Of a stretch of 57,266 nucleotides of DNA, positions 1-57,266 are shown one piece after another. Position numbers and translations under genes: made by a program. Below the pieces are notes generated by a model, which ran no database searches, was not told the DNA's origin, and worked only from the letters and a program-made list of their open reading frames with translations. This DNA is from an uncultured Bacilli bacterium. Its GTDB lineage: Bacteria > Bacillota_I > Bacilli_A > RF39 > UBA660. The DNA lies in the NCBI GenBank assembly GCA_947627925.1, contig CANQXW010000004.1:1-57266 (forward strand). The letters are read 5' to 3'. How positions within the stretch are numbered: position 1 is the first letter of the stretch; every line of letters starts with the position of its first letter.

Positions 1-117
1 AAGCTTGCCTTTGTTTCTTATCATCCCATTTGCATTAGCAAATGCAAAAACTGACATTTTAAAAAAATCTTAACACTATTTTTTGCTTATTTTTAAGGAA
101 AAAATGTCGTTTTTATC

Positions 118-981
118 CTACTTAATTTTAATTACTAATCTTCCCTCTTTATTTCTAAAATTATAAAGGGCTAATTCATGATTTTTTTCTTTATATAATA
201 CATAACCTTCATAATCAGCGTTTAATTTATTACCATTAAAAACTTTCTTATAAATATTATCTTCTTCTTGAATATTTATGACTTCAACATCTAAAACATC
301 TTCAATCTTTAATTTATGAAAATTTCCTTTTTCAATATCTTCTAAAGTAGAAGACATAGTAAGAGGAAACTCTCCTTGTTTAGTTCTTTCTAAAGAAGAC
401 ATCGTACCAATTGTATTTAGTTGATCACAAATAGTTTGAATTAGACTTCTAATATACGTTCCTTTACTGACTCTTGCCCGAAATTTAATTATATCATCAT
501 GATAATCTAACAATTCCAATTCTTTGATAAAGACTTTATTTTGAGGTAATTTGACTTCTTCTCCACCTCGAGCATATTCATATAATCTTTTGCCATTAAC
601 TCTCTTAGCCGAATAAAGGGGAATATCTTCTAAATATTCCCCTTGTAAGTTTTCTAAAACGTCTTTTATTTGACTAACTTGTAATTGGGGAACATCCCTT
701 TTTTCTAAAATATTACCGGTAATATCTAAAGTATCCGTTTTTATTCCCAATTTAATCTTTGCAATATATTCTTTTTCCAAAGATGAAAGTAAGGGAACTA
801 ACTTAGTATATTTATTAGTAAGACAAACTAAAATACCAGTAGCCATGGGGTCTAAAGTGCCCGTATGGCCAATCTTTTTAATTTTTAATATCTTTTCTAA
901 ATCATTAATGACTTTGCGACTAGTGGGTCCCGATTCTTTATTAACTAAAATGATATAATTATCCATTTTATTTACTCGCAA
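118..981 (-). CDS. truB: tRNA pseudouridine(55) synthase TruB
   Basis: 287-aa ORF with 'LVNKESGPTS' and 'GHTGTLDPMATGIL' (catalytic Asp motif) typical of TruB. It follows rbfA as in the conserved nusA-infB-rbfA-truB operon. The ORF-track start at 981 is TTG; the ATG at 966 (MDNYII...) is a likelier start. Confidence 0.92.
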   Translation of the reverse strand: MRVNKMDNYIILVNKESGPTSRKVINDLEKILKIKKIGHTGTLDPMATGILVCLTNKYTKLVPLLSSLEKEYIAKIKLGIKTDTLDITGNILEKRDVPQLQVSQIKDVLENLQGEYLEDIPLYSAKRVNGKRLYEYARGGEEVKLPQNKVFIKELELLDYHDDIIKFRARVSKGTYIRSLIQTICDQLNTIGTMSSLERTKQGEFPLTMSSTLEDIEKGNFHKLKIEDVLDVEVINIQEEDNIYKKVFNGNKLNADYEGYVLYKEKNHELALYNFRNKEGRLVIKIK

Positions 982-1537
982 TCTTTTTATTCCAAATAGA
1001 AGTATAATCTATTTCCTCAGTTTTCATATCATTAGGATCTTCTTTAAAATCGAGTTTATCTAAAAGTAACAGTAAATTAACTTCTTTTAAAGGAATTTCC
1101 ACATAAAGCTTAGAGAATCCTCCATTTTGAGCATAATTAGTCAAATATTCTAAAGTACTCTCCCATATTATTTTTTGCTCAGTTTGATAAGATTTTAATA
1201 ACGCAATTTCTTTAAGTCTTAAAGTTTTTTTATTAACCTCTATTCTTCCTAAACCAATTAATTTCCATCCGGAATAAATTTCCATAACCATAATATTTTG
1301 ATCATTTTTAATACTATCTAATACTTCTAATAATTTTTGGGAATTAGGAGAAATATCTAAAACATCTTGAGGAGGTTTTTTATAAGATTTACTAAGAATT
1401 ATTTCTAAATAAGAATCATAATAATCATGGCCATACATTTTCGTAAATAATTCATGATAAACATTTAAAATAAATTTTTCTTTTACCCAACTTATTTTTT
1501 TGTTATGAGTAATTTTCCATCGCATATTTTTTAACAT
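968..1537 (-). CDS. hypothetical protein, weakly GNAT-acetyltransferase-like
   Basis: 189-aa ORF tightly packed between rbfA and truB. The C-terminal half ('IGLGRIEV...LRLKEIALLKSYQ...FSKLYVEIPLKEVNLLLLLDKLDFKE') loosely follows the GNAT beta4-alpha3...beta6 pattern. No strong motif. Confidence 0.45.
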   Translation of the reverse strand: MLKNMRWKITHNKKISWVKEKFILNVYHELFTKMYGHDYYDSYLEIILSKSYKKPPQDVLDISPNSQKLLEVLDSIKNDQNIMVMEIYSGWKLIGLGRIEVNKKTLRLKEIALLKSYQTEQKIIWESTLEYLTNYAQNGGFSKLYVEIPLKEVNLLLLLDKLDFKEDPNDMKTEEIDYTSIWNKKIASK

Positions 1538-1546
1538 AATGTCCCT

Positions 1547-1888
1547 CTAATCTTGATGAATTTTTTTAATAATATTTTCAATATTTGAGGCATATTCAAT
1601 CGAAGTATCGTAAATAAAATGTAGTTCGGGAATATTTCGCACTTCTAAAACTTTAGCTAGTTCTCCCCGCAAGAAAGAAGATGCTTCATTTACTTCTTTC
1701 TCTAAAGTTTCATGAGGTAAGTCGCTAATACTCGTAAAATATACTTTGGCATAACTTAAATCTTTACTCGTTTCCACCGCGGTTAAAGTAATCGTTTTAA
1801 GTAATTCATCACGCGATTCTAACATAATAATATTACTTAAATATTTTAAAATATCACTACTAATTCTTTCAATTTTATGATTAGCCAT
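1547..1888 (-). CDS. rbfA: ribosome-binding factor A
   Basis: 113-aa ORF overlapping the infB stop. Sequence 'RISSDILKYLSNII...LTAVETSKDLSYAKVYF...IPELHFIYD' matches the RbfA pattern, and the operon position fits. Confidence 0.9.
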   Translation of the reverse strand: MANHKIERISSDILKYLSNIIMLESRDELLKTITLTAVETSKDLSYAKVYFTSISDLPHETLEKEVNEASSFLRGELAKVLEVRNIPELHFIYDTSIEYASNIENIIKKIHQD

Positions 1889-3989
1889 GAGAAACCTCGA
1901 CTAATTCAAAGACCTCTAGAGTATCGCCTTCTTTTATATCATTATACATTTCTAAAGTTAAACCACATTCAAAACCTTTTTTGATTTCTTTAGTGGATTC
2001 TTTGCCTCTTTGCAAAGTAGCTACTTTATCTTCACAAATAACAATACCATCTCTAATTACCCGAACACTAGAGTTACTCTTAATTAAACCATCGGTAACA
2101 TAACAACCGGCAATATTACCAATTTTGGAATATTTGAATATTTTTCTGATTTCCACAGTACCAATAATTTTTTCTTCAAATTCGGGATCAAGCATACCAG
2201 TTAAAGCTTGTTCCATTTCTTCCACTAATTTATAAATAATCGTATAAAGACGAATATCAACATTATATTCTTTAGCTATTTCTTTAGTGATATTGCTTGG
2301 AACAACATTAAAGCCAATAATAATGGCATTCGAAGCATTAGCTAAAATAACATCTGATTCTGTAATTGTCCCAATACCACTTCGAATAATTTTAATGACA
2401 ACATCGCCCACTTTAATTTTTTCAAGAGCACTACGAACAGCTTCTTCACTACCTCGAACATCCGCTTTTAAAATAATATTGACTTCTTTTTCGCCACCTT
2501 CAATTTTCTTAAATAAATCATCTAAAGAAACCACATCTTGTTTATATTTAGAAGCATTAAGATTCTTTCTTTTACTAGCAATTTCTTTCGCTTTACTTTC
2601 GGTTTCAAAAGCCATAAATTTATCCCCAGCTGAAGGATTATCAGAAATACCGGTAACTTCAACAGGCATTGATGGACCAGCTTCCACAATAGATTCGCCT
2701 AAATCATTTTTCATCGTTCTTACTTTACCAAAATACTCTCCAACCACAATAGGGTCCCCTATTCTTAAAGTACCATTTTGAATGATGAAAGAAGCAACCC
2801 CGCCAATATTTTTATCCATCCTCGACTCAATAACGGTACCCGTTGCATAACGGTTAGGATTGGCTTTATAATTATTAATTTCGGCGAGAGTTTCAATCGT
2901 TTCCAGTAATAAATCTACGCCTTCTCCTGTATGAGCGGAAATGTTGATAAATGGCACATCGCCACCCCAAGCTTCTGGGGTAATTCCTCTTTCGGCCATT
3001 CCCGTTAAGATTTTTTCCGGATTAGCCTCTGGTTTATCAATTTTATTAACCGCCACAATTATTGGGACACCCGCACTTTTAGCATGGTCAATTGCTTCTT
3101 CCGTTTGCGGCATAACCCCATCATCAGCAGCAACAATGATAATAACAATATCAGTTACACTAGCTCCTCTTGCTCGCATCTCAGTAAAAGCGGCATGACC
3201 GGGTGTATCAATGAAGGTTATTTTATTTCCATTATGATCAATTTGATAAGCACCAATATGTTGGGTAATCCCTCCAAACTCTCCATCAACAACATGAGAA
3301 TGACGAATGTAATCTAGAAGAGTTGTTTTACCATGATCAACATGACCCATAATAGTTACTATTGGAGGTCTTTTAACTAAATCTTCTTCTTTGTCAACTA
3401 TTTCAAATTCTTCAAAATTAGCTAAATCTTGGGTTTCTTCTTTCTTTAAAGTTTTACCATAATCTAAAACTACTATCTCGGCATTTTCATAATCAATAGA
3501 GTCATTTAAATTAAGCATTAAACCAAGACCCATTAACTTTTTAATAATGTCGGTGCCACTCACATCAAGACTATTCGCAAGTTCGCTTACAGTCATTCCT
3601 TGTTTGTATAAAATAATATCATCGCTAACTTCTTCATTACTCATTAATTTTTCTTTATGCTTATACATCTCTTTTTTCAAGATATTATAGTTCTCTTTAT
3701 TTTCGGATTCGGTATCTTTCTTTTTTAGTTTTTGCCGTTTTGAAGTGTTAGATTCCGTAATATTCTTACTTTCCATAATATCCATGGCAATATTTTCAAC
3801 CATTTCATCTTCATCATAAGTAATCTCATCGTCAGTACTAATCAAGTTTAAAACACTATCTAAGATAACAACACTATCATCATTTAGAATATCATCACCA
3901 GATGTGGCTTTAATTCCTAATTCGCTACACTTTTTTAAAACTTCAGCCACTGATAGATTTAAACTTTTAGCATATTCTTTTACACTCAT
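1881..3989 (-). CDS. infB: translation initiation factor IF-2
   Basis: 702 aa. GTPase motifs '[12 protein letters not shown]', 'DTPGH' and 'NKID'. Located downstream of nusA/ylxR. Confidence 0.97.
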
Positions 3990-4008
3990 TTTTTCTCCTC
4001 CTTATCTT

Positions 4009-4302
4009 TTATAATAAATTATTTAATTCTTCATAAATTTCTTCTTTAACTTCTGTTTCTAAAACTTTATCTAATATTTTACTTTGTTTGGCTTTAAGAA
4101 AAACTTCTTTATCTTTTTTTAAATAAGCTCCTCGGCCATTTTTCTTTCCGGTTAAATCAATTTCTACTTCTCCTAAAGGACTTCTTACCACTCTTACTAA
4201 ATCTTTTTTTTCCCATTTTTCTCTAGTGACAATACAAGTCCGCATCGGAATTTTCTTAGTCTTTATAAGAATCACCTTCTTACTCTTTGTTACCTTCTTC
4301 AT
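4009..4302 (-). CDS. ylxR: YlxR/RnpM-family RNA-binding protein (DUF448)
   Basis: 97 aa with 'PMRTCIVTREKWEKKDLVRVV...GRGAYL', the YlxR signature. Sits between nusA and infB. Confidence 0.85.
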   Translation of the reverse strand: MKKVTKSKKVILIKTKKIPMRTCIVTREKWEKKDLVRVVRSPLGEVEIDLTGKKNGRGAYLKKDKEVFLKAKQSKILDKVLETEVKEEIYEELNNLL

Positions 4303-5398
4303 TTATTTGCGATAAGGTCTTTATTTCTAATTTATATTTAGTTAATTTACTAGCTAAGCGAATATTACTTCCCTTTTTGCCAATAGCTAAAGATAAATTA
4401 TCATCCGTTACAATGGCTAAGGCTTCCTTTTTCTCTTCATCAGTTATATTTACAATAACATTTTTAGCCGGAGATAAGGAATTAGCAATAAAGGTTGCCG
4501 GATCTTCATCATATAAAACTAAATCGACTCTTTCACCATTAAGTTCTTTTAAAATTCCCGCAATACGGCTACCTTTTTCTCCAATACAAGCTCCGATAGC
4601 GTCAACTCTTTCATTGGTAGAATAAACCGCTACTTTACTTCTATTACCAGCATCTCTCGCAACACCATATAACACAATGGTACCATCTTGTAATTCGGGA
4701 ATAAATGATTCAAATAATCTTTTAACAAAACCATAATGTTTTCTTGATGTCATAATAACCGGTCCTTTAGTACCATTCTCCACTTTTGTAATATATACTC
4801 TTATATTAGAACCCATTTTAATTGTTTCGCCAGGAATAATTTCAGATTTAGGCAAAATACCTCTTGTTCTTCCTAAATCAATATAATAATTTCGTTGATC
4901 TTCCATTGCTACAAGGCCTAACATTAATTCATATTCTTTATCGGCAAATTCTTCAATAATACTATTTTTTTCCGCTTCTCTAATTTTTTGGGTCACAACT
5001 TGTTTGGCTGTGCCAGCCGCTACTCTACCAAAATCTTTAGGAGTTACTTCTTTTTCAATGGTATCTCCCACTTTAGCCTTAGGATCTATCTTTAAGGCAT
5101 CTTCTAAAAGGATTTGGGCATCAATATTAATCTCTGGTGGAACATCAATAACATTTCCTTCTTCATCAACTGTTTCGCTTCCTTCATCTATTTCCGGAAC
5201 AACTACTAAATAAGAAAATACTTTTATTTCTCCCGTTTCTCTATTAATATCCACTCTTACATTAGTCTTTGAATCAAAATTCTTTTTATAAGCTGTTTGT
5301 AATGCTAAAGTCATTGCTTCATAAACAACATCAGGACTAATATTTTTTTCTTTAACTATATTATCTACTGCTTTAATAAATTCTTTACTATCCATCAT
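4280..5398 (-). CDS. nusA: transcription termination/antitermination factor NusA
   Basis: 372 aa with an N-terminal domain, S1-like and two KH-like regions ('GACIGEKGSRI', 'LAIGKKGSNIRLASKLT'). Start overlaps the rimP stop (ATGA). Confidence 0.95.
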   Translation of the reverse strand: MMDSKEFIKAVDNIVKEKNISPDVVYEAMTLALQTAYKKNFDSKTNVRVDINRETGEIKVFSYLVVVPEIDEGSETVDEEGNVIDVPPEINIDAQILLEDALKIDPKAKVGDTIEKEVTPKDFGRVAAGTAKQVVTQKIREAEKNSIIEEFADKEYELMLGLVAMEDQRNYYIDLGRTRGILPKSEIIPGETIKMGSNIRVYITKVENGTKGPVIMTSRKHYGFVKRLFESFIPELQDGTIVLYGVARDAGNRSKVAVYSTNERVDAIGACIGEKGSRIAGILKELNGERVDLVLYDEDPATFIANSLSPAKNVIVNITDEEKKEALAIVTDDNLSLAIGKKGSNIRLASKLTKYKLEIKTLSQINEEGNKE

Positions 5399-5691
5399 TC
5401 TAAACCTCTTTCCTTACTTATTACATCTAATATGTATTCACTATCATATACATCATATTCATTAACAATGGGATCTATTATATGAGTTGCTTCCACAATA
5501 CCATCCACATCAATTCCGCCCACTTTGTCTAAAACAACCGTTAAAAATTGATATTTGCCCCGCTTTTCTAAATAAACCTCATCCACAATTATTTCTTTTT
5601 CCTTTAAAGCTTCTTCCAAAGCTTTTTTTAATTCTTCCACTACCTTTACCACCTCAAAACTATAAATAAAAGTGGGCATTTTGCATCCCAC
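5395..5691 (-). CDS. rimP: ribosome maturation factor RimP, N-terminal domain only (short form)
   Basis: 94-98 aa directly upstream of nusA. 'IVDEVYLEKRGKYQFLTVVLDK..GIDVDGIVEATHIIDPIV' resembles the RimP N-domain. It stops where the usual ~150-aa protein would continue. The ORF-track start is GTG; an ATG lies 4 codons in. Confidence 0.65.
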   Translation of the reverse strand: MGCKMPTFIYSFEVVKVVEELKKALEEALKEKEIIVDEVYLEKRGKYQFLTVVLDKVGGIDVDGIVEATHIIDPIVNEYDVYDSEYILDVISKERGLE

Positions 5692-5970
5692 TTAAATCTG
5701 TATCTAAATTATAGCAAATTTTTTCCTATTAAACAAGCAATTTTTGCTATTTATAGGTCAAAAACATATATGCCAAACAAAAAAGAAGTAAAAACTCCCT
5801 TTATGTTTAATATACCGAATTTTTAATTATTATTAATATGGTATAGAATATATACCATATTAATGTGTGATATTTTGGTATGTCTTAATATTAATATATT
5901 TAAAAACTTTTTTAAAGAGTTATTACTATTCTTTACACTTTTTATTGTATATTTACCTATTCATCGTTAA

Positions 5971-6480
5971 TCATTTTAATAAACCATTATGGACAAGTTT
6001 AGTTTCACTTACCGCCATAAAAGCATTTTCATCAAAACTTTTGACAATATTAGTTAACTCTTTTAATTTATTATTATTAATTTGAATATATAACATATCT
6101 TTTTCATGACCATCATAATCATCTTTTAAAGAAATGACCGAAACAGCATAACCAGACTTTCTTAATTTTCTCACTAGTTTCTCAGCCCTATCTTTTAAAA
6201 TAATTTGGACTCCTACTACTCCTTTAATATATTTATTGGATAACTTTGACCCAATATAAGTACCAGTTGCATAACCACCCGCATAAAATACGGCAATTAA
6301 AAACATATTCCCCGTTGTATTAATGGCCTCTCTAGCCACAATATACCAAATAAAGACTTCAAAAAAAGCAATAATAAACGGTTCAATAGTTTTTCCTTTC
6401 ACAAAAAAAACTGTTCTTATCGTTCCTAAAGTAACATCTACAATTCTCGCTGTAAAAATTTGCAAACACTTTAGTAACAT
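5971..6480 (-). CDS. UPF0316/DUF2179-family membrane protein
   Basis: 169 aa. The N-terminal TM region 'IFTARIVDVTLGTIRTVFFVKGK' is the hallmark of the UPF0316 family. The C-terminal part is a soluble DUF2179-like domain. Confidence 0.7.
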   Translation of the reverse strand: MLLKCLQIFTARIVDVTLGTIRTVFFVKGKTIEPFIIAFFEVFIWYIVAREAINTTGNMFLIAVFYAGGYATGTYIGSKLSNKYIKGVVGVQIILKDRAEKLVRKLRKSGYAVSVISLKDDYDGHEKDMLYIQINNNKLKELTNIVKSFDENAFMAVSETKLVHNGLLK

Positions 6481-6495
6481 AACAGTCCTTTCTAG

Positions 6496-6693
6496 TTAAA
6501 TTGTAAAAGCAACGATTAAGACCAAAAGAATAAAAAATAGAATAAAACCAAGGATAAATCCCCACATGATGGCATCGCCTGATTCTTCTCTTCTTTCAAT
6601 GAGTTCATTATCATGATTATACATTTCACTTTTTAATTTAACATTATTTGGTTGTTTATCTTTTTCTAGTACACCCTTTTTATTATCTATCAT
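6496..6693 (-). CDS. small hypothetical membrane protein
   Basis: 65-aa ORF with one C-terminal hydrophobic helix ('WGFILGFILFFILLVLIVAF'). No homology recognised. Confidence 0.4.
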   Translation of the reverse strand: MIDNKKGVLEKDKQPNNVKLKSEMYNHDNELIERREESGDAIMWGFILGFILFFILLVLIVAFTI

Positions 6694-6774
6694 TATTCTT
6701 CCTACTTTCTATAAAAATTATACCAAAAATATTTTAAAAATAAATATTTTCTTCCAAATTATTTTTACTAAAAA

Positions 6775-7956
6775 TTATTTAATGTTTTTATCATACTCAA
6801 TATCTGATACTTCATATTTTCGATGACTAGAAATATAATTCATGACTTTAATAGAAGCCCAGCCAATTAAAGCTAAAGCAAAGAAATACCAAAATCCAAA
6901 AAAGGAGAATGTTGGAGCTTCACTAGTAAATAATTCCAAAATTGCAGCCCCAGCAGACATCGAAGTAACAATAGTTAAGTTTTCCACACTCTTACTTGTA
7001 ATATCAGATTTTAAACCATTAAATAAATTTTGGGCAGAAGAAACATAATTTTTAGTCATTGTCCATAAGTATTTGATATAATCAAGCGTATCTTTTAAAG
7101 TTTCATAACGATAACCTGATATAGCTAAAAATTCCGCTAACTCCGGGTCATTTTTGGCAATCTTTTCTCGAGTACCAATATAAGTACTCATTTGGTTAAT
7201 TCGGCCATCAATTAAGTTGATAGTCTTCGCATATCCCTCTAATTTAGAAGTGAATTTCACAATCTCTGAACCCTTAACATGAGCATTTTCTTTAACTGCA
7301 TCAATTTTTTCCCAAATAATACGATGTAAATTTAAATAACGATGTAATTGACCTTTAAATTCTCTAATAAAAATTTGTTCTTCAATATATTTTTCAATAT
7401 TTTCTAATGATTGTTTTTTATTATTGATAAAATAAAACTTATCTCCTCTTAAAACATCATATTTAATATTTTCAAATTCAAAATATTTTTGATTATCAGT
7501 TCTACTCAAAAGATCAATTAAATCCTCCTTTTTAGCATTTTCACAAATAATAAAATAAGGAAAAATCGTCGTAATATTAGCAAGTTCTTTAGGAACAGGA
7601 GCTCCTAAACTAAATAAATAATTAAAGGCCGGAGATAATCTATTTTCATAATAATCTGTTGTTTTAGCCACATCAGCCAGTAAAGTATTTTCACTAACAT
7701 TGTTATTATTTAAAACGATTAAGCCATCCTCAAAAATTTTAACACTAATATCAAAAGAAGTTGTAAATTCAACATACTCTTCTCCAGATACGCCATAATC
7801 AATTTTGCCTATTTCTAAGTTTTTATGATATTCTTCTAATTTTTTATGATTTAAATTAAGTTGGGTCTTGCACGCTCTTAAAAAATCATATATTTCAGTT
7901 AATTGTAGCATGGTTCTTTGAAACCACCCACCAATATAAATGTTACTTATTTTCAT
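6775..7956 (-). CDS. hypothetical protein with C-terminal TM hairpin
   Basis: ORF 6775..8025 trimmed to the ATG at 7956 (MKISNIY...), which has an AGAGG Shine-Dalgarno 8 nt upstream. It has a large soluble N-terminal part and two C-terminal TM helices ('IVTSMSAGAAILELF', 'FFGFWYFFALALIGWASI'). Function not recognised. Confidence 0.6.
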   Translation of the reverse strand: MKISNIYIGGWFQRTMLQLTEIYDFLRACKTQLNLNHKKLEEYHKNLEIGKIDYGVSGEEYVEFTTSFDISVKIFEDGLIVLNNNNVSENTLLADVAKTTDYYENRLSPAFNYLFSLGAPVPKELANITTIFPYFIICENAKKEDLIDLLSRTDNQKYFEFENIKYDVLRGDKFYFINNKKQSLENIEKYIEEQIFIREFKGQLHRYLNLHRIIWEKIDAVKENAHVKGSEIVKFTSKLEGYAKTINLIDGRINQMSTYIGTREKIAKNDPELAEFLAISGYRYETLKDTLDYIKYLWTMTKNYVSSAQNLFNGLKSDITSKSVENLTIVTSMSAGAAILELFTSEAPTFSFFGFWYFFALALIGWASIKVMNYISSHRKYEVSDIEYDKNIK

Positions 7957-8398
7957 TTTTCTTGACCTCTTTTGTAAAAAATTTAGCATCCATGACATCA
8001 AAACCATAATTTTTATAACAGGCATGAGCAGCTGTCCGGAAATTTTTTGACCAAAGTTCTAAACAGACACAATCTCTCTCTTGGCAAATTTTATAACATT
8101 CATCTAAAAGTTTAGTCCCTATTTTATGCCGACGATATTCATTTTTAACACATACGTGATTTAAAATAGCATAAGTGTTCATTTCTTCGTACATGGTAGG
8201 AATAATTGTTAATTTAGCATGAGCTATAATTTGACCATCCATTAAACCTACTAAATATATTTGATTAGGATCATTTTCTGTTTCTTTAAAACTTTTTAGG
8301 GCATATTCTAAAGAAGTGTTTTCCGAAAAACATTCATTACATAAAGTAATTATTCCTTCAACATCATTAATACTTGCTAATCTAAATTCTACTTTCAT
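7943..8398 (-). CDS. GNAT-family N-acetyltransferase
   Basis: 151 aa. 'ILNHVCVKNEYRRHKIGTKLLDE' is the acetyl-CoA-binding Q/RxxGxG/A-like motif, followed by 'AAHACYKNYGFD'. Confidence 0.8.
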   Translation of the reverse strand: MKVEFRLASINDVEGIITLCNECFSENTSLEYALKSFKETENDPNQIYLVGLMDGQIIAHAKLTIIPTMYEEMNTYAILNHVCVKNEYRRHKIGTKLLDECYKICQERDCVCLELWSKNFRTAAHACYKNYGFDVMDAKFFTKEVKKNENK

Positions 8399-8494
8399 AC
8401 TAACCTCTATTCTAAGATAATTATATAATAGTTTTGATAATATAGGTTAAAAGAAGTTCTTATCTTGACGTTTTAACGTCAAGAAAAAAGGAAA

Positions 8495-11400
8495 TTATTT
8501 TCTATTTCCTCTTCCAAATGTATTATTATTGGTAACATCTTGCGTAAATGACGCAAAACTAATTTTAAGCATATTCAAAGCATGTCTAAAACTTACTACA
8601 GCTTCTTCTTCATCAAGATTTAAAAATTCTGCTAATCTAGAAAGATTAAAATTTTTACCTTCCATGTAACACACAAGTAAAAATGTAAATATTACACTAT
8701 CTTTTAAAGTTTCATTTAATAATAACCTTCTAAATCGGGAAATTTTTAAAAGTTCCATGGCTTTTAGATAAATATTATTCATTTCTTCATCGCTTAAATC
8801 TGGTATAGTTTTTGAAGTAACTTCTTCAAATGCCCTTTCAGAATCAGCGGGTTCTGGTTCTTCTGCTAATATAGAAGGATCAAGAGTTTCTACTGGCTCT
8901 TCTAGTGATACTAATTCTGGAGCACCATCAGGTTCTTCTATTGTTATAGAATCATCAAGAACTTCCGTTGATTCTTCTAATGATACCAATTCAGGAGCAA
9001 CTTCATCTACATCTGGTGATAGTTCTTCTATTGATGTAGAGGTATCAAGAACTTTCGTAGACTCTTCTTGTACTACTTCTATAGTAGCATTTTCTTGTAC
9101 CGTATTAGTAGTTAAATCTTTTTCTTTTGAATCTTCTAGAACATCAAGAGTTTCTAAATTTTCTTCTTTTTCTTCACGATGACTATTTAAGAATTTTAGA
9201 AGCAAAGGAGCAATTTGGATACTAAATCGGCGTTTTCTTGATGGCGTCCATATTTGGGCATTTAACTCATCAAGATTTCTTCCCCATCTTTGATAAATAA
9301 GATCTTTATTTGATTCACCTAAAGATTCAACGGCCTTTAGCATTTCTTCTTTAGAATACTTGCTAAACATAGGCATTTCTAAAATTGGTAAAGTGAGATT
9401 TCCATAGGCGCTAACGGATTTACCATCTCTTAATCTTTCCATTATACCTATTAATCTATCGTTTAAATTTTTAGCTAAAAGTTGGGAATCTTTATATGAA
9501 CAATGGGAATTTTTAATCGGATGTTCTAAATCATCGCCCCATTTTAATTTCATTGCCGCTTTTATATTTGTGGGCAAATAATTAATTGCTTCGATGATTT
9601 CCTCCCTAGAATATTTACTTAAGGCTGGATCATTTAAAGGAGTTATTTTATCACTAGAATCATCTCTAGAACCAAATTCGGTTGTCAATAAATCAAAAAT
9701 TCTCGGATAAATATTACTATATAATTGATATTTATGACTCGTTCTCCAAATAGGACTTCTAACCGGATGTTCTAAATCAGAACCAAAGCTAAGATTTATT
9801 ATTTCTTTATAATTATCTGGCAATCTATCTATTGCCCAAAGAATTTCTTCTTTCGTATATAATTTAAAATCTTCATATGCAAAAATAGGTTTCACTTTAT
9901 TTGCCATTTTTCCACTTCCTTCTATATTATTTTTTGATTTCGTAGCTTGTTTAGGAGATGAACCTTTTTTAGAAATTTTTGGTTTTCCCCAATTTTCAAG
10001 GCGATATTTACCTTGATTTGCTTTATTAGGCCAAATACTAACTTTTATAGGAGTAAAAGATGTATGATATTCAACTATCTCTATTTCGCCTCTTTGAGCT
10101 CGCTCTTCGAGTTTTTGCCTTTCAGCTTTTCTTTTCTCTTCCATTGCTCTAACCGAAACCAAATGATAGGCATCAGCTCCATTAACCTGAGCGGGAGATT
10201 GATTAGGTTGATTTTGAGGATTGGAATCAGAAAAATCTCTTAATTTCTTAGCTCTCGATGGATGTCTTAACTTTCTTAAAGCCTTCACTTCAATTTGTCT
10301 AATCCGCTCTCTCGTAACGCCAAATTTTTTACCAACATATTCTAATGTATGCTTTTTACCATCTTCAAGGCCAAATCGTAATTTTATAACTTCAGCTTCT
10401 TTGGGAGATAAGTATTCTAATACCTCAGATATGGACTTTTGCAACATGATAAATTCTACTTCTTCTTCGGGAGTAAGTTCATTTTCATCAGCAATAAAAT
10501 CTATTAGCAAAGAATCTTCATCCTCACCGATAGGTGTTTCCAAAGATACCATTTGATAACTCTTATCTTTTAAATCCTTAACTTTCGAAACTGGTATATT
10601 CATTTCCGCGGCTAGTTCTTCATCAGTTGGTGCTCGGCCCAATTTCATTTCTAAGTTTTTTTCTACCTTATTCATATTACGCATGTTTTCAACAACATGA
10701 ACAGGTAATCTAATAGTTCTCGATTTATCAGCAATAGATCTCATAATACTTTGCCGAATCCACCAAGTTGCATAAGTCGAAAATTTGTAGCATTTCTTGT
10801 AATTATATTTTTCAACAGCTTTAATTAACCCAAGATTGCCCTCTTGAATTAAATCTAAGATATCTATTCCTTGGTCTTGATACTTGCGTATAAATCCCTT
10901 TGCCACCCAAACAACTAATCTTAAATTAGCCTCGACAAATCTATTGCGAATTTCCATATTGTCGGGATTTTCCTCTAAAATTTTTCCCAATCGTTGCTCC
11001 TCTTCCATAGTAAGCAAGGGAGTATTGCCTATTTCGATTAAATAAATTTTAAGTGAGTTAGCGGAAGAACCCCAAACGCCTTTCAATAGAGCTTCATCAC
11101 TATAATCGCGATCCTTAACTTCCACATTATTTATATTACAATAAATTTCCAAAAATAATAGTAAAGACTCTTCTTTTAAAACACCTTCTATGCCATCATT
11201 TTTAATTTCTTCCTTATGTTGAGACACTAATTCCCGAAATAATCCATTTAAAATAGCATTTCTCTTAAATAATTTAATAATTATTTCTTCTGATGGACTA
11301 TATTGTAAATCTTCTAAAAATTTAGCTAACTTTTCTAAAGAATTTGTAACATTATCTATTACTAAATTATGATCAATAAAATCCATAATAATTTGTAAAG

Positions 11401-11674
11401 CGCGAATATAATCATCCATTATAAAAAATAATAGTTTTTCTTCAAAAATATTTTCTATATTAGAAAGATCATTTTCGGATAAACTAGCAATTACCTCTTG
11501 CATTTGGGGAACAATTAATGAAGAGAATTCATCTAAAGAATATGAGTTTTTAAAGCGTTCATAAAAAGTTTTAATAAAAGAAAAAAAGAAAGATTCTATA
11601 TCATTTAGAGAATATGATTTAAGTTTTGTTAAATTTAAATTTTCCATATCCATCAATCTTTCTTTTAATATCAT
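8495..11674 (-). CDS. rpoD: group-1-like RNA polymerase sigma-70 factor with a long C-terminal extension
   Basis: 1059 aa. Residues ~205-481 carry primary-sigma signatures: '[12 protein letters not shown]', '[13 protein letters not shown]', '[17 protein letters not shown]', '[10 protein letters not shown]', 'IRLPVHVVE' and '[39 protein letters not shown]'. The protein then continues for 578 more residues (see findings). Confidence 0.85.
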
Positions 11675-11719
11675 TCCAGTATCACACTATTGAGAATGAA
11701 ACTTTTAAAAATTGCTTCT

Positions 11720-11748
11720 ATAATACCATTTTTAAAATAATTTTACAA
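11720..11748 (-). promoter_or_regulatory. putative sigma-A-type promoter of the large sigma gene
   Basis: Minus strand reads TTGTAA-N17-TATTAT with TGg immediately upstream of the -10 (extended -10), ~40 nt before the ATG at 11674. Confidence 0.4.
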
Positions 11749-11784
11749 TAACTTTTTACCATTTTTTTCTAAAAATTTTCATAA

Positions 11785-12687
11785 TTAGCGATGACGAGTT
11801 AATTCATCTAATGATTTAGAATAATTATTGTTATAGTTTTTTAATCGTTCATTCCTATTTTTTGGAGTATCTATAGATGATTTTTCGGCTTCATAATATT
11901 GATGTAATTTACATAAAGCTCTATGATAATGATAACTTACGGCTTGAATCTTGACATTCAAAATTTGGGCAATTTCCAATAATTTCATTTTTTCATAGCC
12001 AGGAAGACCATAATAATGACCAATGACAAATAATTGTCTAGGAGTTAAAATCTCGTTTAAAGTAGCTTTTAAATGATCGGTGACATCTAAAGATATGACC
12101 TGATCTTCTACTGACTCATCCGGAGAAATTATAGTGGATTCAAAATCTTTACTATCACTATCATCATTAATATTATCATTTATCCGAACACAACCACCGA
12201 TAGCAGTTAAAAGAGATAAGGCCGTATCTTCTTTTATCCCCATACATGTAGCAAATTCTTCAAGACTTGGCTTTCTTTCTAATTTATTTGCTAATTCACG
12301 GTAGACATATTTGGCTTTTTGAAATTTACCATAAATTATACTATTTTTAGGAACTGAAAAATCATAACCCATCGTTTGCACAAATTCCTGTAAATTTCTT
12401 ATTACATATATAGGCATATAAGTTGAAAAACGATATCCAAGACTAGGATTATAATTATTTATAGCTTTAAGTAAACCAATAACAGCTTCTTGAAATAAAT
12501 CTTCATGAGGAATACCAAAAGAAGAAAAACGATAAATACATCTTTCCATAAGCCCTATATTATAACTAATTAAGGCTTCTTGAGCTTCATTATTACCAGC
12601 TTTAGCATTTCGAATTAAAGCTTGCTCTTGTTCTAAAGATAAATCATTTGGCATAGATTTAATTTCTTCATAACTACAACTAGCCAT
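11785..12687 (-). CDS. sigma-70 family RNA polymerase sigma factor (paralog 1)
   Basis: 300 aa. Region 2 is 'DLFQEAVIGLLKAINNYNPSLGYRFSTYMPIYVIRNL', there is a region-3-like 'PSLEEFATCMGI', and the region 4 HTH is 'LTPRQLFVIGHYYGLPGYEKMKLLEIAQILNVKIQAVSYHYHRAL'. Confidence 0.85.
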   Translation of the reverse strand: MASCSYEEIKSMPNDLSLEQEQALIRNAKAGNNEAQEALISYNIGLMERCIYRFSSFGIPHEDLFQEAVIGLLKAINNYNPSLGYRFSTYMPIYVIRNLQEFVQTMGYDFSVPKNSIIYGKFQKAKYVYRELANKLERKPSLEEFATCMGIKEDTALSLLTAIGGCVRINDNINDDSDSKDFESTIISPDESVEDQVISLDVTDHLKATLNEILTPRQLFVIGHYYGLPGYEKMKLLEIAQILNVKIQAVSYHYHRALCKLHQYYEAEKSSIDTPKNRNERLKNYNNNYSKSLDELTRHR

Positions 12688-12714
12688 TTTATCCCCCTCT
12701 TTTCAGTAAGACAT

Positions 12715-12743
12715 ATAATACCACAAAATTGGGGATTTAGCAA
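12715..12743 (-). promoter_or_regulatory. putative sigma-A-type promoter of sigma paralog 1
   Basis: Minus strand reads TTGCTA-N17-TATTAT preceded by TGg (extended -10). The core 'TTTGTGGTATTATATGTC' is shared with the paralog-2 promoter. Confidence 0.5.
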
Positions 12744-12766
12744 ACATTTTCATTAATTTTTGTTAA

Positions 12767-13678
12767 TTAACGATTACGTGTTGATCTATTTAATGATTGA
12801 TAATAACTATCGCTAAAATTTTTTAATTGTTCTTCCCCTTTTTTGGGGTAATCTAAATAAGATGATAATCTTTTTGTTTCATAATAAAGGCGTAATTTAG
12901 TTAAAGCTTTTTTATAATATAAATCGACATTTTGATGCGTTACATGCCACAAACGCGCTATTTCTGATAAGCTCATTTTCTCATAACCTGGAAGGCCAAA
13001 AAAATGGCAAATGATAAATAATTGTTTAGGAGTTAAAATTTTATGTAAAATAGACGTTAAACGTTCAGCTAAATCTAATGCCATGACTTGATCCTCCACT
13101 GATTGTTCCGTACTTGTTAAAAAAGATTCAACATCTTTACTATCATTATCATTCTTAATTTTAGCATTTAGGCGAACGCAACCACCGATAGTAGTTAAAA
13201 GAGATAGGGCGTCATTTTCACTCATATCCATACTGGCAGCAAATTCTTCCAGACTTGGCTTTCTTTTTGAATCAGCTGATAATTCGCGATAGACATATCT
13301 AGCTTTTTGTAATCTCCTATAAACTTCACTACTTTTAGCAACCGAAAAATCATAACCCATTATTTGAACTAGGTCCTCTAAAGCTCTTTTTATATATAAA
13401 CGAACATAAGTGGAAAAACGAAAATCAAGCTCAGGATTATATTTTTCTGTCGCCTTAAGAAGACCAATAACGGCTTCTTGGTATAAATCTTCATAAGGAA
13501 TACCATAAGAAGAAGCAAAATGATAAGCATAATAATTAATAGTCCCCGCATTATAACTTATTAAAGCCTCTTGAGCTTCAGAAATACCCATCGCCGCAGC
13601 CCTTATTAAATTTTTTTCAGCTTCTAAAGATAACGTATTCTCTTGTTGTTTAATTCTCTCATAACTACAACTTGCCAT
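12767..13678 (-). CDS. sigma-70 family RNA polymerase sigma factor (paralog 2)
   Basis: 303 aa, colinear with paralog 1. It has the same 'MASCSYE' N-terminus and the motifs 'EAQEALISYN', 'DLYQEAVIGLLKA', 'MGYDFSV', 'GGCVR' and 'ILTPKQLFIICHFFGLPGYEKMSLSEIA'. Confidence 0.85.
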   Translation of the reverse strand: MASCSYERIKQQENTLSLEAEKNLIRAAAMGISEAQEALISYNAGTINYYAYHFASSYGIPYEDLYQEAVIGLLKATEKYNPELDFRFSTYVRLYIKRALEDLVQIMGYDFSVAKSSEVYRRLQKARYVYRELSADSKRKPSLEEFAASMDMSENDALSLLTTIGGCVRLNAKIKNDNDSKDVESFLTSTEQSVEDQVMALDLAERLTSILHKILTPKQLFIICHFFGLPGYEKMSLSEIARLWHVTHQNVDLYYKKALTKLRLYYETKRLSSYLDYPKKGEEQLKNFSDSYYQSLNRSTRNR

Positions 13679-13705
13679 TATAACCCTTCTTTTTAATTAG
13701 GACAT

Positions 13706-13734
13706 ATAATACCACAAAGTATTTACTTTGGCAA
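13706..13734 (-). promoter_or_regulatory. putative sigma-A-type promoter of sigma paralog 2
   Basis: Minus strand reads TTGCCA-N17-TATTAT with TGg extended -10, the same architecture as 12715..12743. Confidence 0.5.
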
Positions 13735-13743
13735 ATACAACTT

Positions 13744-13769
13744 AATATTGTGAAATATTGTGAAATATT
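13744..13769. repeat. 10-nt tandem direct repeat (aatattgtga x ~2.7) just upstream of the paralog-2 promoter
   Basis: Read directly: 'aatattgtga aatattgtga aatatt'. It lies 10 nt upstream of the -35 on the minus strand. Confidence 0.8.
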
Positions 13770-14103
13770 TGCTTTTCCAAATAATATGTGATAAATTATT
13801 ACTAGATGTAATTGATTGTATTATGAAGAATAATTTATTTAAATAAAATAATTATATAAATGTCTTTTGATGTCATATTTAAAATATTTATAAATGAAGA
13901 TAGTACAACATTAATGCTACTTTGTTTTAATAATCAAAATTGCTATTCTTTAAATTTTTGCAATAGAGAGTATGCAAATTAAACTTTGTATAAAATTCTT
14001 AAAAAACTAATTTAGTCAAAAGCATTAAATAATCAAAATTATCAAAATATATGCCATATGGATAATTATATTAAATTAATATTAGAAGAGGAAGTGATTA
14101 ATT

Positions 14104-14937
14104 GTGAGTGTAATTGCATATTTTGATGAATCTGGAGATGACGGATTAAAAAATTATTCGAGTGAAATTTTTATTTTGACTGCAACGTATATGCATACAA
14201 GTAACTGGCAAGAAAATTATGATAAAATAAAAGAATTTAGACATTCTTTAAAAAAACATTATAATATTCCTATAAAAGAAGAATTCCATGCAGCAAATTT
14301 TTTTACGGATAAAAATCCTTATAGACAATATTCACTATCACCAAATGATAAAAAATTAATAGTCAAAGTATATGCTAAAGTTATTGCAAGTTTAAATATC
14401 AAAGTAATAAATACTATTATTGATAAAGAAAATATAACGAAGTCAGAATATAATGTTTTAAGTAATTCTTTAACTTATACAATTCAGAGAATAGAAAACG
14501 ATAGTAATTGGAAATATATTATTATATCTGACAAAGGAAGAATTCAAATTATGAAAAAAACAGCAAGAGCTATTCGAAATTATAATCCTATAACTTCCAT
14601 GTTTGATGAAAATTTTTACAAAAATTCACCTATAAAAAACATGATAGAAGATATATTAGAAAAGGACTCAAAAGAATCTTATTTTATTCAAGTAAGTGAT
14701 TTTATATCATTTATTATAAATCTTTATTATAAATATTGCGTAAAAAATAAAGAATTGCCAAAAAGAATATCTAGTTGGCTTACTAAAGAAGACATAATTG
14801 AACTTATGAATTTGCTGAAAGATATATTTAATATAAATGCAAGCGCTACCAATGAATATGGTTTAGTAATTTATCCTAAAAAGTTCCAAAAAAAAGGCAC
14901 CACCTTGCCCTCATTCGAGGATGGAGTGGTTCAATAA
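14104..14937 (+). CDS. DUF3800-domain protein
   Basis: 277 aa with a GTG start and a GAGGAAGTGA Shine-Dalgarno. The N-terminal 'VIAYFDESGDDG' is the DUF3800 hallmark. It is one of the few plus-strand genes. Confidence 0.7.
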   Translation: MSVIAYFDESGDDGLKNYSSEIFILTATYMHTSNWQENYDKIKEFRHSLKKHYNIPIKEEFHAANFFTDKNPYRQYSLSPNDKKLIVKVYAKVIASLNIKVINTIIDKENITKSEYNVLSNSLTYTIQRIENDSNWKYIIISDKGRIQIMKKTARAIRNYNPITSMFDENFYKNSPIKNMIEDILEKDSKESYFIQVSDFISFIINLYYKYCVKNKELPKRISSWLTKEDIIELMNLLKDIFNINASATNEYGLVIYPKKFQKKGTTLPSFEDGVVQ

Positions 14938-14972
14938 CATTATATCATAAAAATATAAAAAATTTCAATATA

Positions 14973-15022
14973 ATCATCTCAATATTGTTTTAGCATATGA
15001 TCATCTCAATATTGTTTTAGCA
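14973..15022. repeat. 23-nt direct repeat x2 (atcatctcaatattgttttagca), 27-nt period
   Basis: Exact copies at 14973..14995 and 15000..15022, read directly. Confidence 0.9.
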
Positions 15023-15040
15023 AATATTATCCAACTTCAT

Positions 15041-15078
15041 AATTTTTAATTTCGTGGAATCCTGTGAAATTAAAAATT
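15041..15078. repeat. perfect 13-bp inverted repeat (aatttttaatttc / gaaattaaaaatt) with 12-nt loop
   Basis: Read directly. It lies ~100 nt downstream of the DUF3800 stop and could be its terminator or a protein-binding site. Confidence 0.6.
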
Positions 15079-15191
15079 TGATTATTAACATTTATTTATG
15101 TTTAACTATTAACTTAATTACTAAAATTATTTTATTATATTAAAACTCGAATTTAACAATTTAATTGAAAAACTCGAGTTTTTTATCTATA

Positions 15192-15268
15192 TGGTGTTCT
15201 CGGGGAGAGTTGAACTCCCGACCCACCGCTTAGGAGGCGATTGCTCTATCCAACTGAGCTACGAGAAC
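15192..15268 (-). tRNA. tRNA-Arg (anticodon CCU)
   Basis: The reverse complement is GTTCTCG-TA-GCTC-AGTTGGATA-GAGC-A-ATCGC-CTCCTAA-GCGGT-GGGTC-GGGAG-TTCAACT-CTCCC-CGAGAAC-A-CCA. This gives a complete cloverleaf with anticodon CCT and an encoded CCA. Confidence 0.93.
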
Positions 15269-15293
15269 AAATAAACAAATACATTATACCAAA

Positions 15294-15322
15294 GAAAAAA
15301 GAGAATGAAAATTCCCTTTTTT
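15294..15322 (-). terminator. weak rho-independent terminator after spoVAE
   Basis: Minus strand: AGGGAAT-tttc-ATTCTCT (one mismatch) followed by TTTTTT. An A-run on the other side makes it potentially bidirectional. Confidence 0.35.
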
Positions 15323-15671
15323 AATCTTTTGCTTTAAAAATGAGAGTAAAGACAAAAGAAAAGACGACAACACTAACAATGGCAACACCAGAATTAGAAA
15401 GCATGTTTTGAAATATTCCTAAAGCTCCCGCTTCTTCATAGCCTGCTAAAGCGGAAGAATAAAGCATATGGCCAAAGTTCGAAATCAAAACCGTTGCTCC
15501 GGCTCCACACCAAGCCACAATTTTATCATAGATACCGAAGAATGAAAGGAGAGCTCCGATAACCGTTACACTACTAGTTATGTGACCGGGAGTAAGTTTG
15601 GTATTATCCAGTACTACTTGGCAAATAAGACAAACAAGTCCCGAAAAGAGAAAGGCTTTTAAATAGAGCAT
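15321..15671 (-). CDS. spoVAE: stage V sporulation protein AE (SpoVAEB-type)
   Basis: 116 aa. 'AFLFSGLVCLICQVVLD...TPGH...FGIYDKIVAWCGAGATVLISNFGH' matches the SpoVAE pattern. It follows spoVAD with an overlapping stop/start. Confidence 0.88.
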   Translation of the reverse strand: MLYLKAFLFSGLVCLICQVVLDNTKLTPGHITSSVTVIGALLSFFGIYDKIVAWCGAGATVLISNFGHMLYSSALAGYEEAGALGIFQNMLSNSGVAIVSVVVFSFVFTLIFKAKD

Positions 15672-16645
15672 TATATAACCTCCAAACTAACGGCATGGGC
15701 AATCGCAGGAATAGGACTTTTTTGATTAACAAATGTCTGACTATGTAAAGCACCGGTGCCAATTATTAAAATTTTTTTATATTTCTTATTTTCCAATATT
15801 TTATTAAATAAAACTAAAGGAAGACAAGAAGGTCCAGAGCCACCCGCATAAGTTTCCTGACTTTTAAGATATAACTCACACCCAGCATCTAAATGTTTTT
15901 TTAATTTTAAGCCATAGCGAATAGTACAATATTCTTTAAAAATACTGCCACCAATACAACCTAAATCACCAGTTAAAATTAAATCATAATAATCCGGACT
16001 TCTTTTTAAATCATTTAAATGCTCATATAAGGTTTTGGCTGTGGCAGGAGCCATAACCGCTCCTAAATTATTGGCATCATTAATACCCAATTCTGTAACC
16101 TTTCCTATTGTAGCCGATTCAATTTTGATTTTTTTCATTTCTTTAGATAAAAGGATGCTAATTCCCGCCGTGGCTGTAAATGTTGAAGTATGTGGTCTGG
16201 GACTTCCATATTCAATCGGAAATCGAAATTGTTTTTCCGCCGTTAAGTTATGGCTACTTGTAACACCAATTACTTTTTTTATGCTACTACTATTTAGAAA
16301 CATCGCCCCCACAATTAAAGATTCGGGGAAAGTAGCACAAGCACTATAAATCCCTAAAAGAGAGATGGGTTTATCAATCGCCGCATAATTAGTGGCGGAT
16401 ATTTGATTCAGTAAATCGCCACCAACTAATAAATCGATGTCACTTTCTTTTAATTGATTCTTTTCAATGATTTTATCAATAACTACTTTTTGCATTTTAC
16501 TTTCGGCTTTTTCAAAAGTTTTTTCTCCAAAATAATAATCGTCCATTTTCATATCAAATTTTTTAAGACTACTATTACTTTCTAAAGGACCTGATAAAGT
16601 AACCCAATCATTTAAATAAACATTGTTGAATTTCAAACTAGCCAT
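15671..16645 (-). CDS. spoVAD: stage V sporulation protein AD
   Basis: 324 aa. 'GGDLLNQ', 'TSSHNLTAEKQFRFPIEYGSPRP', 'DLILTGDLG', 'AGGSGPSC' and 'GTGALHS...SPIPAIAHAV' are colinear with B. subtilis SpoVAD. Confidence 0.92.
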   Translation of the reverse strand: MASLKFNNVYLNDWVTLSGPLESNSSLKKFDMKMDDYYFGEKTFEKAESKMQKVVIDKIIEKNQLKESDIDLLVGGDLLNQISATNYAAIDKPISLLGIYSACATFPESLIVGAMFLNSSSIKKVIGVTSSHNLTAEKQFRFPIEYGSPRPHTSTFTATAGISILLSKEMKKIKIESATIGKVTELGINDANNLGAVMAPATAKTLYEHLNDLKRSPDYYDLILTGDLGCIGGSIFKEYCTIRYGLKLKKHLDAGCELYLKSQETYAGGSGPSCLPLVLFNKILENKKYKKILIIGTGALHSQTFVNQKSPIPAIAHAVSLEVI

Positions 16646-17075
16646 ATAAAACCACCTTTAATAAAACTAAAAGAAAAGCACTCACAATTCCATATAAAAT
16701 AACGGAACCCGCTAATTTAAAAACATTTGCTCCAATACCTGTGACTAAACCATCTTTTTTGTAATCTAAAGCCGCACTTTGGATACTATGGGCAAATCCC
16801 GTGGTGGGAATAATAAGTCCACATTTAGCTTTCGAAACTAAATTGTCAAATTTACCAATTGCAGTCATAAATGTTGCCAATAAAATTAGAATAAACGCAA
16901 GCCACGCATAAGAATCAACTCTTGCTAAACCAAAGGAGTTCATTAAAATATTGACAATAACTTCTCCTAGAAAGCCTACCGAACCACCCACTAAAAAAGC
17001 TACTAAAGCATTTCTTAATTTCGGTTCTTTCGGAGACATTTCTTTAACAAGTTTTTGATATTCATCTTTACTCAT
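16638..17075 (-). CDS. spoVAC: stage V sporulation protein AC
   Basis: 145 aa. 'ALVAFLVGGSVGFLGE' and 'TTGFAHSIQSAALDYKKDGLVTGIGANVFKLAGSVI' match SpoVAC. Confidence 0.9.
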   Translation of the reverse strand: MSKDEYQKLVKEMSPKEPKLRNALVAFLVGGSVGFLGEVIVNILMNSFGLARVDSYAWLAFILILLATFMTAIGKFDNLVSKAKCGLIIPTTGFAHSIQSAALDYKKDGLVTGIGANVFKLAGSVILYGIVSAFLLVLLKVVLYG

Positions 17076-17089
17076 TATATCACCATTTA

Positions 17090-17119
17090 TATTATGGTAA
17101 TAATTGGTATAAGTTATGC
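17090..17119 (-). promoter_or_regulatory. possible forespore (sigma-G/F-type) promoter upstream of spoVAC
   Basis: Minus strand reads GCATA-N18-CATAATA, which fits the published SigG consensus GHATR-N18-CATXHTA. Caveat: the -10 ends only ~14 nt before the ATG, so the Shine-Dalgarno would be barely inside the transcript. Confidence 0.3.
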
Positions 17120-17126
17120 AATAATT

Positions 17127-17762
17127 TTAAACATTAAGATAACTTCGCATTTTCTCTAAACTTTTCTTTTCATACCTGGAAACCATTACTTGAGTCATAT
17201 TAAGTTTTCTGGCTACTTCACTTTGCGTTAAGTCTTCATAATAACGCGATCTAATAATCTTCCTTTCTTCATCATTTAAGACTTTAAAACTATCATCAAC
17301 AAGGATTTTGGTATCTAAATCAATACTCTCTCCCACTGTTTCATAAAAACTTCGATCTTCATAAGAAGAATCTAAAGACATAATTTGGGAAGCACTATTA
17401 CAAGCTAAATCAACATCTTCAATACTTAACCCTAATAATTCCGCTAGTTCTAAATTACTTGGTACTTTATTCATACTCTGAGCATATTTATAACGAGCTA
17501 TTTCTAAATTTTTATATAATTTTAAGATATCTTTCCCCACTTTTATATTTCTGTTATTCGCAAGTAAATACATCTCGCCAAAAATATAATCATGAGCATA
17601 AGTTGAAAATTTAGTTTCACTATTAGGTTCATATTTTTTTAAGGCTTTTAAAAGCCCAACAATACCTGCCTGAAATAAATCATTTTTATCAACACCATAA
17701 AAATGACTAGCTATCTTCCAAATCATTTTTTCATTGTCTTTAACTACTTTTTCATAGTTCAT
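17127..17762 (-). CDS. sigF: sporulation-type sigma factor, SigF-like by synteny
   Basis: 211 aa from the ATG at 17762 (GGTG Shine-Dalgarno). 'DLFQAGIVGLLKALKKYEP..ETKFSTYA' is region 2. 'LTQSEVARKLNMTQVMVSRYEKKSLEKMR' is the sporulation-sigma region 4 ('QVxVSRxEKK'). It lies between a STAS gene and spoVA, as does spoIIAC in Bacillus. Confidence 0.75.
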   Translation of the reverse strand: MNYEKVVKDNEKMIWKIASHFYGVDKNDLFQAGIVGLLKALKKYEPNSETKFSTYAHDYIFGEMYLLANNRNIKVGKDILKLYKNLEIARYKYAQSMNKVPSNLELAELLGLSIEDVDLACNSASQIMSLDSSYEDRSFYETVGESIDLDTKILVDDSFKVLNDEERKIIRSRYYEDLTQSEVARKLNMTQVMVSRYEKKSLEKMRSYLNV

Positions 17763-18114
17763 TCTTTGCACCAAAATTTTTCATTATTCGCGTTTCTGAA
17801 GAAAATGTTTTAATACGTAATCTTCTTAATTTTGACTCTAATTCCCTCCTTACATTACAGATAAAAATATTTCCTTTGTAGTTTTTAACAAGACACTTTG
17901 TAAGAATTAAAGCATTTATTCCTGACTCATCAATACTATCTAAATATTTAAAATTATAAATAAGATTCTCTATTTTATGTTTCTTTAATACTGGTACTAA
18001 ATAATTATGAATCTTATAAACAGACCTCTTATTTAAATTTCCCTTTAATCTTACAAAAAGTATTTCTCTCTTATACCTTTTAAACTTCCGATATTCTAAA
18101 TCCATCTTTAACAT
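17752..18114 (-). CDS. spoIIAA: STAS-domain anti-sigma-factor antagonist (SpoIIAA-like)
   Basis: ~120 aa from the ATG at 18114 (AGGTGA Shine-Dalgarno). 'ILFVRLKGNLN...LDSIDESGINALIL' fits the STAS fold with a Ser in the DxSG-like loop. Its stop overlaps the sigma-gene start by 11 nt. Confidence 0.55.
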   Translation of the reverse strand: MLKMDLEYRKFKRYKREILFVRLKGNLNKRSVYKIHNYLVPVLKKHKIENLIYNFKYLDSIDESGINALILTKCLVKNYKGNIFICNVRRELESKLRRLRIKTFSSETRIMKNFGAKNEL

Positions 18115-18315
18115 ATATTCACCTGCTACTTTAATATAGTGCAATTTTTTAATTTTTTAAACAGATTCGACAAAGGTTAGCATATGTTATAAAAATCCGA
18201 CAAAATTAAACAAAATATACTTACATATAAAAAATGAATAAAGTCCAATCATTAATAGTACTTTATTCATAATTAGTTTATCTATATTCAATTTTTTAGT
18301 TTTTAAAAATATTCG

Positions 18316-19593
18316 TTATTCAGGAGAAATTATATATGGAGTATTTATATCGCCGTTGCCGCCTGTAATTTTTATATCGGACCTAAGATAGAAGACCGGA
18401 CGAACCGCACCCGTACCGTCCAAAGCCTTGCCGAAGGTTACAGACCCGCTACTATCCACAGACCACGCATAGTAATAGCCGTTGTTGTACCAACCATACC
18501 TGGTCATCGTCCATTCATGATCCGTTGTTGGTTGGGAAACTCCTGATGGAGTATTATTTGCTCCATTTAAGCCATTTTGTATAAATAACCAATTGTTTGT
18601 ATCTTCACTACTGGCATATAAATAATCACTTGCATACATTAACCCTATTTTGGCATTATCAATACTCTTTGTTCTTTCATTTTGAAATAATGTTGGGTTA
18701 CTACTTGATGTTGTATCTCCCATATAATATTTTGGCGTATCTATTAATTTGGTCCATGTTTCTTCTTGCATGTAACTATATTTGTCATTTTCGATGAATA
18801 TAGGGTTACCATTTGAAGTTGTTCCATTTAATCTCTTATATAAATCTGAATTTGGCCAAGTGATATTTGATGTATACTTATTATTCCATGCAAAATCACC
18901 ATATGAACCTGTTCCTCCTGCTAATTTTGTGGCCTTTATTACTTTTAATCTTCCGGCTGTATCTATCCCGATTATTCTATACATATATGTATCCATATTA
19001 TCTTTACAATCTTTTTGACTATTTGTTCCAAAACATATAAAGTTATCTGTTACTTCATCTTTTGTTCCTGTAAATCTCCTTAAGTCATCTTTTTTAGTGC
19101 CTATTGTTTCATTTCTTATACATAATTCTATCTCCGACTCTAAAGTTCCTTCTAACATTCCTTCTATTACTGTTCTTCCAGAATTTTGTTCAATCAATCC
19201 AGCTGATCCGCCAAACGTTCCTGGTTTAGTCGGGGGTGTTTCTGGTGCCTTTCCAAAATATAATGAACAATATACAGTTTTATTTGAGGTTATGATGGCT
19301 GTATGACTGGCATTATCAAATGATAATACTTCTTCAGCGGGTACTTCAACATGATTTCCATAATAACATTCTGCTTTCTCATATTCTTTGTCTGTTGGCC
19401 ATGAAGTCATCCCTTCTTGTAATTCGCCATCTATATAATAGGCTAATGTACTTTTGGTTTTTATATTTTCATTATAACTTACTTTTGTTATATCTTTATC
19501 TCTATTAGCAAATGATCTAAATGTTAAATACATTATTGGTATTTCTATTATTAATAACGTTATTAATATAATTTTATATACTTTTCTCTTCAT
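18316..19593 (-). CDS. membrane-anchored/secreted hypothetical protein (C-terminal DUF6273-like region)
   Basis: 425 aa with an N-terminal TM/signal anchor 'IILITLLIIEIPIMYL'. The C-terminal 'WPNSDLYKRLNG...IGLMYASDYLYA...GAVRPVFYL' resembles the DUF6273-type extracellular domain (recognition by eye only). Confidence 0.55.
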   Translation of the reverse strand: MKRKVYKIILITLLIIEIPIMYLTFRSFANRDKDITKVSYNENIKTKSTLAYYIDGELQEGMTSWPTDKEYEKAECYYGNHVEVPAEEVLSFDNASHTAIITSNKTVYCSLYFGKAPETPPTKPGTFGGSAGLIEQNSGRTVIEGMLEGTLESEIELCIRNETIGTKKDDLRRFTGTKDEVTDNFICFGTNSQKDCKDNMDTYMYRIIGIDTAGRLKVIKATKLAGGTGSYGDFAWNNKYTSNITWPNSDLYKRLNGTTSNGNPIFIENDKYSYMQEETWTKLIDTPKYYMGDTTSSSNPTLFQNERTKSIDNAKIGLMYASDYLYASSEDTNNWLFIQNGLNGANNTPSGVSQPTTDHEWTMTRYGWYNNGYYYAWSVDSSGSVTFGKALDGTGAVRPVFYLRSDIKITGGNGDINTPYIISPE

Positions 19594-19605
19594 TTTCTTT
19601 CTCCT

Positions 19606-20331
19606 CTAACTTACTTTATTAAAATACGCATAACATAAATCCGGTACTTTATATTTCACTGTCATTTTATTATTTTCATATGTTATCACTGTTTGGGTAG
19701 ATTGATCTTTATTATTACATTCATAATTTTCTAATTTATATCCACTATCTGGTATCTCTTGGATTGTATATTTTTTTCCTTCTTTTTCTTTCACTATTGT
19801 TCCTTCATTTGATTCTACTAAGGCTATTACATTTATATCTCCATTTAATTGATCATATTTGCTAAAGTCAATATTGTAATATAATCTACATACTATTTGA
19901 TGAGGTTTATCTTCACTTATAGTTATTTTTAAATTTCCGTTTTCATCAAAGCCATAATTACTATACTTTACTTTATCATTATCTAGTTCACTTTCTTCGG
20001 GTATACAGTTACTCTTACTTTTTACTAAGGTATATTCTTTTATATCTACTGGGGCTGTTTCTAATACGACATATTCTTTAGGATTAAATATATCTTGAAT
20101 ATAATATAATAAGTTTATATCAGTATTAGTATCTAAAGGAGATGTATCTCCTTTGGCAAATTCTCCTATTTTAGTACTTAATATAGGTAGTTCATTACTA
20201 CTACTATAATAGGCATATGAATTATGTGATGAAATAAGCCAAATAACTTGGACTATAATTACTAATGCAATTATTATTAAACTTTTATATTCTTTAATAG
20301 TATTTAAGATTTTACTCTCCTTTATTTTCAT
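19606..20331 (-). CDS. membrane-anchored hypothetical protein
   Basis: 241 aa with an N-terminal TM 'LIIIALVIIVQVIWLI'. It has Cys-bracketed modules ending 'C.LYY'/'CYAYF' that also occur in the downstream 425-aa protein. Confidence 0.5.
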   Translation of the reverse strand: MKIKESKILNTIKEYKSLIIIALVIIVQVIWLISSHNSYAYYSSSNELPILSTKIGEFAKGDTSPLDTNTDINLLYYIQDIFNPKEYVVLETAPVDIKEYTLVKSKSNCIPEESELDNDKVKYSNYGFDENGNLKITISEDKPHQIVCRLYYNIDFSKYDQLNGDINVIALVESNEGTIVKEKEGKKYTIQEIPDSGYKLENYECNNKDQSTQTVITYENNKMTVKYKVPDLCYAYFNKVS

Positions 20332-20501
20332 TTAAACCATTCCTTTGTGTTGCAAATACTGAAATTAATAATGCAATAAAATATGGAGTATTGATAATAC
20401 CCTCTATATAATAAAAGTATAGCAAATTTAAAAGAGCCTTGTCAATGCCCTTTTTATAAAAATGAAAGATAAAATACCTTATAATGTAAGCGTGATGACA
20501 A

Positions 20502-20714
20502 ATGGAATTTAAAGCAAATAAATACAAACCCAGTGAAACATTTAAATTTATTAGACAATGTTCAGGTGTTACCCAAAAAGAACTGGCTAAACAAATGGGC
20601 AAATCTCTTTATTGGGTAAAAAAGAATGAACAAGATGTAACTAGATATTATTTTGAAGATTTATTAAAAATGGCTAACTTGTTTGATATAGAAATTATTG
20701 TTAGAAAGAAATAA
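20502..20714 (+). CDS. XRE-family helix-turn-helix transcriptional regulator
   Basis: 70 aa. 'FIRQCSGVTQKELAKQMGKSLYWVKKNE' is a typical Cro/CI HTH. It is divergent from the 19606..20331 gene. Confidence 0.7.
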   Translation: MEFKANKYKPSETFKFIRQCSGVTQKELAKQMGKSLYWVKKNEQDVTRYYFEDLLKMANLFDIEIIVRKK

Positions 20715-20745
20715 TTTCTTTTTTTATTCATAAAAAAGCAGAAGA

Positions 20746-22170
20746 TTATTTTGCTTCTGTTTCTTTAATTTTATTAATTGCATTTTCTACTACTTCTTCA
20801 TCAGGAATCATTACATATAATTTATTATTTTTATAAGAATATGTATATTCATAGCCATCAGTACCAGTTAATATTTGACTTTCTATTTGCCAATTTCTAG
20901 GCCTTTGAATTTCTTTTTTAACAAAACCTAACATAACACTTTGACTAGCATTAGTCGTAAATGATCCTTCTAAAGTTTTAAGTAAACTATTATATTTAGT
21001 AATAATAGCTTTACTTCTGGCTTTATTAATCACGGCTTCTAAAACTTTAATTTGATTTTTACCTCTACCTAAATCTCCCCCAGTGACATGATGTCTTTCT
21101 CTTACAAAAGATAAAGCTCTTTCTCCATCTAAAGTTATTTCTCCTTGTGGATATTTAAAATTATCTTCGGAAGTGAATGTTTCATCATTATAAACCGTTA
21201 CTCCTTCTAAAACATCAATGGCTTTAATAACAGATGTAAAGTTAACTTTAACATAATAATTAATTTTGGTATCCAGTAATTTTTCAATGGCATAAATACT
21301 CGAATCTACTCCATATATTCCCGCATGGGTTAATTTATCTTTCATACTATTATTATTAATATTAATATAATAATCTCTTGGTATCCAAGTAATTAAAACT
21401 TTTTCCGTAACCGGATTAACAGTTACTACAATATTAACATCACTTCTTGATGTTTGATTAATTTTACCAAATGTATCAATACCACTTATATAAACATTAA
21501 ATGGTTCTTTATTAATATTAATAGCATCTTCAATATTATTAATATCATCTTTTATTTCAATTTGATATATATTATTTAAATTATTATAATCATCCACATT
21601 ATTTTCTTTTAAAATATTAAGTTCACTATCTTCTAAAATAATTCCGGCAACATTTTCATCTAATAAATTACTAACTAAAGTATCTGTATCTTCATAATCT
21701 TTAAATTCTGGATCAATCTTTTTTTGAATACTACTTCTCGCACTTTCTAAAGATGAGGCCATACTTACTTCATTAATACCAATTACTTCGCCATCTAAAT
21801 CATCTATCTTTTTATAAGAAGCACTATTTAAAACTAAAACATTATAAGTTTTTAAATCATAATTATCTTTATTTAAACTAAATAAAAATCCCATTGTATT
21901 AAATAAATATACTTCGCCAAAAATAGTTATACCAATAATAGCCATACTACATAAATTACCTAGCATACGCCATATTCTCGTTCTATTAAAATTAAGTAAA
22001 ATTATACCTAAAACAATAAAAGCGGTAATAGCTATTGCTATTAAAGTCCAAGCAAGAGGAATCACATTTAAATAAATAATGGCTCCAAAAAGAAGAGTTA
22101 ATACTCCCAATAAAATAAGTGTTAATAATTTACTAAATTTATGTTTCTTTTTTTTCTTGATTGTACCCAT
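20746..22170 (-). CDS. LytR-CpsA-Psr (LCP) family cell-wall glycopolymer transferase
   Basis: ORF trimmed to the ATG at 22170 (GAGGAG Shine-Dalgarno 8 nt upstream). Lys-rich N-terminus plus TM helices, then 'SRSDVNIVVTVNP...LITWIPRDYY', 'KLTHAGIYG', 'YYVKVNFTSVIKAIDVLEGV' and 'GERALSFVRERH', all LCP hallmarks. Confidence 0.88.
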   Translation of the reverse strand: MGTIKKKKKHKFSKLLTLILLGVLTLLFGAIIYLNVIPLAWTLIAIAITAFIVLGIILLNFNRTRIWRMLGNLCSMAIIGITIFGEVYLFNTMGFLFSLNKDNYDLKTYNVLVLNSASYKKIDDLDGEVIGINEVSMASSLESARSSIQKKIDPEFKDYEDTDTLVSNLLDENVAGIILEDSELNILKENNVDDYNNLNNIYQIEIKDDINNIEDAININKEPFNVYISGIDTFGKINQTSRSDVNIVVTVNPVTEKVLITWIPRDYYININNNSMKDKLTHAGIYGVDSSIYAIEKLLDTKINYYVKVNFTSVIKAIDVLEGVTVYNDETFTSEDNFKYPQGEITLDGERALSFVRERHHVTGGDLGRGKNQIKVLEAVINKARSKAIITKYNSLLKTLEGSFTTNASQSVMLGFVKKEIQRPRNWQIESQILTGTDGYEYTYSYKNNKLYVMIPDEEVVENAINKIKETEAK

Positions 22171-22265
22171 AAGAAAAACTCCTCGTATCTTAATTATAAC
22201 AAACATCTAATTGTTAACAAAAAAATAAGCGTTTTTAGTTAACGCTTATTTGACTATTTATTAGT

Positions 22266-22299
22266 ATAAAAACTAGAGTGAGCTCTCTAGTTCTTTTTT
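22266..22299. terminator. bidirectional rho-independent terminator closing the T7SS-locus transcription unit
   Basis: 'aaaAACTAGAG-tgagct-CTCTAGTTctttttt' is an 8-bp stem. It is flanked by an A-run and a T-run, so a U-tract follows on either strand. Confidence 0.6.
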
Positions 22300-22398
22300 A
22301 AGTTCCTCTTATGGTGGGAATCACCGCTTTTTTAAGTTCCTCTTATGGTGGGAATCACCGCTTTTTTAAGTTCCTCTTATATAGTGGGAATCACTAGC
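22294..22398. repeat. 34-bp tandem direct repeat x3 (third copy carries a 3-nt insertion)
   Basis: The unit 'ttttttaagttcctcttatggtgggaatcaccgc' starts at 22294, 22328 and 22362. The third copy has an 'ata' insertion and a changed 3' end ('cactagc'), and only the ttttttaa lead-in recurs at 22399. Each unit contains a mini hairpin GGTG-ggaat-CACC followed by a T-run. Confidence 0.9.
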
Positions 22399-22407
22399 TT
22401 TTTTAAT

Positions 22408-22435
22408 ACTTAATTACTTAATTACTTAATTAAGT
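22408..22435. repeat. 8-nt tandem repeat (acttaatt x3) ending in the palindrome acttaattaagt
   Basis: Read directly, ~40 nt downstream of the HerA-like stop codon. Confidence 0.85.
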
Positions 22436-22475
22436 ACTATTAATATACTACAAAATTATTACTATGTCAATTGGT

Positions 22476-24347
22476 TTAAATTTGTTCTAATTTAGGCATG
22501 GCAGCTACTTGCTCACCAGTATTTAGTATTTCACCCGTAACTGTACTAGATCCTACTACTGTTTCTGTGGTGCCAATATCACTTGATATATTATTTTTAG
22601 AATCCCAATATGAGGAAACATCACAGCTGGCTGAGTATGGTCTTGGATTAGGCATCTCTAATTTAACAATCATCGGAATTTTAAACGCTGTTCCAAAGGC
22701 GACGCAAGTACCAGGTTGTAATATTTTCATTTTTTCAATAACATCAGCACTGATATTAGGAAGCATTTCTTCAATATATTTAATATCTTTAGGGTGGGTC
22801 ATTTTAAAGATTAAAAAGTTGGAACATTGGGCAATAACAGTATCGGATATTTCTACTGGTCTTTGACTAATAATATCTAAAATAACCCCATATTTACGTC
22901 CTTCTTTAGCAATCCGATCAAAAATATTATATCCTAGTAAGAAGACATCATTATCTTGTTGAATATAACGATGGGCTTCTTCTAAAAATAAATGGAATGG
23001 CACAGTTGCTCTACTAGCATTATCTTTAGCAAAATCAAAGATAATCCGTGAATATATTTTAACTAAAGCTTTAGCATAAGCATCATCTAAAGTCTCTAAA
23101 TTAATATTAATAATTTGCGATTTATGATTATCTTTACTAACCAAACTAGTTATAAACTTAGCAGGAGAAACAAATTTATCTCCAGTAAAGAATTTACCCA
23201 TTTCATTATGTAAAATATTATTAAGTCTTACTCTTAATAATTGGGCATCATCATGCATATTTTTATTTTGATTAAATCCTTCACTAATTAAAGTAAATTC
23301 TAAAGCTTTAGCTAAATCATTTAAAGTATAAACAGCATCATTAACAACATCTAAATCTTCAATATCTTCTTTAATATATTTTAAAATATAATCCGTAATT
23401 AAGACTTCTTCTCCAAAATGACCATGATTATCAATTTGGAAACATTCACTAAAACTTCTTGTATAACCAACACCTGGGATAACAGCATCTAAATTAAATT
23501 CTTTAGTATGGCAAGTATCAATAATTGTAAAGATATCATCTTTCTTTTGTCTTGCGGTATTAGGACTATATAAAATAGTGATTAAAGCTTTAGCAATAAT
23601 ATTATTTTTATATTCATTAGCGGCTTCATTATCCGTGGCAAATATTTTAGCATATTTCATCGCTCTATCAATTATGGTTAGTTGAGAGTGCTTATCGGCT
23701 TGAAGTAAAACTCCTAAATCATCAACTTTTAATAAATTTAAAGGAATGTTAATTAAAACATCAGTGTCATCTTGAGGATGTGCTGTCACAAATTTATAAT
23801 TGTAATAAGGACTAATTGCGTTAATATTTTTAAAAGCATTTTTATATTCGCCAAAAGAATCAAAGAAAATTAAATTGGCATTATAAGCCAAAGCATTTTT
23901 ATTACTTAAAATATTTTGGACTACTCTAGATACTCCACAAGATTTACCAGAACCTGAGTTACCAAAAATACACATATGATTAGCAAATAAATCATTAATA
24001 TTCGGACAAACATTAAAGTTTTTATAGGTAGCACTAGCTCCTAAAACAAAGTTTTTGTTAGATTCTCTTCCGACTAATTCATATAATTCTTCCGTATTAA
24101 TAACTCTTATTTTACTATTTAAACTAGCTTTTCTAAGTAAACCATTATTATAATGACCATTTATATATTCCCCTAGAAAACGAACTTCAATTTCTTTTTC
24201 TTTAAGTTCGACAATCTCGCCTAAAATCTTTTGATCACCATTTTCAAAAATTAAATGCAAATTAAGTAAATCGCCCGCTGCTTCTGACCCTCCTAAATTT
24301 TCAATAAACGCTACATTATCACTTATGTATAATATTTTTCCAAACAT
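22476..24347 (-). CDS. HerA/DUF87-like (FtsK-HerA superfamily) P-loop ATPase
   Basis: 623 aa. N-terminal barrel-like region, Walker A 'IFGNSGSGKSCG', Walker B/'FLEEAHRY', and 'GRKYGVILDIISQRPVEISDTVIAQCSNFLIFKM'. AAAGGGA Shine-Dalgarno, 24 nt after the preceding gene. Confidence 0.75.
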   Translation of the reverse strand: MFGKILYISDNVAFIENLGGSEAAGDLLNLHLIFENGDQKILGEIVELKEKEIEVRFLGEYINGHYNNGLLRKASLNSKIRVINTEELYELVGRESNKNFVLGASATYKNFNVCPNINDLFANHMCIFGNSGSGKSCGVSRVVQNILSNKNALAYNANLIFFDSFGEYKNAFKNINAISPYYNYKFVTAHPQDDTDVLINIPLNLLKVDDLGVLLQADKHSQLTIIDRAMKYAKIFATDNEAANEYKNNIIAKALITILYSPNTARQKKDDIFTIIDTCHTKEFNLDAVIPGVGYTRSFSECFQIDNHGHFGEEVLITDYILKYIKEDIEDLDVVNDAVYTLNDLAKALEFTLISEGFNQNKNMHDDAQLLRVRLNNILHNEMGKFFTGDKFVSPAKFITSLVSKDNHKSQIININLETLDDAYAKALVKIYSRIIFDFAKDNASRATVPFHLFLEEAHRYIQQDNDVFLLGYNIFDRIAKEGRKYGVILDIISQRPVEISDTVIAQCSNFLIFKMTHPKDIKYIEEMLPNISADVIEKMKILQPGTCVAFGTAFKIPMIVKLEMPNPRPYSASCDVSSYWDSKNNISSDIGTTETVVGSSTVTGEILNTGEQVAAMPKLEQI

Positions 24348-24371
24348 TATTATATCCCTTTCTAACTTCTT

Positions 24372-24803
24372 CTAACTTAAAAGAGTACTTATAGTGGCTT
24401 CTTCATCAGCAATAAGCCTTTGATAATAATATATATTATTTTGAGCCTGGGCTTTTTTCCTATCATTTTCCTCTTTATTATCGTCATTATCTTGTAAACT
24501 AGTAATTTGATTATATCGTATACTACTAATTTGTCTTTCATAACTTTGAATATTTTGAATATGGTCTGCTGCACTTATGATATTTTGTAATTTTTTTTGT
24601 AAAACAGCAATACTACCATTAATACTAGTTGAAGATATAACATCTTGTAATTTATTTTTAGCCAACTTATTAACTTTAGTTGATAAAATACTCGTATTTA
24701 AACTATCTTTTATACTACTTAAATTATGCTTTTCTAAATCTTTCATGGCATTAGTCGCAGTTGTTTTTAAATTGGCCGTAGCCACATTAGAATATGTACT
24801 CAT
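24372..24803 (-). CDS. small helical hypothetical protein (T7SS-locus associated)
   Basis: 143 aa, Ser/Asn/Gln-rich with predicted coiled-coil character. No WXG motif. Packed between a WXG-like gene and the HerA-like gene. Confidence 0.55.
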   Translation of the reverse strand: MSTYSNVATANLKTTATNAMKDLEKHNLSSIKDSLNTSILSTKVNKLAKNKLQDVISSTSINGSIAVLQKKLQNIISAADHIQNIQSYERQISSIRYNQITSLQDNDDNKEENDRKKAQAQNNIYYYQRLIADEEATISTLLS

Positions 24804-24817
24804 CTAAATTCTCCATT

Positions 24818-25081
24818 CTAACTATCCATCCGACGATAATTCATTGTAACATTTTCTAAATATTCTTCAATATTTTTATATTTACTTATTAAAACTTCAT
24901 AATTTTCCTGAAATGTAGAATACATATTGGCAAAATAATCTCTAGTTGGTGAATCCCAACTACCCGTACTAGTAACACTTTTAAAAGAAGAATCAACGGA
25001 ATCCATTAAAGCCATCATATCATGAAATTTTTCCACCATATTAGATTTATAATTGTCTAAAGCCTCGTAATCACAATACAT
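24818..25081 (-). CDS. WXG100-like small protein (WDS variant of the turn motif)
   Basis: 87 aa with a central 'GSWDSPTRDYF', in the size and position typical of an Esx partner protein. Confidence 0.55.
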   Translation of the reverse strand: MYCDYEALDNYKSNMVEKFHDMMALMDSVDSSFKSVTSTGSWDSPTRDYFANMYSTFQENYEVLISKYKNIEEYLENVTMNYRRMDS

Positions 25082-25090
25082 ATATATCTC

Positions 25091-25384
25091 TCATTTCAAA
25101 ACGATGCTTTTATTTCCATAAGCATCATCAAGCGTTGTTATTGCTGTAGTATAACCTGTTATATATTCTTGATATTTATTTAATGACTCTTGAAATTCTT
25201 TTACTTCTTCGAAAAATTCTTCCATTTTCGTTTCAAAAGTATCATGGTCACTACCTTCCCAAATAGAAGCAATATCACCCATTATAATTTTCACACTATC
25301 AATATCTAATTCAAAACTATCTATGGATTCAATAATTTTATTTTTATTACTATTTAATGATCCTGTATTAACTGCTACATCCAT
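25091..25384 (-). CDS. WXG100-family (EsxA-like) protein
   Basis: 97 aa with a central 'IWEGSDHDTF' WXG motif and a helix-turn-helix length typical of ESAT-6-like proteins. Confidence 0.7.
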   Translation of the reverse strand: MDVAVNTGSLNSNKNKIIESIDSFELDIDSVKIIMGDIASIWEGSDHDTFETKMEEFFEEVKEFQESLNKYQEYITGYTTAITTLDDAYGNKSIVLK

Positions 25385-25438
25385 AATTCAACGCCCTTTC
25401 ATAAATAAGACTTAAAAATTTTTTTAAATCTTATTTAT

Positions 25439-25462
25439 GAAAACCACAATATTGTGGTTTTC
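25439..25462 (-). terminator. intrinsic terminator/attenuator after the double-WXG gene
   Basis: The palindrome GAAAACCACA-atat-TGTGGTTTTC is a GC-containing stem followed by TTTTC on the minus strand. A second long AT-rich hairpin (25400..25439, arms cataaataaga/tcttatttatg) follows. Confidence 0.5.
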
Positions 25463-25471
25463 TTATTCTTA

Positions 25472-26131
25472 TTATGCACTTGCGCCAGAATCGGCAGTTT
25501 GAGCATTTTCGCCAGCTTGCTTAATATTGCTTATGCAACGATTTAAATCAGTATTAATAGTTTCCATGTTAGTATCAACTATGCTTTTTAAAGTTTCATA
25601 AGTACTTGCAGCAGCATTTCCTTCCCAACATTCTTCGGTTCCATTACCAATACGTGCTAAATGAGAATCAATATTTGATTTGAAAACTGATAAATTTTCT
25701 CTAATACTATCTAATTCTTCACCAATACTAACAATTGTAGCATAATCGTAAGTTACATAATCAGTATCAATTGTTTTTGCATCAAAATTACTTAAATCAA
25801 CTTTTGTAATTTCTCCTAATCCATCAAGTGCACTACCTAAGTTATCTGTTTCTAATTGACCAACTTGCGTATTTAATTCAGTCATAGAACTTTGAAATTC
25901 AGCCATAAAACTATTAGCAAATGCCACAAAAGCATCATGAGTAGTAACAAAATTATCAAAGTTTGCTTTAGCAGCACTACCTGTCCATACTCCAGGTTGC
26001 ATAAGAGCATCGATTTGTGCTTTGAATTTATCGCTAGCACCTTTTAAAGTATCTCCGCTTCCTCCAATATCATCTAATATTTGATTTACCCAACTTTTCA
26101 TACCTTCTGGTACATATTTAAATACAGCCAT
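25472..26131 (-). CDS. fused tandem WXG100-like protein
   Basis: 219 aa from the ATG at 26131 (GGAGGA Shine-Dalgarno). It has two WXG motifs, 'GVWTGSAAKANF' (N-half) and 'ECWEGNAAASTY' (C-half). Confidence 0.7.
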   Translation of the reverse strand: MAVFKYVPEGMKSWVNQILDDIGGSGDTLKGASDKFKAQIDALMQPGVWTGSAAKANFDNFVTTHDAFVAFANSFMAEFQSSMTELNTQVGQLETDNLGSALDGLGEITKVDLSNFDAKTIDTDYVTYDYATIVSIGEELDSIRENLSVFKSNIDSHLARIGNGTEECWEGNAAASTYETLKSIVDTNMETINTDLNRCISNIKQAGENAQTADSGASA

Positions 26132-26257
26132 TATTTTCCTCCTTCTATCATATATGACTCTATATATTTTTACTATATCATAACTAATAACGATATGCAA
26201 ATTCTATTTACTTATATTTTACATTTATCTACTATGGTTTTTGAATTATTTAATAAG

Positions 26258-26533
26258 TTATAAACTTTTAAAATATCTATTTAAAGCTTCTGTTTCCATA
26301 ATGCTACACTTATTATCAATTGCTTCTTTTAAAATATCTATTTGAGTATCTCTATCATTTATAGAATACCAACTACTAGGATAAATTATTTCTCTTATTT
26401 TTTCTTCTGGAACTTGCGAAAAATCATAATATTCTAACATCATTTTTTTATATTGTAATTGATATCTAGCCAGAATAAAATCCGTTTCATCTAAATTGGC
26501 AATTCTTTCTCTAATTTTATCTTCTATACTCAT
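26258..26533 (-). CDS. hypothetical small protein (candidate immunity/accessory)
   Basis: 91-aa ORF downstream of the giant effector. No motif recognised. Confidence 0.45.
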   Translation of the reverse strand: MSIEDKIRERIANLDETDFILARYQLQYKKMMLEYYDFSQVPEEKIREIIYPSSWYSINDRDTQIDILKEAIDNKCSIMETEALNRYFKSL

Positions 26534-26591
26534 TATATCACCTAATTTCTTAATTTTAATTTTAAAATATTTAATTTAAATTGTAAATATT

Positions 26592-27182
26592 TTAAAAGCC
26601 ATCATTTAAAATAAAATTTACTTCAATATTTAACGATTCTTCCAAAAAACTTTTTAAAGAACTAGAAATATTATTATAAAATTCTCTAATTTGTTTACTT
26701 TCCGTGACCGTACAAAGTTTATCATCATAAACAAATTCAAATACTAAAGACTTAGAATTAACTTCATTTTTTTCTATTGGTATTCCATAAAACACTGTGT
26801 CACCTTGTTCAAAGATAACATCTTTTATTGTTTTTAATATAAATTCATCATCTAAATATTTTTTATCAAACAAACAACTTTTTATGTATTGAATATCTTT
26901 TTTAGTTAAATTTTCAATATGAATATTATTTCTTAAAAATAAATATTTACTATTTAGTGTTGAATTTTCTAAATAAAAATTATGACTTATATCTTTTTTT
27001 TCAGGAATAAATAATATCTTTTTTTTAATTAATTCATCAAGACTATCAAATTTTACATATTTCATTAAAAACTTTTCTAAACTTGATTTATATTTTATTT
27101 GTAGTTGCACAAATAATTCTTCTAAATTCAGTTGTTTTATTAAATTATCATTGTACGTATTTGGCGAATAATCATAAATCAT
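26592..27182 (-). CDS. hypothetical protein (candidate immunity protein)
   Basis: 196-aa ORF starting 12 nt after the effector stop codon. No signal peptide or TM visible. Confidence 0.5.
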   Translation of the reverse strand: MIYDYSPNTYNDNLIKQLNLEELFVQLQIKYKSSLEKFLMKYVKFDSLDELIKKKILFIPEKKDISHNFYLENSTLNSKYLFLRNNIHIENLTKKDIQYIKSCLFDKKYLDDEFILKTIKDVIFEQGDTVFYGIPIEKNEVNSKSLVFEFVYDDKLCTVTESKQIREFYNNISSSLKSFLEESLNIEVNFILNDGF

Positions 27183-27193
27183 ATTTAACCTCC

Positions 27194-38600: not shown

Positions 38601-40272
38601 ATTTTATTGAATCAGTAATAATTACATAATGAGGAATACATTTTTCATTATTTCGATTTAATTCTTTTCTTTCCGCTAAAATTTTTTCTAAATTATAAAT
38701 AATTTCCCGATATTCATCATTAGATGAAGCAAAAAATCTTAAAGTGCGGTCATTAGACCAATTATGAGGAAGAATTTTTATATAATCCCAATCTTTTTCA
38801 TTATCTTTAGAAGTAAATAAAACAATTTTTAGCTCATCATAACTATAATTAGCCATTATTTGGAGAATTAACCGATCAATAAATTCTTTAGTAGTTAAAT
38901 TATCCCCAATGATTCCGGTAGCTTTATTATCATAAAAAGAATAAGTAATAGGAACATCATTTAAAATTCGTTCTTTTTGACCTAAAGCTCTTGCGACTCC
39001 GATTAAATTATCCTCTTCTAAAGTAAAATGTTCTTCAGGATATTTAATATCTACTTGCATTGGTTTATTACCAATACCCACTGGTAAGGTTAAAAAGTCT
39101 TCATCATTTACCCTTCTTTGCCACAATTTAATATTATGACCTCTAATGATATCTTGACAACCAGTAACAGTAAAATTATTTTCTAATAAACTTTTTCTTT
39201 GAATTTCTAATTCATTAATAATTTCTTCTTCTTTTTTCTTTATATATTTTTTATATAATTTTTGTCTTTTTCGTTCATATAATTTATTACTTATTTTTTG
39301 ATAAGCTCTTGTTAAAAGAGGCCATAAAAGACTACTGGCTAACATCGCCCCACACATTACTAATGATCTTGTTTGACTTTTGACATCTCCTTCACCACTA
39401 TTCATTTGATCCAAAGTAAAAATTAAAGTGACAACTGAAGTCATAGCCATAGTCATCATTGGACCAATAGTTAAAATGGCCGGAGTTTTATCATCTTCCT
39501 TTTTAGTTGGGGGAACATCTAAATCTAAAACATATTTTTCTAAAGTTTTATAAAATCTAGGTGTCCTATAAAAATAATTATCTTCATTATATATTGATTC
39601 AGTATTAAGTTCTTCTTCATCAATAACTTCATCATTAGGAGCAAAGACTGGATTAACATATCTTGCATCAAAAACTAAAAGCTTATTAGGATTATTCACT
39701 AATAAATAATCATGGTTCTCTCTTCGCATGACAATTATCTTTAACCCAAATATAAAAATTATATCACCATATTCTAATCTTTTAGTTTGAATAACTCTTT
39801 TTTGATTAACATATACACTAGTTGTAGCATCAAAAATATCTAAATAAAAATATTTATCTTTCTTTTCAATAGTGAACGCTCTTTGAGGCATACCTACCAA
39901 TTTGTAGCATATATTACAAGATTCATCAGAACCTACTAATACTTTACTTTCAATTGGCAATTCTTTATAAGTATTATCATATACAGGTGAACAATATATA
40001 TAACACATTTCATCTTTATAATTATTTTTTAATAAATAAAAATTATATTCTTTTAATAAGACATAAGGAACCATCATGCCCTTACTATCTACAACATAAG
40101 CATCACTATTACTTACTAAATTCCATCCTTCTTTAGTAGCTTCAATATTAAGCAAATTAATTTTGCGGCCATTTTCAAAATCAGTAATCCAGTAATTTCC
40201 GGATACTTCATTAGGCAATGTAAAAATATTTAATTTATTTTTTCTAATTATTGTTAATTGCATTTTAACCAC
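35653..40272 (-). CDS. essC: type VII secretion FtsK/SpoIIIE-family ATPase EssC
   Basis: 1539 aa. EssC-type FHA-like N-terminus ('LPNEVSGNYWI'), two TM helices ('ILTIGPMMTMAMTSVVTLIF', 'LVMCGAMLASSLLWPLL'), P-loops 'AGTTGSGKSEF' and 'YGSAGSGKENF', and a degenerate third ATPase domain. Confidence 0.93.
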   Translation of the reverse strand: MVKMQLTIIRKNKLNIFTLPNEVSGNYWITDFENGRKINLLNIEATKEGWNLVSNSDAYVVDSKGMMVPYVLLKEYNFYLLKNNYKDEMCYIYCSPVYDNTYKELPIESKVLVGSDESCNICYKLVGMPQRAFTIEKKDKYFYLDIFDATTSVYVNQKRVIQTKRLEYGDIIFIFGLKIIVMRRENHDYLLVNNPNKLLVFDARYVNPVFAPNDEVIDEEELNTESIYNEDNYFYRTPRFYKTLEKYVLDLDVPPTKKEDDKTPAILTIGPMMTMAMTSVVTLIFTLDQMNSGEGDVKSQTRSLVMCGAMLASSLLWPLLTRAYQKISNKLYERKRQKLYKKYIKKKEEEIINELEIQRKSLLENNFTVTGCQDIIRGHNIKLWQRRVNDEDFLTLPVGIGNKPMQVDIKYPEEHFTLEEDNLIGVARALGQKERILNDVPITYSFYDNKATGIIGDNLTTKEFIDRLILQIMANYSYDELKIVLFTSKDNEKDWDYIKILPHNWSNDRTLRFFASSNDEYREIIYNLEKILAERKELNRNNEKCIPHYVIITDSIKSIDNYDFIKNIMSSEVNYGFNIIMLVDKVMALPNECRSFINVSREDCSIYSSVINSEIQKFKIDFSPIEEISNCARELANIPIDIKTEVESSLPDKYEFLEMYQVGKIEQLNSEERWKKNNPILSLQAPVGIGKSGEPIVLDLHEKYHGPHGLIAGTTGSGKSEFIITYILSLAINYNPYEVQVILIDYKGGSLAGAFSNNMYQLPHLAGTITNLDGNELNRSLDSIESEVKRRQKEFNEARDIANESSIDIYKYQKLWREGRLKGKDPIAHLFIISDEFAELKEQQPEFMDKLISVARVGRSLGVHLILATQKPGGVVNAQIWSNTRFRVCLKVQDTADSQEIIKKPDAAYLKKTGRFYLQVGTDEVFTIGQSAWAGGQYYPNTIFKRDVDTSINAINNIGFITTTKDLEVKEEVKSLGEELPNIVKYLSELAAKNNIKIKKLWLDKIPEFIYVDNLIQKYKFEKSPYNINPIIGEYDDPSTQNQFALNVPMSDLGNVIIYGSAGSGKENFLTSLIYSCMVSYTPEEVNFYIVDFGAETLRVFNNSPYVGDIVYLSDDDKFNNLIKMINLEIDSRKEKFAGFGGTYQSYIKESQEKVPNWIIIFNNFESISDNYETLLDEIMKISRDAYKYGIYLVITTSSSNSIRSRLRQNFSLIYALQQNDENEYINILGNVHKKYPAKYKGRGIFKKGDIYEFQTAYVSKENTNDYLREFINNKLKETTYRAKKIPSLPKIVNFETINEYLDNGFDIPIGINKTTLLAQKYNFRKNPINLIGAMEIESTFEFINSFVNEIIYTNYYDLLFINTTENNFSNKNLEGRIYSKNFDELINKLGKYVDDVYKVYEENDFNEEVIKNQKRYMCIVYGTHDFINKLSDETKKIFTELIKKDNQINIISFVMVDTTDILKSYAFDDWFKTGTDSSRGIYIGSGITYQSLFKVSKYDSEDREDISNDYGYVVQTSKLYKVKLLTSFVPDNETENHV

Positions 40273-40276
40273 CTTT

Positions 40277-40531
40277 TTAATACAAAATTAATTTAGAACC
40301 ATTTTTAATAGAGCTTTCTTTAACATATATTTGATCATCTATTTTTTCCCCAGTTATTTTATCGTATAAGCTTTTACAATTATCATTAACAAAAATTCCT
40401 TCACTTTCTTCTTCTACAATTTTAATTATTAAATTTTTAATAGTTCCCACTTTTTTAACAACTGGTATATACATATCAAATTCTTTTTCAATTAAAGGGA
40501 CATAAATTATTACCAATATTTTACTTTTCAT
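40277..40531 (-). CDS. esaB: YukD/EsaB-like ubiquitin-fold T7SS protein
   Basis: 84 aa immediately upstream of essC. 'DMYIPVVKKVGTIKNLII...ESSIKNGSKLILY' fits the YukD pattern. Confidence 0.75.
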   Translation of the reverse strand: MKSKILVIIYVPLIEKEFDMYIPVVKKVGTIKNLIIKIVEEESEGIFVNDNCKSLYDKITGEKIDDQIYVKESSIKNGSKLILY

Positions 40532-40537
40532 AAAAAC

Positions 40538-40750
40538 CTACCTTATTAAAAATATTACCAATAAGACAACCAAAAAGATAAATAATAATACTCCCCCAAT
40601 TATTAATGCTAAATATTTAGAATTACTTTTCTTCTCATTTTCTAAGGGTTCGGGACTTTCAGGTTTAAGATATAGACTTAATTTTGCCCCACAATTCATA
40701 CATACTTGATCACCAGGATTAATATTAAATCCACACTTATCACATTTCAT
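40538..40750 (-). CDS. zinc-ribbon single-pass membrane protein
   Basis: 70 aa. 'CDKCGFNINPGDQVCMNCG' (CxxC...CxxC) plus a C-terminal TM 'LALIIGGVLLFIFLVVLLVIFLI'. GGGTGA Shine-Dalgarno. Confidence 0.65.
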   Translation of the reverse strand: MKCDKCGFNINPGDQVCMNCGAKLSLYLKPESPEPLENEKKSNSKYLALIIGGVLLFIFLVVLLVIFLIR

Positions 40751-40782
40751 TGTCTCACCCTCTATTAAAGAAATTATAACAT

Positions 40783-40811
40783 AAATAATTTAACTTTTAA
40801 ATAATTTTATT
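40783..40811 (-). promoter_or_regulatory. putative internal promoter for the zinc-ribbon/esaB/essC genes
   Basis: Minus strand reads TTTAAA-N17-TATAAT with TGt extended -10, ~30 nt upstream of the ATG at 40750. Confidence 0.4.
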
Positions 40812-40957
40812 GATTTAATTTAATATTTAATATTTACTCTCTTTTAATTCAAAACAAAAGATTAAAAAACTATATAAAAAATATACAAAAGGAACCATGT
40901 TAATATTATTTTATCTAACATTATTTAATTCTTTATGTATATTTATTTTAAACTATT

Positions 40958-41311
40958 TTATATAGCTGCTAATGCGGAATTTATCGATTCTAAACTTCCA
41001 TTTATTTCATCTAATGATTGAGTAGCTCCAGACTCATTAGCAAGTGTTTCACTAGCATAATTTTTAAGCTCAGTTACTATACTATTATAAACTGATTCTA
41101 ATTTACTTGTAATTTCCTTAAAAGTAGTTGATAAATTTTCACATGTTGTTGATAAATTTGAATCTTCAGATTTAACAAGTTCACTCATTTCATTAAATAC
41201 CCAACTCATACCACTAGTATAAGAAGTAATCCCAACATCAGATCCGTTTAAAAATGTTCTTAATATAAGTAATGTTTTTGATAACTCTGTTACATTAAAA
41301 GTATTGTTCAT
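40958..41311 (-). CDS. small helical protein, family A copy 2 (T7SS-locus)
   Basis: 117 aa, paralog of 41633..41974. Shared motifs: 'MNN.FN', 'SEDS.LS.TC.N' and 'SL..IN..LE'. Confidence 0.6.
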   Translation of the reverse strand: MNNTFNVTELSKTLLILRTFLNGSDVGITSYTSGMSWVFNEMSELVKSEDSNLSTTCENLSTTFKEITSKLESVYNSIVTELKNYASETLANESGATQSLDEINGSLESINSALAAI

Positions 41312-41333
41312 TTAATAACCTCCTCGTATTTCA

Positions 41334-41615
41334 TCATTTATTTAAATCTCGTTGTAATTTCAAAAATTGATTAGATATTTTAGTTATATTTTGCACTTCG
41401 TTTTCTGTTAAATTTTTTGTTAATCCTATAAGTTTTTCTAGTTTTTCGTTTAGCTCTCTTCCTATTTCGGTTCCTGATATAAAAATTTGATAATTAGAAT
41501 CATTCTTTAAACCAGATGCAAGTTCTCCAGATGAATTACCTATCTGTTCACCAACAAACTTTATATTATTTATTTCACCTTCCATATTACTTATTCCATC
41601 TTTAGTTAAAGCCAT
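41334..41615 (-). CDS. small helical protein, family B copy 2 (T7SS-locus)
   Basis: 93 aa, paralog of 41992..42381. Shared motifs: 'MALT', 'N.SNYQIFISGTEIGRELNEKLEKLIGL' versus 'NDNYNKFVNGTEFGRAQNEKIQKIIGL'. Confidence 0.6.
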   Translation of the reverse strand: MALTKDGISNMEGEINNIKFVGEQIGNSSGELASGLKNDSNYQIFISGTEIGRELNEKLEKLIGLTKNLTENEVQNITKISNQFLKLQRDLNK

Positions 41616-41632
41616 AAATATTTCCTCCTTTT

Positions 41633-41974
41633 TTATAGACTATCTAAAATGCTCTTCGCATTTTCTAAACCTTCATTAGTTTGATTAAGACTTTGTGATG
41701 TTTGTGTTTCATTTTGAATTGTTTGTTGTACATAATTAGTTAATGCTGTTTTTATAACAGTCAAATTTTCTGATAATTTTGTCGATAAATTTCTGTACGT
41801 ATTATTAATATTATTACAAGTTCCTGATAATCCTGAATCTTCACTCATTACCATTCCGGATAATGATGAAAAATCATTTGAAATTTTCGAAAGAATCCGT
41901 ACTACCTCACTTTGTGTTGTTTCGATTCTATTAATAATTTCATTTATCTGATTAGCATTAAAACTATTATTCAT
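41633..41974 (-). CDS. small helical protein, family A copy 1 (T7SS-locus)
   Basis: 113 aa; see 40958..41311. Confidence 0.6.
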   Translation of the reverse strand: MNNSFNANQINEIINRIETTQSEVVRILSKISNDFSSLSGMVMSEDSGLSGTCNNINNTYRNLSTKLSENLTVIKTALTNYVQQTIQNETQTSQSLNQTNEGLENAKSILDSL

Positions 41975-41991
41975 ATTTTTTTCCTTTCTTA

Positions 41992-42381
41992 TTAATAAAG
42001 AGTTTCCCTATAACTCGAATCTCCAGGCCTTGCTACGGATGGGCCAGTAGAATGTGCCGCAACATCTCTTTTTGCTGCCGCCGCAGCTTCAGCAGCAGCC
42101 TTACGATTTATTTCTTCTTGACGATAGAAAAAATAATTTAATTGAGTAGTTAAATTAGTTGTTTCATTTGTTAGATTTTGATCAAAAAGACCTATTATTT
42201 TTTGAATTTTTTCATTTTGGGCTCTACCAAATTCTGTTCCATTTACAAATTTATTATAATTATCATTTTGACCTAAATAATTTTTCAAATCAGCAATAAG
42301 CTGTTTTGCCTCATTTAATTCACTTGTAATTGCTTGAGCTGTTCCTCGTCCATTACTAATTGAAACACTTGTTAATGCCAT
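41992..42381 (-). CDS. small helical protein, family B copy 1, with Ala-rich C-terminal tail
   Basis: 129 aa with an AAAGGAGAAG Shine-Dalgarno. Extra C-terminal tail 'RKAAAEAAAAAKRDVAAHSTGPSVARPGDSSYRETLY', encoded by a locally GC-rich stretch. Confidence 0.6.
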   Translation of the reverse strand: MALTSVSISNGRGTAQAITSELNEAKQLIADLKNYLGQNDNYNKFVNGTEFGRAQNEKIQKIIGLFDQNLTNETTNLTTQLNYFFYRQEEINRKAAAEAAAAAKRDVAAHSTGPSVARPGDSSYRETLY

Positions 42382-42469
42382 AAAATTATCTTCTCCTTTC
42401 TTTTGAGCAAAAAACTATTTATGTTAATAAACTACATAAACATTCTTACTTTCCTTATCTTACATGCTT

Positions 42470-42497
42470 ATTATATAATACCCCCCCCCGGTGTCAA
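42470..42497 (-). promoter_or_regulatory. consensus sigma-A promoter (TTGACA-N16-TATAAT) at the head of the T7SS locus
   Basis: Minus strand reads cTTGACAccGGGGGGGGGtattaTATAATaagc. The -35 is at 42492..42497 and the -10 at 42470..42475, ~90 nt upstream of the first ATG (42381). Confidence 0.6.
42481..42489. repeat. C9/G9 homopolymer inside the promoter spacer
   Basis: Nine consecutive C on the plus strand, read directly. This is the longest G/C run I saw in this AT-rich window. Confidence 0.95.
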
Positions 42498-42550
42498 GTT
42501 TTGAGATTTATTTTGTTGAAAAAAAGTGTAAAGTTGTACTGGTGCAATTC

Positions 42551-42572
42551 AAAAAAGAAGCGCTGGCTTCTT
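42551..42572 (-). terminator. rho-independent terminator after the carboxypeptidase gene
   Basis: Minus strand: AAGAAGC-cagc-GCTTCTT followed by TTTT, immediately after the TGA stop at 42573..42575. Confidence 0.6.
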
Positions 42573-43727
42573 TCATTTTATAATTCTTTTACCAGAAAGT
42601 AATGTATTTAAATTTCTTTTATAATAATCCCAAAGATTAGCTTTCAACACATCTTTATTAACGGTTATACCTACTTCGCCCACAATGTTTCCTTCATTAT
42701 CAATGATTTCAGCTGTTCCTATTTCTTTACCCTTTTTTAAAGGAGCTTCTAATTTATCTATTTTGACATTAATTGTATATTCTTTATCTTTATCATTAAC
42801 ATTTAAAAGTTCTGATGCTTCATTCATTAAAATTAATTTAACACTTTCTTCTTTTCCTTTTTCTACTCTCGCTTCATCAATAACTTTATTTTTTTCATAA
42901 ATAGTTCTTAATTTATAAGAATTAAAACCATAATTTAAAAGTTTGACCGTATCACTAGTCCTATTATCCGGCGTATCAACACCCATCACGACACTGATAA
43001 GACGCATATTGCTTTTTTTGGCCGTCGCGGTTAAGCAATAACCCGCCGTTTCCGTAAATCCGGTTTTAAGGCCATCAACATCAGGATAAAAACGGACTAA
43101 TTTATTAGTATTAACAAGCCACGTACTAGAGCCATCTGGTCTTTGTAAATAATCCTCATAAATACTTGTAAAACCTAAAACTTCTGGATAATTATTGATG
43201 AGATAAGATGCCATTAAACTCATATCTTTAGCGCTACTATAATGTCCTTCAGCATCAAGACCATGAGGATTTACAAAATGCGTATGCTTACACCCTAACT
43301 CAGTACATTTCTTATTCATCATCTCAACAAATTTTTCCGTGGTTCCCGCTACTTTTTCACTCATTGCCACCACCGCATCATTAGCAGAAGCAATGGCAAT
43401 TGATTTTAATAAATCTTTAACTTTATAAGAATCTCCCGTATTTAAATAGACTTGACTTCCACCCATACTATGAGCATTTTCGGATATAACTACTTTATCT
43501 TCCATTGTAAATGAACCATTATTAATGGCATCCATAATTAAAATCATACTCATTATTTTTGTCATACTTGCCGGAGCCTTTTCTAAATCAGCTTCTTTTT
43601 CATATAAAACTTTCCCTGTAGTGGCTTCAATTAAAATAGCACTTTCACTATATTCTGTAATATCTTCGGCCACTACTTTAATAAAAGGAATCAATAAAAA
43701 ACTAAATAACACTATTATTTTTTTCAA
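42573..43727 (-). CDS. D-alanyl-D-alanine carboxypeptidase (PBP5/S11 family)
   Basis: 384 aa with a TTG start and an AAGAGGTG Shine-Dalgarno. Signal peptide, 'PASMTKIM' (SxxK), 'SANDA' (SxN), 'KTGFT' (KTG), and a C-terminal PBP5 domain. Confidence 0.9.
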   Translation of the reverse strand: MKKIIVLFSFLLIPFIKVVAEDITEYSESAILIEATTGKVLYEKEADLEKAPASMTKIMSMILIMDAINNGSFTMEDKVVISENAHSMGGSQVYLNTGDSYKVKDLLKSIAIASANDAVVAMSEKVAGTTEKFVEMMNKKCTELGCKHTHFVNPHGLDAEGHYSSAKDMSLMASYLINNYPEVLGFTSIYEDYLQRPDGSSTWLVNTNKLVRFYPDVDGLKTGFTETAGYCLTATAKKSNMRLISVVMGVDTPDNRTSDTVKLLNYGFNSYKLRTIYEKNKVIDEARVEKGKEESVKLILMNEASELLNVNDKDKEYTINVKIDKLEAPLKKGKEIGTAEIIDNEGNIVGEVGITVNKDVLKANLWDYYKRNLNTLLSGKRIIK

Positions 43728-43783
43728 ACTTAAAACACCTCTTATTAATTTTTATGCTAAGGAAAAAATAATATTTATTTAGT

Positions 43784-44344
43784 TTATTTAATATCTTTTA
43801 AAAGTTCTAATTTATCATTCTTGACTAAATAAGCCTTCTTCGCTTTTTTAAACATTGGCATGTCACTAAAAGAATCAGAATAAGCATTTTCGACTATGGC
43901 ATTTGGATATTCTTGATCAAATCTCTTAATCTTTTCTTCACCCTTACAATGATTACCAATTAACATTCCTTTTTTTGTATCATATTTAGTGGCAATAACA
44001 TTTTTAATTCCTAAAGACTCACAAAAAGGTTCAATGATAAAATCATACGTTGCGGACATAACCACATCATCATCTTTTTGACCCTCTAAATAAAATTTTT
44101 TAATGTTATGATTATTTTTTAAAATAAAATTATGGACATAATTATCTAAATTGGGAATGTCTTTTACAAAACTATATAAATTACTTTTTATAATTCCTTT
44201 TTTCTTATTGGGTTTAAAGAAAGCTAAAAAGGCTTTAAACATTCCCTTCATTACTAAAAGAGGATGATGATGAAAAGAATAAATAATGAATTTAACGGAA
44301 GAATCTCCTTTTAAAATCGTATTATCAAAATCGTATATATTCAT
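43784..44344 (-). CDS. HAD-superfamily hydrolase (subfamily IB-like)
   Basis: 186 aa. The N-terminal 'IYDFDNTILKGDS' is HAD motif I (DxDxT). 'YSDSFSDMPMF' is motif IV-like. Confidence 0.7.
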   Translation of the reverse strand: MNIYDFDNTILKGDSSVKFIIYSFHHHPLLVMKGMFKAFLAFFKPNKKKGIIKSNLYSFVKDIPNLDNYVHNFILKNNHNIKKFYLEGQKDDDVVMSATYDFIIEPFCESLGIKNVIATKYDTKKGMLIGNHCKGEEKIKRFDQEYPNAIVENAYSDSFSDMPMFKKAKKAYLVKNDKLELLKDIK

Positions 44345-44345
44345 C

Positions 44346-46688
44346 TTAATCCTCTAAATGGAAATCTCTAATTTCTTCTAAATCAAGACCATATTCTCTA
44401 ATATATTTCTCATGTTCTTTTAATTTTTTGTACATTAGATTTTTTAAAGATTCACTCTCTTCGGTTTCTTCCACATATTTTAAAACATCTAAAACTAAAT
44501 GGAAACGGTCAATTTTATTTTGAACTCGCATATCAAAAGCCGTTGTAATAGTACCTTCTTCTAAATAGCCGTGAACATGCATGTTCCTATTCTCTCTATT
44601 ATAAGTAAGTTCATGAATTAAATTAGGATAACCATGATAAGCAAATATGATTGGTTTATCTTTCGTAAATATGCGGTCATAATCACTATCAGCTAGACCA
44701 TGAGGATGCATTCTTTTACTTTGAAGACGCATTAAATCAATAATATTAACTACTCTAGTTTTAATACTTGGCGCATACTTCTTTAGTATTTGGGCCGCTG
44801 CGATTGTCTCTAAAGTTGGTGTATCGCCAGCACAAGCTAACACAACATCAGGATGATTAGGTTTATTTGAGGCCCAAGTAAATATACTTAACCCTCTTTT
44901 ACAATGGACTTTTGCTTCATCCATAGTAAGCCATTGTAAGCTAGGATGTTTTGATGCTACCACTACATTAATATAATTTTTGGTTTTTAGAATGTGATCA
45001 ACAGTTGAAAGTAAAGTATTGGTGTCAATTGGAAAATAGACTCTCGCAATATCAGCTTTTTTCGTTACAATATGATTAATAAAGCCAGGATCTTGATGAG
45101 TATAACCATTATGATCTTGTTGCCAGATATGACTTGTTAAAATATAATTTAAAGAAGCAATGGAAGAGCGCCAAGGAATTTCTTTTGTCACTTTTAACCA
45201 TTTGGCGTGTTGACTCGTCATGGAATCAATAATTCGAATAAACGCTTCATAACTATGAAATATCCCATGTCTTCCGGTTAGAAGATAACCCTCTAACATT
45301 CCTTCACACATATGCTCAGATAAATAACTATCAAAAATACTTCCATCACTACTTAAATATTCATCAGTATCTTTAATCTCATTATCCCACTTCCTATTAG
45401 TGGTCATAAAAACATTATTAAGACGATTGGATAAAGCTTCATCAGGGCCAAAGATTTTAAAATTATGGCGATTAAGTTTTATAACATCTCTTAAAAAGCT
45501 TCCCAAAACGCGCATATCCTCCGAATAAGTATTACCTCTTACAACATCTACTTTATAATTAGTAAAATCCGGTACTTTAAGTTCATCTAACAATAGTCCG
45601 CCATTGGCATGTAAGTTAGCACTCATTCTTCTCGTACCCCTAGGACATAAATCTAAAATTTCTTTTTTAATTTTGCCGTTTGGTTCAAATAATTCTTCAG
45701 GATGATAACTATGAAGCCATTCATTAAGAAGACTGATATCTTTCGTTTCTTTATCAATTTGAAGGGGTACTTGATGGGCTCTAAAAGTTCCTTCTACTTC
45801 TTTTTTCTCGACTATTTTAGGACAAGTCCATCCTTTTTTACTCTTAAAAATAATCATTGGGTATTTTGGCCGGACAAATTCTTTATTTTTTTTGGCATTT
45901 TCTTTAATTTTAGTAATCTTTTTAACAACTTCTTCTAAAGCTTCCACCATTACTTCATGATAATCAGGAGTACTAGTAACATCAACCACAATTGGATCCC
46001 AACCACAACCTTCAAAAAACTTTATTCTTTCTTCTTCACTAATTCTCGCAAAAACAGTTGGACTAGATATTTTATAGCCATTTAAGTGTAAAATAGGTAG
46101 GACAATGCCATCTTTTTTCGGATTAATAAATTTATTACCATGCCAAGAAGTAGCTAAAGGACCAGTTTCGGCTTCGCCATCACCAATTACACAAGCCGCG
46201 ATTAAAGAAGGATTATCTAAAACCGCTCCAAAGGCATGCGAAAGACTATAGCCAAGTTCACCACCTTCATTAATACTTCCGGGTACTTCGGGAGCTACAT
46301 GACTAGATGTTCCCCCCGGAAAAGAAAAGTTTTTAAATAACTTTTGTAGTCCCTTTTCATCTTTCGTAATATTAGGATAAGCCTCCGTATAAGTTCCTTC
46401 AATATAACTATTAGCAATTACAGCTTCGCCACTATGACCAGGACCAGATATATAAATCATATTAAGTTTATATTTTTTAATAATTCTATTTAAATGAATG
46501 TAAATAAAATTTTGACCAGGCGCACTTCCCCAATGTCCTACTAATTTACTTTTAACATCATCATAAGTCAGTTCTCTTTTAAGAAGCGGATTATCTTTTA
46601 AATAAAGCATTCCTACTGACATATAATTACAAAGGCGAAAATATTTATCTAATAAATCTACTTCCTTTTTAGTTAAGACATTTTTCAT
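44346..46688 (-). CDS. xfp: xylulose-5-phosphate/fructose-6-phosphate phosphoketolase
   Basis: 780 aa. 'LVGHWGSAPGQNFIY', 'GPGHSG', 'EGGELGYSLSHAFGA' and 'GDGEAETGP' are phosphoketolase signatures. Confidence 0.95.
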   Translation of the reverse strand: MKNVLTKKEVDLLDKYFRLCNYMSVGMLYLKDNPLLKRELTYDDVKSKLVGHWGSAPGQNFIYIHLNRIIKKYKLNMIYISGPGHSGEAVIANSYIEGTYTEAYPNITKDEKGLQKLFKNFSFPGGTSSHVAPEVPGSINEGGELGYSLSHAFGAVLDNPSLIAACVIGDGEAETGPLATSWHGNKFINPKKDGIVLPILHLNGYKISSPTVFARISEEERIKFFEGCGWDPIVVDVTSTPDYHEVMVEALEEVVKKITKIKENAKKNKEFVRPKYPMIIFKSKKGWTCPKIVEKKEVEGTFRAHQVPLQIDKETKDISLLNEWLHSYHPEELFEPNGKIKKEILDLCPRGTRRMSANLHANGGLLLDELKVPDFTNYKVDVVRGNTYSEDMRVLGSFLRDVIKLNRHNFKIFGPDEALSNRLNNVFMTTNRKWDNEIKDTDEYLSSDGSIFDSYLSEHMCEGMLEGYLLTGRHGIFHSYEAFIRIIDSMTSQHAKWLKVTKEIPWRSSIASLNYILTSHIWQQDHNGYTHQDPGFINHIVTKKADIARVYFPIDTNTLLSTVDHILKTKNYINVVVASKHPSLQWLTMDEAKVHCKRGLSIFTWASNKPNHPDVVLACAGDTPTLETIAAAQILKKYAPSIKTRVVNIIDLMRLQSKRMHPHGLADSDYDRIFTKDKPIIFAYHGYPNLIHELTYNRENRNMHVHGYLEEGTITTAFDMRVQNKIDRFHLVLDVLKYVEETEESESLKNLMYKKLKEHEKYIREYGLDLEEIRDFHLED

Positions 46689-46745
46689 ATTGGATCACCT
46701 ATTATAATTATAATTTAAAATACTTTTTAAAACAATTACTATTCT

Positions 46746-46779
46746 AAAAAAAGAAATACATTTGACTATATTTCTTTTT
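46746..46779 (-). terminator. AT-rich rho-independent terminator after the CsoR-like gene
   Basis: Minus strand: AGAAATA-tagtcaaatg-TATTTCT followed by TTTTTTT. Confidence 0.45.
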
Positions 46780-46786
46780 GAAAATA

Positions 46787-47047
46787 TTAAACTAATTTAT
46801 CATACAAATCCATTATTTCTTTGATTTCTTTTTGATTATCTTTAGTTAAATTATTTTTCATATAATCTTCTAAAATACTAATTCCTACTCCTCTTAAAGA
46901 ATTGGTTAAAGCCCCAAGTTGAATTAATACTTCTTCATAACTTCTTTCACTTTCAATCATTCCCGCAAGACCCTTTATTTGGCCACCGATAATATTAAGT
47001 CTTTTGACAAAATACTTCTTATCTACTTCATTTGTAATATTTTTCAT
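46787..47047 (-). CDS. CsoR/RcnR/FrmR-family (DUF156) transcriptional repressor, Cys-less
   Basis: 86 aa. 'VKRLNIIGGQIKGLAGMIESERSYEEVLIQLGALTNSLRGVGISILEDYM' follows the family template 'RLkRieGQvrGl..Mie.dryC.dvl.Q..Av..AL'. There is no Cys anywhere in the protein. Confidence 0.75.
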   Translation of the reverse strand: MKNITNEVDKKYFVKRLNIIGGQIKGLAGMIESERSYEEVLIQLGALTNSLRGVGISILEDYMKNNLTKDNQKEIKEIMDLYDKLV

Positions 47048-47856
47048 TAGTTTTCCTCCTTTATAATATCTATTTGTTTAGTTAATATAAAATTATTAGC
47101 AAAATGATACTTCTCTTTATTTTTAATATATAGATAACCTATTATACTAAAAGTTAAAGAACCGATAAAATTAACTATTAAATCTTTCATTGTATCTATT
47201 ATACCAATATCTAAGTAACCTGTAAATGTTGCGAGTTCCTTATTTTCTTTATTGTATAAAACAGTTTTATTAATATCTTTGATTTTAACTGCAATATTTG
47301 TTTTTGTATCATCTAATTCGACGGTCGCAATATTTTGCACCAGCGTATCTTTTTGCATATCCGTTTTAAAAATTCTATCAAATCCAAATTCATAAAATTC
47401 CCATAAAACGCCAACAGTCATCGAAAAGCAAAAAGCTACAATGGCCACAAACAAAGGAGATAAATTAATTAAATCAACATGTTGGTTTAAAAGATAAACT
47501 AAAGAAAAGCCAATTCCGGCTGATAAAAAACCATTTAATGTATGCATAACGGTATCTACATGTGGTATTCTTACATAAAAATTATTTATTTCTCCAAGAA
47601 TTGTTGATGTAAATATTATTAAGAGTAAAAGGATTTCTAAAAAACTAGGAATAGATATTTTAAATTTCTTTTCAATAAAGAAAGGGATAATTAATAAAAC
47701 TAAAGTAAGCAAGCAAAGAATAGCTTTTGATACTTCTCCTAAAATAATTTGCCTAATAAATGTTATAAGGACTAGAGTTCTTAAAATAATGTAAACAACT
47801 AAAGTTTTTTTGTCTGATTCCCTATAGGCTTTCTTAATTTTTTTCTTTAAATTCAT
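47047..47856 (-). CDS. polytopic membrane protein (function unknown)
   Basis: ORF trimmed to the ATG at 47856 (MNLKKKIKK...), which avoids overlap with the upstream gene. ~7 hydrophobic helices. Stop/start shared with the CsoR-like gene. Confidence 0.6.
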   Translation of the reverse strand: MNLKKKIKKAYRESDKKTLVVYIILRTLVLITFIRQIILGEVSKAILCLLTLVLLIIPFFIEKKFKISIPSFLEILLLLIIFTSTILGEINNFYVRIPHVDTVMHTLNGFLSAGIGFSLVYLLNQHVDLINLSPLFVAIVAFCFSMTVGVLWEFYEFGFDRIFKTDMQKDTLVQNIATVELDDTKTNIAVKIKDINKTVLYNKENKELATFTGYLDIGIIDTMKDLIVNFIGSLTFSIIGYLYIKNKEKYHFANNFILTKQIDIIKEEN

Positions 47857-47948
47857 TCCTAATACTTCCTTTATAGAAAGTATTATACCGCTAAAATATA
47901 GAAAAAACCATAATTTCTTATGGCTTTCATTTACACTTGGCAATTTAA

Positions 47949-48401
47949 CTAACAAACACAATCTACATAAGTATCAGATAAACATCTAATACTGCATAAA
48001 CAACTACAATCCATTGTAAAGAATGAGTTCGTTGATACATATGGATATAATGAAGTTGGATCAGTATTTTCGGCTAAAACTCTAAATGTACAACAGTTAC
48101 CTTCAATCTTTTCAACTCTAAATACAGTTGAACAAGTACCTCCTAAAGGTTGTTCACTACAATTAGTTGTTACATCTTTACTAATAGGCATACTCCAAGG
48201 TGTTCCATTACCACAGCAAGTATAAAGCATTACTGGTCTTGTGTTACATACAAGGCAATTACTTCCTCCACCAAGCATTGGTCTATCGCAAGTATCTAAG
48301 CAATTATCTGGACAAGCATTTTCTTGTAATACTAAAATTATACTTAAAATTTCATTAATACAATTTCCAGAATTTGAATTTCCTGAATTATTATTATTCA
48401 T
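47949..48401 (-). CDS. CotY/CotZ/ExsY-family cysteine-rich spore coat/exosporium protein
   Basis: 150 aa and Cys-rich. 'CNTRPVMLYT', 'TVFRVEKIEGNCCTFRVL' and the C-terminal 'DCSCLCSIRCL' parallel the Bacillus CotY/ExsY pattern. Confidence 0.7.
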   Translation of the reverse strand: MNNNNSGNSNSGNCINEILSIILVLQENACPDNCLDTCDRPMLGGGSNCLVCNTRPVMLYTCCGNGTPWSMPISKDVTTNCSEQPLGGTCSTVFRVEKIEGNCCTFRVLAENTDPTSLYPYVSTNSFFTMDCSCLCSIRCLSDTYVDCVC

Positions 48402-48430
48402 CTTTTCACCCTTTCATGTATTCTCATTAT

Positions 48431-48457
48431 TAATTTATGTTTAATTTTTAAAATAGT
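48431..48457 (-). promoter_or_regulatory. possible mother-cell (sigma-K/E-type) promoter of the CotY-like gene
   Basis: Minus strand reads AC-N16-CATAAATTA (consensus AC-N16/17-CATAnnnTA), ~29 nt upstream of the ATG, which has an AAAGGGTGA Shine-Dalgarno. Confidence 0.4.
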
Positions 48458-48534
48458 GAATATCATATTTAGTTACTAAATTTAAGACTTTAAATGCCCT
48501 CTTTTAAAAAGATGGCATTTGTAGTATAATTATA

Positions 48535-48867
48535 TTGGGTGATTTAATTTTGAGTACAGCTATTCAATATATTATCATTGCGATAGTAATACTTGTTATA
48601 TTAGCAGTAGCCTTTAAATTAACTAGAAAAGATTTTGCTGTTAAAGAAAATAAACTTATTGGTTATTTAGGTGGCGAAGATAATATTATTAATGCCGAAT
48701 GTAATATGAGTAGATTTAAAGTTATTTTAAGAGATGTTACTCTAGCGGACAAAGATGCTATTCAAAGACTCGGCGCTAAAGGAATTGTAGAAATTGATAA
48801 TCAATTGAAAATAATATTTGATAGTAATGCTAAACAATTAAAAAAATATATTGACGAAATTGTCTAA
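48535..48867 (+). CDS. membrane-anchored protein with a PTS EIIB(Glc-family)-like domain
   Basis: 110 aa with a TTG start and an N-terminal TM helix. 'LIGYLGGEDNIINAECNMSRFKVILRD' then parallels the EIIB motif 'lGGkeNI....hCaTRLRf.l.D', including the Cys. Confidence 0.55.
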   Translation: MGDLILSTAIQYIIIAIVILVILAVAFKLTRKDFAVKENKLIGYLGGEDNIINAECNMSRFKVILRDVTLADKDAIQRLGAKGIVEIDNQLKIIFDSNAKQLKKYIDEIV

Positions 48868-49160
48868 TATATTTTTTTTATGTCTAAAATATCAATTATT
48901 TTAATTAGTTCCCCATCAATAGTTATTAAATCCGTACTAGTTTTACCCACAATGGTTTTTTCGACTACCTTATCTTTTAAAGTGATATCTACTCTACTTT
49001 TATATACATGATGACTAGAGGCAAAAATATCATTTATTTTTTTAATAACACTTAAGCTATCATGACTCTCTACTTTTCTATCACTACCATAAAATATATC
49101 TTGCGTATTATGTAAATTATCCTTTATTTTTCCTGGGGTTACTCTTGGTAAATCTTTCAT
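48864..49160 (-). CDS. hypothetical protein
   Basis: 98-aa ORF convergent with the EIIB-like gene (4-nt overlap of stops). No motif recognised. Confidence 0.4.
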   Translation of the reverse strand: MKDLPRVTPGKIKDNLHNTQDIFYGSDRKVESHDSLSVIKKINDIFASSHHVYKSRVDITLKDKVVEKTIVGKTSTDLITIDGELIKIIDILDIKKIY

Positions 49161-49216
49161 AACATCCTCCTTTAATATTCTATGATAAATAACTATTTTT
49201 GAACCATAATATAAAT

Positions 49217-50314
49217 ATGAGTCAAAAAAAATATAAAACTTATCTAATTTTTATTCCTCTTCTTATTTTAAATATAATAAGTCTTTTTAATATGCATAAT
49301 GCTAAATTAGTAAGTTCTCTTTATAATAATGCTTTGATTAAACAATTAATTTGGTTTATCTTAGGTTATTTAATTGTTTTTATTATTCAAAAATTAAAGC
49401 TAAAAAATATTTTTAAATATTCTCTTTATTTCTATTTATTTACGGTTGTTTTATTAGTTTTAGTTTTATTTTTGGGAACGTCTACTCATGGGGCTAAATG
49501 TTGGTTCTCTCTTTTTGGTTTTTCTTTTCAACCTAGTGAACTAGCTAAACTTTCTTTAGCCATGCTTTTAGTTAATATCGGAAGTAAAGCTAAAATAAAA
49601 AGTTTTAAAGATGAGGTAATTATTCTTTTTAAAATGTTTTTTGCGACTCTTATTCCTAGTATCTTAGTTTTTTTAGAACCCGATACCGGTGCCATTATTA
49701 ATTTTTTAATTATTTTGTTTATCTCTATCTTATTTTTAAAAATAAATAAATGGTGGTATATAACTTTTTTTGGCTTGTTTACTTTAGCTATTGGTTTATT
49801 TTTAGTGATGTATTTTTATTTTCAAGATACCCTTATTAAGATTTTAGGCACGAGTTTTTTCTACCGCATGGACCGCCTTATTAATTTTGCCAGTGGCAAT
49901 AGTTATCAGTTAGAAAATGCTCTCATTACGATTGGCGCCTCTTCCTTTCTAGGGGTCGGATTTAATAAAATTCTCCTTTATATTCCGGAAGCACCAACTG
50001 ATTTCTTTTTTGCATTTTCAATTGGTAATTATGGTCTTCTTTCCGGTATTCTTATCATTATATCTTTTGTTATCTTTGATTTATATTTTATCTATCTAAT
50101 TAATAAAAGCAAAAATTTAAAAGTCAAAATCTTTGCTTATGCCTACTTAGGCATGTTTATTTTTCATCAAGTTTATAATATAGGTATGAATTTAGGCTTA
50201 CTGCCCATTATGGGTATTCCTCTTCCTTTTTTATCTTATGGCGGAACCAATACTTTAATAAATTATCTTTTCTTAGGAATAATTCTAAATTTATTAAAAG
50301 AAAAAAATATCTAA
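49217..50314 (+). CDS. FtsW/RodA/SpoVE (SEDS) family peptidoglycan glycosyltransferase
   Basis: ~365 aa polytopic protein. 'FQPSELAKLSLAM', 'EPDTGA' and 'GIPLPFLSYGGTN' are SEDS hallmarks. The first ATG is at 49217 and the ORF-track TTG at 49199. No clear Shine-Dalgarno for either. Confidence 0.85.
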   Translation: MSQKKYKTYLIFIPLLILNIISLFNMHNAKLVSSLYNNALIKQLIWFILGYLIVFIIQKLKLKNIFKYSLYFYLFTVVLLVLVLFLGTSTHGAKCWFSLFGFSFQPSELAKLSLAMLLVNIGSKAKIKSFKDEVIILFKMFFATLIPSILVFLEPDTGAIINFLIILFISILFLKINKWWYITFFGLFTLAIGLFLVMYFYFQDTLIKILGTSFFYRMDRLINFASGNSYQLENALITIGASSFLGVGFNKILLYIPEAPTDFFFAFSIGNYGLLSGILIIISFVIFDLYFIYLINKSKNLKVKIFAYAYLGMFIFHQVYNIGMNLGLLPIMGIPLPFLSYGGTNTLINYLFLGIILNLLKEKNI

Positions 50315-50323
50315 AAAGATATT

Positions 50324-51403
50324 TTAACCTAAAAGTAGCATTTGTATAATAACGATTAAACTGGTAATAAAACTGGTAATGGCAATAACCGCGATAGCTA
50401 CAAAACCACTTTCTTTCTTTTTGATATTAGATAAAGGCTTTCTTACTAGTTTCATACTTTCTTCATGACTTAGGTTTTGGCCTTCATCCCGAACTATTTC
50501 GCCATATTCATTAATTCTCCCAACATACTCCCCATTTAAACTATACATGTTACCATTTTCATCAGTAAGCAACTCTTCATCTGCCGGAATACTTGGTGAT
50601 TCATTATCTAAAGAAAATTCTTGGGCATTCTTATCTCTTGCTTCTGGATCTAATTCCGGAGCTCTATTTTTTAAATTTTCACAATTCTTATCTAATTTAT
50701 CAGCATAATCATATTCGACATTCGCTAAAGCTACTTTTACTTTTTCTTCAGTAGCTATACCTAAATTACCACGATTATTAAAGGAATCACCTGTTTTACT
50801 TAAACTCTTAGTTTTTATTTTACTTCTTCCCATAACTTCCGCGATTACAGGTTCAATTAATTCCTTTTTTAAATTATCATTATAATCAAGCGTAGCATTT
50901 AATCGTTCATTATAACCAATACTATCTTTGAATCCCATTTTGATTTCACAATAAGATGATCCAAAAGCATTATCTTTCACATTAAAGCCAATCAAAGCCT
51001 CCATATCTTCTTTTTTGCTACCTCTTAAATCGCCAATAATTCTATTTCGTAAATTAATAATATCTTGAAGGTCTAAGCCTTGGATACCCTCTCTTAATAA
51101 TTTTTCTTTTTCTTCAGGGCTTAAAGTTGTACTTTGAATAAAGTTTTCTAATTCAGCAGTGCCTTTAATGGTTTTAGCTTCCAGCATATCTTTTAACATT
51201 TTTAAATAATCATCATAAGTGTTCTTCTTGGTTGCTTGTTTTACTTTTTCCAATTCTTTTAAAGCAAAAGCCATTTCTTCTTTCGTTGGTTCTTTTTTCT
51301 CGCCATTTTCTATTTTGGAAATAGTATAATTATCATTTTCATAAGCTACTAAAAACGTTTCGCCTTTTTCATTAGTAATAATTACTTCTTGCATATAAAT
51401 CAA
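50324..51403 (-). CDS. hypothetical C-terminally membrane-anchored protein
   Basis: 359 aa. Charged soluble body with a single C-terminal TM 'FVAIAVIAITSFITSLIVIIQMLLL'. Confidence 0.5.
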   Translation of the reverse strand: MIYMQEVIITNEKGETFLVAYENDNYTISKIENGEKKEPTKEEMAFALKELEKVKQATKKNTYDDYLKMLKDMLEAKTIKGTAELENFIQSTTLSPEEKEKLLREGIQGLDLQDIINLRNRIIGDLRGSKKEDMEALIGFNVKDNAFGSSYCEIKMGFKDSIGYNERLNATLDYNDNLKKELIEPVIAEVMGRSKIKTKSLSKTGDSFNNRGNLGIATEEKVKVALANVEYDYADKLDKNCENLKNRAPELDPEARDKNAQEFSLDNESPSIPADEELLTDENGNMYSLNGEYVGRINEYGEIVRDEGQNLSHEESMKLVRKPLSNIKKKESGFVAIAVIAITSFITSLIVIIQMLLLG

Positions 51404-51427
51404 ACCCTATTCTATTATAAGACTACT

Positions 51428-51462
51428 AAAAAAATGGGCAAAATGCAATAAAGAGCCCATTT
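51428..51462 (-). terminator. rho-independent terminator after the ABC transporter gene
   Basis: Minus strand: AAATGGGC-(15-nt loop)-GCCCATTT followed by TTTTT. Confidence 0.5.
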
Positions 51463-51472
51463 ATCTTGACAA

Positions 51473-53164
51473 TTATTTAGCAACTTTAATTTTACCTTTA
51501 TCTTCAACTAAAACTTTATACTTTTTATCTTTATTTAGAACATTTAATCTAATAGCAATAATGCTTAGACTTAAAAATAATAATGAAACTATAATTAAAA
51601 GGTTCCAAATACTTAAAACATGAGCTGATGTAAATTTAAAGAAATTAGAACTAGGCTCTAAAACACCATATTTAGTTAAGTTACTAATTGAGCCAAAAGT
51701 TTCAAAACTCCATCTTCCCGAAGTAAAATAAGAAATCTTTTCTGTTAGTTTTACAAAAGGAATAAACATTCCCGAAAATATCATTTGGACCATCATGTAT
51801 AATGGTGAAATAATCAAAGTTGTTTTAGCGTCTTTAACAATTGCTGATATAAATAATCCCATAATACTGGTGGAAAAATCGATAATAAAAAAGTTAATAA
51901 TTAAGTCAATTAGTGTGGTAAAAATAAGATTGTCTTCAGGACGAGGATCTAGGTGAAAATATAAAATAGAAACGCAAGTGATAGCTTGATATAAACACAG
52001 TAGGGAAATAACTACTATTTTAGAAAGAATATAGGCCGAAAAATTCAATCCACTCATATATTCTTTTTTTAATATTTCTCTTTCTTTAACTATCTCTTGA
52101 ATAGTATTAAAAAGTCCCAGCCAAATCGAAGCCATAGTTAAAGCTGCACACATCATGGAAGCTGTAAGAGGATTTAAAAAACTATTTTTTTCGGTAGCCA
52201 AACACATTAAAACCGCCATTAAAATAGCCTGACCTAAGAAAAGAATTAACATCATTTTATTATTAATTAAAGAAGATACATATCTTTTTATTAAAGTAAT
52301 GGTTTGGGTAAAGAAACCAACAGGCTTTTTCGGCTTATCTTTTTCTTTTTCTATTACTTTAATTTTTTCTTGATGACGACAATATTTTTTATACCATGTT
52401 TCAGAATCTTCTTTTAATATATCATAAATTTCGACAAATTCTTGAACCTTAAAATAATCAAAAATATCTTTATAAGGGCCATAATAACATATTCTTCCCT
52501 TTGGTCCCATGAACAAAACTTTATCACATAAATCTAAATCAGATGTTGTATGAGCAGTCATAATAATAGTTTTACCACTTCTAGATATTTCCCGTAATTT
52601 AGTTATTATTTTTTTAGCAATATTAGCATCTAGTCCACTAGTAGGTTCATCAAGCAAAAAAATATCAGGATTACTTAACATCTCGGTTGCAATCGCAGCC
52701 CTTTTTCTCTCTCCTCCACTTAAGTTTTTAATAATTGTATTTTTAACATGAGTTAATTCTAATATATTTAAAACATTTTTAAGAGTTTTTTTCATTTCTT
52801 TTTTTGAAATACCCTTAACTCTTAATTTTAAAGAATATTCTAAAGATTTAACAAGTGATAAACTTTGATCTAAAATTTCTCTTTGAGGAACATAAGCTAT
52901 TTTTCCTTTAAAGTATTCTTCATTTTCCAAAAAACTAACACCATCTATATATATTTGTCCAGTGCTAGGATAATTATAACCGCTTAAAATATTCATTAAA
53001 GTTGTCTTACCCGCGCCAGAGCAACCAACAATAGCAATAAATTCTCCTGGATTAACATTTAATGATAAATTAGACAAAATTGTTTTTTGCTCTTTTTGAA
53101 TTTTTACTTTTTTGCTAACATCAATAATTTTTAAATCACTACCAATTTGATTCAAAAGAATCAC
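51473..53164 (-). CDS. fused ABC transporter ATP-binding/permease protein (ABC-2/ABCG-like)
   Basis: 563 aa. Walker A 'GCSGAGKTT', signature 'LSGGERKR', Walker B 'IFLLDEPTSGLD', followed by ~6 TM helices. Confidence 0.88.
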   Translation of the reverse strand: MILLNQIGSDLKIIDVSKKVKIQKEQKTILSNLSLNVNPGEFIAIVGCSGAGKTTLMNILSGYNYPSTGQIYIDGVSFLENEEYFKGKIAYVPQREILDQSLSLVKSLEYSLKLRVKGISKKEMKKTLKNVLNILELTHVKNTIIKNLSGGERKRAAIATEMLSNPDIFLLDEPTSGLDANIAKKIITKLREISRSGKTIIMTAHTTSDLDLCDKVLFMGPKGRICYYGPYKDIFDYFKVQEFVEIYDILKEDSETWYKKYCRHQEKIKVIEKEKDKPKKPVGFFTQTITLIKRYVSSLINNKMMLILFLGQAILMAVLMCLATEKNSFLNPLTASMMCAALTMASIWLGLFNTIQEIVKEREILKKEYMSGLNFSAYILSKIVVISLLCLYQAITCVSILYFHLDPRPEDNLIFTTLIDLIINFFIIDFSTSIMGLFISAIVKDAKTTLIISPLYMMVQMIFSGMFIPFVKLTEKISYFTSGRWSFETFGSISNLTKYGVLEPSSNFFKFTSAHVLSIWNLLIIVSLLFLSLSIIAIRLNVLNKDKKYKVLVEDKGKIKVAK

Positions 53165-53248
53165 TCCTAACTACTCTATGAACATTTTATCATATCAAAA
53201 AATCAATTGCTACTTAATCAAAAAAAATATATTAAAAAAATGTCAAAC

Positions 53249-53297
53249 AAAAAAGTTTCATAATGTCTACTGTTAAGTATAATATGAAACTTTTTTA
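53249..53297 (-). terminator. long AT-rich hairpin terminator after the YfcC-like gene
   Basis: AAAAAGTTTCATA-(20-nt loop)-TATGAAACTTTTT, with A/T runs on both sides. Confidence 0.45.
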
Positions 53298-53309
53298 AAA
53301 TCTTATTTA

Positions 53310-54803
53310 TTAAATATAAAACATTACGGTAAATAGTACTAGTAAAATTACTAGAATACCAAGAACAAACATCCAGATATATTTTAGCCATATCTTATAG
53401 TCAATATCTAAATATGATAGACCAATTAGTAATATTCCACTAGTTGGAGCAATTAATCCTACAAAACCATATAGAGTTACAAATATAGTATGTAAGATTT
53501 CAATATTTTGCGCATAAGCACTTACTAAATAAGTACCTACTAAATAACCAGTAAGTCCTAAATCAGGATGGAATACATTAACTACTAAAGCATCTAAAGC
53601 AGTAACAAATGGATTAAAGCTACTTGAAAACTTCATAATTAAATTCGTAACTGTTGGCATTACACCAGCCATATAAACAGCTGCCATTACCATATAAGTA
53701 CCAACAAATAAGCCGATTGGTAATATCATCTTTTTAACGCCTTCACCAATTGCACTAATGTAATCACTGAATTTAACGCGATTCATTAAAGCAATTAATG
53801 AACCAAATACTATTAAAATAGTTGAAACATGGAATAAATTCCAATTACCAAATTCCCCATAAGTTTCCATAGAGAATGTTCCTAAGAAAGCTCTAAAAAT
53901 TTGGAAATCCCCAATCTTAATATTTAATAACCATTTATGGAAATCATTAAATACGGTAATGCCAAAGTTTCCTTCCCATCTCATATATCCTAAAATAATT
54001 AGAACAAATAAAATTGAGAATAAAACAACTACTGGCCAAGCTTTAGCCTTTTGAGGCGCTTTGCCAACCTTAAATGGATCAGCTTCTACTTCGTTTATCT
54101 TTTTATCTTTTAATACTTTTCTCGCATGTATAACTGTAAAGAAATTAAATAGAACAAAAGCCACTACTAGAACAATTAAACGATATAAAAGCCCTGTATT
54201 AATACCAATATTTGTATAATAATTGAAATAATACAATCCTTCACTACCATAAGTGACTCCTAGTAAACCGATCAAAATAGATCCAAACGTTGCTGAAAAC
54301 GCGGTTATTTTATCTAGTTTCATTTCTAATAAAACAGAAACGATAAATGGCACAAATACTAAAGCGACAAAGCTTTGATTAAATAATGACGCCATTGCTG
54401 TAAATAGTAATGAAACTAAAATAATTGTTATTGTTTCCTTTCCTTTTAATTTTTCGGCAATGGAACTAACTAATTTTTTGTAGCCATTGCTTACGCTTAG
54501 TACAGCATAGAAACCACCAAGTACTAGTAAGAAGACAATCTTATCTAGTGAGAAGTTTATCGCTTGATTGATTAAATAAGGTAAATCTGTTAAACCTTGG
54601 CGATATACCATTCCTTCATCAGAAAATTCTGTACCATTAAAAAATCCATAGCCAAAAACCCAAGTTAAACCAATACTTAAGAATAAGAATAAACCTACCC
54701 ATTTTACTAAGTTATGTTTCTTAGATTTTAAAGCAATAAATACTCCACCCAATATAGTTAAAATTAAAACAACTATAAGGCCAATTATTTGTATTACTGA
54801 CAT
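53310..54803 (-). CDS. YfcC/DcuC-like integral membrane carrier
   Basis: 497 aa, >10 TM helices. 'FLLVLGGFYAVLSVSNGYKKLVSSIAEKLKGKE' resembles the YfcC-family N-terminal motif. Assignment by eye only. Confidence 0.5.
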   Translation of the reverse strand: MSVIQIIGLIVVLILTILGGVFIALKSKKHNLVKWVGLFLFLSIGLTWVFGYGFFNGTEFSDEGMVYRQGLTDLPYLINQAINFSLDKIVFLLVLGGFYAVLSVSNGYKKLVSSIAEKLKGKETITIILVSLLFTAMASLFNQSFVALVFVPFIVSVLLEMKLDKITAFSATFGSILIGLLGVTYGSEGLYYFNYYTNIGINTGLLYRLIVLVVAFVLFNFFTVIHARKVLKDKKINEVEADPFKVGKAPQKAKAWPVVVLFSILFVLIILGYMRWEGNFGITVFNDFHKWLLNIKIGDFQIFRAFLGTFSMETYGEFGNWNLFHVSTILIVFGSLIALMNRVKFSDYISAIGEGVKKMILPIGLFVGTYMVMAAVYMAGVMPTVTNLIMKFSSSFNPFVTALDALVVNVFHPDLGLTGYLVGTYLVSAYAQNIEILHTIFVTLYGFVGLIAPTSGILLIGLSYLDIDYKIWLKYIWMFVLGILVILLVLFTVMFYI

Positions 54804-54843
54804 ATTTTCTACCTCCTACAAAAATTATAACACTGAGAAAAAT

Positions 54844-54868
54844 AAAAAAAAAGCCTTTTTTGGCTTTT
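54844..54868 (-). terminator. rho-independent terminator after lysS
   Basis: Minus strand: AAAAGCC-aaaaaa-GGCTTTT followed by a T-run. Confidence 0.6.
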
Positions 54869-54879
54869 CTAACTTAAAA

Positions 54880-56364
54880 TTAATCCCTTGGTTTCATTGT
54901 TGGAAATAAAATAACATCTCTAATAGAGTCACTTTCCGTAAATAACATCATTAATCTATCGATGCCATAACCGATTCCACCAGCTGGTGGCATACCATAT
55001 TCTAAGGCTTCGATGAAGTCCATATCAATATCATTAGCTTCTTCGTTACCTAAGTCTCTTTCTTTTAATTGAGCTTCAAATCTTTCTAATTGATCAACGG
55101 GATCATTAAGTTCCGTATAAGCATTCGCAAATTCTTTACCCCCAATAAATAATTCAAAACGATCAACAAATCTTGGGTCTTCCGGATTTTTCTTCGTTAA
55201 TGGGGAAATTTCAATTGGATGTCCATAAAGGAAAGTTGGTTCGATTAAAGTTTCTTCCACATATTTTTCAAAGAATAAATTAATAATATGGCCTAATGAT
55301 TTTTGGTGCTCTTCCACTGGTATATTATGTTCTTCACATAATTTTAAGGCTTCATCTAAACTCATTTCTTTTTTGAAATCAATACCCGTTTTCTCTTTAA
55401 TTGCGTCAGTCATACTAATCCTCTTCCAAGGCCCTTCAATATTAATTTCATGACCACACCAGTTATAAACCATTTTGCCCATAACTTCTCTTCCAATAGT
55501 TTGGAACATTTCTTCGGTTAAATCCATCATGCCTTCCAAATCTGAATAAGCAAGATAGGCTTCCATCATCGTAAATTCCGGATTATGTTTCGGATCCATT
55601 CCTTCATTTCTAAATGTTCTACCAATTTCATAAACTGCTTCCATGCCCCCAACTAATAATCTTTTTAAAGGAAGCTCTAAAGCAATTCTTAAATACATGT
55701 CTAAGTCTTGCGCATTATGATGGGTTTTAAATGGTCTTGCTGATGCTCCGGTTAAAAGACTAGTTAAGACCGGAGTTTCCACTTCTGTAAATCCTTTATT
55801 ATCCATAAAATTTTGAATACATCTAATTATTTTCGGCCTAATAAAGGCGATATTTTTACTATTTTCGTTCATGATTAAATCGACATAACGTCTTCTATAA
55901 CGTTCTTCGATATCGGTTAGTCCATGGAATTTTTCTGGTAAAGGACGTAAAGCTTTAACTAAATGAGTATATTTAGTCGCATGAATAGTTAAAGCTCCCG
56001 TATTAGTTTTGCAAACCCAACCATTAATGCCAATAATATCGCCAATATCACAAGCTTTATAAAGTTCATATTCTTCTTCGCCAACATCACTAATGCTAAT
56101 ATAGATTTGGATATTACCATATTTATCTTGAATGTCCATAAATCCCGCTTTACCACTTCTTCTTTTACTCATAATGCGGCCCGCGATTATAACTTCGTGT
56201 TTCTCTTGTTCTAAGGTTTCTTTATCGTATACTTCATAAGTATCTTTGATATCTTGAGAATTACTAGTTCTTTTAAAACTATGACCAAAGGGGTCCATTC
56301 CCAAACTTCTTAAATTTTCACTTTTTTCTCTTCTTACTAATTCTTGTTCTGTAAATTCACGCAT
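54880..56364 (-). CDS. lysS: lysine--tRNA ligase (class II)
   Basis: 494 aa. 'RRRYVDLI', 'FTEVETPVL', '[16 protein letters not shown]', '[12 protein letters not shown]' and '[14 protein letters not shown]' are class II LysRS motifs. Confidence 0.96.
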
Positions 56365-56441
56365 AAAATACCACCTTTTAGAAATTATAGCACAAAAAAA
56401 TAATCTTTCAAAGAGAAAGACTATTTTCCTTACTAATTTAA

Positions 56442-57266: not shown

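Follow-up and report, generated by a model that had tools for sequence, protein, structure and literature searches.

The gene on the minus strand at positions 8495 to 11674 of the window, the 57,266-nucleotide stretch of DNA analysed here, encodes a real sigma-70-family protein whose core is complete for regions 1.2 to 4.2 and whose long C-terminal tail is made of copies of sigma domain 4: three modules, an acidic spacer and a complete terminal sigma-4-like domain, which we call sigma4'. To our knowledge, textbook members of the sigma-70 family end at region 4.2. The tail belongs to a large, unannotated family in which arrays have arisen by repeated duplication of domain 4. The features of the gene and its surroundings in the window are these:

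8495..11674 (-), whole gene, sigma-70-family protein with C-terminal tail, 1059 aa
11063..11674 (-), N-terminal domain, aa 1-204, family-specific, all-helical, no PF03979 match
10232..11062 (-), sigma core, regions 1.2, 2, 3 and 4, aa 205-481 (from Pfam)
9878..10231 (-), linker rich in Lys, Gln and Pro, aa 482-599, fast-diverging
9905..9927 (-), internal ATG of Met590 (9905-9907) with the upstream SD-like motif AAGGAAG
9668..9877 (-), module 1, aa 600-669, three-helix unit derived from region 4.1 (HMM envelope)
9422..9631 (-), module 2, aa 682-751 (HMM envelope)
9170..9376 (-), module 3, aa 767-835 (HMM envelope)
8810..9169 (-), acidic spacer, aa 836-955, presumably disordered, containing a 25-aa repeat in two copies
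8498..8806 (-), sigma4', terminal sigma-4-like domain, aa 957-1059 (from profile against PDB and AlphaFold2)
8564-8719 (-), part of sigma4' equivalent to 4.1 and the HTH, aa 986-1037
11785-12687 and 12767-13678 (-), two tandem sigma paralogues of ~300 aa, in the hypervariable block of the big sigma

Matches above the Pfam gathering scores covered region 1.2 (aa 207-231, 28.6 bits), region 2 (aa 247-320, 61.7 bits), region 3 (aa 329-405, 71.4 bits) and region 4 (aa 419-471, 73.6 bits), which places the protein in the sigma-70 family and agrees with the complete group-1-like core that the first-pass annotation had put at about aa 205-481. The core is ~55-59% identical to Firmicute RpoDs, and its -35 recognition helix ('TRERIRQIE') is canonical. 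The best NCBIfam matches were RpoD models, but the scores fell below the RpoD/SigA equivalog cut-off, with 363 bits against 572 for PRK09210, the best model, and 325.7 bits against 354 for TIGR02393. At the near-invariant promoter-recognition position in region 2.4 that we take to be the equivalent of E. coli T440 the window protein has Met, and a T at this position is found in 112 of 112 canonical RpoD cores versus only 18 of 65 family cores. The first 200 residues had been described as unlike a canonical region 1.1, and indeed no Pfam match to region 1.1 (PF03979) was found there; a profile of this domain, which is conserved in other family members and carries the conserved motif 'IE.YC..NNIE', gave no informative match in the PDB. 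Met10 is a candidate for the true start, lining up with the start of the homologue P0003. A promoter and terminator scan told little overall, with 42 promoter-like sites against 32.8 +/- 5.7 expected.

Since the core ends at aa 481, the extension is 578 aa long, as originally reported, and the fusion is genuine. The uninterrupted reading frame is present in an ENA contig seen in four samples, in a Logan assembly (locus L010) and in NCBI MAG contigs (L008, L002 and L003), and the uninterrupted fusion occurs in 84 of the 149 best representative matches. An artificial fusion of two genes by an assembly or frameshift error, the outcome that by the first-pass annotation's own account would have undone its claim, is ruled out by this recurrence of the same architecture in assemblies made independently, by different pipelines and from different samples. 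The residues after Met590 do resemble the N-terminus of a standalone tail protein, with an SD-like motif upstream, but the linker is in frame and its length is kept among close relatives, and the artefact reading is almost certainly wrong.

The three modules are homologous to one another, at ~70 aa each (pairwise local alignment z = 9.6-18.5, with 0 of 300 shuffles matching the observed module-module score), and their HMM envelopes extend over aa 600-835, close to the aa 597-832 first proposed for three repeats. Aligned pairwise with region 4 of the same protein, the modules gave no significant score (z 0.1-2.9), so profile methods were needed. An iterated module HMM found true region 4.1, a result that was possibly circular, and the search was redone with a module-only HMM and with shuffled and reversed controls. 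This HMM matched the identical 26 residues ('..LDKVLDSLTDREKKVLRLRFGLD') in 114 of 114 canonical RpoDs, with scores of 12-20 bits where none of 570 shuffles exceeded 5.5 bits, and hhalign aligned the modules with region 4.1 over 27 columns (94% probability, E 1e-7). The likeness to sigma is confined to region 4.1, that is to its first two helices; of the resemblance to regions 4.1 and 4.2 claimed at the outset, the former part thus holds and the latter does not.

In the AlphaFold2 model of the module (pLDDT 84), with helices at 9-17, 21-31 and 46-68, a 14-residue loop at 32-45 stands in place of the first HTH helix. None of the modules gave a full-domain Pfam Sigma70_r4 match above the gathering score (window module 1 scored 12.2 bits against the region 4 cut-off of 25.7), and PF04545 and PF08281 matched only 5 of 20 modules, with best E values of 0.0018 and 0.0019. 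On the strength of the modelled loop and these low scores, the HTH of region 4.2 is predicted not to be retained in the modules. The search for structural homologs that had been suggested for the extension, run with Foldseek against the PDB, returned almost exclusively sigma-4 folds as the nearest neighbours of the module, but not at significant scores (best E 0.77), and no significant match for sigma4' (best E 0.2); we therefore claim structural membership for neither domain. Orthologous modules are 59-76% identical, versus 22-29% between modules of one protein, and the modules are position-specific. Their conserved residues look structural (an S/T-x-x-E capping box and hydrophobic core positions), and no conserved interaction surface was identified on them. 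Over 511 modules of the family the mean net charge is -2.9 for the N-terminal half, +3.3 for the C-terminal half and +2.3 for the inter-module linkers; in the window protein the three modules carry -3, 0 and +3.

The true extra region 4 is not any of the modules. It is the terminal helical domain, whose presence had been recognised at first pass, though not its identity, and which AlphaFold2 models with a pLDDT of 86. The sigma4' profile (A3) matched sigma-4 in the PDB (1tty, E 2.3e-8; Thermus SigA, E 2e-7) over 55-67 aligned residues spanning 4.1 and the HTH. A profile built with the window's clade left out still gave the window sigma4' 50 bits, where shuffles reached 9.5 at most, and it aligned with canonical region 4 over 58 columns (hhalign E 7e-6); the AlphaFold2 helices at 34-49, 55-61 and 66-96 fit sigma-4. 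By profile, then, sigma4' has both 4.1 and 4.2, including the HTH. The residues expected to contact the -35 element, which we take to be R584, R586, R588 and Q589 of sigma-70, are not conserved: the family consensus has E, E, K and E at these positions, of which only the change from R588 to K is conservative. In sigma4' the recognition helix starts with 'EEEEV', and the mean net charge of the domain is -2.4. Sequence-specific DNA reading by the tail looks unlikely.

Between these domains the protein diverges rapidly. The linker has a dN/dS of 0.46-0.49 and contains Met590, a candidate for either the fusion junction or the internal start of a 470-aa tail-only protein; the N-termini of standalone relatives match the residues after Met590, and the SD-like motif is conserved. 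An internal Met conserved across the family was considered and rejected (36% of 56 fused proteins versus 25% by chance), and the Met occurs together with the SD-like motif only in the window's sub-clade. The acidic spacer (120 aa, 33% D+E) evolves almost neutrally, with a dN/dS of 0.79-0.86. The acidic tandem repeat reported within it is present, as a 75-nt unit in 1.9 copies at 8856-8999 (76% matches), but it encodes aa 893-917 and 918-942 at nt 8849-8998, a shorter span than the 8840-9067 initially given. The 25-aa repeat is single-copy in P0002 and missing from the L002 protein.

A full-length query of a 5.8-billion-protein database and an exhaustive profile search both recovered the family. 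Its module is present in 1168 representative clusters at 50% identity, of which 654 match at E<=1e-10, and a single protein can carry from 1 to 21 copies. Among 157 proteins the tail was found after full sigma cores, after cores with partial matches only (region 2 and/or region 4), before sigma cores and standalone, the last including chromosomal examples; the tail is an autonomous evolutionary unit. Many members consist of a region-2 match only, followed by modules and sigma4', and in these a divergent region 4 could lie hidden in the ~150 unassigned residues ahead of the modules. Every traceable source of the tail is an uncultured low-GC gut Firmicute. Pfam has no family for the module, and we found no literature on the module family. 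Phages and plasmids gave no match to the tail by tblastn, nor did IMG/VR with P0127 as the query, and PADLOC and PHROGs returned generic sigma-core matches only, the PADLOC one being to MzaA. Most genomic contexts of the family are ordinary housekeeping neighbourhoods. Some members have defence-like genes nearby (SIR2, Mrr, a deaminase and a methylase in L004; AbiEii in L007).

The big sigma has evolved very differently from its surroundings. Compared with the syntenic locus L008, it shows 54% amino acid identity where the flanking genes show 92-99%, and a dN/dS of 0.36. Overall, dN/dS is 0.36-0.38 for the whole gene and 0.16-0.24 for the core alone, versus 0.02-0.06 for the flanks; constraint on the gene is roughly ten-fold weaker than on its neighbours. 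Within this hypervariable locus the modules and sigma4' are nonetheless under purifying selection, with dN/dS values against L008 of 0.13-0.36 and 0.25, respectively; in the closer L010 pair, where substitutions are few, the values for modules and sigma4' range from 0.35 to 0.98. The elevated dN could reflect relaxed constraint rather than adaptive change.

These rates bear on the class of the sigma factor, which the first-pass annotation had called primary-type. That label is misleading for a gene so much less constrained than its neighbours and scoring below the RpoD equivalog cut-off, and the protein is probably an alternative, group-2-like sigma rather than a housekeeping one. If it were the housekeeping sigma A of the organism, carrying a decoration specific to its lineage, the complete group-1-like core, with its region 1.2 and canonical -35 recognition helix, and the RpoD models as best matches would be readily explained. 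The proposed check for a second, dnaG-linked rpoD in the genome, as far as the 57-kb window allows it, found no second rpoD, canonical sigA or dnaG there, and the lack of another rpoD would also suit a sigma A. However, conservation between close relatives is not at housekeeping level, even in the core, the T440-equivalent residue is Met, and the family loci that we examined never adjoin dnaG and carry several sigma paralogues each, as the tandem pair does here. We regard a decorated sigma A as very unlikely.

Established structures show that within domain 4 the region 4.1 half contacts the polymerase flap and anti-sigma proteins and the other half reads DNA; the family has retained the former and lost the latter. 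We propose that the tail does not read promoters and instead mimics sigma domain 4 as a protein-binding appendage. It would engage the partners of sigma-4, namely the beta-flap tip of RNA polymerase, anti-sigma-like proteins or activators, and through these contacts it would control the sigma in cis or keep it tethered; standalone relatives, perhaps joined by the product from Met590, might act likewise in trans. We advance this part tentatively. The roles suggested at first pass, an intramolecular anti-sigma or decoy or an additional binding platform, are candidates alongside it. The account as a whole is the best explanation that we can offer, and we consider its chances about even. A bolder extension would make the tail a new class of sigma-4 mimics, in which arrays of 1-21 modules plus a non-DNA-reading sigma-4 capture sigma-4-docking proteins or beta-flaps in cis (fused to sigmas) or in trans (standalone or from an internal start). 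Such arrays might, for instance, cluster polymerases as scaffolds, or divert inhibitors aimed at sigma-4 in a host-parasite arms race; this extension we consider improbable.

Three other readings give the tail a different task. It might be an extra nucleic-acid-binding platform that holds the holoenzyme close to promoters or to the nucleoid. Here sigma4' would supply an HTH, while the basic third helices and linkers would bind DNA or RNA, either non-specifically or through avidity. The family-wide basic C-terminal halves (+3.3) and linkers (+2.3), averaged over the 511 modules, are more in keeping with non-specific nucleic-acid binding than with protein mimicry alone, the HTH topology is kept in sigma4', and a copy number of 1 to 21 would tune avidity. 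On the other side, the modules are without the first HTH helix and have acidic N-terminal halves (-2.9), the net charges of those in the window are -3, 0 and +3, the DNA-contact positions in the recognition helix of sigma4' are acidic, and the window tail includes the 120-aa spacer with 33% D+E. We consider a platform unlikely. Sigma4' could instead be an alternative promoter-reading head on a long tether of modules, replacing the canonical region 4 on the beta-flap and conferring a second -35 specificity or none. It does align with the whole of region 4, and in many members a region-2 match only precedes the modules and sigma4'. However, three of the four -35 contacts checked change charge or turn acidic, the fourth (R588 to K) being conservative, and the ~150 unassigned residues of the region-2-only members may conceal a region 4 of their own. 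We consider a second head quite improbable.

It is just as improbable that the tail serves in an arms race as an array of decoys, titrating phage or other transcription inhibitors that bind sigma-4. Such inhibitors exist, T4 AsiA and phage G1 gp67 both inhibiting transcription by binding to sigma domain 4. A decoy would account for a sigma locus that is hypervariable inside otherwise near-identical DNA, for the varying copy number and for mimicry of the 4.1 half of sigma-4, and defence-like genes are found near some members (L004, L007). Against this, the PADLOC matches were those of the generic sigma core to MzaA only, the tail is absent from the phage, plasmid and IMG/VR collections, module dN/dS against the more distant L008 is below 1, and most members sit in ordinary housekeeping contexts.

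If the tail is a sigma-4 mimic as we propose, it would represent a new way to regulate or protect transcription initiation and would yield a naturally occurring set of orthogonal sigma-4-like binding modules; were the new-class reading true, uncultured gut Firmicutes would have a layer of transcription control that had so far gone unrecognised. Even with a mundane role, the family merits a domain model, as otherwise these proteins will stay labelled plain 'RpoD'.

Several known systems share features with the window protein. Group 1 and group 2 sigma-70 factors (RpoD/SigA and their non-essential paralogues) have the same core regions 1.2, 2, 3 and 4 but end after region 4.2, whereas the window protein adds 578 aa, has a different N-terminal domain, evolves much faster and scores below the RpoD equivalog cut-off. 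MzaA of the MZA anti-phage system is also a long member of the sigma-70 family and also has a large non-canonical extension, but that extension is N-terminal and unrelated to the window tail; only the sigma core, at model positions 472-721, aligns (321 bits in NCBIfam against a cut-off of 800, and 218 bits in PADLOC), and the window protein is not an MzaA. In the ECF sigma factors ECF41, ECF42 and M. tuberculosis sigma-J (SnoaL_2), a C-terminal extension modulates the activity or promoter recognition of the sigma (PMC3426412, PMC5766207). The window protein is likewise a sigma with a C-terminal extension, but these ECF factors have sigma2 and sigma4 only and extensions of SnoaL-like or TPR type; the group-1-like core here includes regions 1.2 and 3, and the extension consists of sigma-4-derived repeats and a second sigma-4, with no SnoaL or TPR Pfam domain, so that it falls outside these groups.

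SigO-RsoA (YvrI/YvrHa) of Bacillus subtilis carries its region-4 and region-2 parts on separate polypeptides (mentioned in PMC8103513 and PMC7826278), and by analogy may be a precedent for the standalone proteins of modules and sigma4'. That system has no repeats, whereas the window protein holds a full core and sigma4' on one chain. In the PhyR-NepR-EcfG system, the sigma-like domain of PhyR binds the protein partner of a sigma and does not act as a sigma itself (PMC4814048, PMC4551977). PhyR, a response regulator, has an ECF-like sigma2-sigma4 domain but lacks repeats, and the window protein is without a receiver domain; as a functional analogy only, the mimicry by PhyR offers a precedent for the working model of the tail proposed here.

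The large sigma factor is encoded by one uninterrupted frame, as the first-pass annotation had described; regions 1.2 to 4 scored above the Pfam gathering threshold, the core ends at residue 481 and the frame then runs 578 residues further.

Domains of the large sigma factor
Window 8495..11674, minus strand: whole ORF, 1059 AA
aa 207-231: region 1.2 (Pfam, above gathering score)
aa 247-320: region 2 (Pfam, above gathering score)
aa 329-405: region 3 (Pfam, above gathering score)
aa 419-471: region 4 (Pfam, above gathering score)
aa 600-669: module 1 (HMM envelope)
aa 682-751: module 2 (HMM envelope)
aa 767-835: module 3 (HMM envelope)

The N-terminus had been noted as unlike region 1.1, and a Pfam search found no region 1.1 there; the first 204 residues form a family-specific helical domain that gave no informative match in our searches. 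The annotated start (window 11647-11674, minus strand) has no obvious ribosome-binding site, and since the homologue P0003 begins at the position aligned with Met10, Met10 may be the true start. An artefact behind the long ORF, the objection anticipated in the first-pass annotation, is virtually inconceivable given that the fusion recurs uninterrupted in independent data: an ENA contig that occurs in four samples encodes the identical protein, a Logan assembly (locus L010, protein P0002) an 86%-identical version, an NCBI MAG (L008, P0003) a ~54-55%-identical version, and two MAGs from rabbit gut labelled 'uncultured Bacilli' (L002 and L003) more distant ones, each joining sigma core, modules and this C-terminal domain without a break. 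L003 also carries, beside its tail-bearing sigma, a tailless 419-AA sigma with the same N-terminal domain (7470-8729).

The sequences are consistent with a sigma gene having fused, in an ancestor, to a tail gene downstream of it. At their N-terminus, standalone tail proteins read 'M-(K/R)-K-x-K-(T/S)-I-Y-x-x-F-x-x-Y-S-K-E-E', and the same sequence follows internal Met590 of the large sigma factor. A Shine-Dalgarno-like AAGGAAG lies 7-8 nt upstream of the Met590 ATG in the window (9905-9927, minus strand), L008 and L002, in differing codon phases and encoding differing residues within a linker only 23-39% identical, and is likewise present at the equivalent ATG of L010; this signal is limited to the window's sub-clade and is not general in the family. 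The tail might be translated separately from Met590 as a 470-AA product.

The three modules proved mutually related, as had been claimed, with local alignment scores 9.6-18.5 SD above 300 shuffles, none of which scored as high. By sequence identity they are position-specific in the window's clade, module 1 sharing 59-76% with its orthologues versus 22-29% with modules 2 and 3. An HMM built only from modules (28 bona fide ones) matched a single spot in 114 of 114 canonical RpoDs at 12-20 bits (controls peaked at 5.5 bits for 570 shuffled sequences and at 1.2 bits for reversed ones): a stretch of 26 residues, '..LDKVLDSLTDREKKVLRLRFGLD', in region 4.1 where domain 4 begins, with ~46 residues left between it and the C-terminus. 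Profile-profile comparison with region 4.1 gave 94% probability (E 1e-7, 27 columns), and SigA/RpoD region 4.1 supplied the top matches among PDB sequences (E 0.012-0.15). Each Pfam region-4 model was weakly matched by five of 20 modules, with none reaching the cut-off. An AlphaFold2 model from an alignment of 20 modules was confident (pLDDT 84, pTM 0.71) and predicted short helices at 9-17 and 21-31, a 14-residue loop with a conserved 'DLEHP' and a long helix at 46-68; with this loop between residues 31 and 46, the fold lacks the first HTH helix. Foldseek gave no significant PDB match for the module (best E 0.77, TM <=0.57), its top matches, themselves not significant, being nearly all sigma domain 4. 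We read the module as having descended from sigma domain 4 and lost its HTH character; the proposed likeness to region 4 holds for the 4.1 half and fails for the rest.

The acidic tandem repeat was recovered as a 75-nt unit in 1.9 copies (window 8856-8999) within a region of 33% Asp+Glu. The final domain, previously described as helical, is a second sigma-4-like domain (sigma4'), a conclusion drawn from profile matches across both region 4.1 and the 4.2 HTH together with the fit of an AlphaFold2 model. A 34-sequence profile matched T. maritima RpoD sigma-4 (1tty; E 2.3e-8) and Thermus SigA (E 2e-7), with dozens more SigA/RpoD chains behind. When the profile was built without the window's clade, the window domain scored 50 bits versus a shuffle maximum of 9.5, and 58 columns aligned with canonical region 4 (hhalign E 7e-6); at the profile level the match is independent of that clade. 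The model (pLDDT 86; helices 34-49, 55-61 and 66-96) fits sigma-4 plus two extra N-terminal helices, and Foldseek alone returned no significant match for sigma4'. An extra region 4 therefore exists in the extension as suggested, with the complete copy in the terminal domain and not in the modules. At four -35-contacting positions of sigma-70 (R584, R586, R588 and Q589) the family consensus is E, E, K, E, and the domain is net acidic (mean charge -2.4). It goes unannotated because single sequences rarely reach Pfam Sigma70_r4 (3 of 34, the window's not among them).

The window (G+C 25-34%) carries infB, nusA, spoVAC, spoVAD, sigF and genes for an upstream STAS protein, CotZ and phosphoketolase; every IF-2 relative at 77-97% identity belongs to a MAG of an uncultured 'Bacilli/Firmicutes bacterium'. 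A type-VII-secretion-like cluster occupies 25472-40272 (minus strand), and its 2441-AA ORF had zero Pfam matches. The DUF3800 protein received no PADLOC assignment. Two tandem ~300-AA sigma paralogues directly upstream of the large sigma gene matched no specific NCBIfam sigma class; they share its hypervariable block, and an extended -10-like promoter match precedes each (12743..12715 and 13734..13706).

Other features of the window
11785-12687, minus: tandem sigma paralogue
12767-13678, minus: tandem sigma paralogue
14104-14937, plus: DUF3800 protein, at the sigma-cluster edge, strand opposite to the cluster
22476-24347, minus: HerA-like DUF87 ATPase, beyond the sigma cluster
25472-26200, minus: 242-AA protein, C-terminal WXG100 domain
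27194-34519, minus: 2441-AA ORF between the WXG100 protein and the ATPase
35653-40272, minus: 1539-AA FtsK/SpoIIIE-family (EssC-like) ATPase

The window and L008 show full synteny.

Amino acid identity and dN/dS (Nei-Gojobori), window versus L008, with L010 values in brackets where stated
nusA: 98.7%, 0.02
infB: 97.2%, 0.03
GNAT: 98.7%, 0.06
393-AA protein: 99%, 0.03
Adjacent sigma paralogue: 54%, 0.48-0.60
Large sigma, whole: 54%, 0.36 (0.38)
Large sigma, core: 62%, 0.24 (0.16)
Modules 1-3: 55-72%, 0.13-0.36 (0.41-0.98 in this closer pair, from few substitutions)
sigma4': 70%, 0.25 (0.35)
Linker: 39%, 0.46 (0.49)
Acidic spacer: 22%, 0.79 (0.86)

As a description of evolutionary behaviour, the earlier label 'primary-type' does not survive this comparison, with 54% identity and a dN/dS of 0.36 in the large sigma versus 97.2-99% and 0.02-0.06 in the flanks. 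Nucleotide identity to L008 is ~70% over ~8800-13800 and 89% downstream. dS is 0.87 in the large sigma and 0.56-0.58 in infB and nusA, less than a ~twofold difference, so what is raised is amino-acid change and not simply allele age. The dS mosaic along ~75-13800 (GNAT 0.09 and infB 0.58 versus L008; GNAT 0.55 and the large sigma N-terminus 0.044 versus L010) suggests recombination, with putative breakpoints around the sigma cluster. At the region 2.4 position equivalent to T440 of E. coli sigma-70, T occurs in 112/112 canonical and 18/65 family cores, whereas this protein has Met; among RpoD equivalog models the highest score was 363 bits (cut-off 572). Based on these data and the missing region 1.1, the protein, group-1-like in sequence, is probably an alternative sigma factor as judged from this window and its relatives, and a decorated housekeeping sigma is very unlikely. 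Two 'RpoD' database entries with internally duplicated cores and anomalously high scores (P0004 and P0008) look like assembly chimeras unrelated to the tail; they stayed in the canonical set for the region-4 alignment and module-HMM control and were left out of the core reference alignment, residue-conservation and dN/dS-related comparisons.

An exhaustive profile search over 1.84 billion representative proteins yielded 1168 tail-family clusters at E<=1e-3 (654 at E<=1e-10, 154 at E<=1e-30), with as many as 21 stretches matched in one protein.

Architectures among the best 149 of 1168 representatives plus further family sequences found in the analysis
Full sigma core: 41 with sigma4', 23 without
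Partial core match (region 2 and/or 4): 18 with, 10 without
No sigma core: 26 with, 39 without (some of the latter probably fragments)

The tail is thus a transferable unit, with or without an attached sigma, and in a few proteins the modules lie N-terminal of the core. Modules recur with a period of ~79 AA and linkers of ~11 AA, each module being a charge dipole (n=511; N-half mean -2.9, C-half +3.3; linkers +2.3). P0010 (1171 AA, Logan) carries between core and modules (aa ~640-690) a further well-preserved region-4-like HTH, 'LSQREYEVLELRFGLKDGKKRSIDEIGRVFSLDQSTVSRNIKKSINKLKE', which in sequence looks like a form midway between the degenerate modules and a genuine region 4. Tail genes sit in ordinary chromosomal contexts (tRNA synthetases, Tex, nrdD, the spoVA operon); dnaG adjoined none of the family loci examined, and several held more than one sigma gene. 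At L007 (17791-21634), 780-AA and 496-AA sigmas lie close to an AbiEii gene and to a gene for a standalone tail. The tail was not found in isolated phages, plasmids or IMG/VR, PADLOC and PHROG offered no family for it beyond generic sigma core matches, and our literature search found no paper describing it. The large sigma factor and its tail are real and undescribed.

As to function, the basic charge that third helices and linkers show family-wide would suit a non-specific nucleic-acid-binding platform, which we consider rather unlikely. The prospect that the tail is a tethered alternative head for reading promoters is slim. Hypervariability speaks for a decoy in an arms race, but no connection with phage or defence genes emerged, and we regard that reading as improbable. 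The tail is, on sequence comparison, under purifying selection, and the DNA-reading half of sigma domain 4 is lost or charge-reversed in it. Among these readings we tentatively favour the tail as a protein-binding mimic of sigma domain 4, which would regulate or tether the sigma in cis when attached and act in trans when produced alone, with the acidic repeat as a disposable flexible spacer. The half of sigma domain 4 retained in the tail is the one that solved structures of holoenzyme and of anti-sigma complexes show touching protein partners, which include the beta-flap tip and such factors as AsiA, Rsd and FlgM.

Follow-up and report, generated by a model that had tools for sequence, protein, structure and literature searches.

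A type VII secretion-like locus without recognisable EssA, EssB or EsaA in uncultured Bacilli: a candidate reduced subtype

In the characterised type VII secretion loci of the T7SSb type (Ess of S. aureus, Yuk of B. subtilis), the genes essA, essB and esaA are contiguous with essC. The FHA domains of T7SSb EssC bind EssB, and in B. subtilis YukD nucleates assembly on YukB, the EssC homologue. Subtypes T7SSc-j, which do without EssA, EssB and EsaA, were described in 2024 (Garrett, Higginson and Palmer, PMC11217815). The lack of these three proteins is in itself already known, and the novelty that the original prediction for our locus implied on this point does not hold. The gene set described below nevertheless matches none of the published T7SS subtypes.

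The window, by which we mean the whole stretch of DNA analysed, is one contig of 57,266 nucleotides from an uncultured Bacilli bacterium. Between 22.3 and 42.5 kb it carries a cluster of 17 ORFs, and the positions, order and minus-strand orientation predicted for them were found correct for all 17:

42470..42497, minus strand: sigma-70-type promoter-like site, TTGACA-16-TATAAT (12/12 consensus match), 5' of the first gene
40958..42381, minus strand: four small helical proteins that pair off as paralogues: 129 aa (41992-42381) and 93 aa (41334-41615); 113 aa (41633-41974) and 117 aa (40958-41311)
40538..40750, minus strand: 70-aa protein with a zinc ribbon and a single C-terminal TM helix (Pfam Zn_Ribbon_1, E 1.2e-5)
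40277..40531, minus strand: YukD/EsaB-type ubiquitin-like protein, 84 aa, assigned from orthologue Pfam matches and an AlphaFold2 model
35653..40272, minus strand: EssC-type membrane ATPase, 1539 aa from GTG, with FHA and FtsK_SpoIIIE domains (NCBIfam TIGR03928)
34867..35466, minus strand: 199-aa protein, seemingly two copies of a ~90-aa unit
34542..34847, minus strand: DUF4176 protein of the LXG-toxin chaperone family (Pfam PF13780, E 3.5e-27)
27194..34519, minus strand: polymorphic effector of 2441 aa, conserved over its N-terminal ~120-135 aa and ending in a ~700-aa domain
26258..27182, minus strand: 196-aa ORF (26592-27182) and 91-aa ORF (26258-26533)
25472..26131, minus strand: tandem double-WXG100 protein, ~219 aa from an internal ATG, motifs WTG and WEG
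24818..25384, minus strand: WXG100-like pair, 97 aa (25091-25384, WEG) and 87 aa (24818-25081, degenerate motif WDS)
24372..24803, minus strand: 143-aa helical protein, closing the conserved WXG module
22476..24347, minus strand: soluble HerA-family ATPase of 623 aa, separated by 24 nt from the 143-aa gene upstream
22292-22271 and 22251-22223, minus strand: two terminator-like hairpins with T runs at the locus end

The last and first of these entries correspond to the terminator (~22.28 kb) and promoter (~42.47 kb) that had been proposed. The promoter-like site, which has no perfect counterpart elsewhere in 34-42.8 kb, is a candidate by consensus match only. Short or overlapping junctions had been expected throughout; this is true of most gene pairs (4-24 nt), but four junctions are longer (58, 87, 186 and 207 nt), and the gap between the 91-aa ORF and the double-WXG gene is 57-126 nt, depending on the start codon chosen for the latter. 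Together with internal hairpins or promoter-like sites near 35.65, 40.8 and 25.45 kb, these longer junctions make it less than certain that the genes share one transcript.

EssC scores 1018 bits against TIGR03928 (cut-off 778), its best PDB match is B. subtilis YukB (E 1.2e-113), and two TM helices are predicted near residues 266 and 303; its true start is probably Met4. The phosphothreonine-binding residues of its FHA domains are not conserved, whereas they are retained in L031, a kinase-associated, T7SSj-like locus of Murimonas intestini whose zinc-ribbon TM protein lies beside a kinase-TPR protein and whose EssC is only 38% identical to ours. The 84-aa ORF, searched singly against Pfam, gave no match, but 9 of its 28 orthologues match PF08817 YukD (best E 4.7e-5). 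AlphaFold2 predicts a ubiquitin-like beta-grasp (pLDDT 92.9), for which Foldseek returned ubiquitin-like folds, the best being the EccD5 Ubl domain (TM-score, TMq, 0.79); the protein has no C-terminal Gly-Gly.

These assignments, together with profile scans, bear out the view of the locus as T7SS-like without recognisable EssA, EssB or EsaA. Nearly every window ORF of at least 90 aa was scanned with Pfam and NCBIfam, and among those scanned none matched the models of EssA, EssB/YukC or EsaA/YueB. One ORF of EsaA size, 1059 aa at 8495-11674, is a sigma-70-like protein. We further compared 27 related loci (EssC 59-78% identical, up to 10 kb per side) from metagenome-assembled genomes of uncultured gut Bacilli. 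YukD and EssC occur in all 27, most also have the module of double-WXG, WXG pair and 143-aa protein, and in none did we find an ORF of EssA, EssB or EsaA architecture within that distance. EssC and the zinc-ribbon protein are the sole membrane proteins of these clusters, save for one 90-aa ORF in L040, the only unlabelled in-cluster ORF with a predicted TM helix. These comparisons support the absence of the three proteins as a trait of the lineage rather than a chance feature of one window. Such a lineage-wide absence fits a reduced or alternative membrane complex, one of the two options originally offered, better than an accessory island.

The candidates put forward as replacements call for revision. 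The zinc-ribbon protein, whose TM helix begins near residue 49, resembles a component that is already known: TseK is a protein with one TM helix that matches zinc-ribbon proteins (Garrett et al. 2024, PMC11217815), and our 70-aa protein appears to be of the TseK/TsjK kind. Its family is present in 18 related loci, but about a third of all the related loci compared have no such gene immediately upstream of YukD. It seems to be a frequent accessory and not a new candidate. The HerA-like ORF is a clear member of its class (DUF87, E 1.4e-17; HerA proteins of the PDB, E 5.5e-43), with intact Walker A (GNSGSGKS, residue 129) and Walker B (LFLEEAH, residue 453). No TM helix is predicted in it, which makes it structurally unfit to replace EssB, EsaA or EssA, and we reject it as a replacement for the missing membrane proteins. 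Regarding the suggested co-occurrence of zinc-ribbon protein, YukD, EssC and HerA, only the YukD-EssC pair is constant. HerA often accompanies EssC but need not do so: 17 of the 22 informative loci have it within 10 kb.

Downstream in the cluster, the double-WXG protein exceeds the TIGR03930 cut-off (46.1 bits against 44.85) over two stretches, and its homologues (216-229 aa) are found in 16 loci. The 97-aa and 87-aa proteins score 23.5 and 25.2 bits against Pfam WXG100, under the gathering score of 27.3, with E 1.2e-5 and 1.1e-3 for TIGR03930; their genes are kept as a pair in related loci. Homologues of the 143-aa protein (128-185 aa), for which Pfam and NCBIfam gave no family match, invariably come after this pair.

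The remaining genes form an effector module, which lies here between EssC and the WXG module and in relatives is absent from that spot or placed elsewhere. Residues 1 to ~130 of the effector are the only part that aligns with effectors of 12 other loci and constitute a putative targeting region, while residues ~1700-2440 align solely with L006, L010, L027 and L036; the protein has no sequence match in Pfam, NCBIfam or the PDB. Homologues of the 196-aa protein lie directly 3' of those effectors of L006 and L010 that share the same C-terminal domain, with further ones in L015 and L024, so it is a probable immunity protein. The DUF4176 gene goes together with effectors in related loci. The 199-aa protein, without a family match in Pfam or NCBIfam, has homologues of 87-93 aa (two in tandem in L006) confined to loci with an effector module, to which it would also belong, and it appears to be a duplicated ~90-aa unit. 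The four small helical proteins, whose paralogy we judged by eye from the translations, have no significant Pfam or NCBIfam match (weak ESAT6_2, E 0.027) and are probably Lap-like or WXG-like effector partners; homologues of the 113/117-aa pair sit upstream of the zinc-ribbon gene in L028.

In our opinion, the locus is a self-contained reduced T7SS of an undescribed subtype, coupled to a polymorphic-toxin cassette, and we give this reading, including the mechanism that follows, a probability of roughly 0.6. Homology and conservation across about 30 loci show EssC, YukD and the WXG module to be its core. Hexamers of EssC with bound YukD would constitute the translocon without EssA, EssB or EsaA, and the WXG proteins would be co-secreted as substrates or activators. 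The effector would be recognised via its conserved N-terminal helical region, to which the Lap-like proteins and DUF4176 would bind, while the 196-aa protein would neutralise the toxin domain inside the producer. HerA may serve as an accessory cytosolic ATPase by analogy with EccA (T7SSa) or TsfV (T7SSf). Secretion by the cluster is a prediction from its genes.

It could be argued that this is a canonical T7SSb with essA, essB and esaA elsewhere in the genome, the locus being accessory or split. Indeed EssC passes the NCBIfam cut-off for T7SSb EssC, YukB is its best solved relative, the window leaves most of the genome outside, and EssB binds these very FHA domains in T7SSb. The loss of the phosphothreonine-binding residues is likewise a T7SSb trait (PMC11217815). 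We nevertheless consider such a split quite unlikely, given the contiguity of the three genes with essC in characterised T7SSb, their absence from the window scans and, within 10 kb, from all 27 species-level relatives across many genomic contexts, and the published subtypes, which show that EssC-based systems exist without them. HerA may be an integral second motor, which is the original proposal for it at its strongest: a hexameric FtsK/HerA-class ring would dock beneath that of EssC, possibly by way of the orphan FHA domains, and would assume the scaffolding role of EssB or strip chaperones from giant effectors. Besides the proximity to EssC given above, HerA adjoins T7SS genes in about 85% of the distinct contexts of the HerA subclade that holds the window. 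At least five gene orders keep the two together: 143-aa gene-HerA; HerA-zinc-ribbon-YukD-EssC; EssC-HerA (1-nt gap); zinc-ribbon-HerA; and WXG module-HerA-effector module-YukD-EssC. The T7SS flank is conserved while the other has at least ten different neighbours, and extra cytosolic ATPases have been recruited elsewhere, EccA and TsfV being the examples. Against this, 5 of the 22 EssC loci, and likewise the L081-L083 clade, have no HerA within 10 kb; HerA genes of a sister clade, and several of the same clade, are kept with no T7SS beside them; and HerA has no TM segment. We regard the second motor as possible but rather doubtful.

A serious contender, somewhat short of even odds, is that HerA is a housekeeping DNA-processing ATPase beside which T7SS cassettes insert or recombine, the adjacency being historical and not functional. 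HerA homologues number more than 100 at 67-95% identity, and HerA at 59-77% identity is also found among housekeeping genes, where no T7SS gene occurs within 10 kb: a fixed frame HerA-ThiF-GpsA-MgsA/RarA in one clade and metG-HerA-tatD in another, where a 2-7 nt gap couples HerA to tatD and speaks against a second motor. L037 and L041 have HerA proteins 99.8% identical beside unrelated T7SS cassettes whose EssC are only 38% identical, and their DNA homology begins about 90 bp upstream of HerA, as if the cassette had been swapped. HerA is, moreover, better conserved than every T7SS protein in these loci (up to 88%, against 59-78% for EssC), a pattern expected of a housekeeping gene, and its nearest solved relatives are DNA-acting HerA proteins. 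On the contrary, the window's subclade conserves the T7SS flank of HerA and not at all the other; L086 (mid-operon, with 16-nt gaps on either side), L084 and L040 have HerA within the cluster, flanked by T7SS modules; and none of the loci examined has a recognisable NurA, Sir2 or DUF4297 partner beside it. Our literature search found no paper linking HerA to T7SS, and one DUF87 protein is an uncommented singleton in a neighbourhood table of the 2024 survey (PMC11217815). In this clade HerA appears to be a co-transcribed, strongly conserved neighbour, for which a role in secretion is plausible.

Taken as a self-contained reduced T7SS, the locus has several traits in common with T7SSb: an EssC that combines N-terminal FHA domains devoid of phosphothreonine-binding residues with FtsK-like ATPase domains and two TM helices; YukD/EsaB as a separate protein; WXG100 proteins; and a large toxin whose N-terminal targeting region is helical, accompanied by DUF4176 and small helical proteins. 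It differs in lacking EssA, EssB/YukC and EsaA/YueB (both the window and the 27 related loci), in having a tandem double-WXG100 and a WXG-like pair where T7SSb has a single EsxA, and in its zinc-ribbon TM protein and usually adjacent HerA. With T7SSe and T7SSj (PMC11217815) it has in common an EssC with FHA domains, a YukD-like protein and the small single-pass zinc-ribbon protein, and with T7SSe also more than one WXG100 protein; but TsxD (membrane Ser/Thr kinase), TsxF (PPM phosphatase), TsxJ (DUF6382-FHA) and TsxI (large Ig-like) are missing here, as are the FHA phosphothreonine residues. T7SSg (Acetivibrio, Paenibacillus), whose published description names no membrane component beyond the ATPase (PMC11217815), has a similarly minimal set of two WXG100 proteins, a ubiquitin-like protein, an ATPase and one extra soluble protein. 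That extra protein is a DUF5050 beta-propeller and not HerA, TsgC has no FHA domains, and the cluster adjoins Tad pilus genes. Our HerA has the DUF87 central domain, Walker motifs and full-length similarity of the solved HerA helicases (archaeal HerA-NurA; antiphage HerA-Sir2 and HerA-DUF4297), but scores 167 against 850 bits, far under the NCBIfam equivalog cut-offs, and its neighbours are not a recognised nuclease, Sir2 or DUF4297 but T7SS genes, tatD or a ThiF-family gene. Finally, EccA and TsfV are also extra soluble P-loop ATPases encoded within T7SS clusters; EccA is an AAA+ protein with TPR repeats and TsfV is TadZ/ParA-like, whereas ours is of the HerA/FtsK class (DUF87), and both are a precedent for a possible role of HerA here.

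The gene list of the original prediction for the stretch from 42.5 to 22.2 kb could be reproduced ORF by ORF. The window, a complete metagenomic contig of 57,266 bp, has a G+C content of about 28% and carries nearly all of its genes on the minus strand. A perfect match to the sigma-70 consensus lies at 42497-42470, and two terminators, each a hairpin followed by a T run, lie at 22292-22223. Adjacent genes of the locus are mostly 4-24 nt apart. Longer spacings of 58, 87, 186 and 207 nt occur at four junctions, and the gene for the tandem double-WXG100 protein lies 57-126 nt from the 91-aa gene, the exact distance depending on the start codon taken for the double-WXG gene. As internal hairpins and promoter-like sites are present too, the locus may be transcribed as more than one unit.

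Between the stop codon of the HerA-family ATPase gene and the terminators (22293-22406) there are 3.3 tandem copies of a 34-nt unit, AAAAAAGCGGTGATTCCCACCATAAGAGGAACTT when read on the minus strand, each with a GGTGATTCCCACC-type hairpin; the unit does not occur elsewhere in the window. Downstream of EssC, four copies of a 12-nt unit, AAAGCGACATTT, lie at 35533-35579, within the 186 nt that precede the 199-aa gene. A palindromic hairpin at 35642-35666 overlaps the EssC stop codon, and a similar palindrome is found at 25439-25462, 3' of the double-WXG gene. The 12-nt copies and the two palindromes may be internal attenuators or regulatory sites.

A scan for EssC with one genome per species gave 30 loci, 27 of them with an EssC of 59-78% identity, and we annotated the related loci with our own ORF calls, blastp and family HMMs. 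The 27 all belong to metagenome-assembled genomes of uncultured gut bacteria, and the NCBI labels of the lineage range over Bacilli, 'Tenericutes', 'Mycoplasma sp.', Erysipelotrichaceae and Candidatus Ventrenecus. The original prediction asked for a test of whether the zinc-ribbon protein, YukD, EssC and HerA co-occur. YukD and EssC do so without exception, in all 27 loci; the zinc-ribbon gene occurs in about two thirds, and HerA, within 10 kb of EssC, in 17 of 22 informative loci. Most loci also have the module of double-WXG protein, two WXG proteins and a helical protein of about 140 aa, and the genes for the effector, the DUF4176 protein and the putative immunity protein behave as a movable cassette. 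In a sister clade (L081-L083, YukD 46-48% identical) the clusters are smaller still and encode only an EssC of 1506-1521 aa with an FHA domain, a YukD-like protein and two helical ORFs of about 68 aa, with rplM-rpsI in the same region; WXG100 proteins (Pfam), HerA and the zinc-ribbon gene were not found in these three loci.

The claim that the window encodes no EssA, EssB/YukC or EsaA/YueB withstood Pfam and NCBIfam scans of nearly every window ORF of at least 90 aa, in which no model of these families matched. On both sides of the locus the scans identified housekeeping and sporulation genes: rbfA, infB, nusA, sigma factors, spoVA, LytR, a DacF-like peptidase, a STAS protein with a sigma factor (spoIIAA-sigF-like), a phosphoketolase, an ABC transporter and an aminoacyl-tRNA synthetase; Pfam assigns the ORFs at 53310-56364 to a DcuC-like carrier and a class II aminoacyl-tRNA synthetase. 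A joint NCBIfam scan of 63 flanking membrane ORFs (404 families) carries no weight either way on EssB, EsaA or EssA.

Architecture leads to the same result. EssB/YukC is a protein of about 400-450 aa with a cytoplasmic pseudokinase, one TM helix in mid-protein and an extracellular domain, and EsaA/YueB is polytopic, with about 1000 aa. No ORF built like EssB/YukC was seen in the local sequence of the window and the 27 related loci, and no polytopic EsaA/YueB-type ORF inside the related clusters. Within the window locus TM helices are predicted only in EssC and in the zinc-ribbon protein. The latter is the sole small TM protein, and it matches no EssA model. Inside the related clusters no unlabelled ORF has a TM helix, except for one of 90 aa in L040, and unlabelled families are shared by three loci at most. 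Therefore, we conclude that no hidden analogue of EssB, EsaA or EssA is encoded in cis.

Several ORFs were considered as candidates for the missing proteins and rejected. Of three with a suitable size, the 1059-aa ORF at 8495-11674, the only one of about 1000 aa outside the locus, is sigma-70-like and not an EsaA; the 416-aa ORF at 6775-8025, taken as a possible EssB, has no family match; and the 151-aa ORF at 7943-8398, of a size suitable for EssA, is a GNAT acetyltransferase. The 425-aa and 241-aa ORFs downstream of LytR, considered as EssB-like, have an N-terminal signal-anchor only and match no family, and a relative of the 425-aa protein is found in housekeeping frames. A family of 236-247 aa (c60), considered as an EssB-like pseudokinase, is absent from the window and is a soluble Hanks-type Ser/Thr kinase domain, encoded in the effector module of four relatives:

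L020, 6947-7657, Hanks-type kinase domain
L034, 8431-9156, Hanks-type kinase domain
L040, 6001-6744, minus strand, Hanks-type kinase domain
L084, 12269-13012, minus strand, Hanks-type kinase domain

These kinases have an HCDLKPSN loop, and their nearest PDB sequences are PknB and Stk1 (E 2e-25). They are present in the four relatives, yet the phosphothreonine-binding residues of the EssC FHA domains of the clade are lost.

Some other genes of the window deserve mention. A complete sigma-70 core, comprising regions 1.2-4, occupies residues 207-471 of the 1059-aa sigma-like protein and is flanked by long N- and C-terminal extensions. The gene of this protein has a 75-nt internal repeat at 8856-8999, and two sigma-like paralogues follow at 11785-12687 and 12767-13678. 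In Bacillus, DacF, spoIIAA and sigF form one operon. Here the DacF-like carboxypeptidase gene (17127-18144) and the STAS and sigma pair (42573-43727) are about 24 kb apart, with the T7SS genes, HerA, LytR and two secreted proteins between them, and no ORF for a SpoIIAB-type anti-sigma kinase was seen between the STAS and sigma genes. The very few plus-strand genes of the window include a DUF3800 gene (14104-14937), located between the sigma-like genes and spoVA in an AT-rich gap; in L085 a DUF3800 gene lies close to HerA.

The identity of EssC (35653-40272, minus strand) is clear: it scores 1018 bits against NCBIfam TIGR03928 (T7SSb EssC, cut-off 778), has Pfam FHA and FtsK_SpoIIIE domains, predicted TM helices near residues 266 and 303 and, by pattern scan, one canonical Walker A motif, and its best PDB match is B. 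subtilis YukB (E 1.2e-113). The phosphothreonine-binding residues of the FHA domain (GR, SxxH, NG) are replaced in this clade and retained in L031. The 84-aa YukD ORF has no Pfam match by itself, and its sequence profile finds nothing among PDB sequences although YukD structures exist, the sequence alone being too weak. Per-member Pfam scans and structure prediction settle it as YukD-type: 9 of 28 orthologues match PF08817, and an AlphaFold2 model (33 homologues, pLDDT 92.9) is a ubiquitin-like beta-grasp for which Foldseek returns ubiquitin-like folds, with the best TM-score to the EccD5 ubiquitin-like domain of the ESX-5 complex. Its C-terminus is KLILY, without Gly-Gly. The 70-aa protein consists of a Zn_Ribbon_1 domain (E 1.2e-5) and one TM helix, with a cytoplasmic-type N-terminus and no signal peptide.

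Among the WXG proteins, the '242-aa' ORF contains two WXG100-like stretches with the motifs WTG and WEG and passes TIGR03930 (46.1 bits, cut-off 44.85); a start at an internal ATG, giving about 219 aa, is more likely. The 97-aa and 87-aa ORFs match WXG100 below threshold, and the DUF4176 ORF is unambiguous (E 3.5e-27). The effectors of different loci have only the first 120-135 residues or so in common, which is the pattern of polymorphic toxins. As in LXG toxins, a conserved N-terminal region of about 130 aa is combined with variable C-termini and with DUF4176 and small helical genes alongside; the LXG domain itself (PF04740) is absent from the effector, as is any other Pfam match, and its C-terminal 570 aa or so matched nothing among PDB sequences. 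In L004 the order is zinc-ribbon protein, YukD, EssC, double-WXG protein, WXG, WXG, helical protein, HerA, with no effector between EssC and the double-WXG gene. Thus, relative to L004, the effector block of the window is an insert.

The HerA-family ATPase has a DUF87 domain with intact Walker A and B motifs, matches PDB HerA structures down to E 5.5e-43 and has more than 100 homologues at 67-95% identity. No T7SS protein of the related loci is as conserved: identity there is up to 88% for HerA, 59-78% for EssC and 21-42% for the WXG proteins. The ATPase does not qualify as a member of the HerA-NurA or antiphage systems, since the NCBIfam equivalogs, with cut-offs of 850 and 800, score it at 167 and 142 bits; nor was a NurA, Sir2 or DUF4297 partner found beside it, the neighbours being T7SS, tatD, ThiF-family or variable genes. 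Lacking any TM segment, it cannot take the place of the membrane proteins that are missing, and that part of the original prediction has to be revised. It may still be functionally linked to the T7SS as an accessory ATPase. Its presence around 17 of the 22 informative EssC loci speaks in favour of this, and so does the variety of arrangements in which it appears: helical protein-HerA, HerA-zinc ribbon-YukD-EssC, zinc ribbon-HerA in L041, EssC-HerA with a 1-nt gap in L028, and between the WXG and effector modules in L040, L084 and L086, the last with 16-nt gaps on both sides and all genes on one strand. Moreover, in the subclade of the window the T7SS flank is conserved and the opposite flank holds at least ten different neighbours.

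However, many HerA genes of 59-71% identity have no T7SS-family gene within 10 kb (HerA-centred metagenome scan, HMMs included). These genes lie in fixed housekeeping frames, either followed by a ThiF-family gene, GpsA and MgsA/RarA or between metG and tatD, and the L085 HerA, 77% identical, has no T7SS neighbours. In the metG frame (L001-L003, L037-L039, L041) only 2-7 nt separate HerA from the following tatD, which encodes a DNase of the TatD family; this spacing hints at an ATPase-nuclease pairing unrelated to secretion. In the near-identical strains of L037 and L041, HerA is 99.8% identical, the DNA is 96-98% identical from about 90 bp upstream of HerA and the two share HerA-tatD-ksgA and onward, but the T7SS cassettes upstream are unrelated (EssC 38%, YukD 31% identical). 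L037 also has an extra 5.2-kb insertion downstream. Between the helical protein gene and HerA most loci have a gap of -1 to 24 nt, the exceptions being two with 73 and 91 nt; intergenic gaps of HerA are short wherever a gene follows, tatD included, and do not discriminate between the explanations. In L029 (12658-14430) a HerA beside the T7SS is split into ORFs of 169 and 546 aa, through either a frameshift or faulty assembly. The full-text searches brought up no publication that connects HerA or DUF87 with T7SS; HerA is not discussed by Garrett, Higginson and Palmer (2024; PMC11217815), whose neighbourhood table lists one DUF87 protein, once. In our opinion, the association of HerA with the T7SS in the window's subclade is real and probably selected; judged by present evidence, HerA is neither obligate for the T7SS nor specific to it.

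The boldest reading is that the locus stands for a T7SS subtype not described before, which would be widespread among uncultured Bacilli from the guts of humans, rabbits, mice and ruminants. EssC, with or without the 70-aa zinc-ribbon anchor, would be its sole membrane component, and a HerA-family hexameric ATPase would have been co-opted as a second motor, or an assembly platform, dedicated to it and replacing the cytoplasmic scaffolding of EssB. Taken as a whole this is tentative and less likely than not, with a probability of 0.3. As the most likely mechanism for the locus, the export apparatus would be built from EssC hexamers carrying YukD and in some loci the zinc-ribbon anchor, the WXG module would supply co-secreted substrates or activators, and the giant effector would be targeted by its conserved N-terminal region with the help of the DUF4176 protein and small helical partners. 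HerA may act as an accessory ATPase. The 196-aa protein would be the immunity factor of the effector, because its homologues directly follow the effectors of L006 and L010, both of which share the C-terminal domain of the window effector; more homologues are found in L015 and L024.

By itself the absence of EssA, EssB and EsaA no longer surprises; new and open to testing are the small set of membrane proteins and the repeated presence of HerA nearby. A naturally minimal system would sharpen the question of what forms the translocation channel in Firmicute T7SS: as the membrane parts of these clusters are EssC and sometimes a 70-aa single-pass protein, it would test whether EssC and YukD suffice for a translocon. 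The lineage seems to be common in gut metagenomes, and given the very large polymorphic toxins in the clusters the system is probably relevant to competition among gut bacteria. Should HerA prove to act together with EssC, it would be a HerA-class ATPase with a role in protein secretion, the first of its kind, and another case in which a T7SS variant has taken on an additional ATPase. If it does not act with EssC, L037 and L041 nevertheless demonstrate the exchange of entire T7SS cassettes at a single chromosomal position.

With regard to known systems, the subtypes T7SSc-j, defined by Garrett, Higginson and Palmer (2024; PMC11217815), all lack EssA, EssB and EsaA, and most retain EssC, a YukD-like protein and WXG100 proteins. 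The 70-aa protein fits TseK/TsjK of T7SSe and T7SSj by description (zinc ribbon and one TM helix); TseK is a protein with one TM helix matching zinc-ribbon proteins (PMC11217815, Supplementary Data 3). L031 (Murimonas intestini) is T7SSj-like, with a zinc-ribbon TM protein and a kinase-TPR protein. The other components of T7SSe and T7SSj, namely TsxD (a membrane Ser/Thr kinase), TsxF (a PPM phosphatase), TsxJ (DUF6382-FHA) and TsxI (Ig-like), are absent from the window, and the FHA domains of the T7SSe/T7SSj ATPases are phosphothreonine-competent, in contrast to those of the window's clade. Of the T7SSf set, the PPM phosphatase TsfF, the 2-TM DUF6382-FHA protein TsfJ and the TadZ-like ATPase TsfV are absent from the locus. 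T7SSg has an ATPase without FHA and the DUF5050 beta-propeller TsgL, whereas here EssC has FHA and no ORF encodes a beta-propeller. No vWA protein, EspG-like protein or Ig-like giant was found in the locus. Its gene set agrees with no published subtype of T7SSc-j, and full-text searches returned no later subtype description. The original observation is confirmed, and its interpretation is supported in part only. The locus works like T7SSb, but EssA, EssB/YukC and EsaA/YueB, three of the six defining features, are lacking in cis; the other three, EssC, an EsaB/YukD without C-terminal Gly-Gly and a WXG100 protein, are present. [quoted passage not shown]

Follow-up and report, generated by a model that had tools for sequence, protein, structure and literature searches.

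The window, the whole 57,266-nucleotide stretch of DNA analysed here, carries a herA-like gene directly behind a type VII secretion system (T7SS) block. All features listed below lie on the minus strand and are ordered from the upstream border of the block to the region downstream of herA.

42573..43727, minus strand: dacA-like D-Ala-D-Ala carboxypeptidase gene, the left border of the T7SS indel
42470..42497, minus strand: promoter at the head of the T7SS block, TTGACA-16-TATAAT, a perfect sigma-A type whose spacer contains a G9 tract (42481-42489)
40958..42381, minus strand: head of the T7SS block, four small helical proteins of 117, 93, 113 and 129 aa forming two paralogous pairs
40277..40750, minus strand: 84-aa protein and 70-aa zinc-ribbon/TM protein (clusters c7 and c18), conserved with EssC across loci
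35653..40272, minus strand: EssC, the T7SSb translocase, 1539 aa, with FHA and FtsK/SpoIIIE ATPase domains
26258..35466, minus strand: middle of the T7SS block, with proteins of 199 aa, 101 aa (DUF4176, 34542-34847), 2441 aa, 196 aa and 91 aa
24818..26200, minus strand: three WXG100-like genes, of 242 aa (25472-26200), 97 aa (25091-25384) and 87 aa (24818-25081)
24372..24803, minus strand: 143-aa helical protein (cluster c10), with which the T7SS substrate module ends
24348..24371, minus strand: 24-nt spacer between the 143-aa gene and herA, with the Shine-Dalgarno sequence GAAAGGGA at 24362-24355 and no promoter or terminator
22476..24347, minus strand: herA-like gene, an intact ORF of 623 aa encoding a HerA-clade ATPase with a putative N-terminal beta-barrel region (residues ~1-90), a P-loop ATPase core that contains a helical insertion, and at the C-terminus a variable tail of low complexity (~586-623)
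23940..23963, minus strand: GNSGSGKS (residues 129-136), the Walker A motif, unchanged across the family
22965..22997, minus strand: Walker B motif with catalytic Glu, FHLFLEEAHRY, residues 451-461, invariant
22800..22871, minus strand: ISQRPVEISDTVIAQCSNFLIFKM, residues 493-516, containing the invariant Q495-R496
22294..22397, minus strand: three tandem 34-nt repeats (two exact copies and a degenerate one), placed after the herA stop and before the terminators
22292-22271 and 22251-22223, minus strand: two terminator-like hairpins 3' of herA, about 180 nt past its stop
20746..22206, minus strand: LCP-family glycopolymer transferase gene, syntenic downstream of herA in the window and in two related loci, L006 and L049

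Judged by its EssC equivalog and its WXG100 protein, the upstream cluster is a genuine T7SSb locus. EssC scores 1018.5 bits against TIGR03928 (cutoff 778.4), and the 242-aa protein passes both WXG100 cutoffs (PF06013, 35.7 vs 27.3; TIGR03930, 45.4 vs 44.85). The 97-aa and 87-aa proteins give sub-threshold WXG100 matches. The giant 2441-aa protein (27194-34519) had no domain match and is likely a large substrate or toxin. In its EssC equivalog, WXG100-like proteins, DUF4176 protein and giant putative substrate, the block resembles the Ess/Yuk systems of Firmicutes. It differs from them in that EssA, EssB/YukC and EsaA/YueB are not detectable, and conserved 70-80-aa zinc-ribbon/TM and 84-aa proteins adjoin EssC instead. 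None of the 16 block genes matched a Pfam or NCBIfam model for these three components or for EsaB/YukD. The 84-aa protein always adjoins EssC, and its position and size are those of EsaB/YukD; it had no family match, a PDB profile search with it was empty, and its single-sequence model reached a pLDDT of just 40.

The preliminary description of this DNA had called the 623-aa ORF a HerA-type ATPase, and the motifs together with Pfam, PADLOC and PDB matches bear this out. The product scores 65 bits against PF01935 (DUF87, Helicase HerA central domain; cutoff 23.2), and its strongest library match is the PADLOC HerA model PDLC04102 (E=5.6e-103). Solved HerA structures match it with E-values from 3e-50 to 3.5e-34. 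In an alignment of 18 homologues, G129-S136, E456-E457, E482-G487 (EGRKYG) and Q495-R496 (QR(P)) are invariant, the last of which we take, from what is known of the HerA family, to be a putative arginine finger or sensor. Some homologues also match Pfam AAA_10 (PF12846). An AlphaFold2 model built on the 18-sequence alignment was poor as a whole (pLDDT 63, and below 50 in the second half of the ATPase core), but has strands over residues 2-82 at a pLDDT of about 80, which would fit an N-terminal barrel of the HAS type. All top Foldseek matches of this model were HerA proteins, at TM scores of just 0.25-0.32. A search of a phage collection gave weak terminase-like or partial matches only. Taken at the level of its sequence, the protein is established as a real and catalytically intact HerA-clade member of the FtsK-HerA ring ATPases. 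By homology, it would form a hexamer with a central pore, through which ATP would drive the threading of a polymer, most probably DNA.

The junction between the substrate module and herA is tight. The 143-aa gene ends with a TAG at 24374-24372, exactly 24 nt before herA, and GAAAGGGA stands 7 nt 5' of the herA ATG. A scan of the minus strand from 26200 to 24347 found no convincing terminator; its only candidates were a weak 7-pair hairpin within the 87-aa gene and, at 25439-25462, a palindromic one that lacks a proper T-run on that strand. The short gap, the separate Shine-Dalgarno sequence and the lack of an intervening terminator had all been described before, and the sequence scan agrees on each point. 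The terminator previously placed at 22266..22299 corresponds approximately to the two hairpins found here; these lie about 180 nt past the stop, beyond the repeats. The 34-nt repeat has no copy elsewhere in the window or in any compared locus, and an Rfam scan of the 20-43 kb part of the window found no RNA family. In L006 and L049, herA is preceded by a promoter-like TTGGCA-17-TACAAT, which has no counterpart in the window. As already proposed, herA in the window most likely shares a transcript with the T7SS substrate genes.

A plausible, though not the favoured, view of its transcription is that herA is expressed mainly from a promoter inside the 143-aa or 87-aa genes and not from the long T7SS transcript. 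A core gene under strong constraint is unlikely to rely on a head promoter 18 kb away, which moreover may be phase-variable given its G9 spacer tract, and promoter-like hexamers do occur within the upstream genes (e.g. 24537-24510 and 24870-24843). Yet such matches are not in excess in this AT-rich region (59 vs 55±7 in shuffled sequence). Read-through, at least in part, is favoured by the short distance of 24 nt, by the missing terminator and by the disappearance of the ancestral promoter. An internal promoter would be compatible with any functional reading of herA.

Relatives of this herA were found among the GTDB representative genomes of at least 363 uncultured gut Bacilli species. More than 120 clusters (90% identity) share at least 67% identity with the product from the window, and a sister clade with 36-39% HerA identity is equally conserved. 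Every sampled relative carries the gene, at syntenic housekeeping sites. When the same genome pairs are compared, residues 1-580 of HerA are more conserved than GatA, GatB, MetG, Mfd, RarA, XerD, AsnS and EssC. The dN/dS of herA is 0.05-0.11, also against relatives whose herA site is without a T7SS. EssC orthologues (at least 56% identity), by comparison, form just about 67 clusters; herA has a far wider distribution than EssC and is also better conserved. The subfamily is lineage-specific, vertically inherited and apparently single-copy, and in hundreds of low-GC gut Bacilli species it is subject to very strong purifying selection. Its C-terminal tails are hypervariable with and without a T7SS nearby, and neither their length nor their sequence correlated with T7SS adjacency.

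The neighbourhood of the homologues gives a mixed answer to the earlier proposal of a T7SS link. Of 84 herA loci, 22 have T7SS genes within 10 kb, as do 10 of the 34 with at least 8 kb on both flanks; two random loci would be expected within 10 kb of each other in 1-2% of cases, assuming a genome size of 1-2 Mb. In 16 of these 22 loci the two are directly adjacent, with a gap below 160 nt. At least five types of junction occur (c10 to herA, herA to c18, EssC to herA, c27 to herA, and convergent and divergent arrangements). The proximity is also found in the sister clade, so that it spans two deeply diverged clades in all; there, however, housekeeping genes (HD, ValS) stand between T7SS and herA, and no operon is formed. 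T7SS adjacency is recurrent, but most herA orthologues belong to a housekeeping synteny and have no EssC within 10 kb. Examples of such EssC-free frames are GatCAB-x-HerA-ThiF-like-(GpsA, RarA)-XerD and Mfd-SpoVT-MetG-HerA-TatD-KsgA. Homologues with no T7SS association, which the preliminary description had named as evidence against its idea, are thus the majority, though not all. The defence context that it had named in the same sense is found among distant homologues (about 30% identity), which are SIR2-HerA pairs on plasmids.

The window and its close relatives L006 and L049 share a dacA…herA…LCP frame with flanking proteins that are 93-97% identical, but the interval between dacA and herA is 214 nt in L006, a single Schlafen/AlbA_2 gene in L049, and the 18-kb T7SS block in the window. 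In four further frames a T7SS is present in some loci and absent in others beside a retained herA (L003/L024 vs L086/L047; L021 vs L001; L041-43 vs L033-35; L176 vs L174/L175/L156). Near-isogenic loci with and without the block indicate that the ATPase is independent of the T7SS. Seen from the other side, six look-ups of EssC orthologues, drawn from contigs not already matched to herA and hence biased against an association, included loci with no herA within 10 kb. An EssC-centred metagenome scan found HerA-like genes in 3 of 77 loci, mostly of distant EssC lineages (38-47% identity). The T7SS is also repeatedly found near the nusA-infB-rbfA operon (L156, L172), which in the window lies about 17 kb from herA, and this points to a shared ancestral chromosome region. 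The 143-aa protein was considered as a partner of HerA and rejected, since c10 stays with the two small WXG-like genes where these and herA are apart (L027, L033).

We consider it somewhat better than an even bet, at roughly 55%, that herA encodes a stand-alone, housekeeping-like HerA translocase that was captured here into a T7SS substrate operon. Its primary role would be of a housekeeping type and independent of the T7SS, which would be an accessory block gained and lost beside it. The 18.2-kb block (42381..24372) between dacA and herA would have replaced the promoter region found before herA in T7SS-less relatives. This would have left the gene 24 nt behind the last substrate gene, most likely to be transcribed by read-through that starts at promoters within or ahead of the T7SS substrate genes. 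To our knowledge, bacterial stand-alone HerA proteins have no demonstrated housekeeping function. What speaks against a core gene with an unrelated neighbour is the frequency of the pairing, far above the chance level in the 10 of 34 loci, and its persistence through at least five junction types and into the sister clade. In addition, the comparison of herA sites spans 10 kb, and a T7SS could exist elsewhere in those genomes. The frequent neighbourhood would be best explained by an old, locally reshuffled synteny, with a facultative functional tie as a minority possibility.

Such a tie would make HerA a facultative or accessory cytoplasmic ATPase of a minimal T7SSb, while a further essential job, independent of the T7SS, would account for its being retained. 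Like EccA, HerA might prepare or unfold substrates or hand them over to EssC, or it might act as a VirB4-like second motor beside a VirD4-like EssC. We regard this as rather unlikely, though it has several observations in its favour: the operonic position with a 24-nt gap and the loss of herA's own promoter, the tight and mostly co-directional adjacency across at least five junction types and at least eight flanking contexts, and the proximity kept in the sister clade. Since EssA, EssB and EsaA were undetected in the block, unrecognised components are plausible. Furthermore, if herA is a core gene, all T7SS-bearing genomes of the lineage still carry it somewhere, so T7SS loci without an adjacent herA do not contradict a need of the T7SS for HerA. 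Against this, herA is kept under equally strong constraint where the block is absent, in most loci no T7SS gene comes closer than 10 kb to herA, some EssC loci have no herA beside them, and the sister clade interposes housekeeping genes. The closest characterised relatives also act on DNA and not on secretion substrates. Operonic linkage to T7SS genes is apparent in the window, but consistent co-occurrence with EssC was not found in the 10-kb neighbourhoods. With herA kept at the same site without the block, and EssC loci lacking an adjacent herA, the idea of a specific T7SS part finds no support, and a dedicated secretion component is improbable even though T7SS neighbours are unusually frequent.

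The EccA protein of the mycobacterial T7SSa provides a precedent for a second soluble ring ATPase in a T7SS locus, beside the FtsK-like EccC/EssC. However, its fold is unrelated to FtsK-HerA (a CbbX-like AAA+ with TPR), and it is confined to ESX loci, whereas herA persists without a T7SS. VirB4/VirD4 of type IV secretion combine an FtsK-like coupling ATPase with a second FtsK-HerA ATPase, but the analogy is conceptual only, as no other T4SS genes are present here. In a literature search, a HerA gene was part of no described Firmicute T7SSb locus, nor was such a component known from any other described T7SS; searches combining HerA or DUF87 with type VII secretion, WXG100 or EssC, and for stand-alone HerA, returned nothing relevant. 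The earlier remark that a second ATPase linked by operon to WXG-like proteins belongs to no described T7SS accordingly stands, as no paper with such a link was found.

HerA could also be the ATPase of an anti-phage system, of the SIR2-HerA or DUF4297-HerA kind, with its partner lost or swapped and an effector that is located elsewhere or unrecognisable. We judge this very improbable. It is true that the best annotated relatives are plasmid SIR2-HerA pairs of Lactobacillus, Listeria and Enterococcus (30-31% identity over residues 56-581), that the strongest library match is a PADLOC model, and that the top solved structures are anti-phage HerAs (PDB 9c1m, 8xau, 8ziq, 8wiv, 8j4u); our protein has the same HerA-clade ATPase core as Nezha-type SIR2-HerA and DUF4297-HerA. 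The flanks of herA are variable and sometimes defence-like, with Schlafen/AlbA_2 in L049 and an AAA_15/21 ATPase in L012. Nevertheless, SIR2, DUF4297, NurA or another effector is adjacent in none of about 90 loci. No NurA, SIR2 or DUF4297 domain occurs in any scanned ORF of the window, which bears out the earlier remark that none is adjacent, and PADLOC gave no matches for the neighbours of herA. The NCBIfam anti-phage HerA models score just 167 and 142 bits (cutoffs 850 and 800). In defence HerAs, the N-terminal 55-95 residues dock the effector; this part is not common to them and our protein. The known pairs are patchy and mobile with an adjacent effector, while the herA of the window has a different N-terminus and is chromosomal, syntenic and lineage-wide. 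Its conservation above that of aminoacyl-tRNA synthetases is the opposite of a patchy, fast-evolving defence pattern. The HerA-NurA end-resection helicase of archaea and Deinococcus has a housekeeping-type evolution as well, its layout of HAS-barrel and RecA-like hexameric ATPase is the one predicted for our protein, and Sulfolobus HerA (4d2i) matches with E=3.5e-34. It differs in that the approximately 90 herA loci are without an adjacent NurA, and no Mre11/Rad50 gene stands next to herA in any of them. The NCBIfam models helicase_HerA and HerA_Thermprot reach 79 and 121 bits (cutoffs 970 and 800).

So far, bacterial HerA proteins have been understood as partners of NurA or as anti-phage ATPases (SIR2-HerA, DUF4297-HerA). 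The subfamily described here differs from both: its members stand alone, a partner gene is missing, and across hundreds of uncultured gut Bacilli species their conservation exceeds that of aminoacyl-tRNA synthetases. This combination implies an important cellular role for a bacterial HerA motor. It also means that a defence-type lineage and a core-gene lineage of HerA share recent ancestry. Judged by its neighbours only, the protein would have passed for a new T7SS ATPase, an attractive idea that our result tempers. More speculatively, a T7SSb without EssA, EssB and EsaA may use the core HerA as a second motor or substrate-processing ATPase, or HerA may couple the T7SS to DNA handling, for example in an ESX-like DNA transfer. 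We think this quite unlikely. The former would make a two-ATPase type VII system, comparable to VirD4 with VirB4 or EccC with EccA; in both cases a housekeeping HerA would have taken on a second job in secretion. Testable leads for T7SS biology are the unusually persistent neighbourhood of T7SS and herA, a T7SSb with very few of the usual genes, and the promoter with its poly-G tract.

The herA gene lies at the distal end of a T7SSb gene block, on a Firmicute chromosome segment of 28% GC that carries sporulation genes and has nearly every gene on the minus strand.

Gene block, herA and their borders in the window (all minus strand)
42470-42497, promoter heading the T7SS block, perfect TTGACA-16-TATAAT with G9 in the spacer
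42381..24372, T7SSb block (18.2 kb) upstream of herA, encoding in order four small helical proteins; a 70-aa zinc-ribbon/TM protein, then an 84-aa protein; EssC (TIGR03928, 1018.5, passing the cutoff of 778.4); a 199-aa protein, DUF4176 and a 2441-aa protein without domain match; 196-aa and 91-aa proteins; at the distal end a 242-aa WXG100 protein (passing cutoffs), 97-aa and 87-aa sub-threshold WXG-like proteins and a 143-aa protein
22476..24347, herA, 623 aa by ORF translation
22292-22271 and 22251-22223, two terminator-like hairpins 3' of herA, from a hairpin scan

The T7SSb gene set is much reduced. EssA, EssB/YukC and EsaA/YueB were not detected in the block (24372-42381), and about 20 related loci (fetched from related genomes, MAG contigs throughout, and numbered L001 onwards) conserve the trio of EssC, 84-aa and 70-aa zinc-ribbon/TM proteins. 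Giant proteins without Pfam or NCBIfam domains lie in or beside the T7SS clusters, mostly adjoining DUF4176 genes (27194-34519 in the window; relatives of 1667 aa in L007, 1283 aa in L086 and L047, about 3230 aa in L168 and L173, 2427 aa in L171). Presumably they are T7SS substrates or toxins, polymorphic and very large. The slot after c10, the protein cluster of the 143-aa gene, is filled by herA in the window and by the giant in L168 and L173. Elsewhere in the window, a 1059-aa protein (8495-11674) has sigma-70 regions 1.2-4 confined to residues ~207-471 and a long C-terminal extension; next to it come two more sigma-factor paralogues, each about 300 aa long (11785-12687, 12767-13678). A DUF3800 gene (14104-14937, plus strand), alone on its strand amid a long minus-strand run, has no counterpart in the syntenic L049 region and is possibly a small insertion.

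The preliminary description had read the ORF as HerA-type, and this is borne out. The quoted motifs are present (GNSGSGKS, residues 129-136; FHLFLEEAHRY, 451-461; ISQRPVEISDTVIAQCSNFLIFKM, 493-516), and the ATPase motifs are invariant in an alignment of 18 homologues. The protein scores 65 bits against Pfam DUF87/'Helicase HerA central domain' (cutoff 23.2) and matches several PADLOC HerA models (best E=5.6e-103), the PDB sequences of anti-phage HerAs (9c1m, 8xau, 8ziq; E=3e-50 to 3e-40) and, also by sequence, Sulfolobus HerA (4d2i, E=3.5e-34). In a mediocre AlphaFold model (pLDDT 63) the N-terminal 80-90 residues are beta-rich, and the top Foldseek matches of this model are all HerA. By sequence comparison, the window HerA is classed as a member of a distinct HerA subfamily, because it scores far under every NCBIfam HerA equivalog cutoff (for example 167 against 850) and its nearest annotated relatives are only 30-31% identical. 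These are encoded on plasmids of Lactobacillus, Listeria and Enterococcus, where each herA overlaps a SIR2 gene in a classical SIR2-HerA defence pair. The window herA, by contrast, has no SIR2 in the 57-kb window. NurA, SIR2 and DUF4297 domains are absent from all its scanned ORFs, in agreement with the earlier remark that none is adjacent.

More than 120 protein clusters (90% identity level) are 67-95% identical to this HerA, all from uncultured gut Bacilli MAGs and annotated solely as 'DUF87 domain-containing protein', and a relative is encoded in 363 species (GTDB representative genomes). The MAGs bearing herA are labelled Bacilli bacterium, 'Tenericutes', 'Mycoplasma sp. CAG:472', Candidatus Onthocola and Candidatus Ventrenecus. 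In a 50%-identity library only a few full-length clusters (36-49% identity) remain of the family, beyond which proteins align only from about residue 95 on and differ in the N-terminus. The C-terminal tails (window residues ~586-623, 22476-22590) are hypervariable and of low complexity, with 15-165 aa among homologues and recurrent short end motifs (…LEQI, …[IL][DE]TL, RFI[ND]P); their length does not track T7SS adjacency among the homologues.

Exactly 24 nt separate the TAG stop of the 143-aa gene from the herA start, the Shine-Dalgarno sequence GAAAGGGA is positioned 7 nt 5' of the ATG, and a sequence scan found no credible minus-strand terminator between the WXG-like genes and herA; the spacing is as first described, and the terminator hairpins, about 180 nt after the herA stop, match the first description approximately. 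At about 45 nt 5' of the herA start codon, L006 and L049 share a promoter-like TTGGCA-17-TACAAT, a counterpart of which was not found in the window by homology comparison. Since the 143-aa gene also ends so close to herA, the window gene must, judging from the sequence, be transcribed from promoters inside or upstream of the T7SS genes. Promoter-like hexamers are present upstream of herA, yet no commoner than in shuffled sequence. The proposed co-transcription with the T7SS substrate genes appears reasonable, given the short gap and the missing promoter, with internal promoters possible in addition. These are probably also used, because herA is a core gene and the G9 tract of the head promoter may be phase-variable. 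The herA stop is followed, ahead of the terminators, by three tandem 34-nt repeats (22294-22397), including two exact copies of GCGGTGATTCCCACCATAAGAGGAACTTAAAAAA; on the plus strand each can be read as a small hairpin and then a T-run, and no copy occurs elsewhere in the window or in the fetched loci.

The G9 tract is the sole run of at least eight G or C in the 57-kb window. Only four such runs occur in the 2.79 Mb of fetched loci (L046 7442-7451; L037/L038 14019-14028; L083 17212-17220), each in a TTGACA…TATAAT spacer. One of these four poly-G promoters precedes the T7SS substrate genes of L046, directly after herA, and the remaining three precede a large surface-protein gene family (ORF cluster c11). 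Their sequence suggests that T7SS and surface proteins are phase-variable through strand slippage.

ORFs were called by a heuristic in 85 herA loci and clustered, and 84 loci were counted, as L001 and L009 are one contig. The recurrence of an EssC/WXG neighbourhood, raised by the preliminary description, is found in part: T7SS genes lie inside the fetched flanks of 22 of the 84, in several arrangements, and the majority have no T7SS gene nearby. EssC is present in 10 of the 34 loci having at least 8 kb on either side, and in 16 of the 22 the distance between herA and the nearest T7SS gene is under 160 nt.

Arrangements of herA and T7SS genes
(i) window type: Zn-ribbon, 84-aa gene, EssC, WXG-like genes, c10, herA; also L001, L007, L010, L014, L017, L025, L034/35, L047, L087, L167
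(ii) herA, Zn-ribbon, 84-aa gene, EssC, substrates: L028-31, L033, L046
(iii) EssC, 0-2 genes, herA: L026, L027, L032
(iv) convergent in L005, divergent in L090
L086: substrates upstream of herA, EssC downstream

Cluster c10 trails two small WXG-like genes even where that pair is apart from herA (L027, L033) and is therefore part of the substrate module; as a HerA partner it was rejected on the same observation. Among the other loci, a clade at 60-66% identity has the order GatCAB, variable gene, HerA, ThiF-like gene, (GpsA, RarA), XerD, another has HolB-PSP1-Pth-Mfd-SpoVT-MetG-HerA-TatD-KsgA-YabG-Veg-SpoVG, and in others the neighbours are LeuS, UvrA or RplK.

The window, L006 and L049 have a common gene order from SpoVE through XFP, HAD and DacA to LCP and beyond, with flanking proteins 93-97% and HerA 92-95% identical. 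In L006 herA directly follows dacA (214-nt gap), in L049 one Schlafen/AlbA_2 + HATPase_c_4 + HTH gene (8239-9884) lies between them, accompanied by an 88-aa ORF duplicating the dacA 3' end, and in the window the entire 18-kb T7SS block occupies this gap, which is thus a variable site. Loss of the T7SS in the L006/L049 lineage would be the simpler history, because L007 (HerA 88%) shares the window T7SS architecture. The T7SS is present or absent beside a kept herA in four further frames.

Further synteny frames
sortase-herA-Tad-like genes: L003/L004/L024 versus L086/L047
herA-rhomboid: L021 versus L001
MetG-herA-TatD: L037, L041-43 versus L033, L034/35
sister clade (36-39% HerA identity): IF2-RbfA-HD-ValS-x-x-herA (L176) versus [T7SS]-HD-ValS-herA (L153, L156, L174, L175)

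The Tad-like pilus/secretion cluster adjoins the T7SS/herA region in some relatives (L086 14693-23922, L003 11856-21076) and encodes a paralogous pair of signal-peptide proteins (215-220 aa), a 1081-aa protein, DUF5411, RcpC-like, a T2SSE ATPase and two membrane proteins. Upstream of herA, these loci have a 517-aa protein with a sortase domain.

EssC orthologues (at least 56% identity) form only about 67 clusters, followed by a sharp fall to 50% or less. Six of their loci were picked for not already being contig-matched to herA: herA is adjacent in one (L167), does not occur within 10 kb of EssC in three (L166, L171, L172), and in two (L168, L173) the gene at the expected herA position, of about 3230 aa, extends past the end of the locus. 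At least 16 other EssC orthologues have a longest contig of the same length as that of a herA match.

Compared over identical genome pairs, HerA(1-580) exceeds GatA, GatB, GatC, MetG, Mfd, RarA, XerD, AsnS/AspS, TatD and KsgA in conservation; its mean identity is 75%, against 60% for EssC and 34-49% for substrate-module proteins. The dN/dS of the window herA is 0.05 against L006 and L049, where no T7SS block adjoins herA, and 0.09-0.11 against L007, L008 and L001. Conservation is equal in sister-clade HerA. Because HerA tops housekeeping proteins in conservation and has low dN/dS, this constraint is, as read from sequence, a core-gene signature.

The adjacency of T7SS and herA is real and far more common than chance would place two loci together in a 1-2 Mb genome (assumed size); it outlasts several rearrangements and is seen in two deep clades. 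Three facts nevertheless argue against herA as a dedicated T7SS component, and hence against the second T7SS ATPase first proposed: herA stays at the same sites with the T7SS gone, it is far wider spread and more constrained than the T7SS, and T7SS loci without a nearby herA exist. A looser tie, in which HerA moonlights for the T7SS or the T7SS needs HerA, seems doubtful and is kept as a reading because a core herA is available to every T7SS of the lineage. A role in defence is unlikely; such conservation does not fit a defence gene, nor an accessory gene of secretion.

In two divergent lineages the T7SS lies directly beside a nusA-(ylxR)-infB-rbfA(-truB) operon (L156 2307-6427, L172 15587-20585), and the window nusA-infB-rbfA operon (118-5398) is about 17 kb from herA. 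This recurrence suggests an old chromosomal neighbourhood, locally shuffled, that is common to the T7SS, to herA and to several housekeeping operons near the origin. We infer DNA as the putative HerA substrate solely from homology to archaeal and anti-phage HerAs, which act on DNA. With a probability of roughly 0.55, herA would encode a stand-alone, housekeeping-type translocase, its gene captured in this genome at the 3' end of a T7SS substrate operon.

Follow-up and report, generated by a model that had tools for sequence, protein, structure and literature searches.

With a probability of about 0.55, a run of nine G residues (G9) in the stretch of DNA analysed here (57,266 nt in all, referred to as the window) is a slippage-prone contingency tract in a strong, spacing-dependent, sigma-A-type promoter of a four-gene cassette that encodes small helical proteins, located immediately upstream of the core genes of a type VII secretion system (T7SSb). 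Gain or loss of one G would alter the spacing between the -35 and -10 hexamers, G8 giving 15 nt (poor), G9 giving 16 nt (active) and G10 giving 17 nt (optimal), and the change in spacing would tune the transcription of the cassette. We infer that the promoter is used, that the tract slips within populations and that slippage affects expression.

The G9 promoter and its surroundings

On the minus strand, positions 42497-42470 read TTGACA-cc-GGGGGGGGG-tatta-TATAAT, with both hexamers perfect and a spacer of 16 nt, as the first-pass annotation had described. A search of both strands of the window gave no 12/12 promoter match besides this G9 site, where ~0.22 such matches are expected (iid base-composition model, spacers of 16-18, both strands). 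The earlier remark that a 9-nt G/C homopolymer is exceptional in DNA as AT-rich as this also held: no other G/C run reaches a length of seven in the 57,266 bases (28.5% GC), for which the base composition predicts ~0.006 C9 runs and ~0.00015 G9 runs.

The features of the site and its surroundings are listed below. Loci of relatives, which are compared with the window in the section on related loci, are referred to by number (L003, L024 and so on).

42573-43727, minus strand: DacA-type D-Ala-D-Ala carboxypeptidase gene (Peptidase_S11 and PBP5_C)
42549-42573, minus strand: terminator hairpin of the DacA-type gene, containing G+C and followed by a T-run
42552-42525: weak alternative promoter-like site TTGAAT-16-TACACT, upstream of the G9 promoter
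42471-42512, minus strand: remnant of a leader-peptide reading frame, ..NKSQNLTPGGGII and a stop (..NLTPGGGII, stop), homologous to ..KSSKKINNLSTMGGVY, stop, in L003 and to ..KVNDLSTMGGA, stop, in L004
42492-42497, minus strand: -35 hexamer TTGACA, homologous to TTGACT in L024
42476-42491, minus strand: promoter spacer cc-G9-tatta, 16 nt (ct-G8-tatta, 15 nt, in L024)
42491-42490, minus strand: cc linker between the -35 hexamer and G9
42481-42489, minus strand: G9 homopolymer, the candidate slippage tract (C9 on the plus strand), which aligns with G8 or G9 of five other lineages
42480-42476, minus strand: tatta segment between G9 and the -10 hexamer
42470-42475, minus strand: -10 hexamer TATAAT, devoid of a TG extension and identical in L024
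42416-42442, minus strand: weak 9-bp hairpin, TGTTTATGT / ACATAAATA, with a 9-nt loop (stem arms 42442-42434 and 42424-42416), nearly identical in L024; it is followed by tag and by T6 at 42409-42414

The promoter lies within a gap of 191 nt between the terminator of the DacA-type gene and the ATG of cassette gene 1 (42381). It is situated ~82 nt upstream of gene 1, and at the sequence level this is the sole intergenic gap upstream of that gene. The terminator of the DacA-type gene is predicted to insulate the G9 promoter from transcription arriving from upstream. Sigma-70/sigma-A promoters that have no extended -10 element rely on contact with the -35 hexamer, and hence on spacing. Since the G9 promoter is without a TG extension, it would depend on the -35 contact and should therefore be spacing-sensitive. 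Judged from its base sequence, the site has every feature of a spacing-dependent sigma-A promoter.

The weak hairpin and T-run that the first-pass annotation had noticed in the leader are present (-5.3 kcal/mol; T6 at 42414-42409), and the pairs of the stem are almost all A-U. The homologous leaders of several relatives carry terminators of -10 to -14.8 kcal/mol, and the window hairpin is best read as a decayed relic of that strong terminator. Thus, the structure that had been taken for a possible attenuator is real, but its likely place is that of a weakened remnant of the relatives' attenuation switch. Rfam scans of the window leader and of the loci of six relatives returned no known riboswitch or leader family.

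The cassette and the type VII secretion locus

The genes downstream of the G9 promoter are as follows.

41992-42381, minus strand: cassette gene 1, 129 aa, with the ribosome-binding site (RBS) aaggag at 42393-42398; predicted helical hairpin of EsxA-like fold
41633-41974, minus strand: cassette gene 2, 113 aa, found with gene 1 in all relatives
41334-41615, minus strand: cassette gene 3, 93 aa, found with gene 1 in all relatives
40958-41311, minus strand: cassette gene 4, 117 aa, found with gene 1 in all relatives
40773-40801, minus strand: separate promoter-like site TTTAAA-17-TGtTATAAT with an extended -10, shortly before the Zn-ribbon/EssC block and inside the 207-nt gap that follows gene 4
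35653-40750, minus strand: T7SSb core block, which starts after that 207-nt gap
40538-40750, minus strand: Zn-ribbon membrane protein gene
40277-40531, minus strand: 84-aa ORF
35653-40272, minus strand: EssC, with FHA and FtsK_SpoIIIE domains (TIGR03928, T7_EssCb_Firm, 1018.5 bits against a cutoff of 778.4)
34542-34847: DUF4176 gene (Pfam match)
25472-26200: WXG100 ORF, 242 aa (PF06013, 35.7 bits, above the gathering score of 27.3)
25091-25384: sub-threshold WXG100 ORF, 97 aa (PF06013, 23.5 bits against a gathering score of 27.3)
24818-25081: sub-threshold WXG100 ORF, 87 aa (PF06013, 25.2 bits against a gathering score of 27.3)

Because of the EssC, DUF4176 and WXG100 matches, the locus downstream is by its gene content a genuine T7SSb, and the earlier identification of a T7SS, backed here by an EssC equivalog, is borne out. 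EssB, EsaA and YukD were not identified in the locus by Pfam and NCBIfam searches. The same locus encodes a 2441-aa protein without a family match.

The first-pass annotation had called the tract a candidate switch for the T7SS locus, which overstates its reach: the promoter directly serves the portable cassette, and the EssC block has an extended -10 promoter of its own (40801-40773). The G9 site is accordingly described here as the putative promoter of the four-gene cassette and not as the sole promoter of the T7SS core. As no convincing terminator was found in the 207-nt gap after gene 4, read-through from the G9 promoter may add to the transcription of the core.

None of the four cassette genes matched a Pfam or NCBIfam family (for gene 1, no match at E <= 0.01, PF06013 and the Esx models included). 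Comparison of a gene 1 profile with PDB sequences gave no Esx match, the only hits being spurious ones to coiled-coil or TPR proteins, and a profile-profile comparison of gene 1 with gene 2 detected no homology. An AlphaFold (AF2) model of gene 1, built from 13 homologues (pLDDT 82), is a long hairpin of two helices, residues 5-48 and 50-110. Its closest structural matches in the PDB are EsxA of Geobacillus (3zbh) and of S. aureus (2vs0/2vrz); the target TM-scores are 0.71-0.74 and the Foldseek E-values ~1-2.5. E-values in this range are usual for simple hairpins. The model suggests that gene 1 is EsxA-like in fold, which is not the same as demonstrated membership of the WXG100 family.

Gene 1 is rare: among 5.8 billion proteins, a single-sequence search found three clusters and a profile search 14. 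All the relatives came from ENA, Logan or NCBI metagenome assemblies or metagenome-assembled genomes (MAGs), and two protein-profile scans of JGI metagenome contigs gave none. Cattle-rumen MAG sets are among the sources (RUG591, 'uncultured Clostridiales', and STEW19 contigs). A scan of GTDB genomes for gene 1 returned a single species, RUG591, whose locus is without the tract. The cassette is portable, as its four genes always occur together but in many contexts, and most relatives have no adjacent T7SS gene. The contexts include the following.

L006-11: between gyrA/HTH and dCMP deaminase/dnaX
L005 and L012-17: adjoining a divergent XRE-type regulator
L018-19 and L029: adjoining Arc/SocA and uvrA
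L020-22: upstream of uvrD
L003: upstream of mnmG

The tract in related loci

The region upstream of gene 1 was extracted from every locus and the leaders were aligned. The alignment placed G8 or G9 in the same columns in six lineages (window, L024, L003, L004, L020-22 and L027/28), the gene 1 proteins of which are 55-76% identical. The anatomy of the site, the homology of the tract, its difference in length between lineages and the consequences of that length for reading frames were directly visible in these sequences. Two arrangements were found, a promoter type and a leader-ORF type.

In the promoter type, G9 occurs in the window, L001 and L002, and L024 has TTGACT-ct-G8-tatta-TATAAT with a spacer of 15 nt; L024, a contig of 1.5x coverage, is the sole G8 sequence of this type. 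It has the same dacA-terminator synteny as the window, and its gene 1 is 73% identical. In L024, 14 nt are deleted from gene 1, a change that a homopolymer miscall does not explain. Its 15-nt promoter spacer is the length that the first-pass annotation expected from loss of one G. The sequence AAAACTTGAC-N-C-N-Gn-TATTATATAATAA is conserved in the window and L024, and the block running from AAAAC through the -35 hexamer, the tract and the -10 hexamer to TAATAA is the best conserved intergenic stretch; the sequence upstream of this block is not alignable.

In the leader-ORF type, the tract is G8 in L003, L004 and L020/21/22 (three samples) and G9 in L027/L028 (two samples). Here it lies near the 3' end of an ORF of 18-19 codons that has a GGAG RBS 8-10 nt upstream of its ATG and a strong promoter of its own ~60 nt upstream (TTGAAA-17 followed by TATACT, TATAAT or TACAAT). 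A terminator (-10 to -14.8 kcal/mol, with a T-run) follows ~50 nt downstream and is succeeded by the RBS of gene 1. The leader peptides and the counterpart of the -35 hexamer are:

L003: leader peptide MYKSSKKINNLSTMGGVY, stop
L004: leader peptide MVQIIFDTKVNDLSTMGGA, stop
L020: leader peptide MKLNIFDIKVNVLSTMGGA, stop
L003, L004, L020 and L027: TTGTCA (leader codons Leu-Ser) in the place of the -35 hexamer

We rejected other roles for the tract. In the leader-ORF type it does not serve as a promoter spacer, as TTGTCA is followed at -10 distance only by TAGGTA (2/6). A SigB-like -10 element GGGTAT was dismissed because there is no GTTTAA-like -35 element at the right distance and L004 and L020 have GGGCTT. 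An antitermination mechanism like that of pyrG, in which poly-G would pair with the terminator, was discarded because no complementary pyrimidine stretch is conserved across the lineages.

The leaders were re-translated in silico with the tract set to G7 through G10. The results showed that (i) with G7, G8 or G10 the ORF of each of the four leader-ORF lineages has 18-21 codons and comes to a stop ~105 nt before gene 1, and (ii) with G9 it extends to 39-50 codons in all four, the stop falling in the terminator loop in L003 and past the terminator, 18-22 nt before the ATG of gene 1, in L004, L020 and L027. L027/L028 naturally carry G9, and a 50-aa gene is called there, whereas their close relative L004 has G8 and the short ORF. 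The length of the open frame in the G9 phase had a probability of 0.03-0.10 per lineage in dinucleotide shuffles, and the homologous hairpin is read in different frames by L004 and L020 and is open in both. We infer by analogy that these leaders work as a leader-peptide attenuation switch of the pil1 type, which is described in the last section. With G8 (or G7 or G10), the ribosome would stop ~50 nt before the terminator, so that the terminator would form and expression would be low; with G9, the shifted frame would carry translation into or through the terminator, giving high expression.

Not all cassettes carry the tract. L026 has a promoter, leader ORF and terminator as in the leader-ORF type, with an A7 run in place of the G tract, and its ORF, 26 codons long, has its stop within the 5' arm of the terminator. 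L005/L012, L006 and L018/L029 have no tract, leader ORF or hairpin. That several cassette lineages (L005/L012, L006, L018/L029 and L026) lack the G tract counts against the switch hypothesis.

Where the tract is found in a leader, codon usage is informative. GGG is the rarest Gly codon in the genes of the window (6.7%) and GGG-GGG occurs in 0/40 Gly-Gly pairs, which is why we take the retention of ATG-GGG-GGG-G in different lineages as a sign that selection acts on the homopolymer as such and not merely on Gly-Gly. L004 and L020 differ by a synonymous change (ACC/ACG) in the Thr codon adjoining the tract.

The window retains traces of the leader-ORF state. Its remnant frame ..NKSQNLTPGGGII is homologous to ..KSSKKINNLSTMGG.. 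of the relatives' leader ORFs, but no ATG or GTG start and no RBS were found for it, and all three frames of the window leader hit a stop upstream of the hairpin. None of the pil1-type features (a translated leader bearing the repeat, a strong terminator, a shift of the stop past the terminator) was found in the window. In a gene 1 tree (NJ, ~96 residues, weakly resolved), the leader-ORF state is present in both clades, and L003 groups with the window and L024. On account of this distribution and of the startless in-frame remnant in the window, the promoter arrangement is most simply read as derived from the leader-ORF state. The tract would then be older than the promoter, its ancestral place being the 3' end of a leader ORF ahead of a strong intrinsic terminator. 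In the window and L024 lineages, the start of the leader ORF and the promoter of the leader would have been lost, the terminator would have decayed to a hairpin of A/U pairs only, and the flanks of the tract would have turned into hexamers (TTGTCA into TTGAC(A/T), and TAGGTAAT into TATAAT).

From these comparisons we tentatively suggest, at odds somewhat short of even, that one ancient and portable poly-G tract is used in two stochastic switches of the same cassette: a leader/terminator switch (G8 off, G9 on) in some lineages and a promoter-spacing switch in the window lineage.

The main rival to the switch hypothesis is that the promoter is fixed and the tract an inert inheritance: a leftover of the leader ORF would fill the spacer, the promoter would be constitutive or otherwise controlled, and there would be no meaningful switching. 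The window type has G9 in 3/3 assemblies, and the 16-nt spacer would already make a working promoter. The leader machinery of the window is also dead, as the missing start codon, the frames that stop before the hairpin and the stem of only -5.3 kcal/mol indicate. However, a G9 without coding constraint should decay fast at 28.5% GC, yet the tract is intact in both promoter-type lineages, where it differs in length only. Moreover, the flanks evolved toward consensus hexamers exactly around it, and the promoter, having no extended -10, is of the spacing-sensitive kind. We consider an inert tract rather unlikely, if less so than any of the other alternatives.

No variation in tract length was found within lineages in eight contigs (window type, three with G9; L020, three with G8; L027, two with G9), assemblies reporting the majority allele only. 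The comparison among strains and MAGs that the first-pass annotation had envisaged gave a divided answer: G8 and G9 differ between lineages with the predicted consequences for spacer and ORF, but the length is invariant within lineages. The host is probably proficient in mismatch repair. The tract flags a site at which metagenome assemblies may mask population heterogeneity.

Artefactual poly-G runs are known from the ends of Illumina reads, and one Logan contig (L002) ends 8 nt beyond the tract. We nevertheless excluded an assembly artefact or a poly-G artefact of two-colour chemistry, the chance of which we regard as negligible: the tract sits within contigs and is of definite length, it turns up in ENA and Logan assemblies made independently, and diverged relatives have it at the homologous site. 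The end of the L002 contig at TTGACA is uninformative as a sign of heterogeneity as well, because a G8/G9 branch at k=31 would break the contig inside the tract and not 8 nt beyond it.

The tract might instead act in RNA. Transcription would then arrive from upstream, by dacA read-through or from the TTGAAT-16-TACACT site, and RNA polymerase slippage, ribosomal frameshifting or RNA pairing would follow. In four relatives the tract is predicted to be transcribed within a translated leader, and the fixed G8 of three lineages is compatible with a constant, low level of transcriptional slippage that would give some long-leader mRNAs. But in the window the leader frame has neither a start codon nor an RBS, and every frame ends before the hairpin. 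Transcripts from the consensus promoter would begin past the tract, the dacA gene upstream is closed by a good terminator, and no Rfam family matches any of the leaders. In addition, RNA polymerase slips less readily on G/C runs than on A/T runs. A role at the RNA level is for these reasons improbable.

A little less probable again is a role of the G run in protein binding or promoter structure, for example as an operator or a rigid spacer, in which a change in length would be irrelevant. The motif TTG(A/T)CA-N2-5-G8-9 is conserved across the lineages, and many tract-free cassettes are paired with a divergent HTH regulator, suggesting that the cassette is generally regulated. However, in the tract-bearing loci examined, the cassette has no regulator gene beside it. 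The tract is also found in two very different contexts, a coding leader and a promoter spacer, and instability in length is the most obvious property that is common to both, which argues that it was kept as a mutable switch and not as a sequence-specific signal.

Comparison with known systems

To our knowledge, most documented cases of phase variation by simple repeats come from a small number of host-adapted pathogens, and such variation is barely described in anaerobic commensal Clostridia, in which invertible DNA switches are a known route. If the tract slips, gut and rumen Firmicutes would stochastically vary T7SS-type small proteins that are likely substrates or partners in interbacterial antagonism, the pil1 type of switch, known to date from the pili of streptococci, would also occur with a mononucleotide repeat and with other cargo, and a rare view would be obtained of one contingency tract moving between two regulatory mechanisms. 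If the two-switch reading is true, uncultured rumen and gut hosts would hedge their bets in expressing secreted or competition factors, and the locus would illustrate how a phase-variation module is rewired in nature from translational-attenuation to transcription-initiation control.

Homopolymers in promoter spacers cause phase variation of porA (poly-G) and opc (poly-C) in Neisseria meningitidis and of vlp (poly-A) in Mycoplasma hyorhinis. As in those genes, a mononucleotide run lies here between the -35 and -10 hexamers, where a change of one unit alters the spacing and the promoter strength; the window and L024 have spacers of 16 and 15 nt, respectively. In contrast with the hosts of those genes, the host of the window is an uncultured, AT-rich spore-former and not a mucosal pathogen, and its switching is putative. 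Furthermore, the tract of the window was evidently inherited from a coding leader ORF and did not arise in a promoter.

Homopolymer tracts have also been linked to type VII secretion. In M. tuberculosis, such tracts are located upstream of espR and espACD, which are associated with ESX-1 (Luna et al. 2025, PMC11898584). In both cases, homopolymer indels in a regulatory region would tune the expression of type VII secretion substrates, an effect that is known from M. tuberculosis and is presumed for the window. The M. tuberculosis system is an actinobacterial T7SSa, in which the espR tract acts post-transcriptionally in the 5'UTR and variation is found in thousands of isolates, whereas the window has a cassette adjacent to a Firmicute T7SSb, a tract in a promoter spacer and variation between lineages only.

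In group B Streptococcus, essC contains a Gn tract with slip-strand variants among strains (Spencer et al. 2023 preprint, PMC9900821). This is likewise a Firmicute T7SSb locus with a poly-G tract, but the streptococcal tract lies within coding sequence and its variants truncate the ATPase, whereas that of the window is non-coding and lies in a promoter upstream of small substrate-like genes. The statement of the first-pass annotation that no such tract was known for a Firmicute T7SS thus stands for a promoter-spacer tract before substrate-like genes and needs amendment in view of the essC tract (PMC9900821).

The closest parallel to the leader-ORF relatives is the pil1 locus of S. gallolyticus, where a leader peptide varies in length with the gain or loss of repeats and ribosomes on the long form keep a premature terminator from forming (PMC3894217); phase variation by leader peptide and terminator is thereby established in a Firmicute (Danne et al. 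2014, PMC3894217). L003, L004, L020-22 and L027/28 share with pil1 the order of promoter, RBS, short leader ORF bearing the repeat, terminator hairpin and operon. They also share the out-of-frame change in the repeat that puts the leader stop within or beyond the terminator, the short leader being the commoner state. They differ in that the repeat is a G8/G9 run instead of the ~22 GCAGA units of pil1, and in that the putative cargo is an EsxA-like four-gene cassette instead of pilus genes. In the window, the corresponding machinery is defunct (no start codon, weak hairpin). What appears to be new is a pil1-type switch based on a mononucleotide, the cargo of this switch and, above all, the apparent move of one tract out of a switch by translational attenuation and into one by promoter spacing.

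Contexts and copies of the four-gene cassette

When positions 40958-42381 of the window (minus strand) were considered together with the loci of its relatives (L003 and L005-L029), the conserved four-gene cassette was found in at least six distinct genomic contexts. The loci mostly had no T7SS gene alongside, and a divergent small HTH regulator (XRE or Arc-like) often accompanied the cassette. The four small genes are a conserved, portable cassette. Several distinct cassette lineages share metagenome samples (L019, L020 and L027, for example, all occur in ERZ27249041), and one genome or community may therefore hold several copies.

Leader region and surroundings of the G tract

The following leader features were located:

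Window 42432-42443, minus strand: three-codon mini-ORF (ATG TTT ATG TAG), overlapping the leader's weak hairpin in its 5' arm
Window 42525-42552, minus strand: weak promoter-like sequence (TTGAAT-16-TACACT, 8/12) that immediately follows the dacA terminator
L026 (a relative carrying the cassette), 15-216: leader region with leader ORF and terminator

In the leader alignment, the weak site of the window falls opposite TTGAAA-17-TATACT, the strong promoter found in the leader-ORF lineages, and is probably the ancestral promoter in a decayed form. An RBS candidate (aaggaaag), plausible at approximately 5-8 nt upstream, precedes the mini-ORF, which could be a residual translation-dependent device acting against the hairpin. 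It could also be a chance occurrence. In the counterpart of L024, the promoter-type relative with G8, ATG TAG alone is left and the RBS distance is poor.

L026 has an A7 run (AATAAAAAAATTC) at the position of the G tract of other lineages. Its leader ORF comprises 26 codons, and since its TGA stop falls within the terminator stem, in the 5' arm, the leader looks constitutively 'long'.

L024 is the only promoter-type relative with G8 (15-nt spacer). Relative to the window and L003, its gene 1 (L024:433-890) carries a 14-nt frameshifting deletion, and this gene is either a pseudogene or the product of an error in a contig with a coverage of 1.5x. The Logan contig L002 (ERR10663728) terminates at base 1 of the -35 hexamer, 8 nt past the tract, probably because coverage dropped close to the homopolymer. 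The break is not where tract-length heterogeneity would put one.

Other genes of the window

All four genes lie on the minus strand:

47949-48401: CotZ-like spore-coat gene, upstream of the locus
27194-34519: ORF of 2441 aa, adjoining the DUF4176 gene and EssC on their downstream side
22476-24347: HerA/DUF87-type ATPase gene, just after the WXG100 genes
8495-11674: 1059-aa ORF with sigma-70 regions 1.2, 2, 3 and 4

The CotZ-like gene indicates that the host is a spore-former. The 2441-aa ORF had no match in Pfam; this location suggests that it encodes a T7SS effector of giant size or a polymorphic toxin, and the small ORFs that follow it could be immunity or chaperone genes. In the 1059-aa ORF, the sigma-70 regions are restricted to residues ~207-471 and the ~590 residues beyond them matched no family, the whole being unusually long for a sigma factor.
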